A program made the position numbers and the translations under genes. The notes beneath the pieces were generated by a model. It was not told where the DNA came from, did not search any database, and saw only the letters and a program-made list of their open reading frames with translations. 64,000 bases of DNA, from assembly GCA_040397255.1 (NCBI GenBank), contig JBBAWJ010000002.1:35854-99853 (forward strand). Direction: 5' to 3'. Shown in pieces: positions 1 to 64,000 of the stretch. Every line of letters starts with the position of its first letter. Position 1 is the first letter of the stretch. The DNA comes from Candidatus Limnocylindrus sp. (lineage in GTDB: Bacteria > Chloroflexota > Limnocylindria > Limnocylindrales > Limnocylindraceae).

Positions 1-645
1 ATCGGCCTCTTCACCACGAACGATGTGATCGGCACCGATGTGGGGGTCCTCTTCAACTTCCTGACTGGTGCTGCGCGCACCTCGGCCTACAAGCGCATCC
101 TCGTAGCGCCAGATCACCTGCGCAGTGAGATCAGGGGGCGCATTGAGCGGCTTGCCGAGCAGGCACGAGGTGGCGCTGAGACCTCCATCACCATCAAGGT
201 GAACGCACTGATTGATCCAGAGATGATTGCGGCCCTTGACCGCGCCGCCGAGGCGGGTGTCTCGATGGACCTCATCGTGCGTGGCATGTGCGGGCTTCTA
301 CCGAATCCGGCGCGCCATGGGACTCGCCTTCGAATCCGCTCGGTCATCGGCGACTACCTGGAGCACAGCCGCATCTATCGCTTTGCGGGGCCAGATGGGG
401 TTGAACTCTTCGCCGGAAGTGCGGACCTGATGGAGCGCAACCTCGACCGACGCGTGGAGGTGCTCTTCCCACTAGAGGAGGGTGAGGTGCGCCGCAAGAC
501 CGAGGAGATCCTCGCCGCACTACTCGCCGATACCTCAAACGCCTGGGAGCTACAGCCAGATGGGGCCTGGGAGCGCCTCACAGACACGGCCAACTCGTCG
601 TTTGAAGCCCTGAGACAGGTGGCAATCGCCGCTTCTCAGGCATAA
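1..645 (+). CDS. ppk: Polyphosphate kinase 1, C-terminal fragment (5' end lies outside the window)
   Basis: The frame is open from nt 1. The translation (RILVAPDHLRSEIRGRIERL...ITIKVNALIDPEMIAALDRAAEAGVSMDLIVRGMCGL...GDYLEHSRIYRF...SADLMERNLDRRVEVLFP) matches the PLD-like C2 domain of PPK1. Confidence 0.9.
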   Translation: MGLFTTNDVIGTDVGVLFNFLTGAARTSAYKRILVAPDHLRSEIRGRIERLAEQARGGAETSITIKVNALIDPEMIAALDRAAEAGVSMDLIVRGMCGLLPNPARHGTRLRIRSVIGDYLEHSRIYRFAGPDGVELFAGSADLMERNLDRRVEVLFPLEEGEVRRKTEEILAALLADTSNAWELQPDGAWERLTDTANSSFEALRQVAIAASQA

Positions 646-652
646 TCTCCCC

Positions 653-1282
653 ATGGAGCGCGAGTTAAAATTTCTTCTCGATCATGCGCACATCCCCGCA
701 CTGCCCAACGGCTACCGAGTGGCCAAAGCGCAGCCCACGCTCCACCTCCTTGATGAGTACCTGGACTATCGCGGCCAGATTCTCACCGCTGGCTGGCGAC
801 TGCGACGCCGCCGATCCGATGGCGACGCGCTGCGGTACACGCTTAAGTCCGAGCGGACCGGGGGCCCTTCAGGGCCGCTGAGTGAACGGATAGAGATTGA
901 GCGCGCACCAGAACGGAACGAAGAGCTCCCCCCTGAGATTGTCGCGAAGCTCACGGAGGCTGGAGTTGATGTGGCCCAGGTGCTCGATCGCCTGCAGCCG
1001 TATCTCACACTGCGCCAGGAGCGCCAACCGGCGGCGCTCTCGAATAGCGACGGAGAGATTGCACTGCTCAGCGTGGACGAGGTACGCGCGGGTGCGCCGA
1101 TACCCGAAGGAGATCGCCGCTGGACGGAACTCGAGATTGAGTTCCTTGCCACCGTTTCGCTTGAGGCTCGTGATCGTGCAGCCAGCGAACTCAGCGCGTG
1201 GTTCGCGGCGCAGCCAGGGATTGAGGTTGGTGGCGAATCAAAGGTTGACCGTGCAGCCCGGCTGCTCTCAATCTCGCTCTAG
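653..1282 (+). CDS. CYTH-domain protein (triphosphate tunnel metalloenzyme; possible tri/polyphosphatase)
   Basis: The N-terminal ExExK signature is present (M-E-R-E-L-K-F-LL). The size (209 aa) and the acidic/basic strand pattern (WRLRRR, RIEIER, ELEIEF) fit the family. It starts 7 nt after the ppk stop. Confidence 0.7.
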   Translation: MERELKFLLDHAHIPALPNGYRVAKAQPTLHLLDEYLDYRGQILTAGWRLRRRRSDGDALRYTLKSERTGGPSGPLSERIEIERAPERNEELPPEIVAKLTEAGVDVAQVLDRLQPYLTLRQERQPAALSNSDGEIALLSVDEVRAGAPIPEGDRRWTELEIEFLATVSLEARDRAASELSAWFAAQPGIEVGGESKVDRAARLLSISL

Positions 1283-2340
1283 CGCGAGGAGCCTGCCCGA
1301 GTCTCCATGACGAGGGTTGGGAGGGCCTCGCGCCATGCATCACCCGCTCGCGCTACGGCGACGACCAAGCCCTCGCGAATACCGCCGCGGTCAACGGTGA
1401 CCTCGCGCGCGGTGGTTCGCTGCAGGAGCGCCTCTACAATCGCAATACCAGCTGGAAGGAGTCGCGCGCGGCGCTGCGAAATTGCGAAGCGCTCCGCAAC
1501 CTCCTTTGCCGTCAGTGCCACGAGCCGCTCCCCCATCGCTGCGAGATCTTCGCGCTCAATCGTGCGACTAATGAGGGTTGCCGGAACAAGTTTGAGCAGG
1601 CGCGTTGCAGTTCCGCCCACCAAGATGAGACGGTGAACATCGGCAACGGTAAGGTCGGCCAGCGCGATCTGGGCGTGTCGACGGAGCTCCTGCCACTCGC
1701 GCGGACGCGGTGGGTCCTGATACGAGACGCGCGCCATGAGGCGCGCAGAGCCAACCGAGATACCGATCGCGCGAGGAAGTTCGCCAGGGTGGAGTTCAAC
1801 GGCTTCGGTCGAGCCACCGCCAATATCAACGACAAGCTGTGGCAAAGAGTGGTCGTGTCCATGGTGAAGGCCAAGTACGGTGAGGAGCCCCTCCTCCTCA
1901 TGGGTCAGCACGATCGGTGCGTTGACCTTTGGTCCACGCAGGGCACGCAGCACACTCTCCTGATCACGGGCGCGACGGAATGGCTCGGTGGCAACGACAA
2001 ACAACTCGTCGGCACCCAGGATGCTGGCCCGTGTGCGAAAGGCGGCAAGCGCCTCACTGATCGCTGTCGTGGCCTTGCGCCCGATCATTCGATCCTGTTC
2101 GACCAGCCGACCGAGCTCAATCGGCATCGACTCATCGGCGATCACCTCTTGGCGCACCCCGTCCGAAACCGCCACGTACAGGTGGGTTGAATTGGAGCCA
2201 ATATCGACCACGGCACAGACCCGCGGGATGCCAGCCTCAGAGCTCCCCACCCGGCCACGGGCAGCCTTGGGGGGGCGAGGGGCACCGCCTGAACGCGGCC
2301 TCGCCGCGTGAACACTGCGTGAACGCCGAGCAGGCAACAT
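1279..2340 (-). CDS. ppx: Exopolyphosphatase / guanosine pentaphosphate phosphohydrolase (Ppx/GppA family)
   Basis: Contains the VVDIGSNSTHLYVA and VVDIGGGSTE ASKHA phosphate-binding motifs. The ATG at 2340 has an AGGA 7 nt upstream. A GTG at 2250 is an alternative start. Confidence 0.85.
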   Translation of the reverse strand: MLPARRSRSVHAARPRSGGAPRPPKAARGRVGSSEAGIPRVCAVVDIGSNSTHLYVAVSDGVRQEVIADESMPIELGRLVEQDRMIGRKATTAISEALAAFRTRASILGADELFVVATEPFRRARDQESVLRALRGPKVNAPIVLTHEEEGLLTVLGLHHGHDHSLPQLVVDIGGGSTEAVELHPGELPRAIGISVGSARLMARVSYQDPPRPREWQELRRHAQIALADLTVADVHRLILVGGTATRLLKLVPATLISRTIEREDLAAMGERLVALTAKEVAERFAISQRRARLLPAGIAIVEALLQRTTAREVTVDRGGIREGLVVAVARAGDAWREALPTLVMETRAGSSR

Positions 2341-2430
2341 CCACGCATCCTAACCGCGAACCGTGATTCCCTCCTGGCAGGGCTGGGGCGGTAGGATGTA
2401 GAACAATTCAGCGGAGAGTGAGGAGGGTAA

Positions 2431-3180
2431 ATGGCAGCAGGAGACGACCACGGCCGAGTTGAGAACGAGATCGAGGAGATCCTTGCACGCACCGCGACTG
2501 ATGGGGCCACGGCGGCGCCACAGGGTGCCCGCGAGCCGCTTGACCGCGAGCTGCGCCACATCAAGGAGACCGTTATCCGCATGGGGAGCATGGCGGAGGC
2601 GGCGATCCGTGACGCCCTCGATGCGCTCGTCACCCACGACGCCGAGAAGGCCACGGCGGTCATCATCGGCGATCGAAAAATCAATGACATGCAGCACGAG
2701 GCCATCACCGCAATCACCACCACTATCGCCACACAGAGCCCGGTGGCCCGCGACCTGCGCAACCTCCTGATGATGAACCACGTGGCGTACGAGCTTGAGC
2801 GAATTGGCGACCACGCAGCTTCTGTTGCAAAGATCGCCGCGCAGCTCGCCCCAGAGCCAGCGCTGCAGCGCTACCTCCACCTCCCCGAGATCGGCGAGCT
2901 AGCGGCAACGCAGCTGCACGGCATCCTGATGGCGCTCGTTGACGCCGACCCAGTACGGGCCCGTGAGGTGGCCGTGAGCGACGACCAGATTGACGCCCTC
3001 TACCGCCAATCGTTTGATGAGTGCATCCGCCTGATGGAGGCGGATAAGTCCAACGTTGCCCGCGGGACTCGCCTCCTCTTCGCAGCGCACTACCTCGAGC
3101 GCATCGGGGACCGCACCACCAACATCGCCGAAGACATCGTCTACCTTGCCTCTGGAGAGGTTGAGGACCTCAATCCTTGA
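2431..3180 (+). CDS. phoU: Phosphate signalling/transport regulator PhoU
   Basis: Shows the two-repeat PhoU pattern (ERIGDHAASVAK ... ERIGDRTTNIAEDIVY). A GGAGGG Shine-Dalgarno (SD) sequence precedes the ATG. Confidence 0.9.
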   Translation: MAAGDDHGRVENEIEEILARTATDGATAAPQGAREPLDRELRHIKETVIRMGSMAEAAIRDALDALVTHDAEKATAVIIGDRKINDMQHEAITAITTTIATQSPVARDLRNLLMMNHVAYELERIGDHAASVAKIAAQLAPEPALQRYLHLPEIGELAATQLHGILMALVDADPVRAREVAVSDDQIDALYRQSFDECIRLMEADKSNVARGTRLLFAAHYLERIGDRTTNIAEDIVYLASGEVEDLNP

Positions 3181-3701
3181 GTTCAGACAGCTCAACGTCA
3201 ACCAACGAGTTGAAGCGCCTCTACATCGTCCGCCATGCCGACGCTGGTGATCCAGCCGAATGGATTGGCCCAGATGCAGAGCGACCACTCAGCTCTAAGG
3301 GGGTCAAGCAGGCTGCCCGACTTGCGGCGGCACTCGTTGCCGCTGGCACCAACGTCGGATCGCTCCGAACCTCCCCAGCTCGCCGCTGCACCGAAACCTG
3401 CGCCGTAATCGCCGCAGCGCTAGAGACCACCGCCACCATCGACGAGCAGCTCGCCAGTGGCCCAACAGCAGCCTACGTCGCCAAGCTCCTCACTCGGCGT
3501 AGTAACGACGCCCTACTCCTCGTTGGGCACCAGCCGCACCTCGGCAATCTAATCGCCGAGCTGACCGGCATCGCAACAATTCCCGTTGAGAAGGGGTCGA
3601 TGATCCGCATCGACATCCCCGCCCCATACACACCAGGGAGCGGCCGCCTCGTTGCGCTTGTTCCACCCGCGCACCTACGCGCTCCGAAGAGCGAGCGCTA
3701 A
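3177..3701 (+). CDS. sixA: Phosphohistidine phosphatase SixA / histidine phosphatase family
   Basis: Has the LYIVRHADAG (RHG-type) motif and a later GHQPHL motif. The TTG start overlaps the phoU stop (TTGA). Confidence 0.7.
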   Translation: MSSDSSTSTNELKRLYIVRHADAGDPAEWIGPDAERPLSSKGVKQAARLAAALVAAGTNVGSLRTSPARRCTETCAVIAAALETTATIDEQLASGPTAAYVAKLLTRRSNDALLLVGHQPHLGNLIAELTGIATIPVEKGSMIRIDIPAPYTPGSGRLVALVPPAHLRAPKSER

Positions 3702-4267
3702 CGCGTCGCCGCGCGAGCGGCAGTAGCCCCTTCACCCTCAACACAGATGGCAGTAAGACGCAGATCACTCGCCCATCTGACACCCTGCACGCCTCGAAGG
3801 GTCCAGGCCGCAACCTCGAGCCCCGCTGCTCGCCAGCGGCTGATGCTCGCATCGTCCAATAGATCAATTGACACAGAGAGGCCGACGCAGCCAAGTTCAG
3901 TCGCTCGCTCCGCCTCTGCCGTGGTTTCAGCGTTCAGCCAACGCGACCAGCCAGGCGCGCGCTCTTCGACGGCACGGAGTACGCCCGGGTAGAAGCTTGA
4001 GATGACGACCCCCTCCGCCTCTGCTCCGCGCGCGGCAGCGAGTGTCGTAAAAAGCGCGTCGGTGGGCTGCTCTTTTAGCTCTAGGTCGATCAGCGTGGTG
4101 GCCGGCATGGCAGCCAGCGCTTCCGCGAGCGTTGGCACACCGAGTCCCGCGAGCTCGCCAACTGAGAGCTCACTAACACGCCGTGGCACCCCAAAGATTC
4201 GATCCAGCGTCTCATCGTGCACGATCACCGCTACCCCATCGGCGCTAAAGCGCACATCAAACTCCAC
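3698..4267 (-). CDS. Glycerophosphodiester phosphodiesterase (GDPD family); the canonical-start ORF is given here, and the true N-terminus probably lies upstream (see finding)
   Basis: EFDVRFSADGVAVIVHDETLDRI is the GDPD core motif. The in-frame upstream sequence 4268-4357 encodes RPILLAHRGAHDATLRENSLAAL, which is the catalytic HRG motif. Confidence 0.8.
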   Translation of the reverse strand: MEFDVRFSADGVAVIVHDETLDRIFGVPRRVSELSVGELAGLGVPTLAEALAAMPATTLIDLELKEQPTDALFTTLAAARGAEAEGVVISSFYPGVLRAVEERAPGWSRWLNAETTAEAERATELGCVGLSVSIDLLDDASISRWRAAGLEVAAWTLRGVQGVRWASDLRLTAICVEGEGATAARAATR

Positions 4268-4407
4268 ACCATCGCACTGCTCCGCGCCTGCAACAAGCGC
4301 GGCGAGGCTGTTCTCACGGAGCGTTGCATCGTGGGCCCCGCGATGTGCGAGGAGAATCGGGCGCTGGAGTGTCTCGCGGGCGTGACCGATCGCGCTCGAG
4401 CGACGGC

Positions 4408-5622
4408 TCAGGATTCGGCTCCGGCGGCTGGCAGCGTCATCGTGAAGGTCGTTCCAACGCCAGCGGTTGAGGTAACGGTGATGTCGCCACCGTGACGAAG
4501 CACGGCGTGTCGGGCGATCGCGAGGCCGAGTCCGGTTCCACCGCCGCCCACAGCCCCCGCACCACCATCGACTCGTTCCACCGTGAAGAAGCGCTCGAAG
4601 ATGCGCGAAAGGTGGGCGCGGTCAATGCCAATGCCGTGATCAACCACCGCAATCTGTGTCCCGCCATCGCCGAGTCGGTCAATCTGTAGTTCTACTCGCC
4701 CGCCCTCGCGGCTGTACTTCACGGCGTTATGGACGAGGTTCGCCACCGCCTGGCGTAGGCGATCGCGGTCGCCAGTAATGAGGAGTGGGCCCGTGCCGAT
4801 CACATCAATGCCGCCGCCATGCTGTGCCGCGACCGGGGTGAACCGCTGCGCGACCTCCTCAGCCAAGGCGACAAGATCGAACTCGGCCTTGCGGAGCGAG
4901 ATCTCCCCCGCCTCGAGCGTGGCGAGATCGAGCATCTCATCGGCCATCTGCACGAGGTGAAGCACCTCAACCTCGATCTTGGCGCTGCGGCTTGCCACAC
5001 CAGAAACGTCGCCCTTCGCGGCGGCACCGCCAATCGTCTCCGCGAGGAGGCGGATCGTTGAGAGCGGCGTCCGCAGCTCATGCGAGAGGTTATCCACGAA
5101 CTCGGTGCGGATCTGTCGCAGTCGACGCACCTCAGTGAGGTCGCGCAAGACGAGCCAGGCCCCGCCATCACCATCTGGAGCCGCCACCACAGAGACGTGA
5201 CGCGCATCGTCGGAGTGCCCAAGTCGACCGTCACGAATGTCGATCTCGCCGCGATGCACTTCGCCAGCGATCGCCTTGCGGGTGAGCTCCTCAAGTCGGA
5301 AGTCAACCGTCGCTTCAATCAGTGGCATGCCACGGAACTGCACATCGCCGCGGGCGAGGATCTCGCCAGTGACCGGGCTCGCGGCACGGATCACAAGATC
5401 GGAGCCGACACGGAGGATGGCGTCATCGGTCGCCTCCAGGAGTGCGTTCAGGCGCTCAGATCGGCGATCGGCGCGGTCCCAGGCAACGTCTGCCCGGCTG
5501 CTCTCGCGCGCAGCGCGATCGGCCTCGGTTGCAATATCTTGCGCTGTGATGCGGCGAACGATCAGATAGGTGATCCCTGCAGAGATGAGTACCGTTGCAA
5601 GCCCGATGACGAAGTCTGGCAT
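4408..5622 (-). CDS. Sensor histidine kinase (PhoR/SenX3-like: one N-terminal TM, PAS, HisKA, HATPase_c)
   Basis: H-box FVDNLSHELRTPLSTI is present, along with the N box NLVHNAVKY and the G boxes DHGIGI / GTGLGLAI. N-terminal TM segment: VIGLATVLISAGITYLIV. Confidence 0.85.
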   Translation of the reverse strand: MPDFVIGLATVLISAGITYLIVRRITAQDIATEADRAARESSRADVAWDRADRRSERLNALLEATDDAILRVGSDLVIRAASPVTGEILARGDVQFRGMPLIEATVDFRLEELTRKAIAGEVHRGEIDIRDGRLGHSDDARHVSVVAAPDGDGGAWLVLRDLTEVRRLRQIRTEFVDNLSHELRTPLSTIRLLAETIGGAAAKGDVSGVASRSAKIEVEVLHLVQMADEMLDLATLEAGEISLRKAEFDLVALAEEVAQRFTPVAAQHGGGIDVIGTGPLLITGDRDRLRQAVANLVHNAVKYSREGGRVELQIDRLGDGGTQIAVVDHGIGIDRAHLSRIFERFFTVERVDGGAGAVGGGGTGLGLAIARHAVLRHGGDITVTSTAGVGTTFTMTLPAAGAES

Positions 5623-7406
5623 CAGGCGGCTGGGTGAGGATCGCGCGCTGCATGTCGCGGTGGATAGCCGCGCGCGAGTAGCTCCGCCTCAACGGCGGCG
5701 CGATCGGTGGCCTGTGCGGCACGAATTGCGTCGAGCACTGCCCCGATTGGGAGGACGCTGCGCTCGCCCGTCGATCGACGTGTGACCTCTGCGCCGCCAG
5801 CCTCAAGCGAGCGTGGTGAGATGGTGATCATCCATGGGGCACCGATCAGTTCGGCGTCGGCGAACTTCACGCCAGGCGTCTCGGCGCGATCGTCGACGAG
5901 CAGCTCGATGCCGGCAGCCTCCGCCTCAGCCTCAAGGGCGAACGCGATCTCGGTCACCTTCGGATCCTTGTTCGCGCCAACGATCGCAACCTGCGCGTCG
6001 AAGGGGCTGATCGAGATCGGCCAGGAGAGGCCCTTCTCGTCGTGGTGCGCCTCGGCGATACAGGCGACCGCGCGACCAACGCCAATCCCGTAGGAGCCCA
6101 TCACGATCGGGTGCGAGACCCCCGCCTCGTCGGCGTAGGTGGCGCCCAGCGCTCCGGTGTATCGGGTGCCGAGCTTGAAGATATTGCCAACCTCAATGCC
6201 GTTCTCAATGCGTAGCTGGCCGCCACAGGCGAGGCAGGCATCGCCCACCTTCGCTGAGGCGATGTCGGCGACAGCGGTCGGTGTGTAGTCTCGGCCGACG
6301 TTCACGCCAGTAAGGTGATAGCCCGCCTTGTTCGCCCCTGCGACCATGTTGGCGGTCGACGCGACTAGCTCATCCACGACCACGGTTGCACCCTTGATGC
6401 CAACAGGCGATGCGTACCCTGGCTCCATGCCGGCGGCGCGAATCTCCTCCTCGCGGGCGGGCCGCAGGTCTCGTGCGCCGATGGCGTTGGTGAGCTTTGT
6501 CTCCTCAACCTCATCATCGCCGCGCACAATGGCAACGATTAGCCGGCCATCGCGGTCGGCGAAGAAGACCGCCTTGGCGCAGGTCGATGCAGGAACCTTG
6601 AGCTGTGCCGCGAGTTCATCAATGGTTGAGGCACCTGGCGTTGCGATCTCCTTGAGCGGCTCCTGTGGCGCAGTCGCCCCGACTTCGCGCCGCACGGCGG
6701 CGACCTGGCGGTTTGCCGCAGCGCCGCAGCCATCGCAGAGCACGAGGCTATCTTCACCAAACGTGCTGAAGGCCATGAACTCATGGGCCAGCGAGCCGCC
6801 CATCATGCCAACGTCGCTAGCCACGGCGATCGCCTCTAGTCCGAGTCGCGCAAAGATGCGCGTGTAGGCGTGGTAGTAGAGCTTGTAGGAGCGGTCGAGG
6901 CCCGCCTCATCACGGTCGGCGCTGTAGGCGTCCTTCATCGTGAACTCGCGCACGCGAATGAGTCCGCCGCGCGCCCGTGGTTCGTCGCGCCACTTGGTCT
7001 GGAAGTGGTACATCTGCTGTGGGAGTTGGCGCCACGAGTTGATTAGCTTGCGCAGCAGGTCGGTCACCACCTCCTCGTGCGTCATCGCCAGCACCATGTC
7101 GCGGCCACCGCGATCGTTGAAGCGGCCCATCTCTGGGCCGATCTGGTCGTAGCGCCCCGTCTCGCGCCAGAGGTCGGCGGGATGCACGACCGGCATCAAC
7201 ATCTCCTGGGCGCCGATCGCATTCATCTCTTCACGGATCACCTGGGTGACACGCATGTTGACGCGCATGCCGAGTGGGAGGAGTGAGTAGATCCCGGCAC
7301 CCAGCGGCCGAATATACCCAGCGCGCAGCAGAAGGCGATGGGAAGGCATCTCCGCGTCGGCGGGGTCCTCCCGGAGGGTCGTAAAGAAGAGTTCGCTGAT
7401 GCGCAT
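5622..7406 (-). CDS. proS: Prolyl-tRNA synthetase (bacterial type with INS editing domain)
   Basis: The N-terminus MRISELFFTTLREDPADAEMPSHRLLLRAGYIRPLGAGIYSLLPLG is typical of ProS, and class II motifs are present. At 594 aa it is long enough to include the insertion domain. Confidence 0.95.
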   Translation of the reverse strand: MRISELFFTTLREDPADAEMPSHRLLLRAGYIRPLGAGIYSLLPLGMRVNMRVTQVIREEMNAIGAQEMLMPVVHPADLWRETGRYDQIGPEMGRFNDRGGRDMVLAMTHEEVVTDLLRKLINSWRQLPQQMYHFQTKWRDEPRARGGLIRVREFTMKDAYSADRDEAGLDRSYKLYYHAYTRIFARLGLEAIAVASDVGMMGGSLAHEFMAFSTFGEDSLVLCDGCGAAANRQVAAVRREVGATAPQEPLKEIATPGASTIDELAAQLKVPASTCAKAVFFADRDGRLIVAIVRGDDEVEETKLTNAIGARDLRPAREEEIRAAGMEPGYASPVGIKGATVVVDELVASTANMVAGANKAGYHLTGVNVGRDYTPTAVADIASAKVGDACLACGGQLRIENGIEVGNIFKLGTRYTGALGATYADEAGVSHPIVMGSYGIGVGRAVACIAEAHHDEKGLSWPISISPFDAQVAIVGANKDPKVTEIAFALEAEAEAAGIELLVDDRAETPGVKFADAELIGAPWMITISPRSLEAGGAEVTRRSTGERSVLPIGAVLDAIRAAQATDRAAVEAELLARGYPPRHAARDPHPAA

Positions 7407-7457
7407 GTGGTCAATCCTACCCGCGCGCGGGGCTCTCGTTCAGGAGGGGTATGTGGA

Positions 7458-8195
7458 TCAGGCTGGGCGGCGGAGAACGTAGCCGATCCCGCGAACCGTC
7501 TGGAGGGCCACCGGCTCGGCTGGGATCGCCTCCATGGCCTGGCGCAGGGCGTGCATGTGCACGTCGACCGTGCGTGTTTCGCCGGCATAGTCATAGCCCC
7601 ACACCTTGTCGAGGAGCTGCTCGCGGGTATACACACGACCCGTGTTCTCAATGAGGAACGCCAGCAGCTGGAAGGCCTTCGGCTTGAGGTGCACCACGGT
7701 GCCGTCTCGCAGTACCCGCTGACCCTCGAGGTCAACCTCCGCCTCGGCAATGCGGAGGCGAGAGCCCACCGCAACGGGGCTAGCCCCAGTCTCAGCGCGG
7801 CGGAGCACTGCCCGAATGCGCGCGACGAGTTCTCGGGAGGAGAAGGGCTTCGTCACATAGTCATCGGCGCCAAGGTCAAGGCCGCTGATGCGATCGCTCT
7901 CAGACGCTTTTGCCGTGACCATGATGATCGGCACGCGCGAGCTGCTGCGAATCGATCGGCAGACCTCAATGCCGCCCATTTCGGGGAGCATCAGGTCGAG
8001 CAGGATCAGGTCTGGTGGAGCGGCGCGAAAGGCGGCGAGCCCTGAAGCGCCGGTGTCGGCCTGGGTGACAACGAATCCCTCGCCCGTCAGCGCATCGGCG
8101 AGCGCCTCACGGAGGGCTCGCTCATCTTCAACCAGCAGAATCTTGATCGGTTGTTCAGCCACGGCGAAACTCTGACGGGAGGGTGTTATCGCCAT
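7458..8195 (-). CDS. OmpR/PhoB-family response regulator (PhoP/RegX3-like)
   Basis: Receiver domain: IKILLVEDE...DLILLDLMLPEMGG...IIMVTAK. Winged-helix C-terminus: VDVHMHALRQ...TVRGIGY. The start is ambiguous: ATG 8195, GTG 8213 (overlapping gltX) or GTG 8162. Confidence 0.85.
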   Translation of the reverse strand: MAITPSRQSFAVAEQPIKILLVEDERALREALADALTGEGFVVTQADTGASGLAAFRAAPPDLILLDLMLPEMGGIEVCRSIRSSSRVPIIMVTAKASESDRISGLDLGADDYVTKPFSSRELVARIRAVLRRAETGASPVAVGSRLRIAEAEVDLEGQRVLRDGTVVHLKPKAFQLLAFLIENTGRVYTREQLLDKVWGYDYAGETRTVDVHMHALRQAMEAIPAEPVALQTVRGIGYVLRRPA

Positions 8196-8202
8196 GTAAA
8201 CG

Positions 8203-9705
8203 CTAGGTGCCACTCACCAGTGCAACGGCGGCGTCGAGATGCGCCAGCACGCGGGCGCGGCCAAGGAGACGCATGCTGTCGAAGAGTGGCGGCGTTGCCG
8301 TTCGCCCTGTCACCGCGACACGGAGTGCCATGAAGAGGTCGCCCGACTTCCAGCCCGACGTCTCGGCGAGCGCCCGGAGCTGCGCCTCGAGCGGATCTTC
8401 GGCATCAAGGAGTGGCTGTTCACCCTCGCCAACCGCCTCAGCGATCAGCGGGCGCGCCGCCGCGAGCGCCTGCAGGGTGGTGGCGGCATCCCAACGCTTC
8501 GGTACCAGCGCGGCACGATCATGCTTGAGCGCGGTGGCGAAGAGGAAGTCGGTGAGCGCGACCGCAGACGAGAGGAGCGGAATGCGATCACGGATCAAGG
8601 GAATCAACGCAACGATCTCCGCGTCGGTGGCCGCTCGCTGCAACGTGCCGTTTGCTGCAGCGCTCTCGTAGAAGGGGCGTAGTCGCACGAGCAACTCCTC
8701 GTTGCTCAGCCGTCGAATCCATTGGCCGTTGAGCCACTCCAGTCGGGTGCGGTCGAACACCGCGCCGGCCTTCTGCACATGCTCAAGGTTGAACCGCTCC
8801 TGCAGCTCGTCAATGGAGAGCACCTCATCTTCGCTCCCCGTTGACCAGCCGAGCAGTGCCAGGAAGTTGATCAGCGCCTCAACCAGGAAGCCCTCCGCTC
8901 GGTAGTCGACGAGGGCGGTCTGACTCTTGCGCTTGCTCATCTTCGTTCGGTCTGGATTCAGGATCAGCGGCAGGTGGGCAAACTTCGGTAGCGGCACGCC
9001 GAGCGCCTCAAAGAGGAGGATGTGCTTCGGCGTGTTGGAGAGGTGGTCCTCGCCGCGAATAACGTGGGTGATCCCCATGTCGGCATCGTCGACCACAACG
9101 GTGAAGTGATAGAGCGGCGTGCCGTCGGCGCGCAAGATCACCAGGTCGCCACCCAGCGCGTCACTGTCAATCTCCACTCGCCCGCGGACAAGATCTTCAA
9201 TTACGACCACGCCGGGCTTAATTCGGAACCGCAGGGCCGCCGACTCACCTGCTGCGATGCGGGCGGCTGAGGTTTCGGCAGGGATCGCGGAACAGCGTCC
9301 GGAGTAGCGCGGCGGCAGCTTGGCGGCTTCACGAGCCTTGCGCTCTGCGTCGAGATCGCCTGGGGTGCAGAAGCAGGGGTAGGTCAGCCCCTTAGCGCGC
9401 AGCTCATTTGCTACAGCGGTGTATCGCTCACTGCGCTCAGATTGTCTGTAAGGGCCACGGTCACCACGCTCCCCCTCCGCAACCACCCCCTCGTCGGCGG
9501 CAAGGCCGAGCCAGGCAAGACCAGCAAGGATGTCCGCCTCAAACTCCTTGGTGGAGCGAGCCGTGTCCGTGTCTTCGACGCGCACGATGTAGGTGCCGCC
9601 ATGGCGACGTGCGAAGAGCAGGTTGAAGAGCGCCGTTCGCGCCGTACCGATGTGGAACGGCCCTGTTGGGCTCGGCGCAATGCGAACGCGCACGACGTCA
9701 CTCAT
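8203..9705 (-). CDS. gltX: Glutamyl-tRNA synthetase
   Basis: VRVRIAPSPTGPFHIGTARTALFN carries the HIGH motif, and KMSKR is present. The ATG overlaps the stop of the upstream gene (ATGA). Confidence 0.95.
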   Translation of the reverse strand: MSDVVRVRIAPSPTGPFHIGTARTALFNLLFARRHGGTYIVRVEDTDTARSTKEFEADILAGLAWLGLAADEGVVAEGERGDRGPYRQSERSERYTAVANELRAKGLTYPCFCTPGDLDAERKAREAAKLPPRYSGRCSAIPAETSAARIAAGESAALRFRIKPGVVVIEDLVRGRVEIDSDALGGDLVILRADGTPLYHFTVVVDDADMGITHVIRGEDHLSNTPKHILLFEALGVPLPKFAHLPLILNPDRTKMSKRKSQTALVDYRAEGFLVEALINFLALLGWSTGSEDEVLSIDELQERFNLEHVQKAGAVFDRTRLEWLNGQWIRRLSNEELLVRLRPFYESAAANGTLQRAATDAEIVALIPLIRDRIPLLSSAVALTDFLFATALKHDRAALVPKRWDAATTLQALAAARPLIAEAVGEGEQPLLDAEDPLEAQLRALAETSGWKSGDLFMALRVAVTGRTATPPLFDSMRLLGRARVLAHLDAAVALVSGT

Positions 9706-10427
9706 GGTCGGACCGGAATCTGATGGAAGAGGGCAGCATCAACGGCACCGCGTATGACGTGCACGAGCGCAGCGGGACGGAGGCCAAGTGAGGCTCGACC
9801 GATCGGCCCATCCAGCGTGAGCGAATCCAGCGATGCACTCCGCGAGAGGACAGTGATCTTTGCACCAGGGACGAGCCCACGTGCCTCGAGGTAGCTGAGC
9901 AGTGCGGCGTCAGTCTCGGCCGCCTCGGTTACGCGATAGATCGTGGCCGCCTCGCCCGCCTCGAGCGCTGCGAGTGGCTCCCCCTTCGGCCGCCGCGCTT
10001 CGGTTGCCCGGTCGATCGGATTCCCGTGCGGACAGGTTTGCGGATGGCCAAGCATCTCCTCGAGGCGCGTCTCAAATTCGGGCGAGATCGACGAGTGCAG
10101 TCGTCGCGCCTCAACATCGGCCGCCGCCCACGGCATGCCGACGATCCCAGTCAGAAGCCACTCCAAAAGCGCGTGTCGGCGGAAGACGGCATCGGCGGCG
10201 CTCTCGCCCGAGGCGGTGAGCTTCCAAAGCCGCGCATGCCCGCTGCACGGCGCGATCAGTCGGTCATCGGCGAGTCGGCGGAACATCTCAGCGGCCGCCT
10301 GCTTGCTGACCTCGAGATCCTTCGCGACGAGTGACGGGGTGACCCCCTCATCGTCGCTGTGGCTGCGGAAGGCGAGCAGATACTCCTGCGCCGCCGCCGT
10401 GATAGCTGCTCGACGTGTGGTTGCCAT
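9702..10427 (-). CDS. DtxR/IdeR/MntR-family metal-dependent transcriptional repressor with C-terminal FeoA/SH3-like domain
   Basis: Has a winged HTH (LVAKDLEVSKQAAAEMFRRLADDRLI) and a metal-site region (EARRLHSSISPEFETRLEEMLGHPQTCPHGNPI). The C-terminal ~70 aa look SH3-like. Confidence 0.75.
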   Translation of the reverse strand: MATTRRAAITAAAQEYLLAFRSHSDDEGVTPSLVAKDLEVSKQAAAEMFRRLADDRLIAPCSGHARLWKLTASGESAADAVFRRHALLEWLLTGIVGMPWAAADVEARRLHSSISPEFETRLEEMLGHPQTCPHGNPIDRATEARRPKGEPLAALEAGEAATIYRVTEAAETDAALLSYLEARGLVPGAKITVLSRSASLDSLTLDGPIGRASLGLRPAALVHVIRGAVDAALFHQIPVRP

Positions 10428-10437
10428 AGTTCTGATC

Positions 10438-11139
10438 CTACCTGCGACGCCGACTCAAGGTCACAAACGCAAGAAGTGCAAAGAGGGCCGCAGCCGCAAG
10501 CAGGCGAAGTGAGCCGCTCACCAGCACCGCAATGAGAACGAGCGAGGCGGCGCCAACGGCGAGAGAGGTCGATCGAGCCACGCCGCGTGTCCCTGCTCTC
10601 TGAGGTCGCGCAACAGGTTGCGCTTGTGTGCGCTCACGCGGCGTCCGCCGAACAGGTCGTTTTCCTCGGGCTCGATACTCGGGGCCATGCTTGCGAGGGT
10701 CGGCGTACTCGCGCGGATTCACCGTCCAGTACGTACCGGAGTCGGCACCAACCCAGGCGGCCCCATCCCAGACCGGTTCCTCCTCCGTCGCTCCGTCATA
10801 TGTCGTGGAGCCGGGACGTGCACTAGCTGTTGGTTGTGCACCAGACTTCGATCGCGGCGGCTGCGCTGCACGGCGAGTCGCCGGTGCTGGACGTGCTGGT
10901 GGCTGGCCTCGACCGGGTCCAACAAGTCGACCCGCTGCAATGGCGTCAGCGAGTGCAACGTCGTACGCCTCGGTGATCCGCGCAAACTGCAAAGTCGTCG
11001 CCTCACCACCCCCAATTACATCAGGATGCGTTGACTTTGCCAATCGGCGGAAGGAAATCTTGACGGCGAGTGCAGAAGGCCGAGCAGGGAGACCAAGTAC
11101 TCGCCACGCCTCTTCTACGCGCATTTTCGCTGCTGACAT
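10438..11139 (-). CDS. J-domain (DnaJ-like) protein with Pro/Arg-rich linker and C-terminal transmembrane anchor
   Basis: J-domain sequence AWRVLGLPARPSALAVKISFRRLAKSTHPDV contains the HPD tripeptide. C-terminal hydrophobic stretch: LAVGAASLVLIAVLVSGSLRLLAAAALFALLAFV. Confidence 0.6.
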   Translation of the reverse strand: MSAAKMRVEEAWRVLGLPARPSALAVKISFRRLAKSTHPDVIGGGEATTLQFARITEAYDVALADAIAAGRLVGPGRGQPPARPAPATRRAAQPPRSKSGAQPTASARPGSTTYDGATEEEPVWDGAAWVGADSGTYWTVNPREYADPRKHGPEYRARGKRPVRRTPRERTQAQPVARPQRAGTRGVARSTSLAVGAASLVLIAVLVSGSLRLLAAAALFALLAFVTLSRRRR

Positions 11140-11142
11140 GGC

Positions 11143-12165
11143 CTACGAAACCTTAAGCAGCGAAAGCGCTGCTGCTGGAGATACCGTGGCGAGTGCTGCG
11201 CCGCCCCGCGGATCGGCAAGGTTCACGATGCGATGCGCCTCGAGCGATGAGGCTGCGGCGACGCTGGCACCGATCGCCGCAAGTACGGCGACCGTTGCGA
11301 CGCGCCCGGAGCGCCCCGCGACATCACCATCCTCGGTGCGCACGGCGATGCCGTAGCCCGGCAGGCCAACGAGGCAGAGCCCCTCAGCGCCTTGCTTCGC
11401 CACAACGAGACCCTCGCCGCCACGAATGAGATCGGTATCAAGAGAGCCTGCCCCAGAGATGAGGCGCGGGTTCTTGACGGCGGCGACGCGAACGCGCTCA
11501 AGCAGCGCGCGGTAGCGCTCTGGTACGAGTGGGTCGTGCGGGGTGGCCCAGCGCCGCGCCCCCTCAGCCGCCGCGCGAAGTGGAATCGCAGAGGTGGGGA
11601 TAGCGCACCCATCCATCCCCCACGGAGCTGCGTGTAGGTCAACGCTCAGCAGCTCACCAACCACGGTGCGCAGCTCGCGCTGCACGGGGTGATCGAAGGC
11701 GTCGTACCCGATCGGATCAAATCCACGTGCCTTCGCCAGCAGCAAGAGTGAGAGGTGCTGCCCAGAGCACATGTGCGCGAGCAGATCACCGCTGCCACCA
11801 CGCAAGCTTTGTGGTCGACCATGCACCAGGTGTGCTGGGTTCAGCCCGAAGATGTCAACCATGCGCTGCGCCACCGCCGTGTGCTCGTCCGCTCCCGCAT
11901 GGCTCGCCGAGGCGAGTGCGATCATCTCGTCGTCGAGCGTGAAGCCGGCCTCGTCTGCTGCGGCGAGCACCGCCACTGCGGTGAAGGGTTTCACCGCGCT
12001 CCGCAACGAGATCAATCGATCTGGCTCACCGACACTTGCGGCGAGGCGGCCACCATCGGCCACCACCGCCACGTCACCACGATGTGCCACCTCGGTGATC
12101 TGGCCACGCTGCACCACCGTAATCACCGGTGGTGCCATGCCCTCGCCGACGCGAGTATCGCTCAT
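11143..12165 (-). CDS. Asparaginase family protein (Rhizobium etli-type 'asparaginase II' fold)
   Basis: The pattern VQRGQITEVAHRGDVAVVADGGRL...LRSAVKPFTAVAVL...ASHAG...CSGQH...WGMDGCAIPT resembles the R. etli AnsA-type family as I recall it. Confidence 0.65.
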   Translation of the reverse strand: MSDTRVGEGMAPPVITVVQRGQITEVAHRGDVAVVADGGRLAASVGEPDRLISLRSAVKPFTAVAVLAAADEAGFTLDDEMIALASASHAGADEHTAVAQRMVDIFGLNPAHLVHGRPQSLRGGSGDLLAHMCSGQHLSLLLLAKARGFDPIGYDAFDHPVQRELRTVVGELLSVDLHAAPWGMDGCAIPTSAIPLRAAAEGARRWATPHDPLVPERYRALLERVRVAAVKNPRLISGAGSLDTDLIRGGEGLVVAKQGAEGLCLVGLPGYGIAVRTEDGDVAGRSGRVATVAVLAAIGASVAAASSLEAHRIVNLADPRGGAALATVSPAAALSLLKVS

Positions 12166-13499
12166 GCCAGCCCGAGGGCCTTGTCAACCTCTGTCAGGCC
12201 GCGGTCGATCACATCAAACGCAAAGTCAAGCTCCTCGTTCGTGATGATGAGCGGTGGATTCGTGAAGAATCCATTCCATCGCACGATTGTATAGAGGCCG
12301 TTCTTCCGAAAGAGCGCTCCGAGCGCCGCCATCTCTGGTGCGCTCGTATTGAACGCCGCGATCGGCTCTTGCGTCTTCGGGTCGCGCACGAGTTCAATGA
12401 TTCCGAACAAGCCAATGTTTCGAATTGGACCGACACAGGGGTGCTTTGCCTTCATCCGCTCGTGATGCGCACGGAGCGTCTTCCCCATCGTTGCGGCGCG
12501 GGTGATCAGGTCGTCCTCCTCGTAGACCTCAATGGTGGCGAGGGCAGTCGCGCAGGCGAGCGGATGGCTGTTGTAGGTCAACCCTCCACCGAACACCTTC
12601 TCGGCGAAGTGATCGGCGATCGGTCGTCGCATGCCAAGTGCACCCAGTGCCACATAGGCGCTGGTCAAACCCTTCGCCATGGTGATCATGTCAGGCACGA
12701 CGCCTGAGTGGTCAATGGCGAACCACTTCCCCGTTCGGCCGAATCCGGCCATCACCTCGTCGGCAATCAGCAGAATGCCGTGGCGGTCGCAGATGTCACG
12801 CAGGCCCTGCATATAGCCATCGGGCGGAATGAGGATGCCGTTGGTGCCCACAACCGGCTCGACAATAATCGCGGCGACGGTCTGTGGACCTTCGAAGCGA
12901 ATGATCTTCTCGGTCTCCGCAAGTACATCAGCAGCGGGGCGTGGCTCTGCAGCGCCGAATTCGTGGAAGTCTGGGATGCGGAAGATGCCAGGAAAGGCGG
13001 GCTCCGCGAACCAGCGACGCGGGTCGCCTGTTGCGCTGAGCGCTCCAGAGGTTCCGCCGTGATACGAGCGATAGCGTGCGGCGATCTTGTGACGACCTGT
13101 GTAGAGGCGCGCGATGCGGAAGGCGTTCTCGACCGCTTCGGCGCCGCCGTTGGTGAAGAAGAAGGCGTCGATATCGCCAGGGCAGATCTCGGCGAGCTTC
13201 GCGCCGAGTCGGGCGCGTGGCTCCGTTGCCATAAATGGGTTCGCGTAGGCCAGGGAGGCCGCCTGATCTGTGATGGCCTTCAGCACACGCTCATCGCCGT
13301 GGCCGATGTTGGTGCACATCAACTGGCTGTTGAAGTCGAGGAACTTCTCCTCTTCGGGGGTCCAGAACCAGGAGCCCTTCGCGCGGGCAATTGGAATGGG
13401 GTTCGCTGCAGCCTGCGCAGACCATTCGGTCATGGTGTGACGCTTCGAGAGGGCCACCATCTCTGGCCCACTCATTGGGGTTCTCTTGGCTGCGCTCAT
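12162..13499 (-). CDS. Class III (omega) aminotransferase, PLP-dependent (beta-alanine/taurine-pyruvate type)
   Basis: FFTNGGAEAVENAFRIAR, ADEVMAGFGRTGKWFA and MAKGLTS (PLP lysine) are all present. A GGGAGGG SD sequence precedes the ATG at 13499. Confidence 0.85.
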   Translation of the reverse strand: MSAAKRTPMSGPEMVALSKRHTMTEWSAQAAANPIPIARAKGSWFWTPEEEKFLDFNSQLMCTNIGHGDERVLKAITDQAASLAYANPFMATEPRARLGAKLAEICPGDIDAFFFTNGGAEAVENAFRIARLYTGRHKIAARYRSYHGGTSGALSATGDPRRWFAEPAFPGIFRIPDFHEFGAAEPRPAADVLAETEKIIRFEGPQTVAAIIVEPVVGTNGILIPPDGYMQGLRDICDRHGILLIADEVMAGFGRTGKWFAIDHSGVVPDMITMAKGLTSAYVALGALGMRRPIADHFAEKVFGGGLTYNSHPLACATALATIEVYEEDDLITRAATMGKTLRAHHERMKAKHPCVGPIRNIGLFGIIELVRDPKTQEPIAAFNTSAPEMAALGALFRKNGLYTIVRWNGFFTNPPLIITNEELDFAFDVIDRGLTEVDKALGLA

Positions 13500-13628
13500 G
13501 GTCCCTCCCGCCGGTTAGGCGCAGGCGCGCCCTCTTACCCCTCAGGATACCCCCCTTCTGGTGGTGCGTGGCGCGAGACAATCACGCCATGGGCTGCGCT
13601 CGGGGCGCAGATCGGCGAGAATCTCGCC

Positions 13629-15107
13629 ATGGGGACAACTATTGAAAGCTTGGCCGCACAGAGCGCCCCGGCCACCCTAAAGAACTTCATCAACGGGCAC
13701 TGGGTCGCCTCCTCTTCGAGCGAGCGGCTGGTGGTGCCAAACCCGGCAACCGAGGCCCCCCTCGCCTACGTGCCCCTCTCCAATGCCGCCGACGTGCAGG
13801 CAGCCGTCGATGCCGCCCGCGCCGCAGCCTTTGAGTGGGGCGAGATGCCGCCTCCAGAGCGCGCCGGCTACCTCTTCAAGTTGCGCGAGGCGATGCTCGA
13901 CAACCGCGAGGCGCTCGCCAAGCTCGTCACCACCGAGAACGGGAAGGTGCTGAGCGATGCCACCGGCGAGGTGCGCCGCGGCATTGAGGTCGTTGACTTT
14001 GCCTGTGGCGCCCCAACGCTCCTGATGGGCCAGAACCTCGACCAGGTCTCGCGCGGCATCGACTCCGAGATGGTGCGCTTCCCCGTCGGTGTCGTCGCGG
14101 GCATCACGCCGTTCAACTTCCCATTCATGGTTCCCATGTGGATGCTGCCACTCGCGATCGCCTGTGGTAACTCCTTCATCTTGAAGCCATCCGAGCGCAC
14201 CCCAATCTCGGCGCAGCGCATCATTGAGATCTGCGAAGAGGCCGGCATTCCAGCGGGCGTTGTTGGCTTGGTGCATGGCGCCGTTGAGACGGTCACCAGC
14301 CTGATCACGAGCCCAGGTGTTGATGCGATCAGCTTCGTCGGCTCAGAGCGCGTGGCGCGCATCGTCTACGAGACGGCAGCGAAGAGTGGCAAGCGCGTGC
14401 AGGCGCTCGGTGGCGCAAAGAACCACATCATCGCCATGCCCGACGCCGTGCTTGACCAGAGCGTGCCGAACATCGCGGAGTCTGCCTTCGGCAATGCGGG
14501 GCAGCGCTGTCTCGCCGGCTCCGTGCTCACCCTTGTTGGTGAGGCCCGTGAGCGCATGCTGCCACGACTCGTTGAACACGCTGACACGATCAAGATGGGA
14601 TTCGGCCTTGATGCTGGCATCTCGCTCGGCCCCGTGATTCGCGGCGAGGCGCGCGAGCGCATTCACCGACTGGTCGACGAAGGGGTCGCCGCTGGCGCCA
14701 AGATGCTGCGTGACGGACGCGGCACCGGCCCTGCAAAGGGCTACTTCGTTGGCCCAACGCTGCTTGAGATCACACCAGAGTCACCGCTCGCACGCGAGGA
14801 GCTCTTCGGGCCGGTCCTCTCCGTGCTCTACGCGAAGGACCTCGATGAGGCGCTCCGCCTGATGGCCGAGACGAACGAGTACGGGAATGCCGCGAGCATC
14901 TACACCGCCTCCGGCTCTGCGGCGCGCGAGTTCAAGCGCAAGGCAACCTCGGGGATGCTCGGCGTGAACGTTGGTGTGGCCGCCCCAATGGCCTTCTTCC
15001 CGTTCAGCGGTCGACGCAAGAGCTTCTTCGGCGACCTGCACGCGACCGGTCGCGACGGGGTGGAGTTCTACACCACGAAGAAGGTCATTACCGCTCGCTG
15101 GTTCTAA
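13629..15107 (+). CDS. mmsA: Methylmalonate-semialdehyde dehydrogenase (CoA-acylating) / ALDH6-type aldehyde dehydrogenase
   Basis: LKNFINGHWV...ITPFNFPFMVPMWM...FILKPSERTP...GNAGQRCLA...RKSFFGDLHATGRDGVEFYT is typical of MmsA. The start is taken at the internal ATG 13629 of track ORF 12708..15107. The upstream part of that ORF is antisense to the aminotransferase gene. Confidence 0.85.
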   Translation: MGTTIESLAAQSAPATLKNFINGHWVASSSSERLVVPNPATEAPLAYVPLSNAADVQAAVDAARAAAFEWGEMPPPERAGYLFKLREAMLDNREALAKLVTTENGKVLSDATGEVRRGIEVVDFACGAPTLLMGQNLDQVSRGIDSEMVRFPVGVVAGITPFNFPFMVPMWMLPLAIACGNSFILKPSERTPISAQRIIEICEEAGIPAGVVGLVHGAVETVTSLITSPGVDAISFVGSERVARIVYETAAKSGKRVQALGGAKNHIIAMPDAVLDQSVPNIAESAFGNAGQRCLAGSVLTLVGEARERMLPRLVEHADTIKMGFGLDAGISLGPVIRGEARERIHRLVDEGVAAGAKMLRDGRGTGPAKGYFVGPTLLEITPESPLAREELFGPVLSVLYAKDLDEALRLMAETNEYGNAASIYTASGSAAREFKRKATSGMLGVNVGVAAPMAFFPFSGRRKSFFGDLHATGRDGVEFYTTKKVITARWF

Positions 15108-15112
15108 GCGCG

Positions 15113-15125
15113 AGCGCCGCTGGCG

Positions 15126-15127
<2 letters not shown>
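15113..15127. terminator. Short GC hairpin between convergent mmsA and mdh (possible bidirectional terminator)
   Basis: AGCGCC-GCT-GGCGCT forms a 6-bp perfect stem. There is no U-tract, and it overlaps the mdh stop codon. Confidence 0.2.
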
Positions 15128-16923
<1,796 letters not shown>

Positions 16924-18090
16924 TTAGATGTTGACCCCGATGAGCGATCCAACGGCGTAGGTGATGGCTGCCGCTGCGGCGCCGATGGCGAGCTGGCGTG
17001 ACCCTGTATAGATTGCAGACTTTCCGGTCAACAGGCTCACCGCGGCGCCAACACCGAAGAGCGCGGCCGCCGTCAAGGCGATGCTGATCAAGAGTGCGGT
17101 GGAGCCGTCCAGTAGGATGAACGGCAAGAGCGGCACAAATGCACCGATCGCAAAGGCGATAAACGACCCGATGGATGCACCCCAAGGTGATCCAAGCTGC
17201 TCTGGGTCCAGGCCGAGCTCTTCGCGAACCAGCGTCTCAAGTGCAATCTTCGGATCGGCCATCAGGCGCTTGGCGATTGACTTTGCCTCCTCATCGGGGA
17301 AGCCACGCGCCTGATAGATCGCTGCGATCTCGGCCTCCTCCTCTTCGGGCATCGCCTCAAGCTCTGCGCGCTCCAGTTCGATCTGGCGCTCAAGGAGTTC
17401 GGTCTGACTGCGCATCGATACGTACTCGCCCGCTCCCATGCTGAACGCACCGGCAAGGAGACCTGCGACACCGGCAAGCACCACGAAGCCACCCTGGCCA
17501 CTGACCGTGGTCGCTCCGGCGATACCCATCACCAAGGCGGCATTAGAGACAAGGCCGTCGGAGACGCCGAAGATGGTCGCTCGCAGCGTGCCGCTGTTGC
17601 CGGCGCGGTGCCACGGCTCCCGCGCCTTCGTCTCAGCGAGCCCAGCGCGATATGCACCCTCGCTCTTGCCAGCATCGAGTTCGCGCCAGATGTCGGCGTG
17701 CTTCGCCTCATCGGCGGCAATATCGGTGACCTCTGCAACGTCGCTGTGGGCGCCGTAGATCTCCTCTTCGTACCCTTCGAGTGCCTTGACCATGTCACTC
17801 ACGGCACGTGTGCCGAAGAGTCGAGCGAGGAGCGTGATCTGGCGCACGCGCCAACTTGGGCGCTTGCTGGCAGGCACCTGCTCGCCGAGGCTGAGGAGCT
17901 TCGCCTCCCAGATGGCGGCGTGGTGGCGCTCACTTGTGGCGATGCGCTCAAAGGCGCCGCGCCGCGCAGGATCCTTCTCAATCTTGGCGAGGGCGTCGTA
18001 CAAGAAGATTGCGTCGCGCTCTAAGGCGAGGCCAGCGATGCTTGCGGCGCGATCCTTGATCTCCTGCATTGGGGCTCCCCTCTTGCGCAT
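16924..18090 (-). CDS. Erythrin-VIT1 (MbfA-like) protein: N-terminal ferritin-like/rubrerythrin domain fused to a VIT1/CCC1 iron/manganese transporter domain
   Basis: The N-terminal half has paired E..H motifs (TSERHHAAIWE; ADEAKHADIW). The C-terminal half has GVSDGLVSNAALVMG and GAGEYVSMRSQ plus TM segments. An alternative start at ATG 18069 has a GAGGGGAG SD sequence. Confidence 0.75.
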   Translation of the reverse strand: MRKRGAPMQEIKDRAASIAGLALERDAIFLYDALAKIEKDPARRGAFERIATSERHHAAIWEAKLLSLGEQVPASKRPSWRVRQITLLARLFGTRAVSDMVKALEGYEEEIYGAHSDVAEVTDIAADEAKHADIWRELDAGKSEGAYRAGLAETKAREPWHRAGNSGTLRATIFGVSDGLVSNAALVMGIAGATTVSGQGGFVVLAGVAGLLAGAFSMGAGEYVSMRSQTELLERQIELERAELEAMPEEEEAEIAAIYQARGFPDEEAKSIAKRLMADPKIALETLVREELGLDPEQLGSPWGASIGSFIAFAIGAFVPLLPFILLDGSTALLISIALTAAALFGVGAAVSLLTGKSAIYTGSRQLAIGAAAAAITYAVGSLIGVNI

Positions 18091-18129
18091 TTGGTGCGCG
18101 TGACCCCCATCGTAGCGCGCTGCGCAGGG

Positions 18130-18453
18130 CTAGGTCTGAAGCACCACCCACCCCTGATCGTCGACGCTCACCACGTGAACCCCGAGCGGAATCTCGGCCG
18201 GTGGATCGAGCGGCTCCCCGCTCTCGAGGTCAAATCGCGAGAGGTGCAGAGGGCAGGTCACGGTGGGCCGGTCAACGGTGGCTGGCGAGAGAAAGCCGCG
18301 ATCCAGCTCGCAATACTCGTGGGTGCATACGCCGTCGACCGCTAGCAGCTTGCCGCCGCGATTCACCACCAGGATGGCCGCGCCACCTGGCCACGCAAGG
18401 CGCATCGTGCCGTCAGGAAGTTCTACTGCGGGGAAGAGGCGCTCTGCTGGCAT
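18130..18453 (-). CDS. Rieske [2Fe-2S] domain protein (suf-associated)
   Basis: CTHEYC (CxH) and CPLHLSRF (CxxH) motifs are present. It lies 9 nt downstream of sufD. Confidence 0.8.
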   Translation of the reverse strand: MPAERLFPAVELPDGTMRLAWPGGAAILVVNRGGKLLAVDGVCTHEYCELDRGFLSPATVDRPTVTCPLHLSRFDLESGEPLDPPAEIPLGVHVVSVDDQGWVVLQT

Positions 18454-18462
18454 CTGCGCCAG

Positions 18463-19764
18463 TTACGAGGCGAGTGCGGCAGGCTGCTTCGCCAGCGCGG
18501 CATCGAGCTTCGCAGCAAGCACCTCGCGCAGGCGCTCAGCGTCGGCATCGAGCGGGAGTGCAGCGACAACGGGCTCGAGGAATCCCATCACGATGATCCG
18601 GCGCGCTTCGGCATCGGTCAGCCCGCGCGAGCGGAGGTAGAAGATCTGGGCGGGATCGATTGGCCCAACGGAGCTCCCGTGCGCCGCGCGCTCGCAGTCC
18701 GGCTGGTCAATCCAGAGTGATGGGATCGCCACGCTGCGCGCCGTCTTCGAGAGGAGCATGCCGAACTCACCGAGATACGAGTTGGTGCCACGTCCGCTGC
18801 GCGGAATCGTCGTGACCCCCTTGATGTAGCCGCGCGCGTTCCCAGCAAACACACCCTTCGCCAACAGGTCGCCGACCGTCTTCTGGCCGGAGTGCAGGCT
18901 ATAGGTGGTGAGGTCGTGAATCTGATCGCCAGCGCCGAAGACCACCTCGACCTGGCGCACCCCAGATCCATCGCCCGAAAGGAGGTGATCGATGCGCCCG
19001 CGCACCAGTCGTGCGCCGACCTGCGCCACGGTGAGCTGCAGCTGAGCTTTCTTGCCAAAGGTATGGCGACGGACCGTCACATAGGCACGGTCTTCAGGAA
19101 GGTCTTGAATTGACGAGAGCGCCAACGACGCGCGGGCGCCGAGCGTGATCTCGCTACTGATCGCCAAGAGTGAGGTGGCGACGCCGGGCACGGCGGCGCT
19201 GCCGCTGATCTCTTCGACGATCGAGGCCTGTGCGCCATCGCCAAGCTGCACGGCGATGCGGGCAAGGAGCGAGGAGCCAGACTCTGGGGCGACGACGCGA
19301 ATCACGATCGGTGCGCTCAGGTGACCGGCGTTGAGCCTGATCGAGACGCCGGTGTTCCAGAGTGCGGCGACGAGCGCAGCGGTGCGGTCCTCGCTGGCGC
19401 CACCCATCGGTGTGGATGGACTGAGCGGCGTGGCACTCAAGCCTGCGGCGATGGCCTCCGCACCAAGGTAGGCGCCGACACCGGCACTTGAAATTTCAAT
19501 GACTGCAGCGGCACCCTCTGGCAGCGCAGTGGCGGGTAGGGGGCGAATCTCTTGCGGGAGCGGGGCGGGCGCGGCGCGCTCTACCTCTGCCGCTCGCAGG
19601 TCGACGTATCCGGTGAAGAGCAGGTTCGACTCCGTTGGCAGGGCGTGAAACGCGGCGAGTGCCACCGTGCGCTCAGGTAGGCCGGCGCCCCCTGGGCTGA
19701 GCGTGGTGATCATGTCGGTTGTCGCCCACTCGAGGGGGAGATCAGCGAGAGCGCGACGGGTCAC
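18463..19764 (-). CDS. sufD: Fe-S cluster assembly protein SufD
   Basis: The beta-helix C-terminal region is conserved (IPSLWIDQPDCERAAHGSSVGPIDPAQIFYLRSRGL). The start overlaps the sufB stop by 4 nt. Confidence 0.85.
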   Translation of the reverse strand: MTRRALADLPLEWATTDMITTLSPGGAGLPERTVALAAFHALPTESNLLFTGYVDLRAAEVERAAPAPLPQEIRPLPATALPEGAAAVIEISSAGVGAYLGAEAIAAGLSATPLSPSTPMGGASEDRTAALVAALWNTGVSIRLNAGHLSAPIVIRVVAPESGSSLLARIAVQLGDGAQASIVEEISGSAAVPGVATSLLAISSEITLGARASLALSSIQDLPEDRAYVTVRRHTFGKKAQLQLTVAQVGARLVRGRIDHLLSGDGSGVRQVEVVFGAGDQIHDLTTYSLHSGQKTVGDLLAKGVFAGNARGYIKGVTTIPRSGRGTNSYLGEFGMLLSKTARSVAIPSLWIDQPDCERAAHGSSVGPIDPAQIFYLRSRGLTDAEARRIIVMGFLEPVVAALPLDADAERLREVLAAKLDAALAKQPAALAS

Positions 19765-21164
19765 CCGAGGGCCCCCTCCATCTCGAGTCGAATCAGGCGA
19801 TTGAACTCAAGGGCGTACTCCATCGGCAACTCCTTGGTGAAGACCTCAAGGAAGCCCTGCACGATCAGATTCGTTGCCTCGTTCTCCGTCATCCCACGGC
19901 TCATCAGATAGAAGATCTGATCATCGGAGACGCGACCGACCGTCGCCTCGTGGCTCATCGAGGTGTCGTCCTCTTGAATATCGATGTACGGATATGTTTC
20001 GGAGCGGCTCCCCTCATCGAGGATCAGTGCATCGCAGCGCACGCTGGTGGTGACACCAGTTGCGCCAGGCGCCACGCGGACCGTGCCGCGGTACGTCGCC
20101 ACGCCGCCGTCCTTGCAGACCGACTTGCCAACAATTCGACTTGTGGTGTTGGCCGCGAGGTGTATCGCCTTCGCGCCGGTGTCTTGGCGCTGACCCTTTG
20201 AGGCGACAGCGACAGAGACGATTTCGGCATGCGCCTTCTCGCCAAGCAGGTAGATGCCTGGGTACTTCATGGTGAGCTGTGCGCCCGTGTTGGCGTCGAT
20301 CCACTCAACGGTTGCACCGGCGTGCGCGTGCGCCCGCTTCGTCACCAGGTTGTAGACATCGTTCGACCAGTTCTGAATCGTGGTGTAGCGCACCTTGGCA
20401 CCCGGAAGTGCAATCACCTCGACGACGGCGACATGCAGTGAGTCGGTTGCCCAGTTTGGCGCGGTGCAACCCTCGATGTAGTGCAAGCTTGCGCCCTCAT
20501 CTACAACGATTAGGGTGCGCTCGAACTGCCCGGTGTTCTGTCCGTTGATGCGGAAGTAGGCCTGCAGTGGGAGTGGCACCTCGACGCCCTTTGGCACATA
20601 GACGAACGAGCCCCCCGACCAGACGGCCGAATTGAGGGCGGCAAACTTATTGTCCTCGGCTGGAATAACGGTGCCGAAGTACTTCTTGAAGATCTCTGGG
20701 TACTCCTTCATTCCCTGGTCGGTACCCATGAAGACGACGCCGAGCTTCTGCAGGTCTTCGCGCACGGAGTGGTAGACGACTTCGGAGTCGTACTGCGCGC
20801 CAACGCCCGAGAGGAACTTGCGCTCCGCCTCTGGGATGCCGAGTCGCTCGAAGGTCTTCTTGATCTGGTCGGGAACGTCGTCCCACGACTTCTCTTCGCG
20901 CTCGGATGGCTTGCGGTAGTAGACGATCTTCGAGAAGTCGAGCTTCGTGAGGTCGCCACCCCACATCGGCATCGCACGGGCCTCAAAGTGCTTGTAGGCG
21001 CGGAGGCGATACTCCAGCATCCAGGCTGGCTCGTCCTTCGTCTCGGAGATCTCCCGAACCGTGGCCTCGGTCAGGCCGGCCTTCGTCTCGCGCAGGTAGG
21101 TGATGTCGTCGTGGAAGGCGTACTGCTCCCGTTCGTCGCGAACCGTCTCCTTAGCGAGCGTCAT
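19761..21164 (-). CDS. sufB: Fe-S cluster assembly scaffold SufB
   Basis: EPAWMLEYRLRAYKHF...FERTLIVVDEGASLHYIEGCTAP...MSHEATVGRVSDDQIFYLMSRGM is typical SufB. Confidence 0.95.
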   Translation of the reverse strand: MTLAKETVRDEREQYAFHDDITYLRETKAGLTEATVREISETKDEPAWMLEYRLRAYKHFEARAMPMWGGDLTKLDFSKIVYYRKPSEREEKSWDDVPDQIKKTFERLGIPEAERKFLSGVGAQYDSEVVYHSVREDLQKLGVVFMGTDQGMKEYPEIFKKYFGTVIPAEDNKFAALNSAVWSGGSFVYVPKGVEVPLPLQAYFRINGQNTGQFERTLIVVDEGASLHYIEGCTAPNWATDSLHVAVVEVIALPGAKVRYTTIQNWSNDVYNLVTKRAHAHAGATVEWIDANTGAQLTMKYPGIYLLGEKAHAEIVSVAVASKGQRQDTGAKAIHLAANTTSRIVGKSVCKDGGVATYRGTVRVAPGATGVTTSVRCDALILDEGSRSETYPYIDIQEDDTSMSHEATVGRVSDDQIFYLMSRGMTENEATNLIVQGFLEVFTKELPMEYALEFNRLIRLEMEGALG

Positions 21165-21238
21165 GGAGCCTCCTCTTCCCTGCTGGATTCTGCGGGGTAA
21201 TCCCGAGTGATTCTATCAGGATTGGCCGGGACCCCTAT

Positions 21239-24200
21239 TCAGGCGGCCTTCGCCCGCTCGCCGCGCGAGAGGCTCTCCTTGAGCCCGTCGATAAGGCTGT
21301 ACACCACTGGCACCACGAGCAGGGTAAGGAGCGTCGATGAGAGGAGTCCGCCAATCACCACCGTGCCGAGCTCGGCGGCGATGATCGAGCCCTCGCTCGG
21401 CCCTGCTGCGAGTGGCAGGAGCGCCAAGATCGTGGCGACCGCCGTCATCAGGATCGGGCGCACACGCGTTGCCCCGGCGCGCAGAAGGGCATCCTTCGTT
21501 GGGACCCCCTCGTGGCGCAGCTGCTCAACGCGGTCGAGCAGCACGATGGCATTTGTCACCACGATGCCGATCAACATCAGGAAGCCGATGAGTGCCGAGA
21601 TGCCGATCGGACGATTCGTGATCAGCAGGGCCGGGAAGGCACCGATCACAGCGAGTGGCAGGCTGAACATGATCACGAGCGGATCCACAAGCGAGTTGAA
21701 GACCAACACCATGGTCAGGTAGACGAGCAGGATTGCGACGGCCATCGCGGTGAAGAGGCCGCCGAACGAAGCGTTCTGCTGCTCTGTCACGCCGGCGAGG
21801 CGCACGCTGACCTTGCTCAACCTCCCTGCGCTCTGCAGGTCGGTAACCGCTGTCTTCACGGCGGTGTTCACGGCACCGGTGTCGGCGACCGCGATCTCGC
21901 CGGTCACGTTTGCGGCGAGCGCCTGGTCAATGCGCGTAATGCTTGATGGAACGGAGAGCTCTTCGATCGTTGCGATGCTGCTGAGCGGCACCTTCTTTGC
22001 GCCGCCAACCAGGTGCGCACCGAGCTGGGCAATGTCGCTGACGGCGCTGCTGTCGATCTTGATGGAGAGGTTCACCTTTTCACCATCAATCGTGATCTGC
22101 CCGAGCTGCGAACCGACCAGGAGATTGCGTACCTCGCCAGCAACCTGCGCCGCTGAGAGGCCGGCAATCGCGGCCGCTGATGGGTTGACGGTGATCTCAA
22201 TCTGGCGACCAGCCTTTACGAGATCACTCTTCACGTTTGCGAGGTCGCCATTCGCGGCGAGTGTTGTGACAAGAAGGTCTGATGCGGCCTCAACGTCAGC
22301 GGCACGATCACCGGTGACGATCACTGAGATGGCGTTGGAGCCGGCGGCAAAGCCGACCTCCTCCACCGTAACCGTCCAGCCCTGGGTGCCAACGTCGGCG
22401 AGCTCATTCGCAAAGCGAGTCTTCGCCTCTGCAAGGCTTGAGTCGGCGGTGAGCCGCACCGTCATTCGTGCAGCATTTGGTGCTCGCCCCGTCGTGGCAG
22501 CAACGAGCGTTTGCGTCCCTGTTGAATCCGCGCTCGGAATCGAGGTCGTTACCAACTCAACCGTTTGATCCTTTGCGAGGATCTCGTACGCAACGCGGCT
22601 GCGCGTAAGGACGCGATCTGTCGAAGTACCGAGCGGTGGGTTCACGGTAATCGTCAATACCTTATCGCTACCACTATTCAAGAACTGCGTTGGAATCGCA
22701 CTCACAAGCGAGGTGGACCCAAGGAAGAGGCTGAACGCGATGAGGAGAGTGAAGAGCTTTGTGGCACGGCGGCGCAGAGCCAAGCCAAGGATTGGCAGAT
22801 AGATGCGACCCCAGATGGAGACCTCTTCGTGGTCGGTGTCAACCGCGTATGGAATGGTTGCCTTTGAGCCCTTAACCTTCACTAGGAAGTAGGCAAGCAC
22901 TGGGATCACCGTGAGCGCAACGATCAGCGATGCGAGCAGGGCATAGGTAACGGTGAGTGCGAATGGCAGGAAGAACTGGCTGATCAGGCCGCCCACGACG
23001 CCGAGCGGCAAGAAGACCGCGATCGTCGTGATGGTTGAGCTGGTGATCGCCGAGGCAACCTCGCGCGTGCCGTTGAGCACCGCTTCGCCGATGGGCTCGC
23101 CTTGGCTGCGGTGCCGATAGATGTTCTCTAGGACCACGATCGAGTCGTCGACGACGCGACCGACCGCAACGGCGAGTCCGCCGAGGGTCATGATGTTGAT
23201 GGTGATGCCGGTCGTTGACATGAGGATGATTGCCGACAAGACGCTCAGCGGAATGCTCACCGCGGCAACGATGGTTGAGCGGAGGTTCAGCAGGAAGACG
23301 AAGATGACGATGACGGCGAAGGCGGCACCGAGGCCACCCTCCTGCAAGAGCGAATTGACTGAATCGAGGATGAAGACCGATGCGTCGGTAACCACCGACT
23401 GCTTCACCTGGGCCGAGTGTGCCTCGGCAAACTTCTCAATGGCGGCAATCGATTCCTGGGCGGTGGTCACGGTATTGGCATCGGCCGACTTGCTCACGCT
23501 GATGGTCAGGCCAGGGGTGCCGTTCGTCTCAGACCAGCCGGTGGTGTGCACCTCGGCGAGCGAGACCGTCGCGACATCCTTCAAGAAGACGGGGTACGGC
23601 TGACCAGTTGGCGTCACTCCGCCGCCAACGATGAGGTTCTCAAGGTCGGCAACTGAGGTGAAGCGGCCAGTGGCCGACACGGGCACGAGGGTGCTGCCCA
23701 CTGGGAGCTGGCCACCCGGATAAGTCAGGTTGTTCGCCTGAATCAGGCCTTGAACCTGCGACATGCTGACACCGGTAGCGGCGAGCTTTGCTGCGTCAAG
23801 TTGAATGTAGGCCTGGGTCTCACTGCCACCCGAGAGATCGGCGGCGGAGATGCCGCTGATGCCGCGGAGGCTCGGCATCAGCTCGCTCTGCGCAAGCGTT
23901 GCCAGCTCCGTCAACGTCGTGTCGCCCTTTGGGGTCAGGGTGGCGATGACAACGGCAGCAGAGTTGATGTTGAAGTTGCGAACGACTGGCGTAACGCCGG
24001 CGGGGAGGCGGGACCCGGCGATGGCAGTCTCGATCTGGCGCAGGATCTCCTTGACGTCACTCCCGTAGGCGAATTGGGCGGAGACGAAGCCGAGTCCGGT
24101 CGTTGAGACGGAGCGGAGCGACTCGACGCCTGCAACTGAGGCCACAGCGGCCTCAATCGGCGCGGCCACCTGCTCGGCAACGTCGGCGGTGCCTGCCCCC

Positions 24201-24358
24201 GGGTATGGAGCGATCACGGTGATGATTGGGAAGTCGATGTTTGGAAGCAACTCCTGCTTCAGGCTCCCCCAACTCGCCACGCCCCCGCCGAAGACTGCGA
24301 GTGCGATCAAAATGGTCACGCTGCGTCGAGCGACCGCGAGCTTGGTCAGGAAAAACAT
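21239..24358 (-). CDS. RND-superfamily efflux transporter permease (AcrB/AcrD/AcrF family)
   Basis: About 1040 aa with the duplicated 6-TM plus large-loop architecture. Motifs: FFLTKLAVARRSVTILIAL, VVDDSIVVLENIYRH, IGIVVTNAIVLLDRVEQL. ATG 24358 has a GAGGGGGA SD sequence. Confidence 0.85.
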   Translation of the reverse strand: MFFLTKLAVARRSVTILIALAVFGGGVASWGSLKQELLPNIDFPIITVIAPYPGAGTADVAEQVAAPIEAAVASVAGVESLRSVSTTGLGFVSAQFAYGSDVKEILRQIETAIAGSRLPAGVTPVVRNFNINSAAVVIATLTPKGDTTLTELATLAQSELMPSLRGISGISAADLSGGSETQAYIQLDAAKLAATGVSMSQVQGLIQANNLTYPGGQLPVGSTLVPVSATGRFTSVADLENLIVGGGVTPTGQPYPVFLKDVATVSLAEVHTTGWSETNGTPGLTISVSKSADANTVTTAQESIAAIEKFAEAHSAQVKQSVVTDASVFILDSVNSLLQEGGLGAAFAVIVIFVFLLNLRSTIVAAVSIPLSVLSAIILMSTTGITINIMTLGGLAVAVGRVVDDSIVVLENIYRHRSQGEPIGEAVLNGTREVASAITSSTITTIAVFLPLGVVGGLISQFFLPFALTVTYALLASLIVALTVIPVLAYFLVKVKGSKATIPYAVDTDHEEVSIWGRIYLPILGLALRRRATKLFTLLIAFSLFLGSTSLVSAIPTQFLNSGSDKVLTITVNPPLGTSTDRVLTRSRVAYEILAKDQTVELVTTSIPSADSTGTQTLVAATTGRAPNAARMTVRLTADSSLAEAKTRFANELADVGTQGWTVTVEEVGFAAGSNAISVIVTGDRAADVEAASDLLVTTLAANGDLANVKSDLVKAGRQIEITVNPSAAAIAGLSAAQVAGEVRNLLVGSQLGQITIDGEKVNLSIKIDSSAVSDIAQLGAHLVGGAKKVPLSSIATIEELSVPSSITRIDQALAANVTGEIAVADTGAVNTAVKTAVTDLQSAGRLSKVSVRLAGVTEQQNASFGGLFTAMAVAILLVYLTMVLVFNSLVDPLVIMFSLPLAVIGAFPALLITNRPIGISALIGFLMLIGIVVTNAIVLLDRVEQLRHEGVPTKDALLRAGATRVRPILMTAVATILALLPLAAGPSEGSIIAAELGTVVIGGLLSSTLLTLLVVPVVYSLIDGLKESLSRGERAKAA

Positions 24359-24472
24359 GGAGTCCCCCTCTATTTCGCCGATTGGAGTGGGCAACAACGC
24401 CCAACAGGCGTAGTATCGCGGAATCCCGCCGATAATGCTGCGGGGCTAAAAACGCATTAAGGGGGGTTAATC

Positions 24473-24907
24473 ATGACCACGCGAACGGCGACCGCCACAT
24501 GGAACGGCTCACTCCTTGAGGGCTCCGGGGCCATCACCTCGTTTGAGAGCGGAGCGATCGGCACGCTGCCAGTGAGTTGGCCGCGACGATCAGAGGCGCA
24601 CGATGGATCAACCTCTCCAGAAGAGTTGCTCGCTGCAGCACACGCATCCTGCTTCGCAATGGCGCTCTCGGGCGGCCTGGCGCGCAACGAAACTCCGGCC
24701 AAGCAGCTCGACGTTTCGGCGACCGTGACCTTTGAGAAGGTTGAGGCGGGTTGGCGCGTAACGAGGTCGGCGCTCACCCTCAAGGGCGATGTTCCGGGTC
24801 TTGATGCTGCGAAGTTTGCGGAGCTTGCCGAAGGGGCGAAGGGCGGCTGCCCAATATCAGCAGCGCTCGCAGGGAACGTCGAGATCACCCTCTCGATTAA
24901 CGCCTAA
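24473..24907 (+). CDS. osmC: OsmC-family peroxiredoxin
   Basis: ATWNGSLLEGSG...TSPEELLAAAHASCFAM...AKGGCPIS carries the two conserved Cys residues. Confidence 0.85.
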   Translation: MTTRTATATWNGSLLEGSGAITSFESGAIGTLPVSWPRRSEAHDGSTSPEELLAAAHASCFAMALSGGLARNETPAKQLDVSATVTFEKVEAGWRVTRSALTLKGDVPGLDAAKFAELAEGAKGGCPISAALAGNVEITLSINA

Positions 24908-26238
24908 GCCTCGTCGCGCACCGCGCGGATCGCTGCGGCGGTCCCGCGCGCGATGCGCGCAATCTCCTCGTCGCCAATGACGAACGGTGGACCGATCACA
25001 ATTTGGTCGCCGTCTACGCCGTTGGCCTGGCCCGTGGCGCTATAGAGCAGCAGACCAACATCGGCCGCGTTCTTGGCGTGCGCCAACACGCGCTCGGTGA
25101 CGCGCTTGGCACGCGCATGCGGTGCCTTGTTCCCGCGGTCGGCAACAAGTTCGATCCCGAGTAGGAGACCGCGGCCGCGAATCTCGCCGACCCACGGATC
25201 GTTGACGAGCTCTGACTCAAGTGCCGCGCGCAGCTCGGCGCCTCGGGTTGCCGAGGCCTCGATCAGCTTCTCGTCGCGCAGAATCTTCAGCACAGAGCGC
25301 GCGACGGCGGCTCCAGGAATCGAGTGGCTATAGGTGAAGCCGTGGACGAAGCCGCTCGCCAAGATCGGCTCGGCAACATGGGCGGCGGCGGCAACGAAAC
25401 CGAACGGCCAGTAGCCGCTGGTCACGCCCTTCGCCGCGAGCAGCAGGTCTGGTTGTAGGTTCCAGTGGTTTGAGCCGAACCAGGTTCCCGTTCGACCGAA
25501 TCCGGTCATCACCTCATCGGCAACGAGCAGCACCTTGTTGCGCGCGCACCAGGCGCTGACCGCTGGCCAGTAGTCGTCGGATGGCACGGCGGCGGCGAGC
25601 GTTGCACCAACGATCGGCTCGGCAACGAAGGCGGCGATGCGCCCTGGACCAATGCGGCTCAGCAGCGCGTCAAGTTCGGCGACCGCTTCGGCGCCGCTGG
25701 CAATCGCGTTGGCGCCGTCGAGACCAGCACGATACGAATACGGGGCCGAAACATGCTCAAAGCGGCCGAGCCACGGCTCGTATGGGCGTCGCAGCCCAGT
25801 GCGACCGGAGAGGTCGAGGGCACCGAGGGTGTTGCCGTGATAGCTCCCCCAGCGGCTCACCACCACGGTGCGATCGGGCTCGCCCTGCGCCAGCCAGTAG
25901 GCGCGCACCATCTTGAGCGCCGTCTCCGCAGCCTCCGAACCGCCAGAGACCGGATAGAGCGACGGGTTGTTCATTGGTAGAAGTGGACCAATCTCACTCG
26001 CCCAGGCGTCGAGCGCCTCGGCGGTGAAGGCGCTCCCGTGGGCGTAGGCGATCTTTGCCATCTGCGCCGCGGCGGCATCGGCAACGGCGCGTCGGCCGTG
26101 ACCAATCCCCACGACGATGGCGCCACCTGCGGCATCAAGATAGCGCCGACCACTCTTGTCGGTGATGTACGCGCCGTCACCAGACGCAGCGATAGGGAGC
26201 GCGGGACCGCCGCGGCTGAAGATCTTGCCGCTACTCAC
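24904..26238 (-). CDS. Class III aminotransferase (aspartate aminotransferase superfamily, omega-amino acid type)
   Basis: SGGSEAAETALKMVR, ADEVMTGFGRTGTWFG and AAKGVTSGY are present. Confidence 0.8.
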   Translation of the reverse strand: MSSGKIFSRGGPALPIAASGDGAYITDKSGRRYLDAAGGAIVVGIGHGRRAVADAAAAQMAKIAYAHGSAFTAEALDAWASEIGPLLPMNNPSLYPVSGGSEAAETALKMVRAYWLAQGEPDRTVVVSRWGSYHGNTLGALDLSGRTGLRRPYEPWLGRFEHVSAPYSYRAGLDGANAIASGAEAVAELDALLSRIGPGRIAAFVAEPIVGATLAAAVPSDDYWPAVSAWCARNKVLLVADEVMTGFGRTGTWFGSNHWNLQPDLLLAAKGVTSGYWPFGFVAAAAHVAEPILASGFVHGFTYSHSIPGAAVARSVLKILRDEKLIEASATRGAELRAALESELVNDPWVGEIRGRGLLLGIELVADRGNKAPHARAKRVTERVLAHAKNAADVGLLLYSATGQANGVDGDQIVIGPPFVIGDEEIARIARGTAAAIRAVRDEA

Positions 26239-27017
26239 GAGACGTATGCCCCGGTCGGGTCGAGCTCTTCGCGGATCAGGCGCAGCTCCTCATCGGTCGG
26301 CGTCGGCGTGGCAGGAACGTTCTGCGGAGCGCGGATCTCCCAACCGATCGATGCGCGCACCTCATCAAGGGTTGCGCCCGGATGCAGGCTGCGCAGCGCC
26401 ATCTCACCGTCGTCATCGAATCCGTAGACGCCGAGATCGGTGATCACGCCCGATGGGCCGCTGCCGCCCCACCCCTGCGCCGCGCGCGTCTTCGCCGCTG
26501 CGACAGCACCGCCGAGATTGCCGGGCGAAGTGCGGAAGTCGAGCTCTTTCACAAAGCTACGCGTGCTCTGACGCATGATCACCAGAATCTCTTTGGCGTT
26601 GATGGCGATCTCGCACGCTCCACCGGAGCCCGGGAGGCGCGTCTTCGGTGCGGCGTAGTCGCCAATCACCGTCGTGTTGAGGTTGCCGAATCGATCGATC
26701 TGCGCGCCGCCGAGGAAGCCCACATCGATGCGACCCCCCTGCAGGTAGAGGCCGAAGAGGTCGTGCATGGAGACGGTGGCGGTGGAGCCGGTCACGATCG
26801 TTGGGTCACCAATCGAGAGTGGAAGTCGTGCGGGATTTGCGCCGAAGACGCCCGCCTCGTAGACCAGCTCCATCTCTGGTGCGACGGTGCGCTTGGCGAG
26901 GTTCACGGCGATGTTCGGGAGGCCCACCCCCACGAAGCAGACGCGCTTTCCGGTCAGGGCGTGCGCAGAGGCGACGACCATCAACTCGCTCTTGCTCGCC
27001 GGACGCTGCGCGCTCAT
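26235..27017 (-). CDS. CoA-transferase subunit B (glutaconate/3-oxoacid CoA-transferase family)
   Basis: FVGVGLPNIAVNLAK...ESGV-like core (YEAGVFG), GGAQIDRFGNLN, LPGSGGA. It overlaps subunit A by 4 nt. Confidence 0.75.
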   Translation of the reverse strand: MSAQRPASKSELMVVASAHALTGKRVCFVGVGLPNIAVNLAKRTVAPEMELVYEAGVFGANPARLPLSIGDPTIVTGSTATVSMHDLFGLYLQGGRIDVGFLGGAQIDRFGNLNTTVIGDYAAPKTRLPGSGGACEIAINAKEILVIMRQSTRSFVKELDFRTSPGNLGGAVAAAKTRAAQGWGGSGPSGVITDLGVYGFDDDGEMALRSLHPGATLDEVRASIGWEIRAPQNVPATPTPTDEELRLIREELDPTGAYVS

Positions 27018-27946
27018 CGGTAGTCTCCGTAGTCAACCGAACCAGATGGGGCACTCGTTGGGGTGAGCCCCTTGAAGTAGTCGCCACCGAACTTCGCCAC
27101 GTAGGCGGCGCGATCCTTTACGCCGTAAACCCACTCCTGCAGCCACGCCTCGGTGGCGGCGGCATCGCGGCTTATGGTGTCCCATTCGCGATAGAAGGCA
27201 TTGTCGCGATCGTACGAACCTTGCACGTACGACGGGTGCGCACCGAACGGTTCGCACACTACGGCGCTCACGATCAGCCCAGGAGCAATGGTGCGATTCG
27301 GATCGGCGCGGATCACACTGGTTGGCACGATCTCTTCGACAACGGCGATCACGCGCTTCGCAGCGAATGCCGCCTCCTTCTGGCAGCCGAGTAGGCCCCA
27401 CATCTGTACGTTCCCCTCAGCGTCGGCGCGCTGGGCATGGATGATCGTCACGTCGGGGTTGAGTGGTGGAACGGCGTAGACCTCTTCGCCGCCGAACGGG
27501 CTCTGCACGGTGCGAATCAGCGGATTCACCTTCGGCAGGTCGCTCTCGGAGTAGCTGCGCAGCGGGTAGAACGGGAGGCGGTGCGCACCGGCCACATAGC
27601 GGCCGACCATGCCGTGATGGCTGTACTCCTCGATCTCGAGGAGTGATTCGCCGGGGGCGAGCGCGGCTGGCTCCGTGCGCCGGCGAATCGCATGCAGCGA
27701 GCCGACGCCAGGATTGCCGAGCCAGCTGAAGATCAACTTCTTGGCGCAGCCTGCAGCAACCATCTGGTCGTACACCAGATCGGGCGTCATTCGCGCCAGT
27801 GTCAGATTGCGGCGCCTCTGTCGAATGATCTCGTGCCCTGCCGCAAACGAGATGCAGTGGGTGAACCCTTCAATTGCCACCGTGTCGCCGTCGTGCACGT
27901 GCGCGGCGATCGCCGTGCGCATATCAACGAGTTTCGAGGTGCTCAC
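27014..27946 (-). CDS. CoA-transferase subunit A (glutaconate CoA-transferase GctA-like)
   Basis: IAAHVHDGDTVAIEGF...WLGNPGVGSLHAIRR...IIHAQRADAEGNVQMWG fits the family. It is paired with subunit B. Confidence 0.7.
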   Translation of the reverse strand: MSTSKLVDMRTAIAAHVHDGDTVAIEGFTHCISFAAGHEIIRQRRRNLTLARMTPDLVYDQMVAAGCAKKLIFSWLGNPGVGSLHAIRRRTEPAALAPGESLLEIEEYSHHGMVGRYVAGAHRLPFYPLRSYSESDLPKVNPLIRTVQSPFGGEEVYAVPPLNPDVTIIHAQRADAEGNVQMWGLLGCQKEAAFAAKRVIAVVEEIVPTSVIRADPNRTIAPGLIVSAVVCEPFGAHPSYVQGSYDRDNAFYREWDTISRDAAATEAWLQEWVYGVKDRAAYVAKFGGDYFKGLTPTSAPSGSVDYGDYR

Positions 27947-27994
27947 CTGCTCACCCCTGCGAGAGCTGTTAGGGGCCCGCGCATGGGCGCTGGC

Positions 27995-29293
27995 TCAGTG
28001 CCGTGCGGCGACTGCCGCTGCGGCCTCGCAGAAGATGCGCATTGCGGTATCCATTTCAACTTCGTTCACAACGAGTGGTGGGCTCATGCGCACGCCGCGG
28101 TCGCCACATGTCAGCACAAGGAGTCCGCGCTCAAACGCTTCTACTTCAACCTCACCCGCAATGTCGCCATCGGTGAAGTCGACGCCGATCATGAGGCCGA
28201 TGCCGCGGATGTCGGTGACGTGCTTGTTGCCAGCGAGGCCAGCGCGCAGCCCCTTGACTGCCTGTGCGCCGCGGTCGATCGCGTTCTGCATCAGGTTCTC
28301 ATCGCGAATGACTTCCAGCGTGGCGATGGCCGCCGCTGCAGCAACCGGGTTGCCGCCGAACGTTGAGCCGTGTGAGCCGGGCTTCCAGCGCATCCAATGC
28401 TCTTTGGCAATCACGGCGCCGATTGGCATTCCAGAGCCGAGGCCCTTCGCCGCAGCGACGATGTCGGGCTCGATACCGAAGTTTTCAATCGCCCACATCT
28501 TGCCGGTGCGACCGGCGCCAGACTGCACCTCGTCGACGACGATGGCGATGCAGTACTTGTCAGCGATCGCCTTCAGTCGTGGGAAGAAGTCCTTGTCGGG
28601 GACGATGTAGCCACCCTCACCCTGCACCGGCTCAACAACGAACGCGGCAATCTCGTCACCAGGGATGGTGCGCGCAATGATGCGCTCTTCGAGTTCGTCG
28701 AGGCCCTCGCTGCCAAATGGCACATGCAAGAAGCCTGGCGCGAGTGGACCAAAGTGGGCGTGATACTTCGCCTTGGAATTTGTCAGCGTCAGTGCGCCGA
28801 GGGTTCGTCCGTGGAAGCCGCCGACGAAACCGACGATCCACTGGCGACCGCTCATGTAGCGCGCCAACTTGATGGAGGCCTCAACCGCTTCGGTTCCTGA
28901 GTTCTGTAAGAGGACCTTTGATGGCCCCTTCCATGGTGCCGATGCGGCAAGTGCCGATGCGAGCTCCTGGTAGCGCTGCTCGTAGAAGTCGGATGCGCTG
29001 TAGTGCAAGAGGCGCTGCGCCTGCTGCACGATCGCGTCGACCACACGCGGGTGGCAGTGACCCGTGGAGTTCACGGCGATGCCGGCGCAGAAGTCGAGGA
29101 AGACGTTCCCGTCCTGATCTTCAACGCCCATCCCAAAGCCGCGTACGGGGGCAAACGGATAGGCGCGGGGCAGGCTTCCAGAGACGACGGCCTGGTCGGC
29201 AGCAACCTGGGCGAGGGCCCTTGGGCCCGGCACCTTGGTGACGAGGTGCGGCAGCGTGGCTGGCCAGGTTGCAGGCTTCTCGGCGATCGTCAT
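27995..29293 (-). CDS. 4-aminobutyrate/omega-amino acid aminotransferase (GabT-like, class III)
   Basis: NSGTEAVEASIKLAR, VDEVQSGAGRTGKMWA, AAKGLGSGMPIG. The start is taken at the internal ATG 29293, which is preceded by AGGAGG. The upstream part of the track ORF looks non-coding. Confidence 0.8.
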   Translation of the reverse strand: MTIAEKPATWPATLPHLVTKVPGPRALAQVAADQAVVSGSLPRAYPFAPVRGFGMGVEDQDGNVFLDFCAGIAVNSTGHCHPRVVDAIVQQAQRLLHYSASDFYEQRYQELASALAASAPWKGPSKVLLQNSGTEAVEASIKLARYMSGRQWIVGFVGGFHGRTLGALTLTNSKAKYHAHFGPLAPGFLHVPFGSEGLDELEERIIARTIPGDEIAAFVVEPVQGEGGYIVPDKDFFPRLKAIADKYCIAIVVDEVQSGAGRTGKMWAIENFGIEPDIVAAAKGLGSGMPIGAVIAKEHWMRWKPGSHGSTFGGNPVAAAAAIATLEVIRDENLMQNAIDRGAQAVKGLRAGLAGNKHVTDIRGIGLMIGVDFTDGDIAGEVEVEAFERGLLVLTCGDRGVRMSPPLVVNEVEMDTAMRIFCEAAAAVAARH

Positions 29294-29348
29294 GGTGCCC
29301 CTCCTATGGATGCTTTCTATGCGGAGTGTATACGAGGAGAACCCCCGT

Positions 29349-30914
29349 TTAGCGGACGATTGTCTGGCTCTGCTCACGCAGGTACTGCGGCACGTAGTAG
29401 AGGCCACCGCCCGACTTCCCCGTCGTGCCCGACTTCTTCCAGCCGCCGAACGGCTGGACCATCGGCCATGCGCCGGTCGTGGATCCCACCCGGCGGTTTA
29501 CGTAGATGACGCCACCATCAATGGTGTCGAGGAAGGTCTTGATCTCGGCCTCATCCTCGGTATAGCAACCGGCGGTGAGGGCGTACTCGCTCTTATTGGC
29601 GAGGGTGATCCCCTCTTCGAACGAGGCGATCTTCGCCACCGCAACGAACGGCGTGAAGAGCTCGTCGGTGAAGAGGCGATGCGTTGCTGGGAGGCCCGTC
29701 ACCACGGTCGGTGTGACGTAGAAGCCCTTGGCGAGATCGCCATCGGTCAGGCGACCGCCGCCGATCTCGATCGTTCCATCACGCTTCGCCTCGTCGCAAG
29801 CCTGCATAAAGGTATCGACGGAGCGCTGGTTGATGATTGGCCCAAGGAAGACGCCGCGCACCGTTGGGTCGCCGACCTTCAGCGCCTTCGTCTTCTCTAC
29901 GAGGTGCTTCACGAATTCGTCATGCACCGACGCTTCGATATAGACACGGCTATTCGCCGAGCACTTCTGCCCACCGAGACCGAACGCAGAGCGAAGGACC
30001 CCTTCGGCCGCCTTCTCAAGATCCGCATGCTTTGAGATGATCGTTGGGTTCTTCCCGCCCATCTCAACAATGACGGGCTTCGGATAGTTCTTGGCAAACG
30101 ATCGGTAGACCTGCATGCCCACCTCAGCTGAACCGGTGAAGGTGATGCCAGAGACATCATGGTTCTCCTGCAGCTCTGCGCCGACGCTTTCGCCTGGCCC
30201 CATCACCATGTTGAAGACACCGGCAGGAATTCCTGCATCGCTAATCGCTTGCGCGAGCAGCACCGCCGAGAGCGGTGCCTCTGACGAAGGCTTCAGCACC
30301 ACCGAGTTGCCGGCAACAAGTGCAGCACCAACTGGACCGCCCATCAGGGCGAAGGGGAAGTTGAATGGGCTGATGACCGCCCAGACGCCGTACGGCTTCA
30401 GAACGGTCGTCGTCTCAACCTTTGCGTCACCAAGGTTCCCCATGGTGTGGATGTAGCCCTTATTGCGCTCAACCTCACCCGCGTAGATGCGGAAGAAGTC
30501 GGCGGTCTCTTCGACGTCGCCGAGTGCCTCGAGGCGGTTCTTGCCAACCTCAATAGAGAGGAGTGCGGAGTAGAGGAACTGTCGCTCGCTGATCAGCTCG
30601 GCCGCCGCGCGAATCAGCGCGACTCGCTCCTGCCATGGTCGCTTCGACCAGGCTGGGTACGCCGCCTTCGCCGCGGCGATCGCCGCCTTTGCGGTGCTGC
30701 GGTCGCCCTTACTAAAGGTGCCGACGACACTGCCGTCGATTGGGGACTTCTTCTCAAAGGTGTCACCCGCGGTAGACCAGCTGCCGTTGATGAAGTTGCC
30801 GTGTGCGCCGCCCATCATGGCGCGGGCCTGCGCGAGGCCTGCCTCGTACCCAATATGGATCTCCTCATTGGAGTCGTTCAGGGTGGCGTACGTGATCTTC
30901 AACTTCTCAGCCAT
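29349..30914 (-). CDS. Aldehyde dehydrogenase, RocA/PruA-like (L-glutamate gamma-semialdehyde / P5C dehydrogenase family)
   Basis: ISPFNFPFALMGG, VLKPSSEAP, EMGGKNP, GQKCSANSR and the C-terminal YVNRRVGSTTGAWPMVQPFGGWKKSGTTGKSGG are present. That C-terminal segment resembles the Bacillus RocA-type tail. Confidence 0.75.
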   Translation of the reverse strand: MAEKLKITYATLNDSNEEIHIGYEAGLAQARAMMGGAHGNFINGSWSTAGDTFEKKSPIDGSVVGTFSKGDRSTAKAAIAAAKAAYPAWSKRPWQERVALIRAAAELISERQFLYSALLSIEVGKNRLEALGDVEETADFFRIYAGEVERNKGYIHTMGNLGDAKVETTTVLKPYGVWAVISPFNFPFALMGGPVGAALVAGNSVVLKPSSEAPLSAVLLAQAISDAGIPAGVFNMVMGPGESVGAELQENHDVSGITFTGSAEVGMQVYRSFAKNYPKPVIVEMGGKNPTIISKHADLEKAAEGVLRSAFGLGGQKCSANSRVYIEASVHDEFVKHLVEKTKALKVGDPTVRGVFLGPIINQRSVDTFMQACDEAKRDGTIEIGGGRLTDGDLAKGFYVTPTVVTGLPATHRLFTDELFTPFVAVAKIASFEEGITLANKSEYALTAGCYTEDEAEIKTFLDTIDGGVIYVNRRVGSTTGAWPMVQPFGGWKKSGTTGKSGGGLYYVPQYLREQSQTIVR

Positions 30915-30964
30915 GGGTCCATCCTTACTTTGGGGCGCACATGCGGCGCGCCATCCGGCTTACT

Positions 30965-31423
30965 CTACCGCGCGGCGACGGCTCGGCAGGAGGGGCAGCG
31001 CCCCTGGAGCGAGAGGTGGTCGAGGTCGGCGGCGTAGCCGGTGACCCGCTCGATCGCCGCAAGGATCGGCTTCGCCGCCGCGGCATCAAGCTCCACCTCG
31101 GCGCCGCACCCCTGGCAGTGCAGGTGCCCGTGCGCGAGAACCTCCTCTAGGTGGTAAGTCTCTCGCCCATCGACCCCATGATGGTGGCTGGCGAACCCCA
31201 GCTCTTCGAGGAGATCGAGCGTGCGGTAGACCGTGGAGGGGGTTGCCGACGGATCTGCGGCTCGCACACGCTCCACTAGCTCGGCCCCGGTCGCATGGCC
31301 GTCCGAGGCGGCGAGCACGTCGGCGATCAGCTGCCGCTGCTCGGTCCAACGCTGGCCGCGCGCCTGCACCGCCGCCTGGAGGCGGGTGGCGAGGCTCCCT
31401 TGCGGATCGGGCGTGGGCTTCAT
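30965..31423 (-). CDS. Fur-family metal-responsive transcriptional regulator (Nur/Zur-like)
   Basis: TPSTVYRTLDLLEELG (DNA-recognition helix), HHHGV, HGHLHCQGCG and a C-terminal CPSC are present. The start is taken at ATG 31423 (MKPTP...). Confidence 0.8.
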   Translation of the reverse strand: MKPTPDPQGSLATRLQAAVQARGQRWTEQRQLIADVLAASDGHATGAELVERVRAADPSATPSTVYRTLDLLEELGFASHHHGVDGRETYHLEEVLAHGHLHCQGCGAEVELDAAAAKPILAAIERVTGYAADLDHLSLQGRCPSCRAVAAR

Positions 31424-31447
31424 CCCAGGGAGGATACGGGAATCCTT

Positions 31448-31465
31448 ATTGCAACGCATTGCGAT
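31448..31465. promoter_or_regulatory. Candidate operator in the 65-nt fur-family/nikM divergent intergenic region
   Basis: ATTGCAACGCATTGCGAT is an imperfect inverted repeat: 14 of 18 positions match its own reverse complement. It holds two TTGCAA/TTGCGA hexamers reminiscent of Nur-box half-sites, but spaced by 4 nt rather than 5. Confidence 0.3.
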
Positions 31466-31488
31466 AGACTCAGAGGGTGATTCATACG

Positions 31489-32433
31489 ATGCACCTCCCC
31501 GACGGTTTCCTCGCGCCACAGTTGGCGCTCGCCCTCTGGCTCCTCACGGCAGTGATCGTTGGGATCGCCCTGCGTCGATTAGCGGCGAGCCGCGATACAG
31601 CCGGCGCGGCCGGCCGGCCGATCCTAATGGGCCTCGTCGGCGCGTTCATCTTCGCCGCCCAGATGTTTAACTTCCCCGTCGCCGCAGGAACGAGCGGACA
31701 CCTCCTCGGCGGCGTTCTCGCCGGCTACCTGCTCGGACCGTGGGCTGGGACCATCGTTATGACGACGGTCATTGGCGTACAGGCGCTCCTCTTTCAAGAC
31801 GGTGGCCTGCTCGCGCTCGGCGCCAACATCTTCAATATGGGGATCATCGGCACGTTGGGGGGCACCCTCATCGCCCGAGCGCTCGCCCTCACACTCGGCG
31901 GTGGCCGCAACGTGCGCATCGCCGCCGCTGGCGTTGCCGGCTGGCTCTCTGCCATGGCCGGAGCTGGCGTGACCACCCTCCAGTTAGGACTCTCGGGCAC
32001 AACAGATATCTCTGTTGGACTCCCTGCAATGTTGAGCGTGCATCTGCTGATCGGCGTCGGCGAAGCGCTGATCACTATTGCTGCGCTGACATTCATCGCC
32101 ACCACCGCGCCAGATTTGCTGGGCGAGGAGTCTGCAACGCAGCACTCACTCCTACGGCGCGCCGCCGCGGGCGCCGGCGCCACCGTCGTCGTCATTGCGC
32201 TCGCCACACTCTTCGCGTCGACGGATCCTGATGGGCTGAACTCTGTCGCACAGGCACTCGGCTTCTCCCACTTTGAAGCGGGCACATCGTTCAATCTCTT
32301 TGCTGGCTACTCCATCCCTGGACTTGATGGAACTGCATCAACAGTGATCGCTGCACTCATTGGTGCCACTGCCATCGCTGGGCTCCTCTTCGGGCTGAGC
32401 CGACTGGCAGCCTCACGAACGAGTAAAAGGTGA
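31489..32433 (+). CDS. cbiM: ECF-type Ni/Co transporter substrate component CbiM/NikM fused to a C-terminal PDGLE domain
   Basis: The start MHLPDGFL is the CbiM/NikM N-terminal metal-binding signature, and the protein is multi-TM. The C-terminal ~90 aa contain DPDGLNSVA plus one more TM segment. Confidence 0.8.
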   Translation: MHLPDGFLAPQLALALWLLTAVIVGIALRRLAASRDTAGAAGRPILMGLVGAFIFAAQMFNFPVAAGTSGHLLGGVLAGYLLGPWAGTIVMTTVIGVQALLFQDGGLLALGANIFNMGIIGTLGGTLIARALALTLGGGRNVRIAAAGVAGWLSAMAGAGVTTLQLGLSGTTDISVGLPAMLSVHLLIGVGEALITIAALTFIATTAPDLLGEESATQHSLLRRAAAGAGATVVVIALATLFASTDPDGLNSVAQALGFSHFEAGTSFNLFAGYSIPGLDGTASTVIAALIGATAIAGLLFGLSRLAASRTSKR

Positions 32434-33212
32434 GCCGCGCCACGCCGGGCGGCCGCGATGCGCGTGCGGCCGTAATCGCTGCACTCCTCTTCATTCTTGG
32501 TATCGCTCTCCTGCCGATGGGCGCCTACATTGCCATCCTGCTCGGCTGGTTGATGGTGATTACGGCGGGTGCCTACGTTGGCATCTCACCGTTTCGGCTC
32601 GCGCGACGCGGCGCGATTGCACTCCCGTTTGTTCTCGCTGCACTACCGATCATCTTCCTGCGCACCGATGAACTGCTGTGGAGCGGCACCGTTGGCCCCC
32701 TCTCACTGAGCATCTCTGGTGCAGGACTGCGGATTGCGCTGACTGCGGTACTGAAGGCCTGGGTGAGCGTGCAAGCCTCGATCGTGCTCATTACCTATTC
32801 CGATGCCCCGACCATCGTCACGGCGCTTCGCCGCATGAAGCTCCCCGACGCGATTGCGACCAGCGCTGGCCTCACGATTCGCTACCTCGAACTCCTTCGT
32901 GATGAGGCGCGGCGAATGCTCCGCGCCCGCACCGCACGCTCCGCGAGCCCTGAGGGCTCTGGCCGAGAGCGAATCGGCGGCAGCATCTCGTGGCGTGCGC
33001 GAACAACAGGGAACCTGGTCGGCTCGCTCTTCTTGCGCGCCTACTCCCGAGCGCAGCGCATTGAAGAGGCCGCGGCATCACGCGGGGCGACTGGCTCACT
33101 CTCTGTCGGGACCATGCCGACGGCCGACCCGCGCCTCACGATCAAGGTGATCGGCGTTCTCGCTCTGGTGCTCGCCCTGACGCTCTTTGGCGCGCTGCTG
33201 CCGCGACTGTAG
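32430..33212 (+). CDS. cbiQ: ECF transporter transmembrane (T) component CbiQ/NikQ
   Basis: Multi-TM protein containing the ARTARS-type coupling motif (MLRARTARSAS). Its start overlaps the cbiM stop by 4 nt. Confidence 0.75.
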   Translation: MSRATPGGRDARAAVIAALLFILGIALLPMGAYIAILLGWLMVITAGAYVGISPFRLARRGAIALPFVLAALPIIFLRTDELLWSGTVGPLSLSISGAGLRIALTAVLKAWVSVQASIVLITYSDAPTIVTALRRMKLPDAIATSAGLTIRYLELLRDEARRMLRARTARSASPEGSGRERIGGSISWRARTTGNLVGSLFLRAYSRAQRIEEAAASRGATGSLSVGTMPTADPRLTIKVIGVLALVLALTLFGALLPRL

Positions 33213-33221
33213 GCTGAACCT

Positions 33222-34028
33222 ATGACGGAACAACACGAGCATCCACATACGCATCCCGGGGCACCGCTGCCGCACAGCCATGGTCACGAACATGCCCACG
33301 ATGCGGCACTCGCGCCAACTGGCGACGGCACCATCGCGATCTCCCACCTGCACTTCCGCTACCCCGACGGAACCGAGGCGCTACGCGGCATTGATCTAGC
33401 GATCGCCGGCGGCGAGAAGATTGCGCTCTTGGGGCCGAACGGCGCGGGGAAGAGCACCCTGATGCTGCACCTCAACGGGATCCACCGGCCCACCCACGGC
33501 GCCGTGCATGTGGCTGGGGCGCAGGTATCGAACGAGACGATCGGGCGTGTACGTGCCGAGGTCGGACTCGTCTTTCAGGATCCCGATGATCAGCTCTTCA
33601 GCCCAACGGTGTGGGACGACGTCGCCTTCGGCCCAACGCACATGGGGCTCACCTCCAGTGCCATTCATGACCGCGTAGAGAGCGCACTTGCCGCCGTTGG
33701 CGCGCTTGACCTGGCGCAGCGCGCACCCATGCGCCTCTCGATCGGTCAACGCAAGCGTGTCGCCCTTGCCACCGTCTTGGCGATGAACCCGAGCATCTTG
33801 GTCTTCGATGAGCCGTCTGCTGGGCTTGACCCGCGCGGGCGACGTGAACTCATTGAGCTGCTGCAGTCGCTCACGCAGACACTCATCGTCAGCACCCATG
33901 ATCTTGAACTGGCGCGTGCCGCATTCCCGCGCAGCATCGTGGTTGATCGCGGCGTGATCGTGGCCGACGGATCAACGAGCGAGATCCTGGCAAACCGCGA
34001 GCTCCTGCTCGCGCACGGACTCGCTTAA
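33222..34028 (+). CDS. cbiO: ECF transporter ATPase CbiO/NikO with a His-rich N-terminal extension
   Basis: Walker A GPNGAGKST, signature LSIGQRKRV and Walker B LVFDEPSAGLD are present. The first 26 aa contain 9 His residues (MTEQHEHPHTHPGAPLPHSHGHEHAH). Confidence 0.85.
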   Translation: MTEQHEHPHTHPGAPLPHSHGHEHAHDAALAPTGDGTIAISHLHFRYPDGTEALRGIDLAIAGGEKIALLGPNGAGKSTLMLHLNGIHRPTHGAVHVAGAQVSNETIGRVRAEVGLVFQDPDDQLFSPTVWDDVAFGPTHMGLTSSAIHDRVESALAAVGALDLAQRAPMRLSIGQRKRVALATVLAMNPSILVFDEPSAGLDPRGRRELIELLQSLTQTLIVSTHDLELARAAFPRSIVVDRGVIVADGSTSEILANRELLLAHGLA

Positions 34029-35311
34029 GACTTCTGCCCTTTGGCGCGCGCGGCGCGCAGCGCGGCAATGCGATCGCGCAGCTCGGCCTCTGCACCACTC
34101 CCCGACGGCGCATAGAAGCGCTTCGTCGCAATCTCGCGTGGCAGATACTCCTGATTGATGTCAAACGGTTCGCCGTCCGCGTGTGGTGACTGATACGTCT
34201 TTGCCGACGCCCGCAGATGGCCAGGGACTGGCAGTTGGCCGCTGGTGGCAATCTGCTCACGCGCCGCAGCGAGTGCCTCACCTGCGCGTGGCGACTTCGG
34301 CGCAGAGGCGAGATAGGTGACCGCCTGTGCCAGCGCCCAATCGCACTCCGGTGATCCGGCAAGCTCTACGACCTGTGCTGCAGCTGCGGCAAGCGGGAGC
34401 GCTGCGGGATCGGCGTTACCAACATCCTCCGATGCGGAGACGAGCAGTCTGCGCGCGATGACACGCGGATCTTCGCCCCCCTCCAGCGCTGTCGCGAGCC
34501 ACCAGATCGCTGCGTCAGGATCGTTGCCACGAATGCTCTTGATCAGCGCTGAGGTGACGCCAGACTGGTCGTATGGGAGGCTCCGATCTTGCGCGGCGAG
34601 GAGCACTTCGCGCGGCGTGATCTCCTTGCCGTCTGTCGTCATGAGGGCGGCCATCTCTAAGAGCGTTAAGAGTCGACGCGCATCACCCGATGCATAGCCG
34701 ACTAACTGGCGGCGTGCGTCGGCATCAACCTGGACTGCGCCGTTCAAGCCGCGGGAATCCGTGAGCGCCCGGTCGAGCAGCGTCTCAAGCTCGTCACTGC
34801 TGAGTGGAGCCAGGCGGAAGGTGCGCATGCGCGAGAGGAGCGCCGGCGAGATTGCGCGCGGTGGCGGCTCCGTCGTGGCGCCAACCAAGATGATCGTGCC
34901 CGCCTCCACGTGTGGCAGCAGGGCATCCTGCTGCGTGCGCGAGAAACGGTGCAACTCGTCAATGAAGAGGAGTGTCTGCTCGCCGTGTTCACGACGCTCG
35001 ATCGCCGCGGCGACCGCCTTGCGGACCTCGGCCACGCCGTCGCTCGTCGCGGAGAGGCTCGTGGGGACCGCCTTCAGCGACGTGGCGATCACAGCGGCGA
35101 GTGTCGATTTTCCACTCCCCGGTGGTCCCCAAAGCAGGAGCGAGGGCGCCTCACCGCGCTCAAGAAGTCGCCGTAGCGGTGCGCCTGGCCCAACCAGTGC
35201 GCCCTGCCCGACCACCTCATCGAGGGTCGCTGGGCGCATCCGGGCCGCGAGGGGTTGCGCTGGCGCGAGACCACCAAGGAGCGTTGCCCTCTCTTTCATC
35301 TCACTGATCAT
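34025..35311 (-). CDS. rarA: Replication-associated recombination protein A (RarA/MgsA AAA+ ATPase)
   Basis: MRPATLDEVVGQ...LLLWGPPGSGKSTLA...LFIDELHRFSRTQQDALLPHVE...IKSIRGNDPDAAIWW matches RarA. The start is taken at ATG 35311 (or 35299). Confidence 0.9.
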   Translation of the reverse strand: MISEMKERATLLGGLAPAQPLAARMRPATLDEVVGQGALVGPGAPLRRLLERGEAPSLLLWGPPGSGKSTLAAVIATSLKAVPTSLSATSDGVAEVRKAVAAAIERREHGEQTLLFIDELHRFSRTQQDALLPHVEAGTIILVGATTEPPPRAISPALLSRMRTFRLAPLSSDELETLLDRALTDSRGLNGAVQVDADARRQLVGYASGDARRLLTLLEMAALMTTDGKEITPREVLLAAQDRSLPYDQSGVTSALIKSIRGNDPDAAIWWLATALEGGEDPRVIARRLLVSASEDVGNADPAALPLAAAAAQVVELAGSPECDWALAQAVTYLASAPKSPRAGEALAAAREQIATSGQLPVPGHLRASAKTYQSPHADGEPFDINQEYLPREIATKRFYAPSGSGAEAELRDRIAALRAARAKGQKS

Positions 35312-35351
35312 CGCACCCTTCGCGCCGCCCTCGGGTACGCTTGACCGACTG

Positions 35352-36566
35352 ATGCCCGATTTTTCTGAACTAGGACTTGCCCCCGAACTCCTACGAGCCG
35401 TCGCCGACGAGGGGTACACCGAACCGACCCCGATCCAGGCGCAGGCGATCCCGTACGTGCTGCAGGGTCGCGACCTTCTCGGCGCTGCCCAGACCGGCAC
35501 AGGAAAGACTGCCGCCTTCGTGCTGCCAATCCTGCAGCTACTGAAGCCGCTGGCATCGTCATCGCCGAGCCCAGCGCGGCATCCGGTGCGCGCGCTCGTC
35601 CTCACGCCGACGCGCGAGCTTGCGGTGCAGATCTCCGAAAGCGCCGCAACCTACGGCCGACATCTGCCGCTGCGCAGTGGCGTTGTCTACGGCGGCGTGC
35701 CGATGCCACCACAGCAGAAGATGCTGCTCGCAGGGCTCGAGATTCTCATCGCCACACCGGGTCGACTCCTCGACCATGCCAACTCCAAGACGGTGAACCT
35801 CTCGCAGGTGTCAATCCTGGTTCTTGATGAAGCCGACCGCATGCTCGACATGGGCTTCATGCCCGACCTGAAGCGCATCCTTGCGCTCATCCCCAAGCAG
35901 CGCCAGAGCCTCCTCTTCTCAGCAACCTTCTCTGAGCCGATTCGCGCCTTAGCGCAGGACTTCCTGCGCGACCCGATCACCGTCGAAGTCGCGCGGCGCA
36001 ACCAGACCGCCGAGAACGTTCGCCAGGTGATCATGGCCGTTGATGATCGACGCCGACGACAGCTGCTCAGCGACCTACTGCGCACCAAGCCGTGGGAGCA
36101 GGCGCTGGTCTTTGTCAACCGAAAAGTTGAGGCGAATCGCCTCGGTGACTTCCTCCATCGCGATGGGCACTCCGTGGTCGAGATTCATGGTGACAAGGAT
36201 CAGAAGCAGCGCAACCGTGCGCTTGCCGCATTCAAGGCGGGCGAGGCGCGCGTGATGGTCGCCACCGATGTCGCTGCGCGCGGCCTCGACATTGAGGCAC
36301 TCCCCGCGGTCATCAACTACGAACTCCCCTTCGACCCCGAGGATTACGTGCATCGCATCGGCCGAACCGGTCGCGCTGGCGCACTCGGTGAGGCGGTCAG
36401 CTTCGTGGCCCCCGACGAGATGGATAAGTTGAGCCTGGTGCGCAAGCTCACGAAGGCCGGACTCCACATGGAGATTCCACTCGGCTACGAACCGATCCTT
36501 CTCGACTTCCCGCGCGACTTAATCGCCAAGGCACAGATGATTCGCCTGCAGCGAGGTCGCCGCTAG
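35352..36566 (+). CDS. DEAD-box ATP-dependent RNA helicase (RhlE-like)
   Basis: Q-motif TEPTPIQ, AQTGTGKT, PTRELA, DEAD (VLDEADRM), SAT and HRIGRTGRAG are present. The start is the internal ATG 35352 of track ORF 34761..36566. Confidence 0.9.
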   Translation: MPDFSELGLAPELLRAVADEGYTEPTPIQAQAIPYVLQGRDLLGAAQTGTGKTAAFVLPILQLLKPLASSSPSPARHPVRALVLTPTRELAVQISESAATYGRHLPLRSGVVYGGVPMPPQQKMLLAGLEILIATPGRLLDHANSKTVNLSQVSILVLDEADRMLDMGFMPDLKRILALIPKQRQSLLFSATFSEPIRALAQDFLRDPITVEVARRNQTAENVRQVIMAVDDRRRRQLLSDLLRTKPWEQALVFVNRKVEANRLGDFLHRDGHSVVEIHGDKDQKQRNRALAAFKAGEARVMVATDVAARGLDIEALPAVINYELPFDPEDYVHRIGRTGRAGALGEAVSFVAPDEMDKLSLVRKLTKAGLHMEIPLGYEPILLDFPRDLIAKAQMIRLQRGRR

Positions 36567-36997
36567 CTCTTCGCGCTCGCCTCAGCCTGGCGGATGAACT
36601 CCATGATGCGGATCTCCAGATCGTCGCGCACCTCGCGATACGCCTCTAACTGATGCTCCTCGCTCCCTACTACCTTTGAGGGGTCTGGCAGCGACCAGTG
36701 CTCGCGCTGTCCGCCATTGGGGAAGATCGGGCAGGCGTCGTTCGCTGCGTCACAGACGGTAATCACGTAGTCGAACGTCTCGTCGAGGAACTGGTGCAGC
36801 GTCTTGCTGGTCTGGGCCGACGCGTCGATGCCGATCTCGTTCAGCACGGTAAGGGCGTGGGGGCGAACCAGGGTCGCCTCGGTGCCGGCACTCTCAACCT
36901 CGAAGGCGCCGCGACCACGCGAGCGTAGGAGCGCTTCAGCGATCTGCGACCGTGCGCTGTTATGCGTGCAGAGGAAGAGGACGCGTGTGCTGCTCAT
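36563..36997 (-). CDS. arsC: Arsenate reductase, thioredoxin-coupled LMW-PTPase family
   Basis: VLFLCTHNSARSQIAE is the CX5R P-loop. VCDAANDACP supplies the second and third Cys residues, and DPS is present. Confidence 0.75.
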   Translation of the reverse strand: MSSTRVLFLCTHNSARSQIAEALLRSRGRGAFEVESAGTEATLVRPHALTVLNEIGIDASAQTSKTLHQFLDETFDYVITVCDAANDACPIFPNGGQREHWSLPDPSKVVGSEEHQLEAYREVRDDLEIRIMEFIRQAEASAKS

Positions 36998-37049
36998 GGG
37001 AACATTCTAGCGATACAAATTACCGCCCGATTACCAGCGCGCTATCCTC

Positions 37050-38054
37050 GTGGGTATGAAGCGTCTGCGCAAGATCGGGATCGCACTCCTCGTGGTGCTA
37101 GCGGGCCTCACCTCGCTCCCCTATCTCGTCAATATTCCAAAGGGTGCCGACGCCGACCCCGCAACGCTCTTGGCAACGGCGGCCGCCCCAGGCGCGCGCA
37201 CCATCACCGCGGATGGGGTGCAGAGCGTCATCGCCGAGGCGGGTGATCCGCAAGATCCTGCCCTGCTGCTCATTCACGGCTTTGGCGGGAGCACCTTCGG
37301 CTATCGCGATGTGATGGAACCGCTCGCCGCGCGCGGCTGGCATGTGATTGCCATTGATCTTCCAGGGTTCGGCCTCTCCGAGAAGTCGTGGGGGCGCGAC
37401 TACAGCCATAAGGCGCAGGCCACCTTCGCCCTCGCGGTCCTAGACCAGCTGAAGGTTGATCGCGCCGTGCTGCTCGGCCACAGCATGGGCGGCAACGTGA
37501 TTAGTTGGATGCTTACCCTCGCCCCCGAACGCGTTGCTGGCCTTGCCTACATTGATGCCGCCGTTGTGCAGCCGAAGAGTGGTGTCAGCAGCTCGCCGTC
37601 ATTTGCGAGTGTGTTGCTCGATGTGCCACCAGTCCGGCGGATCGCGCGTATCGCGATTCGGAGCGCCTTCTCCCGCGAGACGTTCGCCGAACTGCTCTCG
37701 TCGGCCTTCGCTGTCAAGAGTGTGGTGAACCGATATGGGCTGGTCGATGGCTACGCCGCTTCATCGCTGCTGCGCGATTGGGACCTGGCACTCCTCGGCA
37801 TCATTCGTGACGGTGCGAAGAACGCGCTTCCTGAAACTATTGCCACTCTGAGTGCGGCGGCCGGTACGCCGCCAACGCTGATCCTCTGGGGCAGAGATGA
37901 CAGCTGGGTGCCACTGACGAGCGGTGAGATGCTCCGCGCAGACCTGCCAGAGGCGGAGTGGGTCGTGCTGCCAGGGATTGGGCATGTGCCATTTGAAGAG
38001 GACGTCCCTGCGTTCATTGGCGCGGTCGGAGGCTGGCTCGACACGCTGCGCTAA
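37050..38054 (+). CDS. Alpha/beta-fold hydrolase with N-terminal membrane anchor/signal
   Basis: LLIHGFGGS, nucleophile elbow GHSMGG and a C-terminal GHVPFEE (catalytic His) are present. N-terminal hydrophobic segment: IGIALLVVLAGL. Confidence 0.75.
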   Translation: MGMKRLRKIGIALLVVLAGLTSLPYLVNIPKGADADPATLLATAAAPGARTITADGVQSVIAEAGDPQDPALLLIHGFGGSTFGYRDVMEPLAARGWHVIAIDLPGFGLSEKSWGRDYSHKAQATFALAVLDQLKVDRAVLLGHSMGGNVISWMLTLAPERVAGLAYIDAAVVQPKSGVSSSPSFASVLLDVPPVRRIARIAIRSAFSRETFAELLSSAFAVKSVVNRYGLVDGYAASSLLRDWDLALLGIIRDGAKNALPETIATLSAAAGTPPTLILWGRDDSWVPLTSGEMLRADLPEAEWVVLPGIGHVPFEEDVPAFIGAVGGWLDTLR

Positions 38055-38077
38055 GCGCGCATCTGCACTGGGAGAGT

Positions 38078-38152
38078 TGGCTGGCGCGCTAGGATTCGAA
38101 CCTAGGATCCCCTGCTCCAGAGGCAGGTGCCTTACCGCTTGGCCACGCGCCA
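38078..38152 (-). tRNA. tRNA-Gln (anticodon CUG), CCA encoded
   Basis: The reverse complement is TGGCGCG-TG-GCCAAGCGGTAAGGC-A-CCTGC-CTCTGGA-GCAGG-GGATC-CTAGG-TTCGAAT-CCTAG-CGCGCCA-G-CCA. This folds as a hand-checked cloverleaf of 75 nt. Confidence 0.9.
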
Positions 38153-38223
38153 ACGGTGCCGATCGTACCCCAGCGGCGCGCCACCGTCTGCCGACGCACG
38201 CATAAAGAGGCAAGATATGCGTC

Positions 38224-40260
38224 ATGGCTACCGATAAGCGACTGACGCCCGCCGCGCCATTGACGCCCGCCGTGGGCATCTTTAGCGAGGCACAGCGCCG
38301 CACCCTCACAGCCCTAGCGGAGGGATTCGTCGCTGGCGGTGGTGCCGCACGTGCCGCCGCCGCGGAGACAGCGATCGCCAAGGTGGTTGACCCCGCCCTT
38401 CACGGCCAGTTGCGGCTGGTCCTCAACCTTCTCGACACACGCATTGGCAGCCTGCTCATTGGCGGACGCCTGGCGCGCTTCGGCACGTTGAAGGCGACGC
38501 AGCGAGACGAGTTCCTGCGCCGCTGGGTGCAGCATCCGGTGCCAATGCTCCGCAGTGGCGCCGCAGTCTTCCGTAAGCTCCTCTCCTTCATCGCCTACTC
38601 CGACGCCGACGAGCCAGCCGATGAGCTCGTTCGCACGCGACTAAGCGCTCTCGGCTACAACCCCACACCAAACGCAGCCACAGCGAACGTCACCAAGATC
38701 ACCGCCTTTGACCCTGGCGACGCGGAGCGCATTGCTGTCGATGTCTTGGTGATCGGCTCGGGAGCTGGCGGCGGGAGCATTGCACGTGACCTATCGGCCG
38801 CAGGGCGCGAGGTACTCGTCATTGAGGCGGGTGGCCTCTATACCGAAGCGACCTTCCCAACGAAAGAGCGCGACGCCTACGAGCGCCTCTATCTCGACTC
38901 AGGCTTCACCGCCACGGCCGATGCACATATCGCGATCCTTGCCGGCGGCACCGTTGGTGGCGGCACCACCGTGAACTGGATGGCCTCAATCCCAACCCCC
39001 GAGCCGGTGCGCGAGGAGTGGGAGGGGGAGCACGGCGTCACCGGTGCCGCTGGAGTCGAGTTCGGAAGAGACCTCGACGCGGTACTGAAGGAGATCGGCG
39101 CGAAGGAATCCCAGAACGTGCCGCTCAAGGATGCGGCGATCATTCGCGGCGCCGAGAAGCTCGGCTGGAGCAGCGAGCGGCTTCAGGTCAACCGCGCTGA
39201 GTGCAGCGACTGTGGGACCTGCACGTTCGGCTGCAAGGTCGGATCGAAGCAATCCTCTCTTCGGCTTCATTTGGCACAGGCAGCAGCCAATGGTGCGCGC
39301 ATCTTGCCCGACTGCAATGCGGAGCGACTTGTCATTGAGAACGGCACAGCGACTGGTGCAATCACTACCTTCGGCGCGCGCGCTGGGTCGCCTCGCACGC
39401 TGGAGATCATCGCGAAGACGGTGGTCGTTTCAGGTGGCGCTCTCCGGACACCTGTTCTGTTGCAGCGCAGCGGACTCACGCATCCCGCTATCGGCAAGAA
39501 CCTTCGACTCCATCCGGTGAGCCTGGTTGCGGGAGTCTTCGACGAGCCGGTTGAAATGTGGCGCGGCACGATGCAGGCGGCGAAGAGCTCGCGCTTCATT
39601 GACCCAGATGAGGAGCGCAACGGCTACATCATTGAGAGTGCCCCTGGTCACCCTGGCCTTCTCGCACTCGGCATTCCGTGGACCTCTCGCGCCGAGCACG
39701 AACGCCTGATGAAGTTGGGTCGATACATCGCCCCCTTGTTGGCGATCGTTAAAGATGACGCCGGCGGCAGCGTAACGACGAGCCGCGCTGGCTTTGCCGA
39801 GATCAACTACCGCACCACGCCGCGTGATGAGCGCGGACTGCGCCACGCGCTCCGTTCAATGTCACGCATCGCTGAGGCGGCTGGCGCAAGCGAGATCATC
39901 GCCGCGGGATCACCACCGATGAGCTGGCGTCGCAGCGAAGGGAGCGAGGCCTTGGAGGTCTACCTACGCCGGCTGCATCGCTTCGACTTCTCCCCAAACC
40001 GCGGCACCGTCTTCTCTGCGCACCAGATGGGCACGGCCCGCATGGGGTCAGATTCAAACGATCACGTCTGTGATCCATGGGGCCGCGTTCGATCCACTCC
40101 GCGACCTCGCCCTAGCGATCCACACGGCGGCCTGATCAGAAGTCTCTATATCGCCGACGGCTCGCTCTTCCCAACGGCGCTCGGCGTGAACCCGATGGTC
40201 ACGATCCTGGCCGTCGCAAAGCGGGTCTCGCGTGCGATCATCGCCGACACGCGCGCATAA
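38224..40260 (+). CDS. GMC-family FAD-dependent oxidoreductase with a ~160-aa N-terminal extension (long-chain alcohol oxidase-like architecture)
   Basis: VLVIGSGAGGGSIARDLSAAGREVLVIEAG is the FAD GxGxxG motif. GGTTVNW is present, and the C-terminal SAHQMGTARMG...LYIADGSLFPTALGVNP matches the GMC C-terminal domain. Confidence 0.8.
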   Translation: MATDKRLTPAAPLTPAVGIFSEAQRRTLTALAEGFVAGGGAARAAAAETAIAKVVDPALHGQLRLVLNLLDTRIGSLLIGGRLARFGTLKATQRDEFLRRWVQHPVPMLRSGAAVFRKLLSFIAYSDADEPADELVRTRLSALGYNPTPNAATANVTKITAFDPGDAERIAVDVLVIGSGAGGGSIARDLSAAGREVLVIEAGGLYTEATFPTKERDAYERLYLDSGFTATADAHIAILAGGTVGGGTTVNWMASIPTPEPVREEWEGEHGVTGAAGVEFGRDLDAVLKEIGAKESQNVPLKDAAIIRGAEKLGWSSERLQVNRAECSDCGTCTFGCKVGSKQSSLRLHLAQAAANGARILPDCNAERLVIENGTATGAITTFGARAGSPRTLEIIAKTVVVSGGALRTPVLLQRSGLTHPAIGKNLRLHPVSLVAGVFDEPVEMWRGTMQAAKSSRFIDPDEERNGYIIESAPGHPGLLALGIPWTSRAEHERLMKLGRYIAPLLAIVKDDAGGSVTTSRAGFAEINYRTTPRDERGLRHALRSMSRIAEAAGASEIIAAGSPPMSWRRSEGSEALEVYLRRLHRFDFSPNRGTVFSAHQMGTARMGSDSNDHVCDPWGRVRSTPRPRPSDPHGGLIRSLYIADGSLFPTALGVNPMVTILAVAKRVSRAIIADTRA

Positions 40261-40296
40261 CTGCACACCGCGGTTGCTAGTAGCGGGCCTGCTCCC

Positions 40297-41808
40297 CTAG
40301 GGTACTTTCACCGTTGGCTTGCTAAACCAGAGCAGAGACGAGGTAGGGATTGCGGCCGTAACCCGTACGCGAAGGTAGGAGCTTCGATCGGCTACCTTGA
40401 GTGTGTAGAGTGATTTCGTCGCCCCAGTGATGATCGTGCACCTTGTTGGCAGCGTCGTAGATGCACTCTGCGTTGCGGTGCTACATCGGAACCACTGATA
40501 CGAATACTTTGGTGTTGGCCCGTAAGACCATGCACCACTCGTCGCGGAGAGCACCTGGCCAACCGCTGTAGTTCCTGAAATTGTTGGAGCTGTCACACGC
40601 GTCAGCTGCGCGAGCCACAGATTCACCTTGCTGGGTCGGGCCAGAATGAATCCGCTCGCAGCAACCTGTGCCGCCTTCGAAGTGGCTGGAGAAGTTTCGT
40701 CTTTGATATCACTCGCAATCTTGGGGGCGAGGGTGGCGTGGAGCGTAGCCGCCGTTGAGGCGAGACCCAGTGTGCTCGCTCTATCTCGTACATCGCGAAG
40801 TGCCTGTACATAAAGGGCCCGGCATGTACTTACTACCAGGCACTGCGTGAAGAGCAGACCGCCGATCGGTTGTCCGAAACTGTAGGCGGCTCGTTTCTCC
40901 ACGCCGCCCCCAAAAATCTGATCTACCCCCCAGGGCAACATCTGAAACCGTCCATCGTTATCGCTGTGCAGGTAGTAGTTGCTGATTGACGCCCCTGTAT
41001 AGCCATCCCAGTTGCCAATGTATCGATCGACTGCCCAATATCGTGTCATCTGCTGCAGATCTGCTGCCGCGCTCACGCGCGGATACCAGCTCGACGCAGG
41101 CGCTTGTGATGCGGCGATCAACTCTTGAAGATCCGCACGGTTGATGGCTGAGCCCACATCAACCTGGTAGTGCGCATCGTTCGCGTTCAACGGATTCCCC
41201 TCCGACCCAAGTCTCCCCTCGTAGAGGTGGGTTGTGCCGCCACCGCTGCTCCGCTTCTCTAGGGCAATCTTGTCGATCGACTCAACATTGAGATAGAGGC
41301 CATACGACGCCCCGTTGATCCAAACCTCGGCGTAGCCAGTTCGCGGCGCTGCGATGCCCATCTCTCGGAAGAGGGTATATCCAATCGCCTCATTGACCTT
41401 TGAGGGATCCTGGATCATGTTGTTGAGCGTCATTCGCTTGATCCCAAATGCCCGCTGCAGCTCGTTAGGAAACTCCAAGCGGAGTGCGGCCTTCTGGGGG
41501 AGCGATCTGTACGAGCCAACACCCTTCAGTCGCATTTTGATGTCCCACGCCCCGAAGCCAGAGGTGCCGCCGTACACCGTGCTGCCCATCGTCAATTTGA
41601 ACGTAGCGTCGACGTAGCCCTCAACGCCAATAGCGCTCAAGTCTGTGCTTGTATTGAGGTCGATGCGCACGATTCGCGAGGTTTGATACAGGGTCGCGGC
41701 GGGATCGCCCGTGGCTGGCGTAAGTGCCACCGCTGAGCCTGGGGCGAGCGAGCCGAGAAGTAGTGCGAGTAGGGCGAGTGTGCTGAAGCGCCGGATACGG
41801 TTCGTCAT
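40297..41808 (-). CDS. Secreted CotH-family atypical kinase with C-terminal Ig-like/beta-sandwich module
   Basis: Signal peptide: RRFSTLALLALLLGSLAPGSAVA. CotH core: KMRLKGVGSYRSLPQKAALRLEF...TLNNMIQDPSKVNEAIGYTLFREMGIAAPRTGYAEVWINGASYGLYLNVESID...HLYEG...IGNWDGY...NYYLH...LPWGVDQIFG. The ATG overlaps the VTC stop (ATGA). Confidence 0.8.
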   Translation of the reverse strand: MTNRIRRFSTLALLALLLGSLAPGSAVALTPATGDPAATLYQTSRIVRIDLNTSTDLSAIGVEGYVDATFKLTMGSTVYGGTSGFGAWDIKMRLKGVGSYRSLPQKAALRLEFPNELQRAFGIKRMTLNNMIQDPSKVNEAIGYTLFREMGIAAPRTGYAEVWINGASYGLYLNVESIDKIALEKRSSGGGTTHLYEGRLGSEGNPLNANDAHYQVDVGSAINRADLQELIAASQAPASSWYPRVSAAADLQQMTRYWAVDRYIGNWDGYTGASISNYYLHSDNDGRFQMLPWGVDQIFGGGVEKRAAYSFGQPIGGLLFTQCLVVSTCRALYVQALRDVRDRASTLGLASTAATLHATLAPKIASDIKDETSPATSKAAQVAASGFILARPSKVNLWLAQLTRVTAPTISGTTAVGQVLSATSGAWSYGPTPKYSYQWFRCSTATQSASTTLPTRCTIITGATKSLYTLKVADRSSYLRVRVTAAIPTSSLLWFSKPTVKVP

Positions 41809-42587
41809 GCTGAGGTTGCGGTTCGCACGACGCGGTCAACCCAGGGTGATTTCAGCGCTCGAGTCCAGCGATTCGACGGTAGTGTTGGGTCCATAGCGGC
41901 GAGGCTTGTGCCGAATTTGGAGAGCTTGACTGGACGGAAGCCCATCCTCCAGAGCGCACGATCGGCCACGGTAGGTGCCAGCCGAGACTTTGATTCAATG
42001 ATGGCGAACTCATTCAGGGTGATGCTCTCTCCCGCCGGCGTGGTCGCTGAGAATCCAGTGTCAATCGTCAACCGTGCATCACCTGGCAGAAGCAGGGTGG
42101 AGCGCTGATAGATTGTGGTAAGCGTCGGGGCTAGAGCAGATTCATGCCCTGGCCCAAGAACCTCTGCGATGAATTCTCGCGCGGAGCTATTGAGTTGACC
42201 GCTCGCGTTTGCTGGGTAGTCCAAACGGCTCTTCGTCGTTCGGCCCCGGGAACCGCGCAGCTTCACTTCAAGCATGCAGTCTCCAGAATTGGCATACGTT
42301 CTCGTCCGAACCTTGAACGCGTGGCGGCGGCGGCGCGCGGACGCTAAGTACGATTGCCAAGCGGGTGTATCGAAATAGACCGACTCATACCTGAACGAGC
42401 GCTCGTCGTTAATCTGGAGCGCGCGTGCGTCACCAGAGATCGCTGCCACAAGCGACGCTGCAACGCTGACAGGGACCAGGTATTTACGCTCCCGCCGCGA
42501 GAAGAGCGCCGCATCGCTCTGGAGACCGCTGAGCTGAACGGAGGGGAGTGCTCCAATCACCGCATCAAGCGCGGCCTGCTCGGTCAA
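41805..42587 (-). CDS. VTC-domain protein (Vtc4-like polyphosphate polymerase / triphosphate-tunnel fold)
   Basis: RRERKYLVP, SVYFDTP, FKVRTRTY, MLEVKLRG, ARLTIDT and IIESK form the alternating basic/acidic beta-strand pattern of the VTC/TTM tunnel. The TTG start overlaps the DUF4956 stop (TTGA). Confidence 0.7.
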   Translation of the reverse strand: MTEQAALDAVIGALPSVQLSGLQSDAALFSRRERKYLVPVSVAASLVAAISGDARALQINDERSFRYESVYFDTPAWQSYLASARRRRHAFKVRTRTYANSGDCMLEVKLRGSRGRTTKSRLDYPANASGQLNSSAREFIAEVLGPGHESALAPTLTTIYQRSTLLLPGDARLTIDTGFSATTPAGESITLNEFAIIESKSRLAPTVADRALWRMGFRPVKLSKFGTSLAAMDPTLPSNRWTRALKSPWVDRVVRTATSA

Positions 42588-43150
42588 GCGCCGTGCTCCC
42601 GCCCTGTGCTGGTGCGCTGTTCATAGCGGACCTCAACCATTGTTGAATCCTCAATGAGGTCGGTCCGGCGGACGCGAATTTGATGCACGGTTGCTCCGAG
42701 CAGCTCCTCAAGGCGGGCCCGCAGCAGCGGTTCGCTGGTGATCGCTTCATCTAGCATGATGACTTGCACTCGGTAGCGCCCGAAGAGACGAGGATGGTCC
42801 CCGATTGTTAGGCCGACCAAGATCAGCCCCATGAGCGCGGCACTGACCCAGATTGGGGTGATTGGCAGAGCGCCGATCAGGCCCAGCGTCATCGCAGCTA
42901 GGTAGTAGGCAATCTCTTGCTGATCGAGCTCCGCCGAACGAAGTCGTAACAGCGAGAGGACGGCAAAGAGGCCGAAGCCAATGCTGATCGTCGTCTCCTC
43001 TGCGACAAGGGCACTCGTCACCGCAATGAGGCCCATGTTGATCATGAGGTAGGCGACAACAAGATCGCGGCGGCGATGGCGCGGGAAATACAAAACGAAC
43101 ACAAGAATTGAGATGGCGACGAGATCCATACCGATGCCGAGCACGTTCAT
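42584..43150 (-). CDS. DUF4956-family integral membrane protein
   Basis: The N-terminal half has about 4 hydrophobic segments (LVAISILVFVLYF; VVAYLMINMGLIAVTSALVA; IGFGLFAVLSLL; LAAMTLGLIGALPITPIWVSAALMGLILVGL). The soluble C-terminal ~70 aa read YRVQVIMLDE...VEVRYE. The family assignment is from memory of DUF4956 being the usual partner of bacterial VTC proteins. Confidence 0.55.
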   Translation of the reverse strand: MNVLGIGMDLVAISILVFVLYFPRHRRRDLVVAYLMINMGLIAVTSALVAEETTISIGFGLFAVLSLLRLRSAELDQQEIAYYLAAMTLGLIGALPITPIWVSAALMGLILVGLTIGDHPRLFGRYRVQVIMLDEAITSEPLLRARLEELLGATVHQIRVRRTDLIEDSTMVEVRYEQRTSTGREHGA

Positions 43151-43171
43151 AATGTTACAAGCCTAGCATGG

Positions 43172-44716
43172 GTGGGCTATGATTCCCCAATGAATTCTGG
43201 CAAAACATCGATTCGGGCAACACTAATTTCTGTCGCAGTTGTAGGCGCCATTCTCTTTGGCGCAGCCCCCGTCGCCGCATACACCCCCCCGTCAAACGAT
43301 GATGCGGCTTGGCTCTACAAGCCATCAACGGTAGCCATGGTCGACCTGCAGCTTCCCCAATCATCTATTGATGCGCTCAGGGCAGATGGCCGAACGTATG
43401 TGCCCGGCACCTTCAAGCTCACCTCCGGAAGTAGGAGCTTTGGCCCATGGGCGGTTGAGGTCCGAATAAAGGGGCGCTGGGGATCGGCCCGAAGCATTGA
43501 CGAGAAGGCAGCATTTAAAATCAAGTTCCCCAACTCACAGCAACGGGTCGGTGGAATAAAGAAGCTCACACTCAACAATATGGTGCAAGACGGGTCATAC
43601 ATCACCGAGACAATCTCGTACGAGCTCTTCCGGGGAATGGGCGTCCCCGCCCCACGCACAGGCTATGCCGTTGTCAGCGTGAATGGTTTGGACTACGGCC
43701 TGCACCTCAATGTTGAAACGCCTGACGATCGCATGTTCGAAAAGTGGCTTCCTAACGAAGGTACGAAACATCTCTACGAAGGCAGCTACGGCTGTTGCTA
43801 CAACTGGCATGACCCATATGACGACAACCACTTTGATGTTGACGAGGGTGGCCCGGCAGATCGAAGTGATCTTGTTGCGCTAATCGACACGTTAAACTTA
43901 GAGGGGCTCGCCTGGCGCCAAGCGATGGAGAAGATCGCCGACCTTCGTGAACTCACCGCGATGTGGGCTGTCGAGCTGTACGTTGGCCATTGGGATGGAT
44001 ACGCGTGGACCGTAAACAACTACTTTATTCACAACACCAATCGCAATCGCATCACGATGCACCCATGGGGCTTAGACCAGACGCTAGGGGCGAGCGGGCC
44101 CCTCCCCTTTTCCGGGCCAGGCTGGGGGAATCTGCTTGACCGGTGCCTCACCGACGTGGTCTGCAGTGGCTACTTCTCAGAGGCCGTATTGGCGACGCGC
44201 GATAAAGCACGTGCGCTCGCCTTAGACGAGCGGACCATGACTGTGTTCACGAGGATCAGCCCCTACATTGAAGCCGACACTAGGGGTTATGGACTCGCCT
44301 CTGCAACGTGGTGGCGCGACCGCACCGTAGAATTCTTGCAAAATCGCCCATCGCATGTGGATCAGTGGTACCTCCCAGTTAGCTCACCAGTCAACTTGGC
44401 AATCTCCCCCGGGGCGGCATCTGCGCGCCTCTCATGGGGCGCACCTGAGCTAGCGGGTGGAGTGGTCTCTGGCGGATACCTCATTCAGTACAAGAGGTCG
44501 CGAGATAGAACTTGGAGGGCACTGGAGATATTGGATCCGAGTGTTACGAGCACACTTGTTTCCGGACTCGCCTCCGGTCGGTACGAATTTAAGGTGTCAA
44601 CAATTTCTTCAAGGGGGGCCTCGGCAGCAACGAAGACCGTTACGGCGTGGCTAAGCCCAGCGAGACGAGGGGGTCACTTCATTTCGTCTGCCCCAACGTC
44701 GCCTGTGGGACGGTGA
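43172..44716 (+). CDS. Secreted CotH-family atypical kinase with C-terminal fibronectin type III domain
   Basis: Signal/TM segment: IRATLISVAVVGAILFGAAPVAA. CotH core: VEVRIKGRWGSARSIDEKAAFKIKF...LTLNNMVQDGSYITETISYELFRGMGVPAPRTGYAVVSVNGLDYGLHLNVETPD...HLYEG...VGHWDGY...NNYFIH...HPWGLDQTLG. FN3-like tail: ARLSWGAP...YLIQYKR...YEFKVSTIS. Start is GTG 43172 or ATG 43190. Confidence 0.8.
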   Translation: MGYDSPMNSGKTSIRATLISVAVVGAILFGAAPVAAYTPPSNDDAAWLYKPSTVAMVDLQLPQSSIDALRADGRTYVPGTFKLTSGSRSFGPWAVEVRIKGRWGSARSIDEKAAFKIKFPNSQQRVGGIKKLTLNNMVQDGSYITETISYELFRGMGVPAPRTGYAVVSVNGLDYGLHLNVETPDDRMFEKWLPNEGTKHLYEGSYGCCYNWHDPYDDNHFDVDEGGPADRSDLVALIDTLNLEGLAWRQAMEKIADLRELTAMWAVELYVGHWDGYAWTVNNYFIHNTNRNRITMHPWGLDQTLGASGPLPFSGPGWGNLLDRCLTDVVCSGYFSEAVLATRDKARALALDERTMTVFTRISPYIEADTRGYGLASATWWRDRTVEFLQNRPSHVDQWYLPVSSPVNLAISPGAASARLSWGAPELAGGVVSGGYLIQYKRSRDRTWRALEILDPSVTSTLVSGLASGRYEFKVSTISSRGASAATKTVTAWLSPARRGGHFISSAPTSPVGR

Positions 44717-44727
44717 TGAGGTAGGGG

Positions 44728-44803
44728 TGGAGCGGGAGACGAGGCTCGAACTCGCGACATCTTGCTTGGAAGGCAAGTGCTCTACCAACTGAGCTACTCC
44801 CGC
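44728..44803 (-). tRNA. tRNA-Gly (anticodon UCC), CCA encoded
   Basis: The reverse complement is GCGGGAG-TA-GCTC-AGTTGGTA-GAGC-A-CTTGC-CTTCCAA-GCAAG-ATGTC-GCGAG-TTCGAGC-CTCGT-CTCCCGC-T-CCA, 76 nt in total. Confidence 0.9.
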
Positions 44804-44831
44804 GCGACCCACACAATAGCAAGGAGGCGGT

Positions 44832-45050
44832 ATGGATGGCTACGGTGACCGGCAGGGGCTCTGGGTTGGGCTCACGGTCGGGGCGATCGCGATCGGACTC
44901 CTCGTTGCCTTACTGATCACCGCGGTCAACCTGGCTGAATGTGAGCGACGCGGCGATCTGATCCGCCTCTATAACTCAGGGAGTGGGCCGCGCTACTCCG
45001 AGGTGTACCCAACGGAGTGGGCCGCCTGGGTTGCGGAGTGTCGCGACTAG
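44832..45050 (+). CDS. Small (72 aa) single-pass membrane protein, unknown function
   Basis: A strong SD sequence (AAGGAGG) lies 4 nt upstream of the ATG. One TM segment (LWVGLTVGAIAIGLLVALLITAV). The AEC tripeptide is duplicated (LAECERRG, VAECRD). Confidence 0.45.
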   Translation: MDGYGDRQGLWVGLTVGAIAIGLLVALLITAVNLAECERRGDLIRLYNSGSGPRYSEVYPTEWAAWVAECRD

Positions 45051-46009
45051 GCCTCGCTGACCGCCTCAACCGGCTTCGCTCGGCGGAGGGCACGCAGTCG
45101 ATTGATTCGATCAACGAGTGGTGGGTGCGTGGCCAAGAATCCGGCTGAGCGCTCTTCAAAGTGCTTCACCGGATTGATGATGTACATGTGCGCCGTGGCC
45201 TTGGTCGCAACCTCGAGGACCTCCTTATCGCCGGCCAACTTCGCCAACGCACGCTCAAGCCCAGCAGGGTTGCGCGTCAGCTCAACACCCGAAGCGTCAG
45301 CCAGGTATTCGCGCTGACGCGAGACGGCGAGCTGCGCCAGCCGTGCGGCGATTGGCGCGAGGACGGCAAGCACGATCGTGAGGATGATAAAGATCGCCTG
45401 CAGCGCATTGCCGCCTTCGCGGTCGTTGCTGCGTCGGCGACCGCCACCCCAGAACGCCCAGCGCATCACCAGGTCGCTCAGCAGGGCAAGTGACCCAACA
45501 AGCGCCGCAACGAGGAGGCCGTAGCGAATATCAAAGTTGCGCACGTGTGAGAGCTCATGGGCGACCACGCCACTCATCTCTTCGCGGTCGAGGGTGCGCA
45601 TGAGCCCTTCAGTCACGGCGATGCTGGCGTGCTCTGGATCGCGACCGGTGGCGAATGCGTTCAGTGCCGTGTCTTCAATCGTGTACACCTTCGGCTTCGG
45701 CATGTTCGCGGCGAGACAAAGCTCATTCACGATGTTGTCAAGTTCGCGCTCTTCTCGGCCGGCCGAAGGGTCAAGCTCTTTGGCACCCGCGGCGGCAAGG
45801 ACCGCCTTGTCGCCGCTGAAATAAGCGCCAATTGTCAAGAAGAAGCCGAGGACGAACGCGCCGAGGGCGAAGGGGATGCCACCCTCGACGCTGCCGCTGA
45901 GGGCGATCCCTGCGCTCGCCCCGAAGGCGGCGAGGATCGCCACCACAATTAGGACAAGGACGAGCGACTTTCGTCGGTTCTCGGCCGCAAGGTCGTAGAA
46001 GGTAGCCAT
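45047..46009 (-). CDS. htpX: M48-family zinc metalloprotease HtpX
   Basis: HELSHVRNFD carries the HExxH motif. TM segments flank it, and the C-terminal THPPLVDRI motif is present. Confidence 0.9.
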   Translation of the reverse strand: MATFYDLAAENRRKSLVLVLIVVAILAAFGASAGIALSGSVEGGIPFALGAFVLGFFLTIGAYFSGDKAVLAAAGAKELDPSAGREERELDNIVNELCLAANMPKPKVYTIEDTALNAFATGRDPEHASIAVTEGLMRTLDREEMSGVVAHELSHVRNFDIRYGLLVAALVGSLALLSDLVMRWAFWGGGRRRSNDREGGNALQAIFIILTIVLAVLAPIAARLAQLAVSRQREYLADASGVELTRNPAGLERALAKLAGDKEVLEVATKATAHMYIINPVKHFEERSAGFLATHPPLVDRINRLRALRRAKPVEAVSEA

Positions 46010-46027
46010 CGCGTCGACCGGTGCCGA

Positions 46028-46591
46028 CTAGGAGAGGTTGACCTTCGGAACGGCCTCCTCAGAATCAGGGGCGTCGAAGAACTCACGCTTGATGAATCCG
46101 AATGCGCTCGCAAAGAGCAGGCCAGGGAAGGTCTGCACAGCATTGTTATACGAGAGCACGGTGGCGTTGTAATGCTGTCGGCTGAAGCCGATCTGATTCT
46201 CGGTTGAGGTGAGCTGCTCCTGCAACTGAATCACATTCTCATTCGACTTCAGGGTTGGGTATGCCTCGACGTTAGCGAAGAGGGTGCGCAGCGAACTGGT
46301 CAGCATGTTCTCAGCCTTCGCCTGCGCCGCGGTATCGCCAGAGGTCCCGGCGTTGACGGCAGCGGCGCGCGCCTTGGTGACGCCCTCAAGAACGCCCTTC
46401 TCGAAGCCCATCTGCCCCTTGACTGCATCAACAAGATTTGGAATCAGGTCGTAGCGGCGCTTGAGCTGCACCTGAATCTGGCCGAGTGCCTCATCAACAC
46501 GGTTACGCCCATTCACGAGTCCGTTAAAGGCAGAGATCCCAACGAGTGCGAGTACACCAACGATTACGAGAACCGGTAGTAGCCCTTCCAT
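46028..46591 (-). CDS. lemA: LemA family protein
   Basis: N-terminal TM segment, then NGLVNGRNRVDEALGQIQVQLKRRYDLIPNLV...YPTLKSNENVIQLQEQL...RQHYNATV. ATG 46591 has an AAGGGGGA SD sequence. Confidence 0.85.
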   Translation of the reverse strand: MEGLLPVLVIVGVLALVGISAFNGLVNGRNRVDEALGQIQVQLKRRYDLIPNLVDAVKGQMGFEKGVLEGVTKARAAAVNAGTSGDTAAQAKAENMLTSSLRTLFANVEAYPTLKSNENVIQLQEQLTSTENQIGFSRQHYNATVLSYNNAVQTFPGLLFASAFGFIKREFFDAPDSEEAVPKVNLS

Positions 46592-46796
46592 GGCATCCCC
46601 CTTCAACTACACCTGTGGCGGCATCTGTCGCCTGAGATCAGTATACGACCACTCCCCGCACGAACTCCGGGCTGTTTGACGACCCCCCGGGGGGTAGGCG
46701 TAGGCTGCCAGAAGCAACTGGGTTGAGCCCTCTGAGGACTCCTCTGGTGTGGGTGCAGCCCGGCTTCCTGGGCCCCCGCGTGAAAGGCACTGAACG

Positions 46797-48173
46797 ATGA
46801 ACGTTCTCGTGGTTGGTACTGGCACGGTCGGCGAGGCAATCGCCCACCTGATCAAAGGAAAGAAGTGGCTCGGCACCCTCACCCTTGCGGACTACTCCCG
46901 TGACCGTGCACGCACGGTCGCCGATGCGGTCGGTGCTGGGTACAAGGTTGCCCAGGTTGACGCGGGGAACGCAGCGCAGCTGAAGGAGCTCATCGCGAGC
47001 TCCAAGGCAGACCTCGTCTTGAACGCCGTTGACCCTCGCTTCGTTCCTGCAGTGTTCGACGCCGCCCTTGAGGCTGGCGTGCACTACATCGACATGGCCA
47101 CGAGCCTCTCGGTCCCTGATGTGCAGAACCCATTCACCGTCCCAGGGGTGATGCTCGGCGCGTATCAAGAGGAGCGCAAGAAGCTCTGGGAGGAGCGCGG
47201 CAAGTTGGCGCTCATCGGGATGGGGATGGACCCGGGCCTCTCCAACATCTTTGCCGCCTACGCCGAGAAGTGGACCTTCGACGATATCTCTGCGGTGCAC
47301 GTGCGCGACGGTGGTGACCTGCGCATTGAGGGCTACCCGTTTGCGACGGTCTTCAGCCTCTGGACCGTCATCGAGGAGTGCCTGAACCCGCCGATCGTTT
47401 GGCGTAACGGCAAGATTGAGGTGCGCGAGCCGTTCAGCGAGCCGGAGGACTTCGTCTTCCCTGAAGGGGTTGGGCCCGTGATGTGCGTGAACGTCGAGCA
47501 TGAAGAGATCGTGCAGCTGCCGCGCAGCATGAAGGCCGATGTGATTACGTTTAAGTACGCGCTCGGCGCCGACTTCATCGAGACGCTGCAGCTGCTGCAT
47601 CGGCTCGGGCTCGACGGCAAGAACCCAATTAACGTGAAGGGCGTCCAAGTTGCACCGCGCGACGTGATCGCCGCTCTCTCGCCTGACCCATCAACGCTCG
47701 GTAAGAGCATGATCGGTCGTGCGATCGTTGGAACGTTGGTCAGCGGCACAAAGGATGGCCGCCCCCGCGAAACGTTCCACTATCAGGTGTGCGATGCCGC
47801 GGAGACGATGGGGCGCTACAACCTGCAGCCAGTCGCCTGGCAAACCGGCGTGATGCCCATCATGGCGATGGAGCTGATCGCCGAGGGTGTCTGGGGTGGC
47901 GCGGGAGTCAAGTCGCCCGACATGATGGATCCAGATCCATTCCTCGACATCTGCGAGGACTACGACGTAACGGTCAAGCTCGAGCATCGGCTCCCCGGCC
48001 GCTCGATCCTGCCTGCAACCGAGCAGCCGCCGGTTGGCGCAAAGTCGGTCACGGTGAAGGGCTCGTCGAGCCCAGCCGATACGGCCTACTCGGCGGCAGC
48101 AACCGCAGCGCTCTCCGCACCAGTCTCGTACCCCGAGACCGATGCCGAGCGACAGGGCCGCGGCGGGCGCTAG
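46797..48173 (+). CDS. Saccharopine dehydrogenase-family NAD(P)-binding oxidoreductase
   Basis: MNVLVVGTGTVGEAIAHLI is the Rossmann GxGxxG motif. The sequence resembles the Sacchrp_dh N- and C-terminal domains. A low-complexity C-terminal tail of about 60 aa follows. Confidence 0.7.
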   Translation: MNVLVVGTGTVGEAIAHLIKGKKWLGTLTLADYSRDRARTVADAVGAGYKVAQVDAGNAAQLKELIASSKADLVLNAVDPRFVPAVFDAALEAGVHYIDMATSLSVPDVQNPFTVPGVMLGAYQEERKKLWEERGKLALIGMGMDPGLSNIFAAYAEKWTFDDISAVHVRDGGDLRIEGYPFATVFSLWTVIEECLNPPIVWRNGKIEVREPFSEPEDFVFPEGVGPVMCVNVEHEEIVQLPRSMKADVITFKYALGADFIETLQLLHRLGLDGKNPINVKGVQVAPRDVIAALSPDPSTLGKSMIGRAIVGTLVSGTKDGRPRETFHYQVCDAAETMGRYNLQPVAWQTGVMPIMAMELIAEGVWGGAGVKSPDMMDPDPFLDICEDYDVTVKLEHRLPGRSILPATEQPPVGAKSVTVKGSSSPADTAYSAAATAALSAPVSYPETDAERQGRGGR

Positions 48174-48236
48174 AATCCGCCCGTGCCACGAGCAGCCGTA
48201 GGGCGGAGTGGCCAATTGGGGGGAGGATACGAACTG

Positions 48237-50417
48237 ATGACGAGATCTGTCGTGCTGCGCACGCTACCGACACCCGATTCGTTCCGCGTCCCACCTCGCC
48301 TCGAGGGGTTGCGCCGCGTCTCGTACAACCTCTGGTGGTCGTGGCACCCTGAGGCTCGCGCCCTCTTCCGCCGCATTCATCCCGAGCGCTGGATCGCTAC
48401 GCGTAACCCCGTTGCGATCTGCTCTGGCCCAATTGACTGGGAGCCGCTCCTGGAGGATCCGAAGTTCCTGACCCAGGTCGACGAGGTCGTTGCTGCGTTC
48501 GACAACTACATGGCCGGCGGCAGCGACCTCTGGTTCCCTCGCGCACACGGTGCCGACCTCACCAACCCGATCGCCTACTTCTGTGCCGAGTTCGGCTGGC
48601 ACGAGAGCCTCACCCTCTACTCCGGCGGCCTCGGCGTCTTGGCCGGCGACCATATGAAGGCCGCCTCAGATATGGCGCTCCCACTCGTCGGCGTCGGACT
48701 CCTCTATCGCCGCGGATACTTCCGCCAAGCCATCGATGCCGATGGGCATCAGGAGCACGCCTACCCAGAGATTGACCTCTCGCTGTTGCCCCTCGTCCGC
48801 GCCGCGGGTCCGACCGGCGAGCAGCTCGTTGTCTCGATCCCACTCGGCGACCGCCGAGTTTCGGCGGCGGTATGGGTTGCGCAGATCGGTCGCGTGCCCG
48901 TACTCCTCCTCGATACAGACATCAGCGCCAACAGCGAATCTGACCGACCAATCACCCACATCTTGTACGTGCGTGGCCGGGAGATGCGCCTGCACCAGGA
49001 GATGGTGCTCGGCGTCGGCGGCATTCGCGCCCTGCGCGCCCTGGGCGTCGCCCCGTCGGTCTATCACCTGAACGAAGGCCACTCGGCCCTGAACCTCGTG
49101 GAGCGCACACGCGAGTTCGTCGCCGCGGGCGAGACGCTTGATAGCGCACTTGATCACGTCAAGCGTCACACCGTCTTCACCATTCACACCCCAGTCTCGG
49201 CGGGGAATGAGAAGTTCGCCGTTGACCTGGTGCGCCGCGTTGTTGGGCCGCTCTGTGACGGCACCGGTGAGGCCGACGCTGGCGGTGTACCGCTGCAGCG
49301 CATGCTTGATCTCGCCGTTGGCGCTGAGGGCGATCGTGGTGCCTTCGATTTGACCGCCCTCTCACTTCGACTGAGCGCTGGCGCGAACGCCGTGAGCAAG
49401 CTGCACGCGGAGACGGCGAACGCCACCTGGTCACCAGTCATCACCAACAAGATCCTTGGGATCACCAATGGGGTGCACATGCCGACCTGGGTGGGGCGCG
49501 AGACGCGCGTCGTCTATGAGCAGTTCCTGAACGCCGACCTCGATCGACTCGACACCGATGGACCAGAGGCGGCAGGCTTCTGGGAGCGCCTCGGGGGCGT
49601 TGATGCGCGCGCCTGGTGGGATGCCCACGCTCGACAGAAGGTGGCGCTCGGAGAGTTCTTGCGTGACTCCATCCGCCGACAGCTCGGGCGACACGGTGAC
49701 TCGCCCGACGCACTTCGCGAGGCGGACACCTTCTTTGACCCCAACGTTCTGACGATCGGCTTCGCTCGCCGCTTCGCCACCTATAAGCGCGCCAATCTTC
49801 TCTTCACCGATATTGAGCGTCTCACCCGCATCTTGAGCAACAGTGACCGGCCGGTGCAGATTGTCTTCGCCGGAAAGGCGCACCCGGCTGATCGCGCCGG
49901 CCAAGAGGTGATTCGCGACATTTGGGAGAAGAGCCGCACCGCCGCCTTCCGTGGGCGCATCTTTGTTATGGAGGATTACGACATGCGAACGACTCGCTAT
50001 CTCGTCGCTGGCTGTGATGTGTGGCTCAACACGCCGCGTCGACCACTCGAGGCGTCGGGCACCTCTGGAATGAAGGCCTCCGCCAATGGCGCCGTGAACG
50101 TCTCGATCCTTGATGGCTGGTGGGACGAGGGGTACACGGGCAGCAATGGCTTTGCGATCGGCGACACCTCCATCAACCCGGATGACGCGGCACAAGACGC
50201 AGCTGATGCCGAGAGCCTTTATCGCATCCTGGAGAACGAGGTCGTACCGCGCTACTACGATCGCGGCGCCGATGGCCTTCCCGCCGCTTGGCTTGACCTG
50301 GCGCGTGCATCGATCGGCAGCACCCTTTGGCGCTTCAGCACCACCCGCATGCTCCACGAGTACTGCGAGCAGCTCTACCTCCCCGCCGCCGCCCCACGAA
50401 CGGGGTCCCACCGCTAA
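48237..50417 (+). CDS. glgP: Alpha-glucan phosphorylase (GT35, 'alpha-glucan family phosphorylase')
   Basis: LRRVSYNLWWSWHPEARALF, YFCAEFGWHESLTLYSGGLGVLAGDH and EASGTSGMKASANG (PLP lysine region) are present. ATG 48237 has a GGGAGGA SD sequence. Confidence 0.85.
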   Translation: MTRSVVLRTLPTPDSFRVPPRLEGLRRVSYNLWWSWHPEARALFRRIHPERWIATRNPVAICSGPIDWEPLLEDPKFLTQVDEVVAAFDNYMAGGSDLWFPRAHGADLTNPIAYFCAEFGWHESLTLYSGGLGVLAGDHMKAASDMALPLVGVGLLYRRGYFRQAIDADGHQEHAYPEIDLSLLPLVRAAGPTGEQLVVSIPLGDRRVSAAVWVAQIGRVPVLLLDTDISANSESDRPITHILYVRGREMRLHQEMVLGVGGIRALRALGVAPSVYHLNEGHSALNLVERTREFVAAGETLDSALDHVKRHTVFTIHTPVSAGNEKFAVDLVRRVVGPLCDGTGEADAGGVPLQRMLDLAVGAEGDRGAFDLTALSLRLSAGANAVSKLHAETANATWSPVITNKILGITNGVHMPTWVGRETRVVYEQFLNADLDRLDTDGPEAAGFWERLGGVDARAWWDAHARQKVALGEFLRDSIRRQLGRHGDSPDALREADTFFDPNVLTIGFARRFATYKRANLLFTDIERLTRILSNSDRPVQIVFAGKAHPADRAGQEVIRDIWEKSRTAAFRGRIFVMEDYDMRTTRYLVAGCDVWLNTPRRPLEASGTSGMKASANGAVNVSILDGWWDEGYTGSNGFAIGDTSINPDDAAQDAADAESLYRILENEVVPRYYDRGADGLPAAWLDLARASIGSTLWRFSTTRMLHEYCEQLYLPAAAPRTGSHR

Positions 50418-50426
50418 CCTCTCCCC

Positions 50427-52619
50427 ATGAGTAGCAGTGGCGCACCCCGTAAGATCTCGCTCGCGCTCACCCTGCACAACCACCAGCCGGTCGGCAACTT
50501 CGGCTGGGTCTTCGATGAGATCTACGAGAAGGCCTACCTGCCGATGATCAAGGCGCTGGAGCGCCACCCGAAGGTGCGACTCTCACTGCACTACACCGGA
50601 CCGCTGCTCGAGTGGTTTGCCGCCGCGCATCCAGACTTCCTTGCGCGCGTGCGCACACTTGTGGAACGCGGCCAGGTTGAGATCGTTGGTGGCGGACTCT
50701 ACGAGCCGATCCTCGCCTCACTCCCCGCTGCGGATCGCGTCGCGCAGCTACGACGCATGCGCGAGCGCATTAAAGAGCTCGTCGGCGTTGCGCCGCAGGG
50801 TGCATGGCTCGCCGAGCGCGTCTGGGAGCCATCACTACCAGCGGCACTGCACGATGGCGGCTATCGCTGGACGATCCTCGACGATGCGCACTTCCGCGCC
50901 GCTGCTATTCCAGAGGATGCACTCTGGGGCGCCTACCTCACCGAAGATGAGGGGAAGCCGCTCACCGTCTTCGGCACCGAGCAGGGGCTGCGATATCGCA
51001 TCCCCTTCGGATCGGTTGAGAGCGTGATTGAGTATCTGCGTGAACATGCCACCCCCGACGGCGAGCGCATCGGCACGATGGGTGACGACGGTGAGAAGTT
51101 CGGCTCCTGGCCAACCACCTGGGATCACTGCTGGGGCGAAGGTCAGTGGGTCGAGAGGTTCTTCACCGCCCTCGAGACGAACGCTGACTGGCTCACCACC
51201 ACCACGCCATCGAGTTGGCTTGATGAGCGCGGCCCGATCGGTCGCGTCTATCTGCCGACCTCGTCGTATGCCGAGATGGGTGACTGGGTCTTGCCGCCAG
51301 ATGAGTCACAGGTCTTTGGGCCGATGCTGCATGCGGCACAGGATGCGCGTAGCCCTGAGGCGCGCTATCTGCGCGGTGGCTTCTGGCGCAACTTCCAGGT
51401 GAAGTACAGCGAGATCAACGATCTCCACAAGCAGATGCTGCGCACCAGTGCCAAGGTGGCCGCCATGCCCGCAGGGGCCGAGCGGCTCGCCGCCGAGGAT
51501 CACCTGCATCGCGGCCAATCAAATGACTGCTACTGGCACGGACTCTTCGGTGGTGTGTACATCACCCACATGCGCCTCGCCACCTTCGAGCACCTCATCG
51601 CCGCCGAAGACATCGCTGACGGCACCTACCGCCGCACCAACGCAGGGGCAGCGCTGCCAGCGCTCCTTGCCGATCTCGACCTCGACGGGGCCAGCGAGCT
51701 TCAGCTCGCCAACGCTGGTGCGCGACTGCAGATCGACCCGACCGAAGGTGGTTCGATCACCTCGTTCGACCTACGCGCTCCACACCACGCGCTCCTGGCG
51801 GTGATGCGCCGACGCCCCGAGGCGTATCACGAGAAGCTGCGTGCACACGCCACAGCGGAGGCCGCCGGCGCAACGGCGAGCCCTGCAAGCGAGGGTGGTG
51901 GCGTGGCATCGATCCACGAAATCGTCTCCGTGAAAGAGCCGGGCCTCGCGGCAAAGCTGCAGTACGACGACTACGAGCGCCGCTCTGCCCTACTGCGCCT
52001 CTACCCTGCTGGCACGAGCGGTCGCGCGATCGCCGACGGCGCCGCCAAGGCGATCGGCAGCTTTGCCTCGACACCTTGGGTGCTGACGGAACATGACGAT
52101 CACAGTGCAACGCTCACCGCCACGCAGCAGATTGGTGGCACGACCATCGCGGCGACGCGAACGATTCGGCTGGCGGGGGGTCGCATGGATCCAACCCTCG
52201 CGGTCGAGACGACGCTCGCGCACACCGGCGGCCCAGATCTCAGCGCTGTCCTTGATGAGGAGTGGAACTTGATGCTGCTCGGTGGCGGTGGTAATCCCGC
52301 GGCGCACTGGACGGCGGCGGGCGTGCGCACGGCACATGACGCACCGGGCGGGGCGCAAGCAAGCGCGCCACTCATCTCAGGGAACGACTACCTCGGCATT
52401 GCACTTGCGACCACCAGCGCGCCGCAGGCGGCCGCCGCATGGGCGCCAATCGAAACGATCTCCAACTCGGAGGGTGGATTCGAGCGCGTATACCAGGGAA
52501 GCTCGTTGCACCTCGTGCGCTCCATTGAGCTTCTGCCGAACGCAACGGTCACCGTACGCACCGAGCATGCCTGCGGCCTGAGCCGTGACATCACTGCAGA
52601 GGAGGGGCTCCCCTCCTAG
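50427..52619 (+). CDS. Glycoside hydrolase family 57 protein (alpha-amylase/4-alpha-glucanotransferase type with DUF1926-like C-terminal region)
   Basis: LALTLHNHQPVGNF...LSLHYTGPLLEW...EIVGGGLYEPIL...AWLAERVWEP...DDGEKFG is the typical GH57 catalytic region. Confidence 0.8.
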   Translation: MSSSGAPRKISLALTLHNHQPVGNFGWVFDEIYEKAYLPMIKALERHPKVRLSLHYTGPLLEWFAAAHPDFLARVRTLVERGQVEIVGGGLYEPILASLPAADRVAQLRRMRERIKELVGVAPQGAWLAERVWEPSLPAALHDGGYRWTILDDAHFRAAAIPEDALWGAYLTEDEGKPLTVFGTEQGLRYRIPFGSVESVIEYLREHATPDGERIGTMGDDGEKFGSWPTTWDHCWGEGQWVERFFTALETNADWLTTTTPSSWLDERGPIGRVYLPTSSYAEMGDWVLPPDESQVFGPMLHAAQDARSPEARYLRGGFWRNFQVKYSEINDLHKQMLRTSAKVAAMPAGAERLAAEDHLHRGQSNDCYWHGLFGGVYITHMRLATFEHLIAAEDIADGTYRRTNAGAALPALLADLDLDGASELQLANAGARLQIDPTEGGSITSFDLRAPHHALLAVMRRRPEAYHEKLRAHATAEAAGATASPASEGGGVASIHEIVSVKEPGLAAKLQYDDYERRSALLRLYPAGTSGRAIADGAAKAIGSFASTPWVLTEHDDHSATLTATQQIGGTTIAATRTIRLAGGRMDPTLAVETTLAHTGGPDLSAVLDEEWNLMLLGGGGNPAAHWTAAGVRTAHDAPGGAQASAPLISGNDYLGIALATTSAPQAAAAWAPIETISNSEGGFERVYQGSSLHLVRSIELLPNATVTVRTEHACGLSRDITAEEGLPS

Positions 52620-54457
52620 TCGATCTGCTCGGCGAGGCCGAGGAGTCGCTCGAGGAGCGGGATCGGTGGCGTCCCGTGCGAGAGCACCGCGCGCAGATGC
52701 TTCGGCCGCGAGAAGCCTGGCGTCTCCACTCGGTTCCCGGGCAGATCCGCGCCGTCAACATGCGTAACTGGCCCACCAGCGGCACGCCGTGCGCGATTTT
52801 CAGCCTCCCAGCACCCCATTGATCCGACAAAGTAGGTCGGCAGCTGCGTAGAGGTGAGACGCGCGCGCAGATACTTCGCCTTCGCCTCCGCCTCCTCTTG
52901 CCAGCTCTGGCCAACCATCAGGTCCAGCGCCCACGCCTCATCGCGGCCATCAGCGTGAATGCCTGCATCAAGCAGCGCGTTGGCAATGCAGCGGAGATAG
53001 AATTTCCAGTGCACCAGCTCAAGCGCCAGGTCGCCGTCACCGAAGCCCTCATCAATCATCACCTGCGTGACGTAGACCGCCCACCCTTCAGCGAAGACGC
53101 CAGAGCCGAAGGCGGCGCGAAGTAGGCGCGGCGTCTGATTTGCGGCGGCGAGCTGCAGGTAGTGACCTGGGATCGCCTCGTGGATCGCGAGGAGCGCCAA
53201 CATGCGGTTGTTGTCTTCACGCATCTTCGACTCAACCTGTTCGGGAGTTGCATCATCGGGGGCTGGCGTCACGTAGAAGAAGCTCTTCTCGCCACGATCG
53301 AGTGGGCCTGGCGCATCAAGGAAGGCCCCAGCATAGGCGCGCAAGAAGAGCGGCGTCCACATGATCTCGAGCGGCTCCTTCGGGAGGTCAACGAGCCCAG
53401 TTTTGCGGATGAACGCTTCGCAGCGTGCTGTTTCGGCGCGTGATCGATCCAGCATCTCTTCGGGGGCGCAGTGATCGCCACCAATCGCGTGCAACACCTC
53501 TGCGACGAGCGTTGAACGATCGCCGCTGAGTGCTGCGGTTGCCCGCTCCCCGAGCCACTCCGGTGCAATGCGTTGGGCGATCGAGATCATGCGCGCGCGC
53601 ACCGCGGCGAACTCCTGCTCCCCCTTGGCTGCAATTGCGGCACGGTCGTGTGATCCGAAGAGGGTGTGGCGCAAGGCGCGGTCGTAGAGTGCTGCGCCGT
53701 AGCGCCCCTCGCCGGAACTCTTCGGGAGAACCTCGCGCTGCAGTTGCTCGATGAACCGATCTGTGGCGGCGATGGCCGCATCGGCTGGGCCGCGCAGCGC
53801 CTCACCGTAGGTCGTTACCCCGAGCTCAGCGAGCTCGGCGATGCCAGGCGCTTGTGCGATCGCCGTCTCGGTATGGAGGCGACTGACTGGCCGCGCTGGG
53901 AGCATCACCGTGCCAGTTGGCGGGATATCTCTCCCGCGTCGCGGTGCGCCGTCGTCGGCGGGCACCCGCAGTTCAGGGAGGCCGGTGAGGTCGGCAACGG
54001 CGGCATCGAGAAGGGCAGGAACCTGCGCGAGCCGGCGGGCGAGGTCGCTGGCACGACGCTCTGCCGTTCCGAAGCCGCGTGCGATGAGGGGGAAGAGCCC
54101 GCCGCCAATGACGGACACCGTGTGGAGGGCGTCCCACGCCTCGGGCTGCACCTCCTGCAGTTCGAAGCGGATCGCGCGAATCGTGCCGAGGGCCAGGTCG
54201 CGATCACAGAGATCGTCGGGGCTGAGGCTCGCCGCTGGGATGGCAATCAGCCGTCCCTCTTCGCGGTCACACCAGTCCAGCCGCGCCGCGCGACCGGCGG
54301 GGCCATGCTCCCCCCACGATCCGTCGTAGTCATGGATCCCCATCCCCGTGGCCGCAACTGGGTGCAGTGCAGCGAAGCGGGCGAGGAGGCCGGCGGCGTC
54401 GAGGGCATCAATCATCGTCGGCAGGGTACCATCAGCGCATGGGTGCAGAAGAGACAA
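52616..54457 (-). CDS. DUF885-family protein (putative metallopeptidase-like)
   Basis: HEAIPGHYLQ and the FAEGWAVY motif are characteristic of DUF885. Alternative start: ATG 54415. Confidence 0.7.
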   Translation of the reverse strand: MSLLHPCADGTLPTMIDALDAAGLLARFAALHPVAATGMGIHDYDGSWGEHGPAGRAARLDWCDREEGRLIAIPAASLSPDDLCDRDLALGTIRAIRFELQEVQPEAWDALHTVSVIGGGLFPLIARGFGTAERRASDLARRLAQVPALLDAAVADLTGLPELRVPADDGAPRRGRDIPPTGTVMLPARPVSRLHTETAIAQAPGIAELAELGVTTYGEALRGPADAAIAATDRFIEQLQREVLPKSSGEGRYGAALYDRALRHTLFGSHDRAAIAAKGEQEFAAVRARMISIAQRIAPEWLGERATAALSGDRSTLVAEVLHAIGGDHCAPEEMLDRSRAETARCEAFIRKTGLVDLPKEPLEIMWTPLFLRAYAGAFLDAPGPLDRGEKSFFYVTPAPDDATPEQVESKMREDNNRMLALLAIHEAIPGHYLQLAAANQTPRLLRAAFGSGVFAEGWAVYVTQVMIDEGFGDGDLALELVHWKFYLRCIANALLDAGIHADGRDEAWALDLMVGQSWQEEAEAKAKYLRARLTSTQLPTYFVGSMGCWEAENRARRAAGGPVTHVDGADLPGNRVETPGFSRPKHLRAVLSHGTPPIPLLERLLGLAEQID

Positions 54458-54774
54458 CCGACGCCTTCTTTGAGCTGCTGAACGCGGATGACCGCGTAGG
54501 CGCTCTCAAGCTCATGGACGAGCGCATCGAGATGCGCGTGCACGTCGCCGACAGCGTTCAACTGTTGAAGGGACACGAACGCGTTGGCGGCTGGTTCCTG
54601 CGCGCCGACAAGGGGCTACGCATGATCCCAGGCGAAGTTAAGGACACCGGCCATCAGGTCGAGTGCGACATCTTGGTCGTGCGACCCGGATCCAAGAGCA
54701 GCAAGATTGACGCAACGATCAAGGTCGAAGCTGGCAAGATCACCGCGATCAACTTCTCGCCGCGCGACCGCTAA
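54439..54774 (+). CDS. Small NTF2/SnoaL-like fold protein (hypothetical)
   Basis: 111 aa from the internal ATG (MGAEETTDAFFELLNADD...). The alpha+beta pattern ends in KVEAGKITAINF. Assignment is by general resemblance only. Confidence 0.4.
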   Translation: MGAEETTDAFFELLNADDRVGALKLMDERIEMRVHVADSVQLLKGHERVGGWFLRADKGLRMIPGEVKDTGHQVECDILVVRPGSKSSKIDATIKVEAGKITAINFSPRDR

Positions 54775-54786
54775 TACCCTCGCCCG

Positions 54787-55626
54787 TTACGGGCTCGGTG
54801 ACGTCACCACGTCGGGAATTCCCTGCGGGATGATTAGGTCCTGACCCGCGCGAATAAGCTCAGGGTTCGTGATTTCTGGATTAGCACTCATGATGACGTC
54901 AATGCTGACCTGAAACCTTGTAGCAATTTCTCCTAACGTTTCGCCCGACTTCACGCGATAGATCAGCGACTCTGCTGTTGGCGTTGGGGTTGGCGACGGG
55001 CTGACGTCACTAGTCGGTGAGGCGCTCGGGGATGGTGTTGCCGTTACCCCAGCGATGAATCCATTGACCCCCTTCAAGATTGTCGGGAGCGAGAAGAGGA
55101 TCACCGCAGCGAGAACGAGCAGCGCGGCGGCGCCTCGCGTTCCCCCCGGAATCTTCGGGAGCCGCAGTGCGGCACGTGGCGCCTCGTCATCCATGGAGCG
55201 ACGCTTGTGTAGTGGCACCAGGCGGACGCGCTCCTCTTCGGTGGGGCTTAGCTCGTAGCGCGGCTCACCCGGCGCCGGCGCCGTTGACCAGATGCTCCCC
55301 TCGGGGAGATCTTCGTACTCGCCATCAATCTCATCGATGCCGAGCGTTGCAGCGGCGAGATCAACTGGCGCACTTGCTGCGGGGGTACCGAACGGGAGTG
55401 GCTGGGGGGCGGGGGCATCGATCGTTTGCGCAGCCTCGCGCGAGGCCCAAGCAAGAAAGATTGGGCAGGCGGTAAATGTTGGGGTGAGGCAGGTGTCACT
55501 CTGCCGCTGCAGATTGATCGGCTCTGCGGGGCGCGTTGCGAAACAGGAGTGCGCCGCACTCGGCCCTGACGATCGCTTCGAGGAGTCTGCGCCCGTCGCA
55601 ATAAAGGGGCAAACGTTGGCGGTCAT
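54787..55626 (-). CDS. Single-pass membrane protein: N-terminal 4-Cys cytoplasmic domain, TM, Pro/Ser/Thr linker, C-terminal LysM domain
   Basis: LysM: YRVKSGETLGEIATRFQVSIDVIMSANPEITNPELIRAGQDLIIP. TM: AAALLVLAAVILFSLPTIL. N-terminal pattern: CPF-x21-C-x17-C-x7-CP. The ATG at 55626 overlaps the upstream gene's stop. Confidence 0.7.
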   Translation of the reverse strand: MTANVCPFIATGADSSKRSSGPSAAHSCFATRPAEPINLQRQSDTCLTPTFTACPIFLAWASREAAQTIDAPAPQPLPFGTPAASAPVDLAAATLGIDEIDGEYEDLPEGSIWSTAPAPGEPRYELSPTEEERVRLVPLHKRRSMDDEAPRAALRLPKIPGGTRGAAALLVLAAVILFSLPTILKGVNGFIAGVTATPSPSASPTSDVSPSPTPTPTAESLIYRVKSGETLGEIATRFQVSIDVIMSANPEITNPELIRAGQDLIIPQGIPDVVTSPSP

Positions 55627-56384
55627 GACGGCGATCCTACCCCGTCGCGCCAGATCTTCTCCATACGATCGGCAAGCGCTTCGCTCCATGCTGCAGCGAA
55701 GGTCAACTCTTCTCGGCTCCCCGCCTCGGGGGCCGGTTGATCAGTGCATGGCGAGGTGTCGTCGAGTGCGATCACCTCAACGCTCGGCAGGCCGAATCTG
55801 CGATTGCGGAATCGAAAGATCACCGGCACGACCGGCACCCTGGTCCGCATGGCGATAATCGCCGCCCCTGGGCGGAACTCTGCGAAGCGATCTGCCGGTC
55901 CGCCGGTTCCACCCTCGGGCATCACGCCATAGTGGGCGCCAGCGGCGAAGACGGCGGTCGCCGCATTCAGGTGCGTCTCAATACCACTCGTGCCACGCCA
56001 CACCGGGAGGAGGCCACCGAGTCGCCGCAGTAGCGCGGAGCGGACGCGACCGCGACCAACAATGAATGGGCCAAGGCCGAGCCACCAGATCCGCGGCGCT
56101 GCGGGGGCGACGATGCCGAGCGCAAAGGCCTCGTAGTAGCGACGGTGCGGAGCACCGACCAGGATGCGCGGCCCAGACGTGGCGAGGCGGTCAAGCCCGA
56201 TGGCCCGGATGCGCATCCCGAACGCACCGAGCACCACGCGCAGGGTGAAGCGCAGCGCACGATAGGCGAAACTCGCCTCCGCCCACGGCTGACGCCCAAG
56301 CCACGCGACACCCTCACCCGCCGCAGGCGGGATCAAGGCATCTCGGCTGTACGAGCTGTACGCTCGGACCTTTCGTTCGCTCAT
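55623..56384 (-). CDS. Lysophospholipid (PlsC-like) acyltransferase family protein
   Basis: LVGAPHRRYYEAF occupies the motif I position (HX4E rather than HX4D). GVMPEGGTGG is the PEG motif. The start is uncertain (ATG 56384 or 56441). Confidence 0.5.
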   Translation of the reverse strand: MSERKVRAYSSYSRDALIPPAAGEGVAWLGRQPWAEASFAYRALRFTLRVVLGAFGMRIRAIGLDRLATSGPRILVGAPHRRYYEAFALGIVAPAAPRIWWLGLGPFIVGRGRVRSALLRRLGGLLPVWRGTSGIETHLNAATAVFAAGAHYGVMPEGGTGGPADRFAEFRPGAAIIAMRTRVPVVPVIFRFRNRRFGLPSVEVIALDDTSPCTDQPAPEAGSREELTFAAAWSEALADRMEKIWRDGVGSPS

Positions 56385-56470
56385 ATGCTGAAACCCTACA
56401 CGCTCCCACCCCCCACGGCCGAGGCTCGTCGCGCGCCGCACAGTCCGCTACCGTACAGAGGGCGGCCCCC

Positions 56471-56842
56471 ATGGCCGCGCAGCAGAAAGGGGAATTCATG
56501 GAGGGTGCCTATCCCGTCCTCGTATTCATCCACCTCCTCGGCATGGCCGCAGTCGTGGGTGGCTACTTCGCCGGCCTAACGAGCTCCCCGAAGCGCCTTT
56601 CGGCGGGGATGACCCACGGCACCCTGCTCCAGTTCCTGACTGGCGTACTGCTCATTGGGATCGCCGAAATGGGCGCCGACCCAGTGAACTATGCCACGTT
56701 CGGCATTAAGATTGCCGTAGCGGCAGTGATCTTGCTGCTTGCGTGGCCGCGTCGTAAGGACGTATCCATTGCAGCGAACACCTATCACGCGATCGGCGTG
56801 CTGGCGCTACTCAGCGTGGCCGTTTCCGTATTCGTAAAGTAG
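56471..56842 (+). CDS. Small 4-TM membrane protein, unknown function, immediately upstream of sodN
   Basis: Hydrophobic segments: YPVLVFIHLLGMAAVVGGYF; LLQFLTGVLLIGIA; FGIKIAVAAVILLLAW; AIGVLALLSVAVSVFV. An alternative start at ATG 56498 has an AAAGGGGA SD sequence. Confidence 0.55.
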   Translation: MAAQQKGEFMEGAYPVLVFIHLLGMAAVVGGYFAGLTSSPKRLSAGMTHGTLLQFLTGVLLIGIAEMGADPVNYATFGIKIAVAAVILLLAWPRRKDVSIAANTYHAIGVLALLSVAVSVFVK

Positions 56843-56855
56843 AGAGGAGAAAAAC

Positions 56856-57266
56856 ATGCGTAACCTATTCGCCGAGTTCACACCAGTCACCGTCCACGCG
56901 CACTGCGATGTGCCGTGTGGCATCTACGACCCGTCAAGTGCGGTGGTTGCCGCCAAGACGGTCGCCCGCATGGTTGAGCTGATCGGCCAGCTCGAGGTCA
57001 CCGACAACGCCACGCGCAATAAGCTCGTGCGCTGCATCACCGCTAAAGAGGAGCACGCCGAGAAGGTGAAGCACGAGGTCCAGGTCATCTGGTCCGACTA
57101 CTTCAAGCCAGAGCACTTGGCGAAGTTCCCCGACCTGCACGACCAGGTCTGGAAGCTGCTGAAGTTGGCATCCAAGAACAAGCAGAACGTTGATGTAGCT
57201 GCAGCGGCGGAGCTTGTCGCTGCAACCGAGGCGTTCGCTGCTACGTTCGCCGCGTCAAAGGTGTAA
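56856..57266 (+). CDS. sodN: Nickel-containing superoxide dismutase precursor
   Basis: A 14-aa propeptide is followed by HCDVPCGIYDP, the Ni-hook (His1-Cys2...Cys6). An AGAGGAG SD sequence lies upstream. Confidence 0.95.
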   Translation: MRNLFAEFTPVTVHAHCDVPCGIYDPSSAVVAAKTVARMVELIGQLEVTDNATRNKLVRCITAKEEHAEKVKHEVQVIWSDYFKPEHLAKFPDLHDQVWKLLKLASKNKQNVDVAAAAELVAATEAFAATFAASKV

Positions 57267-57275
57267 GGCACCACT

Positions 57276-57635
57276 GTGCTTGATCGACCTGGACGGATCT
57301 GGGTCGTCGATGTTGCTGAGCGCTCAATGGAGCCGGCTCTCCTCTCGGGGGACCGGCTCCTTGTGCTTCCAGCGGGGCCTAAGGGCCTCCCTGGACTCCG
57401 AGGCGCGCCGCCGATCGGTAGCGTGGTCATCGTTGCGCGCGTGGGTCGTTTCGAGGTGAAGCGTGTCGCTCCCCCACCACCAGGCGTCGCAGGGCTCTGG
57501 CTCCTTGGCGATAACGCCGCGCTCTCGCGCGACTCGCGTCACGACGGCGCACAGCCGCTCAGCGCACTCCGCGGCAGGGTGATCTATCGCATTGGGCCGC
57601 GCGGCCGCAGGGGGCGAATCCCCGCTGCGAGCTAA
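57276..57635 (+). CDS. sodX: S26-family peptidase SodX (Ni-SOD maturation protease)
   Basis: ERSMEPALLSGDRLLV is the signal-peptidase SM(E/Q)P catalytic Ser motif, and GDNAALSRDSR is present. It starts 9 nt after sodN. Confidence 0.8.
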   Translation: MLDRPGRIWVVDVAERSMEPALLSGDRLLVLPAGPKGLPGLRGAPPIGSVVIVARVGRFEVKRVAPPPPGVAGLWLLGDNAALSRDSRHDGAQPLSALRGRVIYRIGPRGRRGRIPAAS

Positions 57636-57644
57636 GCGAGCGCG

Positions 57645-58586
57645 CTAGAGCTGCGCGTGCAGCTCCGCAAGTAGATCGAGTGATGCGGTCTCCGTGGGAT
57701 CCATGTGCTGCACCATGAGACGGTTCGCCCCCGCATCGCGGAATGCACGCATCTGCAGCAGCGCCTGATCTGGGGTGCCAACCAGCCATCGCGCACGACG
57801 TGGTGCGAGGTACTCCTCGGGGTCGCCCGCAGCACCAATGCGCGCCATGAAGCCGCGGATCTTCTCGAGATACTCCGCCTCCGTTCGGCCGATCATCGCT
57901 CCCGTCATCGCAGAACGCGCGAGACTCTCTGGCGCTCGGCCCACTTCGACACATGTGGCATCAAGTTGCGCGAACTTCTCGCGGGCGGTCTCGGGGGTGG
58001 ATGAGGTGAGGTTGAATTCATCCGAGTACTTCGTCGCGATGCGCATGCCGCGCGGCGAGCCTTCTCCGCCGGTGATGATCCACGGCACTGGTGTTGGCTT
58101 CGGACGGAAGAGGGCGTCGCTCACGCTGTAGTGCTTGCCGCTAAACGACCAGCCGTCGGGCCGGGCCCAGAGGCCGCGCACGATCTCAAGCTGCTCTTCG
58201 AGCATCTCAGCACGTGTGGGCATCTCAGGGAACGGGAAGCCGTAGCGACGGTGTTCTGACTCATGCCAGCCGGTGCCGAGGCCGGCATGGATCTGTCGCC
58301 CCGCCATCTCTTGTACGGTGGCAACGACCTTGGCGAACTCGCCTGGCGCCCGGAAGGTGACGGGGCTGACCAGCGTGCCGAGGGTGATTGATTTCGTTTC
58401 GCGCGCCACGCCCGCCAACACGCTCCAGGCGTCGGTGGTCGCCTGGTCGTCGGAGCCTGGGAATGATTGGTAGTGATCGGTGCGGAAGAAGCCGCTGATG
58501 CCGACCACCTCCGCGCGCTGGGCGGCAGCGAGCTGCTGCGCGTACGACAGGTTCATCTGCCCCTCAATGACCACGGCAATCTGCAT
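57645..58586 (-). CDS. Luciferase-like monooxygenase (LLM) class oxidoreductase, probably F420-dependent
   Basis: AQRAEVVGISGFFRTDHY...TLGTLVSPVTFR...GLGTGWHESEH is typical of the LLM family. Confidence 0.75.
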   Translation of the reverse strand: MQIAVVIEGQMNLSYAQQLAAAQRAEVVGISGFFRTDHYQSFPGSDDQATTDAWSVLAGVARETKSITLGTLVSPVTFRAPGEFAKVVATVQEMAGRQIHAGLGTGWHESEHRRYGFPFPEMPTRAEMLEEQLEIVRGLWARPDGWSFSGKHYSVSDALFRPKPTPVPWIITGGEGSPRGMRIATKYSDEFNLTSSTPETAREKFAQLDATCVEVGRAPESLARSAMTGAMIGRTEAEYLEKIRGFMARIGAAGDPEEYLAPRRARWLVGTPDQALLQMRAFRDAGANRLMVQHMDPTETASLDLLAELHAQL

Positions 58587-58673
58587 AGGGGAACCCTAGC
58601 GCTCAGCAGGTAAATGCGGTGCGGGGTAGGATAGTTGCAACGCGAAATATCGTCGGAAACCTGACGGCGCGTC

Positions 58674-60332
58674 ATGGAGGATTACTCAATGGCCACAGCA
58701 AAGTCTCGTCGCCCTGTCGCGGCGAAGATAAGCACAGCCGCGAAACCGGCACCTGCACCAGCGGGAGCAGATCTTTCCAAGCGCGCCAAGCAAGGGATTG
58801 TCGTCGCGATCATGCTCGCCCTCTTCTTGGGCGCGCTCGACCAGACGATCGTCGGCACCGCCCTGCCTAGGATCATCACCGACTTGAGCGGTGCAAACCT
58901 CTACACCTGGGTCGTCACGATCTACCTACTTGCCAGCACCGTTACGGTGCCGATCTACGGCAAGCTCTCCGACATGTACGGCCGCAAGCCGCTCCTCCTT
59001 ATTGGAGTTGGCCTCTTCCTTATCGGCTCAGCGCTCGCCGGCCTCTCGCAGAACATTGAGCAGCTGATCATCTTCCGCGGCATCCAGGGACTCGGCGCCG
59101 GTGCGCTCTTCCCGATTGCCCTTGCCACAATTGGTGACCTCTACTCGCCAAAGGAGCGCGGTCGCTACCAGGGGCTCTTCGGCGCAGTCTTTGGAATTGC
59201 AAGCCTCGTTGGGCCAGCGCTCGGTGGATGGCTCACCGACACCTTCAGCTGGCACCTGATCTTCTACGTCAATCTGCCGATCGGTCTGATTAGCATTGTG
59301 ATCATTTTAATTGAGCTGCCAACGATCAAGGGACGCGCGAACCAGAAGATTGACTTCTTGGGCGCTCTCGTCTTTGCCGCCGGCATTATCCCGGTGCTTA
59401 TTGGCCTCACTAATGTACAGAGCAACGCGTTCGCAACCCCAGAGGTTGCGGGCCTGATCTCGCTCGGACTCGCACTCCTTGGCCTCTTCCTCTTCATTGA
59501 GGCAAAGGTCGATGAGCCGATCATTCCGCTCGAGCTCTTCCGTAACCGCACATTTGCGGCCGCCGCTGCGGCCTCGTTCTTCGCCTCAATCGGATTCTTT
59601 ACCTCGATCATCTTCTTGCCGCGCTACTTTCAGACAGTGCTCGGCGAGACGGCGACGAGCTCTGGCTACGCCACACTTCCGCTTCTTCTGGGCGTGATCA
59701 TCAGCTCGGTCGCCGCCGGGCTAATCGTTGCACGAAGTGGACGCTATAAGACGCTAATCCTCGGTGCCATCGTGGTAGTTGCAGCAGCCTCACTGCTGCT
59801 GACGAACATCAAGGCGGATACCGATCCATGGGCCCTGCGTCTCTGGATGTTCTTCGCCGGTCTTGGCATTGGGCCAACCCTGTCGGTCTTCACGATCGTG
59901 GTGCAGAACGCCGTGCCGTTCAAGTTCCTCGGCGCAGCAACCTCGAACCTCACCTTCTTCCGCCAGGTTGGCGGGTCGGTCGGCTTGGCGGTCGTTGGCT
60001 CCTACTTCGGTGGGCAGCTCGTGACCAACATTCCAACAGAGTTGGCGAAGGCGGCTCCAGCGGGCACGTTCACGCCATTCTTCACGGCAATCGGTGGCAA
60101 CCTCAATCAGCTCACCAATGTTGGTGGGAAGTTCGACCAGGCTCTGATCGGTCTGATCCCTGCGCAGTACCTTGAGGCCTTCTTCAACGCGATCAAGGTG
60201 GGTATTGCCGATGCGATCGGCGCAATCTTCTGGCTCTCCGTGGTGGCCAGCCTCGTGGCGTTCGTCGCCGCAACGCTGATCGAGGAGATCCCGCTCCGTG
60301 GCGGAGCGAAGGGCGCACCAGCCGAACTGTAA
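58674..60332 (+). CDS. MFS transporter, DHA2 (EmrB/QacA, 14-TMS) family
   Basis: LDQTIVGTALPRI and GKLSDMYGRKPLLLIG (motif A) are present, along with about 14 hydrophobic segments. The start may be ATG 58689, which is preceded by GGAGG. Confidence 0.85.
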   Translation: MEDYSMATAKSRRPVAAKISTAAKPAPAPAGADLSKRAKQGIVVAIMLALFLGALDQTIVGTALPRIITDLSGANLYTWVVTIYLLASTVTVPIYGKLSDMYGRKPLLLIGVGLFLIGSALAGLSQNIEQLIIFRGIQGLGAGALFPIALATIGDLYSPKERGRYQGLFGAVFGIASLVGPALGGWLTDTFSWHLIFYVNLPIGLISIVIILIELPTIKGRANQKIDFLGALVFAAGIIPVLIGLTNVQSNAFATPEVAGLISLGLALLGLFLFIEAKVDEPIIPLELFRNRTFAAAAAASFFASIGFFTSIIFLPRYFQTVLGETATSSGYATLPLLLGVIISSVAAGLIVARSGRYKTLILGAIVVVAAASLLLTNIKADTDPWALRLWMFFAGLGIGPTLSVFTIVVQNAVPFKFLGAATSNLTFFRQVGGSVGLAVVGSYFGGQLVTNIPTELAKAAPAGTFTPFFTAIGGNLNQLTNVGGKFDQALIGLIPAQYLEAFFNAIKVGIADAIGAIFWLSVVASLVAFVAATLIEEIPLRGGAKGAPAEL

Positions 60333-60408
60333 GTGGCTCCGGGCGTGCCCCTCTGGGGGTGCGCCCGGATCGCACCCGTCGGCGCAGCTCCACCCCTATG
60401 ATTGGCGC

Positions 60409-60696
60409 ATGAGCGCCTGGTTTACCGTTGCGGTCTCCCCGAAGGTCGGCAGCCTAGCCGCCGTTACCTCTGCGCTCGCCGCGGCCGGCATCCCTGTCGA
60501 CGGGATCATGGGCGCCCCAGAATCAGACGGCTCGCTCCACCTCGGCGTCCCCGACGCGCAGCTACCCGCTGCGATCGCGGCGCTCACCGCGCTCGGCCTT
60601 CACCCCATCACTGAAGAGTCAGACCCCACCGGCGAGGCGGGTGCCCCACTCGACGCGGGGATCATCGGCGCAATCTTGCGCGGACCTCGCTCCTAG
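60409..60696 (+). CDS. Small ACT-like domain protein (hypothetical)
   Basis: 95 aa. The beta-alpha-beta-beta-alpha-beta-like pattern reads FTVAVSPKVGSLAAVTSALAAAGIPVDGIMG...SLHLGVPD...AIAALTALG. No clear SD sequence. Confidence 0.35.
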   Translation: MSAWFTVAVSPKVGSLAAVTSALAAAGIPVDGIMGAPESDGSLHLGVPDAQLPAAIAALTALGLHPITEESDPTGEAGAPLDAGIIGAILRGPRS

Positions 60697-60710
60697 CGCC
60701 TGGGGCACCC

Positions 60711-61535
60711 ATGACCGCACCCACCCTGCGCATCGCCGCCTGGAACGTCAACGGCCTTCGCGCCCGCGCTGAGCGCGTCGCCGCCTGGCTCGATTCAGCA
60801 CAGCCAGACGTCGTGCTGCTGCAAGAGACGAAGTGCGACCCCTCGCAGATTCCTGAGGGACTCTTCTCGACGCGTTCCTACGAAGTTGCCGCCCTCGGCG
60901 CAGGTGGGCGCAATGGGGTGCTGATCGCATCGCGACACGGCCTCAGCGAGGTGCAGGAGAGCATCGCCGACTACGCGCCGCAAGGGAGCGATGCCACGCT
61001 CCCCGACCTGCTCAGTGAGCCGCGGCTCATTAGCGCCGTTTGTGGCGGTCTGCGCGTTGCATCGGTCTACGCGCCGAATGGACGCGAGGTGGACGCGCCA
61101 CACTTCCACGCCAAGCTGCACTGGTACGGCGCGCTGCGCGCCTGGTCAGCAGCGCGCATCGCCGAGCCTGCCCCGCTACTTCTAGGCGGCGACTTCAATG
61201 TGGCTCCGACCGATGCCGACGTGTGGGACTCAGCCGCACTGGTTGGCGCGACGCATGTCACCCCACGGGAGCGCGACGCCTGGAACGCCCTCGTTGACCT
61301 GGGGCTGATCGATGCCGCGCAAGCCGTAGCGCCTGATGGGGAGCGTGCACCATTTACCTGGTGGGACTACCGCGGCGGCGCCTTCCACCGCGGCTGGGGG
61401 ATGCGCATCGATCACCTGCTCGTTGAGCCACGCGCTGGTGCAATCGTGAGCAGCAGTGTGGACCGTGACGGACGCAAGGGTGAGTCGCCGTCGGATCACG
61501 CCGCGCTGATGATTGACGTGGCGCGACCGGCGTGA
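60711..61535 (+). CDS. xthA: Exodeoxyribonuclease III (AP endonuclease)
   Basis: LRIAAWNVNGLRAR...DVVLLQETK...GGDFNVAP...WWDYR...GMRIDHLL...PSDHAAL matches the family. Confidence 0.9.
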   Translation: MTAPTLRIAAWNVNGLRARAERVAAWLDSAQPDVVLLQETKCDPSQIPEGLFSTRSYEVAALGAGGRNGVLIASRHGLSEVQESIADYAPQGSDATLPDLLSEPRLISAVCGGLRVASVYAPNGREVDAPHFHAKLHWYGALRAWSAARIAEPAPLLLGGDFNVAPTDADVWDSAALVGATHVTPRERDAWNALVDLGLIDAAQAVAPDGERAPFTWWDYRGGAFHRGWGMRIDHLLVEPRAGAIVSSSVDRDGRKGESPSDHAALMIDVARPA

Positions 61536-62593
61536 TCACCGAACGCCTGCGCGCACGCACTCCGCACTCTGCCGCCGAGTCGATGCCGCGTGCCGCGGCA
61601 ATCATTCGGGCTGGAGGTCTCGTCGCCTTCCCCACCGAGACGGTCTACGGCCTCGGAGCGAGCGCCTTTGACGCGCCAGCGGTCGCACGCATCTTTGAGG
61701 CGAAGGGTCGCCCAACCTTTGACCCGCTGATCGTGCACATCGCCGATCGCGCCGACCTGGCCCACCTCTTCACCGAAGGTGCGCTCGCCGACCCACGCAT
61801 TGCGATCCTTGCGGATGCCTTCTGGCCAGGAGCACTCACGATCGTTGCCGCGGCGCGACCCGAGGTGCCTGGCCTGGTGCGCGCTGGGCTCGAGACCGTT
61901 GGTGTGCGCCTGCCGCGACACGAGACGGCGCTGGCACTGATTCGCGCGGCGGGAACGCCGATCGCTGCGCCAAGCGCAAATCGCTTCGGGCGGCTCTCCC
62001 CCACCACCGCCGACCATGTGCTTGAACAGCTTGATGGACGCGTTGACGCCGTGCTACTCGGCGAAGCGACGGAGATTGGCGTTGAGTCCAGCGTCGTCGC
62101 GCTTGATGCTGATGGACCAGCGCGCCTCTTGCGACACGGCGGCATCCCCCTTGAAGATCTTGCGCGCGCCCTCGCCGATTGCGGTGGCATCGTCGCCGCT
62201 GCGCCAACGGCACGACCTGGCGTGCCACTGCAGGCGCCCGGTATGACTGAGTCGCACTACGCGCCGATGGTGCCGCTTCTCTTGGTAACGACGGCGTTCC
62301 CAGCTGGCGTTACGGCGTGCGCGCTCCTCGCTCCAGATCGCGCAGCTCTCACGCACCTGGAGGCGCTCGCCGTGGCTGCAGGGGCGAACGTTCATGCGAG
62401 CGCTGCGCTCTCTGAGACGCTGGATCCAGTCGCCGCCGCCGCCCACCTCTTCGAACGCCTGCATGAACTTGAGGCCGCACTGATTCGCCGTGCGGCACCC
62501 GCCGCGAGAATCATCGCCGCCCCCTATCCTGAGGGCGGCCTCGGTTCGGCAATTGCGGACCGCCTTCGTCGCGCGGCAGCCACGCCGCAGTAA
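61532..62593 (+). CDS. tsaC: L-threonylcarbamoyladenylate synthase (TsaC/Sua5 type, with C-terminal Sua5 domain)
   Basis: GGLVAFPTETVYGLGA...KGRPTFDPLIVH...PGALT...VRLPRH...APSANRFGRLSPT matches the family. Confidence 0.85.
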   Translation: MITERLRARTPHSAAESMPRAAAIIRAGGLVAFPTETVYGLGASAFDAPAVARIFEAKGRPTFDPLIVHIADRADLAHLFTEGALADPRIAILADAFWPGALTIVAAARPEVPGLVRAGLETVGVRLPRHETALALIRAAGTPIAAPSANRFGRLSPTTADHVLEQLDGRVDAVLLGEATEIGVESSVVALDADGPARLLRHGGIPLEDLARALADCGGIVAAAPTARPGVPLQAPGMTESHYAPMVPLLLVTTAFPAGVTACALLAPDRAALTHLEALAVAAGANVHASAALSETLDPVAAAAHLFERLHELEAALIRRAAPAARIIAAPYPEGGLGSAIADRLRRAAATPQ

Positions 62594-62603
62594 GGGGAAC
62601 CGC

Positions 62604-63290
62604 ATGAGCACACCGCGCAGCAACTGGCTCTCGCAAGCGATCACCGCCGATGCGCTGAAGCGCTTCCCGCAATCCATCGCCGGTCAGGCGGTCTTCGCCA
62701 CGGGCCTCGTCATGATGCTCGCCGCCGGGGTCGGCCTTCCATCGTGGGAGATCCTGCACCAAGGCCTCAGCAAGCAGCTCGGCATTCAGATCGGCACCGC
62801 TGCGCAGTTGAGCGGCATCTTCGTGCTGCTGCTCTGGATTCCACTCCGCCAGCGCCCCGGCCTGGGGACCCTGAGCAACATCGTGATCATCGGCTGGGTG
62901 ATGAACGTGGAGATTGCCCTCCTCGCCTACGCCGGCGTCCCACCAGCAGCAGAGATCGCCACACAGCCACTGCTCGCTGGTGCGCTGGCGATCGCCGGCA
63001 CCGCCATCGTTGGCATCGGCTCGGGTATTTACATCGGCAGCGGCAACGGCCCAGGGCCGCGCGACGGCCTGATGACTGGGCTGCACCACCGCACCGGCCA
63101 GCCAATCTGGAAGATGCGCACCGCCATTGAGGTTGTGGTCGGCATCTTGGGGATCGTGCTCGGTGGCACCTTCGGCTTCGGCACGATCTGGTTCGCCTTC
63201 ACCATCGGCCCACAGGTGCAGTTCTGGCTCGGGAAGCTTGATCGAGGCGGTCGCGCCGAACGACAGGCAGCGGCGGCTGATCGCCGCTAA
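62604..63290 (+). CDS. Integral membrane protein (YczE/YitT-like)
   Basis: About 6 TM segments and the loop GSGNGPGPRDGLMTGL, which is typical of that family. The start is the internal ATG 62604, preceded by AAGGGG. Confidence 0.5.
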   Translation: MSTPRSNWLSQAITADALKRFPQSIAGQAVFATGLVMMLAAGVGLPSWEILHQGLSKQLGIQIGTAAQLSGIFVLLLWIPLRQRPGLGTLSNIVIIGWVMNVEIALLAYAGVPPAAEIATQPLLAGALAIAGTAIVGIGSGIYIGSGNGPGPRDGLMTGLHHRTGQPIWKMRTAIEVVVGILGIVLGGTFGFGTIWFAFTIGPQVQFWLGKLDRGGRAERQAAAADRR

Positions 63291-63299
63291 CTCTCGCCG

Positions 63300-64000
63300 T
63301 TAGCGCGGCAGGATTGAGTCGATCGCGATCGCGGCGAAGATCAGCGTGAGGTAGCTGATCGAGAAGCGATAGAGGCGCGTTGCGCCACGCAGTAGGCCAT
63401 CGCCGAGCACATCACTACGCAGGCGCCAAGCGCGCAGCAAGAAGATCCCGCCGCCGATGACGGCAACCGCTAGGTAGACGAGGCCCATTCCGGCCACCGC
63501 CCAGAGCATCAGGCTCATCGCCACGAGAAGGATCGTATAAAGCCAGATCTGCCGCGCTGTCTCCGCTGGGCCAGCGGTCACGGGGAGCATTGGCACCCCC
63601 GCGGCGGCGTAGTCGGAACCAATGCGCAGTGCGAGCGCCCAGAAGTGCGGCGGCGTCCAATAGAAGACCAGTGCAAAGAGGAGGACCGGCACCAGCGAGA
63701 TGTCGCCCGTCACCGCAGCCCAACCGATCACTGGCGGGAGAGCGCCCGCTGCGCCACCGATCACGATGTTCTGTGGGGTTGAGCGCTTCAGGATCAACGT
63801 ATAGATCAGCACGTAGAAGGCGATGGCGAGGAGCGAAATAAACGCCGCCATGATCGTTGTCGTGAGCGCCAGGAAGATGAAGCTCGCGACGCCAAGGATG
63901 CTTGCAAAGAGGAGCGCCGCACCAACGCTGATTCGGCCGGTGACGAGCGGGCGTGCAGCGGTACGCGCCATCTGCGCATCAATGTCGGCATCAATGATGC
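63300..64000 (-). CDS. ctaB: Protoheme IX farnesyltransferase (heme O synthase), C-terminal ~230 aa; the 5' end lies outside the window
   Basis: The frame is open to the window edge (…IIDADIDAQMARTAARPLVTGRIS…). GGAAGALPPVIGWAAVTG and YWTPPHFWALAL are present. Confidence 0.85.
   Translation of the reverse strand, partial: IIDADIDAQMARTAARPLVTGRISVGAALLFASILGVASFIFLALTTTIMAAFISLLAIAFYVLIYTLILKRSTPQNIVIGGAAGALPPVIGWAAVTGDISLVPVLLFALVFYWTPPHFWALALRIGSDYAAAGVPMLPVTAGPAETARQIWLYTILLVAMSLMLWAVAGMGLVYLAVAVIGGGIFLLRAWRLRSDVLGDGLLRGATRLYRFSISYLTLIFAAIAIDSILPR

Follow-up and report, generated by a model that had tools for sequence, protein, structure and literature searches.

The four-gene locus described here, from a freshwater Chloroflexota genome, is a real system. 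It is more than a chance grouping, as indicated by dN/dS values of 0.05-0.25 in all four genes (against orthologous MAG loci) and by the recurrence of the same arrangement in other genomes; all four genes are under purifying selection. Its best explanation, held tentatively and at a little under even confidence, is a stand-alone, envelope-associated phosphate system built on an obligate DUF4956-VTC core with exported surface partners. The core would comprise a 5-TM DUF4956 protein and a cytoplasmic Vtc4-type triphosphate-tunnel enzyme, produced in fixed stoichiometry through translational coupling and most likely docked together as a complex at the membrane. On the cytoplasmic side of the membrane, the tunnel enzyme would convert NTP to polyphosphate (polyP) or catalyse some related reaction of the triphosphate-tunnel type; the DUF4956 protein would anchor it and may relay outwards either its product or a signal. 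Exported, interchangeable partners would act on the cell surface or on an exopolymer; in this genome these would be two CotH-family kinase-like proteins with Ig-like and FN3 surface modules, whose presumed substrate would lie there. polyP may also be exported and serve the CotH proteins as donor, as originally suggested. The locus is a candidate, open to experimental test, for the means by which some bacteria place phosphate polymers or groups on their surface.

Gene layout and surroundings

The window, i.e. the whole 64 kb stretch of DNA that was analysed, contains the features listed in Table 1. Direct reading of the sequence recovered the four open reading frames and both 4-nt overlaps as given in the original prediction, and a Pfam search assigned the four proteins to CotH, VTC, DUF4956 and CotH plus fn3. 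The TTGA overlap is, as judged from the sequence, a translational coupling of DUF4956 and VTC. For the divergent CotH-B gene, the ATG start is more likely than the GTG start. A promoter-like GTTACA-18-TATGAT at 43154-43183 is a consensus match only, not above shuffle expectation; if it were used, the CotH-B mRNA would be leaderless. A dip in GC content matches the four genes exactly, and a tRNA-Gly adjoins.

Table 1. Features of the locus and of the canonical polyP genes in the window
Feature	Position	Strand	Remarks
PPK1, C-terminal end (partial)	25-645		
CYTH	653-1282		
PPX	1279-2340		
CotH-A	40297-41808	-	503 aa
VTC stop/CotH-A start overlap	41805-41808	-	ATGA, read in sequence (cagcATGAcga)
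VTC	41805-42587	-	260 aa, TTG start
DUF4956 stop/VTC start overlap	42584-42587	-	TTGA, read in sequence (gcgcTTGAccg)
DUF4956 membrane protein	42584-43150	-	188 aa
DUF4956/CotH-B divergent intergenic region	43151-43189	.	very short
CotH-B	43172-44716	+	divergent; 514 aa from GTG 43172, 508 aa from ATG 43190

The PPK1, PPX and CYTH genes predicted for the same window were all found, PPK1 as its C-terminal end, and PhoU is likewise encoded there. The DUF4956-VTC locus would supply a second polyP-type enzyme besides the canonical PPK1/PPX. The module would handle the same polymer as canonical polyP metabolism (PPK1/PPK2, PPX), whereas the VTC fold and chemistry are unrelated to those of PPK1, an enzyme that has no exported partners beside it. 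The 64 kb window was found to contain no gene for Pel, a glycosyltransferase or polysaccharide export. The module stands alone here, apart from any Pel gene in the window, which is new relative to earlier descriptions.

The DUF4956-VTC core

The VTC protein is a cytoplasmic single-domain triphosphate-tunnel protein of the Vtc4 type. It matched Pfam VTC (PF09359) at 9e-24 and 84.8 bits (cutoff 23 bits), and hydropathy analysis found no hydrophobic segment or N-terminal signal. Foldseek with its AF2 model (pLDDT 90.4, pTM 0.88) returned the Vtc4 structures 3g3r, 8i6v and 3g3q as best matches (E~1e-13) before YgiF, the best PDB matches all being Vtc4, ahead of triphosphatases; a profile of the bacterial VTC family also matched Vtc4 in the PDB (1.3e-4). 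Equivalents of the key residues of eukaryotic Vtc4 (K200, R264, R266, K281, Y359, R361 and R373), and of R196, were located by a residue map and are invariant or nearly so across the bacterial family. Vtc4 is inactivated by mutation of R264/R266/E426 (PMC9911596). Strand beta1 reads RRERKY, like RxxxKY in Vtc4, whereas the window's CYTH protein has ExExK. The claim of a tunnel domain was upheld: the protein is nearest to yeast Vtc4, and the tunnel Lys and Arg residues, including K200, R264, R266 and K281, are present. The conserved tunnel residues are common to TTM hydrolases too, and no VTC-domain protein from bacteria is known to make polyP in biochemical tests.

The DUF4956 protein matched PF16316 at 4e-53. 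It had been described as having about four TM segments and a small soluble domain; the soluble C-terminal domain was confirmed, but the protein models with five TM helices (residues 3-21, 28-51, 55-70, 77-94 and 100-117), N-terminus out and C-terminus in (AF2 pLDDT 69, moderate confidence). Residues 127-178 are predicted to form a cytoplasmic beta-alpha-beta-beta (ACT-like) domain, and in the family alignment three basic motifs on the cytoplasmic side are invariant (YFPRHRRRD, RLRSxELxQxE and GDHPRLFxRYR).

The eukaryotic VTC complex (Vtc4/Vtc3 or Vtc2/Vtc1; PDB 3G3Q, 7YTJ, 8I6V) shares the Pfam family and the tunnel fold, and couples a polyP polymerase to a membrane channel; bacterial VTC is likewise obligatorily paired with a membrane protein. 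In contrast, the bacterial enzyme consists of the 260-aa tunnel domain alone, with neither SPX nor TM helices, and DUF4956 (5 TM plus ACT-like) bears no relation to the Vtc1-type domain, which has 3 TM helices. The Vtc1/3/4 pore is lined by intramembrane basic residues, whereas none were found within the DUF4956 TM helices in the family alignment or AF2 model, and a comparison of DUF4956 with the Vtc1/3/4 channel detected no similarity. The proposal that VTC plus DUF4956 is a split analogue of the VTC translocase was thus not borne out, and the likeness is an analogy only.

A neighbourhood survey covered 80 genome loci around VTC/DUF4956. In 79/80 the gene immediately preceding VTC was DUF4956; the two overlapped by 4 nt in 65 of these 79 and by 1-10 nt in 70, and the same arrangement was obtained from independent gene calls. 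The two genes form an obligate core with coupled translation. No protein fusing DUF4956 to VTC was found, and none of the 79 VTC proteins has a lipobox. The pair was duplicated in tandem in Actinomyces loci L031 and L034.

Exported partners and relation to Pel loci

CotH was present in 28/80 loci and Cthe_2159 beta-helix lipoproteins in 30/80, never both (Fisher p=3e-8); the two are mutually exclusive exported partners of the core. The predicted co-occurrence of families held for DUF4956 and VTC but only partly for CotH, whose linkage to the core is recurrent but facultative. An exported CotH or Cthe_2159 was attached directly to the pair, operon-like or divergent, in 58/80 loci, and about 20/80 had a bare DUF4956-VTC pair with no recognisable exported partner. 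Export signals were carried by 27/28 Cthe_2159 proteins (24 with a lipobox), 24/26 CotH and 6/7 NAGPA. An HK+RR two-component pair accompanied 29/80 loci, and other neighbour families occurred in at most 6 loci each.

DUF4956 might instead be an anchor or sensor, in which an ACT-like small-molecule-binding domain on an MgtC-like membrane scaffold tethers and regulates the tunnel enzyme; the product (polyP, or Pi split from a triphosphate) would be cytoplasmic, and the CotH genes would share regulation with the pair while their proteins serve a separate function outside the cell. We consider this conceivable but rather unlikely. The C-terminal ~60 residues of DUF4956 gave weak fold matches, mostly to ACT-type regulatory domains, and such a role is also consistent with the TM helices devoid of basic residues, the bare pairs, and the close homologues of the window CotH proteins that occur without a VTC gene nearby. 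The authors of a study of S. intermedius likewise proposed SIR_1592 to be MgtC-like and suggested that polyP stays cytoplasmic (mBio 2025, PMC12345266). However, the comparison of the DUF4956 profile with E. coli YhiD (MgtC family) was not significant (probability 0.2%), there was no Pfam MgtC match at E<0.5, and both the mutually exclusive partners attached in most loci and the recruitment of three different CotH subtypes among the loci would be left unexplained.

The gene combination is not new, and was noted beside Pel operons before, without explanation. CotH, polyP polymerase and DUF4956 were reported in 2020 as Gram-positive Pel operon accessory genes; in streptococci, clostridia and bifidobacteria they directly adjoin pelDEADAFG (Whitfield 2020, PMC7112168). 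The accessory set also occurs with a DUF4832 glycoside hydrolase, as in S. intermedius SIR_1594/1593/1592/1591 (PMC7112168; PMC12345266). In that species, deletions altered Pel levels, those of CotH and the DUF4956-like gene altered Pel-dependent aggregation with partial phenotypes, and no aggregation defect was reported for the VTC-like deletion; the authors found no trio outside Pel loci (mBio 2025, PMC12345266). The view that the combination was uncharacterised is correct biochemically, but the genes had been described (PMC7112168) and partly tested genetically (PMC12345266).

As in the Pel loci, the window has the three families contiguous, a CotH with a C-terminal FN3 (CotH-B; secreted in the Pel loci), a cytoplasmic VTC-like protein and a DUF4956-type protein with TM helices and a C-terminal ACT-like domain. 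It differs in lacking a pel operon and the DUF4832 hydrolase, in having two CotH paralogues, one divergent, of a subfamily with Gly at D251, and in its host, a member of the Chloroflexota and not of the Firmicutes or Bifidobacteria. The C. perfringens locus NELoc-2 (CP4_0460-0465) encodes VTC domains, a membrane 'tubulin/FtsZ-like' protein (x2) and CotH (PMC2879425). Each VTC-domain gene there is paired with a membrane protein gene, with CotH adjoining, as in the window; NELoc-2 differs in its pathogenicity-locus context and its chitin-synthase-like glycosyltransferase (PMC2879425).

The Pel connection suggests a module for modification of exopolysaccharide or cell-wall glycan, for example with CotH as a glycan kinase, the polysaccharide synthase being encoded elsewhere in the genome. 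The contiguity with pelDEADAFG and the altered Pel levels are consistent with this, as are the carbohydrate-related alternative partners (the carbohydrate-binding beta-helix Cthe_2159, CotH-CBM2 fusions and the phosphodiester glycosidase NAGPA) and a GT2/GtrA gene upstream in locus L028. We regard it as improbable, however, given the gene content of the window and the finding that no Pel, glycosyltransferase or polysaccharide-export family was conserved around the 80 loci; it also overlaps with the best explanation and is not an exclusive alternative.

The CotH pair of the window

CotH-A matched Pfam CotH at 7e-38 (residues 93-378) and the CotH structure 5JD9 at 8.5e-12 over ~190 residues. CotH-B, 39% identical to CotH-A, matched Pfam CotH at 3e-35 and fn3 at 4e-6 (FN3 domain at residues 405-491). 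The predicted N-terminal signal or anchor was found in both by hydropathy, one hydrophobic signal each: a probable Sec-type signal peptide in CotH-A (~residues 1-28, AVA|L; hydrophobic segment 8-31), and a signal or anchor segment at residues 12-39 in CotH-B. Both proteins are, on these features, exported, and neither was predicted to be cytoplasmic. Of the C-terminal modules claimed, the FN3 of CotH-B was confirmed, but an Ig-like module in CotH-A (~396-503) is only possible, the SCAB-Ig match being sub-threshold (E=1e-3).

CotH-A contains the motifs NWD...SNYY...PWGVDQ. The reading of PWGxDQ as a canonical CotH motif failed, as the canonical metal-binding Asp, D251 in B. subtilis, is replaced by Gly in both paralogues. 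Every homologue in the alignment (120/120), the most distant at 35% identity, has this Gly and an Asp at +2, which places the pair in a large subfamily that shares both residues. The Bacillus CotH spore-coat kinase (PDB 5JD9/5JDA) belongs to the same Pfam family, and its catalytic Asp (D228) and Asn are kept in both window proteins; these differ from it by a signal peptide and surface modules, a 4-residue catalytic-loop insertion, the Gly for D251, and the lack of a sporulation context.

It is very improbable that the window CotH proteins are non-kinases (binding proteins or pseudokinases, adhesin-like via FN3/Ig) that came to lie beside VTC by chance in one lineage, within a small islet gained by horizontal transfer: the Gly at the metal ligand (D251A inactivates B. 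subtilis CotH), the GC dip beside tRNA-Gly and the restriction of the two-CotH arrangement to Aquidulcis-type loci would agree with this, but the invariant Gly and Asp(+2), with catalytic Asp and Asn kept, fit an active site that was re-wired and still functions better than one in decay, dN/dS of CotH-A/CotH-B is ~0.16-0.20, and CotH has come to adjoin VTC independently in Acidimicrobiia, Actinomycetes, Binatia and Firmicutes.

The four-gene cluster and its setting

The four open reading frames of the cluster were found where the original prediction had placed them, and their families were confirmed by Pfam well over the curated thresholds. The minus-strand CotH gene 3' of VTC is called here CotH-A, and the divergent plus-strand paralogue CotH-B. 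The 260-aa VTC protein and the 188-aa membrane protein DUF4956 are together referred to as the core. NCBIfam had a model for none of the four proteins. None was matched at E<0.01 by the PADLOC defence-system models, and a reading of the locus as a defence system was therefore dropped. The two predicted overlaps between the minus-strand genes were read directly in the sequence, as gcgcTTGAccg at the DUF4956 stop and VTC start and as cagcATGAcga at the VTC stop and CotH-A start. Compared with the orthologous loci of related MAGs, all four genes had dN/dS values of 0.05-0.25 and are under purifying selection. The source of the window is a freshwater Chloroflexota lineage, and a 'Ca. Aquidulcis' MAG (locus L001) encodes a VTC protein with 98% identity to that of the window.

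Features of the window, with coordinates, strand and remarks
Feature	Coordinates	Strand	Remarks
PPK1, C-terminal end	25-645		gene cut by window start
CYTH protein	653-1282		canonical ExExK
PPX/GppA	1279-2340	-	
PhoU	2431-3180		
GDPD	3698-4267	-	
PAS histidine kinase	4408-5622	-	
OmpR-type regulator	7458-8213	-	
tRNA-Gln	38078-38152		brackets the region
CotH-A	40297-41808	-	Pfam CotH PF08757, 7e-38
VTC	41805-42587	-	Pfam VTC PF09359, 9e-24
DUF4956	42584-43150	-	Pfam PF16316, 4e-53
CotH-B	43172-44716	+	Pfam CotH 3e-35, plus fn3 4e-6
tRNA-Gly	44728-44803		brackets the region
HtpX (M48) and LemA pair	45047-46606		directly past tRNA-Gly
DUF3417 glucan phosphorylase and GH57 enzyme	48183-52619		glycogen-type pair

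The gap between the divergent start codons of DUF4956 and CotH-B (43151-43189) measures about 21-39 bp, depending on the CotH-B start. The ATG at 43190 (MNSGKTSIR...) is the more plausible start than the GTG at 43172, so that the two starts would lie ~39 bp apart. A promoter-like GTTACA-18-TATGAT ends at 43183, and a CotH-B mRNA beginning at ATG 43190 would be leaderless; the scan for promoters and terminators returned nothing above shuffle expectation, this match included.

Both flanks of the cluster are of a housekeeping kind, with a GMC oxidoreductase, an alpha/beta-hydrolase and an LMW phosphatase on one side and HtpX, LemA and glycogen-metabolism genes on the other. The GC content was 0.55-0.60 exactly over the four genes (40200-44700) versus about 0.64 in the flanks, and the tRNA-Gly lies 12 bp past the CotH-B stop codon. 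The GC dip and the tRNA would suit a genomic island, but neither att-like repeats nor an integrase turned up, and this reading was not kept. The four genes may have been acquired horizontally as a small islet. The canonical polyphosphate (polyP) genes that had been reported from the same window (PPK1, here its C-terminal end, CYTH and PPX) were present, and positions 25-8213 form a phosphate/polyP neighbourhood.

The DUF4956-VTC pair and its exported partners

Gene neighbourhoods were compared in 80 genome loci around relatives of VTC, mostly from Actinomycetota and Chloroflexota. HMMs for labelling the domains were built locally, and Pfam searches confirmed the identities assigned to the neighbour clusters. 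DUF4956 was directly upstream of VTC in 79 of the 80 loci, the exception being cut by a contig end. The stop/start overlap of the two genes was exactly 4 nt in 65/79 loci and 1-10 nt in 70/79. Fusions of the two proteins were absent from 120 homologues, from the 80 loci (one frameshifted MAG aside) and from 150 representatives of an exhaustive search, where only fragments, and no genuine fusion, were seen. The MAG set aside (L013:7083-10750) has its CotH and DUF4956 genes in several fragments, and one of its ORFs matches both DUF4956 and VTC; this looks like frameshift errors and no real fusion.

The partners of the pair were more variable. CotH was present in 28/80 loci and the beta-helix carbohydrate-binding protein Cthe_2159 in 30/80, and the two were never found together (10.5 joint loci expected, none observed; Fisher p=3e-8, not corrected for phylogeny). 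A NAGPA phosphodiester glycosidase occurred in 6/80 loci, a histidine kinase with an OmpR-type response regulator in 29/80, and about 20/80 loci held a 'bare' pair with no recognisable partner. Thus the conserved co-occurrence on which the original prediction depends holds for DUF4956 and VTC, but CotH is not a fixed member. The CotH genes recruited to the VTC-linked loci are of at least three distinct subtypes. In an independent collection with Pfam-annotated gene calls, the order DUF4956>VTC>CotH was found in a Binatia MAG, Cthe_2159>DUF4956>VTC in L082 and DUF4956>VTC>Cthe_2159 in the complete genome CP009245.1.

An N-terminal hydrophobic segment was detected in 24/26 of the VTC-linked CotH proteins (13 with a lipobox), as the predicted export of CotH had implied, and also in 27/28 Cthe_2159 proteins (24 of these with a lipobox) and in 6/7 NAGPA proteins. 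No lipobox was found in any of 79 VTC proteins. From their N-termini, CotH, Cthe_2159 and NAGPA are thus predicted to be exported partners. The NAGPA-type enzymes, which carry a signal or anchor, adjoin the pair upstream of DUF4956 in L028, L048, L054, L064, L076 and L077, and a calcineurin-like phosphoesterase with a TAT signal lies 3' of the pair in L061:10766-12511; these are further exported phosphoester enzymes tied to the core. Large ORFs of 600-970 aa were seen beside 'bare' pairs (L058:6861-9335, L080:6904-9336, L070:6426-9248, L079:6331-9231, L056:1469-3343 and L065:4476-6296), most with no Pfam match. These may be no more than shadow ORFs of high-GC DNA, or they may encode partners that escaped recognition.

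The system is real, conserved and biochemically uncharacterised; the literature search returned no biochemical study of any bacterial VTC-domain protein or of DUF4956. The best-supported interpretation is that the two core proteins are obligately paired, produced in stoichiometric amounts and associated with the membrane as one unit. This unit would include a Vtc4-type tunnel enzyme, have a functional tie to exported proteins that can replace each other, and often be controlled by a two-component system of its own.

Protein features and candidate function

VTC matched PF09359 with 84.8 bits (cutoff 23), covering profile positions 2-234 of 235. The single sequence gave no match in a PDB search, and a family profile of 32 homologues found Vtc4 with E=1.3e-4. 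The AlphaFold (AF2) model of VTC had a pLDDT of 90.4 and a pTM of 0.88. Its top 12 Foldseek matches in the PDB were all Vtc4 or VTC-complex chains (E 3e-13 to 6e-11, TM about 0.6). Vtc2 ranked next, ahead of the triphosphatase YgiF and other CYTH/TTM enzymes. By profile alignment, R31, K35, R94, R96, K109, Y160, R162 and R172 of the window protein correspond to R196, K200, R264, R266, K281, Y359, R361 and R373 of Vtc4, respectively. All eight were invariant or nearly invariant in the 32-sequence alignment of the bacterial family, and the tunnel-type catalytic Lys and Arg residues expected from the first inspection were therefore present (equivalents of K200/R264/R266). The HMM alignment to Vtc4 ends at residue 184; E198/K200 ('IIESK') and S223/K224 ('LSKF') are also invariant and would be plausible equivalents of the metal-binding E426 and S457/K458. 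Mutation of R264/R266/E426 inactivates Vtc4 (PMC9911596). The beta1 strand of VTC reads RRERKY, like the RxxxKY of Vtc4, and is unlike the canonical ExExK of the window's own CYTH protein, the N-terminus of which is MERELKF. The fold matches, the tunnel residues and this strand make VTC Vtc4-like, although by themselves such features cannot separate a polymerase from a hydrolase. VTC consists of a single domain of 260 aa; Pfam shows nothing else in it, hydrophobic segments are absent, and so are both the SPX domain and the C-terminal TM helices of eukaryotic Vtc4. It is thus a bare cytoplasmic tunnel domain. Judged by its analogy to Vtc4, the product of VTC would most likely be polyP.

DUF4956 matched PF16316 with 180 bits (cutoff 30.6) over its full length (1-169 of 169 positions). 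An exhaustive search returned 1,726 clusters at 50% identity (E<=1e-3) with a median length of 208 aa. It is highly conserved, with 55-65% identity among relatives where VTC has 45-50%. The structural model was of moderate confidence (pLDDT 69, pTM 0.48) and had five TM helices, rather than the roughly four first proposed, and a beta-alpha-beta-beta C-terminal domain. The charge distribution predicts an external N-terminus and a cytoplasmic C-terminal domain. Invariant, strongly basic motifs (YFPRHRRRD, RLRSxELxQxE and GDHPRLFxRYR) fall on the predicted cytoplasmic side, and the polar residues D9, N38, S66 and W101, within the membrane or close to it, are invariant as well. A Foldseek search of the PDB gave nothing significant (best E 0.06) and no VTC channel subunit; the weak matches to the C-terminus were mostly ACT-type domains. 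A published suggestion of an MgtC-like TM domain was unsupported at the level of sequence, as Pfam MgtC did not match at E<0.5 and hhalign of the family alignment against E. coli YhiD gave a probability of 0.2%, in what is a weak test with a single-sequence template.

The eukaryotic VTC channel has basic residues inside TM1 of its Vtc1-type 3-TM domains (PMC9911596), whereas the Lys and Arg residues of DUF4956 are confined to loops, with none within helices 3-21, 28-51, 55-70, 77-94 and 100-117. With neither a fold match to VTC chains nor basic residues in its helices, DUF4956 did not bear out the idea of an analogue of the VTC translocase.

The two window CotH proteins are 39% identical and matched PF08757 with 131 and 123 bits (cutoff 23.8), and CotH-A matched the B. 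cereus CotH (5JD9) at 8.5e-12. The FN3 module proposed at the C-terminus of CotH-B was recovered, and the Ig-like module of CotH-A was seen only below the Pfam threshold. Both proteins have the catalytic Asp (D228 in B. subtilis) and, downstream of it, the Asn (NWD/HWD and SNY/NNY), and the Asp is kept in 121/123 aligned sequences. Numbering along the B. subtilis sequence gives 228 and 251 exactly for the two Asp positions discussed here, which serves as corroboration only. The metal-binding Asp equivalent to D251 is a Gly in both CotH-A and CotH-B, with the Asp at +2 kept. In B. subtilis CotH, the first D of PWDYD is residue 251, and the D251A mutant is inactive (Freitas 2020, PMC7821199). 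The Gly and the +2 Asp are invariant in 120/120 of the nearest homologues, down to 35% identity, which argues that the window CotH proteins belong to a large subfamily under selection with a re-wired site and are not decayed copies. The first Asp persists in the remaining types of VTC-linked CotH, unlike in the Gly subfamily of the window. Three distant members of that subfamily lie among housekeeping genes with no VTC nearby, and linkage is therefore facultative from the CotH side. In L084-L086 (at least one assigned to Solirubrobacterales), Gly-variant CotH genes occur singly or in tandem pairs away from VTC and DUF4956; the encoded proteins have fused LTD or Big_1/invasin domains, and in L085 and L086 the genes hold a conserved position beside malic enzyme and DNA polymerase I.

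The interpretation of the original prediction was thus supported in part. The simplest model is that DUF4956, as the sole membrane protein of the core, would carry a product or signal across the membrane, from a catalytic domain in the cytoplasm to recurrent partners on the extracytoplasmic side. Alternatively, DUF4956 might be an anchor or regulator through which no product passes; the absence of channel-like features from DUF4956 and the existence of bare pairs speak for this alternative. A more elaborate version of the carrier model, which we consider improbable, makes DUF4956 and VTC a polyP synthase-exporter with its own membrane conduit, evolved independently of the eukaryotic VTC channel and feeding polyP to the re-wired exported CotH. 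Surface polyP would be the phosphoryl donor or substrate of CotH with Gly at D251 and Asp at +2, proteins or glycans outside the cell would be phosphorylated independently of ATP, and beta-helix lipoproteins of the Cthe_2159 type would handle polyP as the alternative partners. The possible use of exported polyP by CotH had been proposed at the outset and is attractive: it would supply kinases outside the cell with a donor and might be connected with the re-wiring of the metal site. This idea is weakened by the CotH homologues that occur with no adjacent VTC and by the substitution of CotH by Cthe_2159, a non-kinase partner.

The locus bears on whether, in addition to PPK1 and PPK2, a polyP polymerase of the Vtc4 type exists in bacteria, on the route by which polyP reaches the outside of bacterial cells, and on the phosphoryl donor of exported CotH kinases where ATP is scarce. 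Extracellular polyP affects host-pathogen interactions. If polyP made by the core were only cytoplasmic, the core would still represent a second, unrecognised family of bacterial polyP synthases, with about 1,700 clusters (50% identity). As the core consists of two genes (188 aa plus 260 aa), it is small enough for direct testing, and the interchangeable exported partner offers clear hypotheses for heterologous expression.

Pel accessory genes and other known gene sets

The combination has already been noticed by others. Genes for CotH, a poly-phosphate polymerase, DUF4956 and DUF4832 were described as conserved Pel accessory genes, contiguous with pelDEADAFG in streptococci, clostridia and bifidobacteria (Whitfield 2020, PMC7112168). 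In Streptococcus intermedius, SIR_1594 is a secreted CotH with FN3, SIR_1593 is Vtc4-like and SIR_1592 has 4 TM segments plus an ACT domain. Deletion of SIR_1592 or SIR_1594 reduced aggregation and changed Pel levels, and the trio was stated not to be found outside Pel loci (2025 study, PMC12345266). Contiguous cotH, VTC-type and DUF4956 genes are common to the Pel accessory module and the window, but the former adjoins pelDEADAFG and the DUF4832 glycoside hydrolase and the latter adjoins neither. A Pfam scan of the about 54 ORFs of the 64-kb window detected no Pel, glycosyltransferase or DUF4832 protein, nor did any such family recur as a conserved neighbour in the 80 loci. The module thus occurs independently of Pel. 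What is new here is its stand-alone occurrence, with two CotH genes, in Chloroflexota.

Extracellular polyP of the B. cereus group was described in a 2026 preprint as PPK-independent, PPX-resistant and made by an unknown pathway; its authors found no VTC4 homologue in that organism. In Bacteroides thetaiotaomicron, the DUF4956 gene BT3498 and the DUF2490 gene BT3499 are listed as iron-responsive (PMC10434189). The NELoc-2 locus of Clostridium perfringens contains VTC, membrane-protein and CotH genes (PMC2879425), and its duplicated VTC/membrane-protein pairs are resembled by two Actinomyces loci (L031:6752-10846 and L034:9233-12842), in which two tandem DUF4956-VTC pairs are followed by Cthe_2159.
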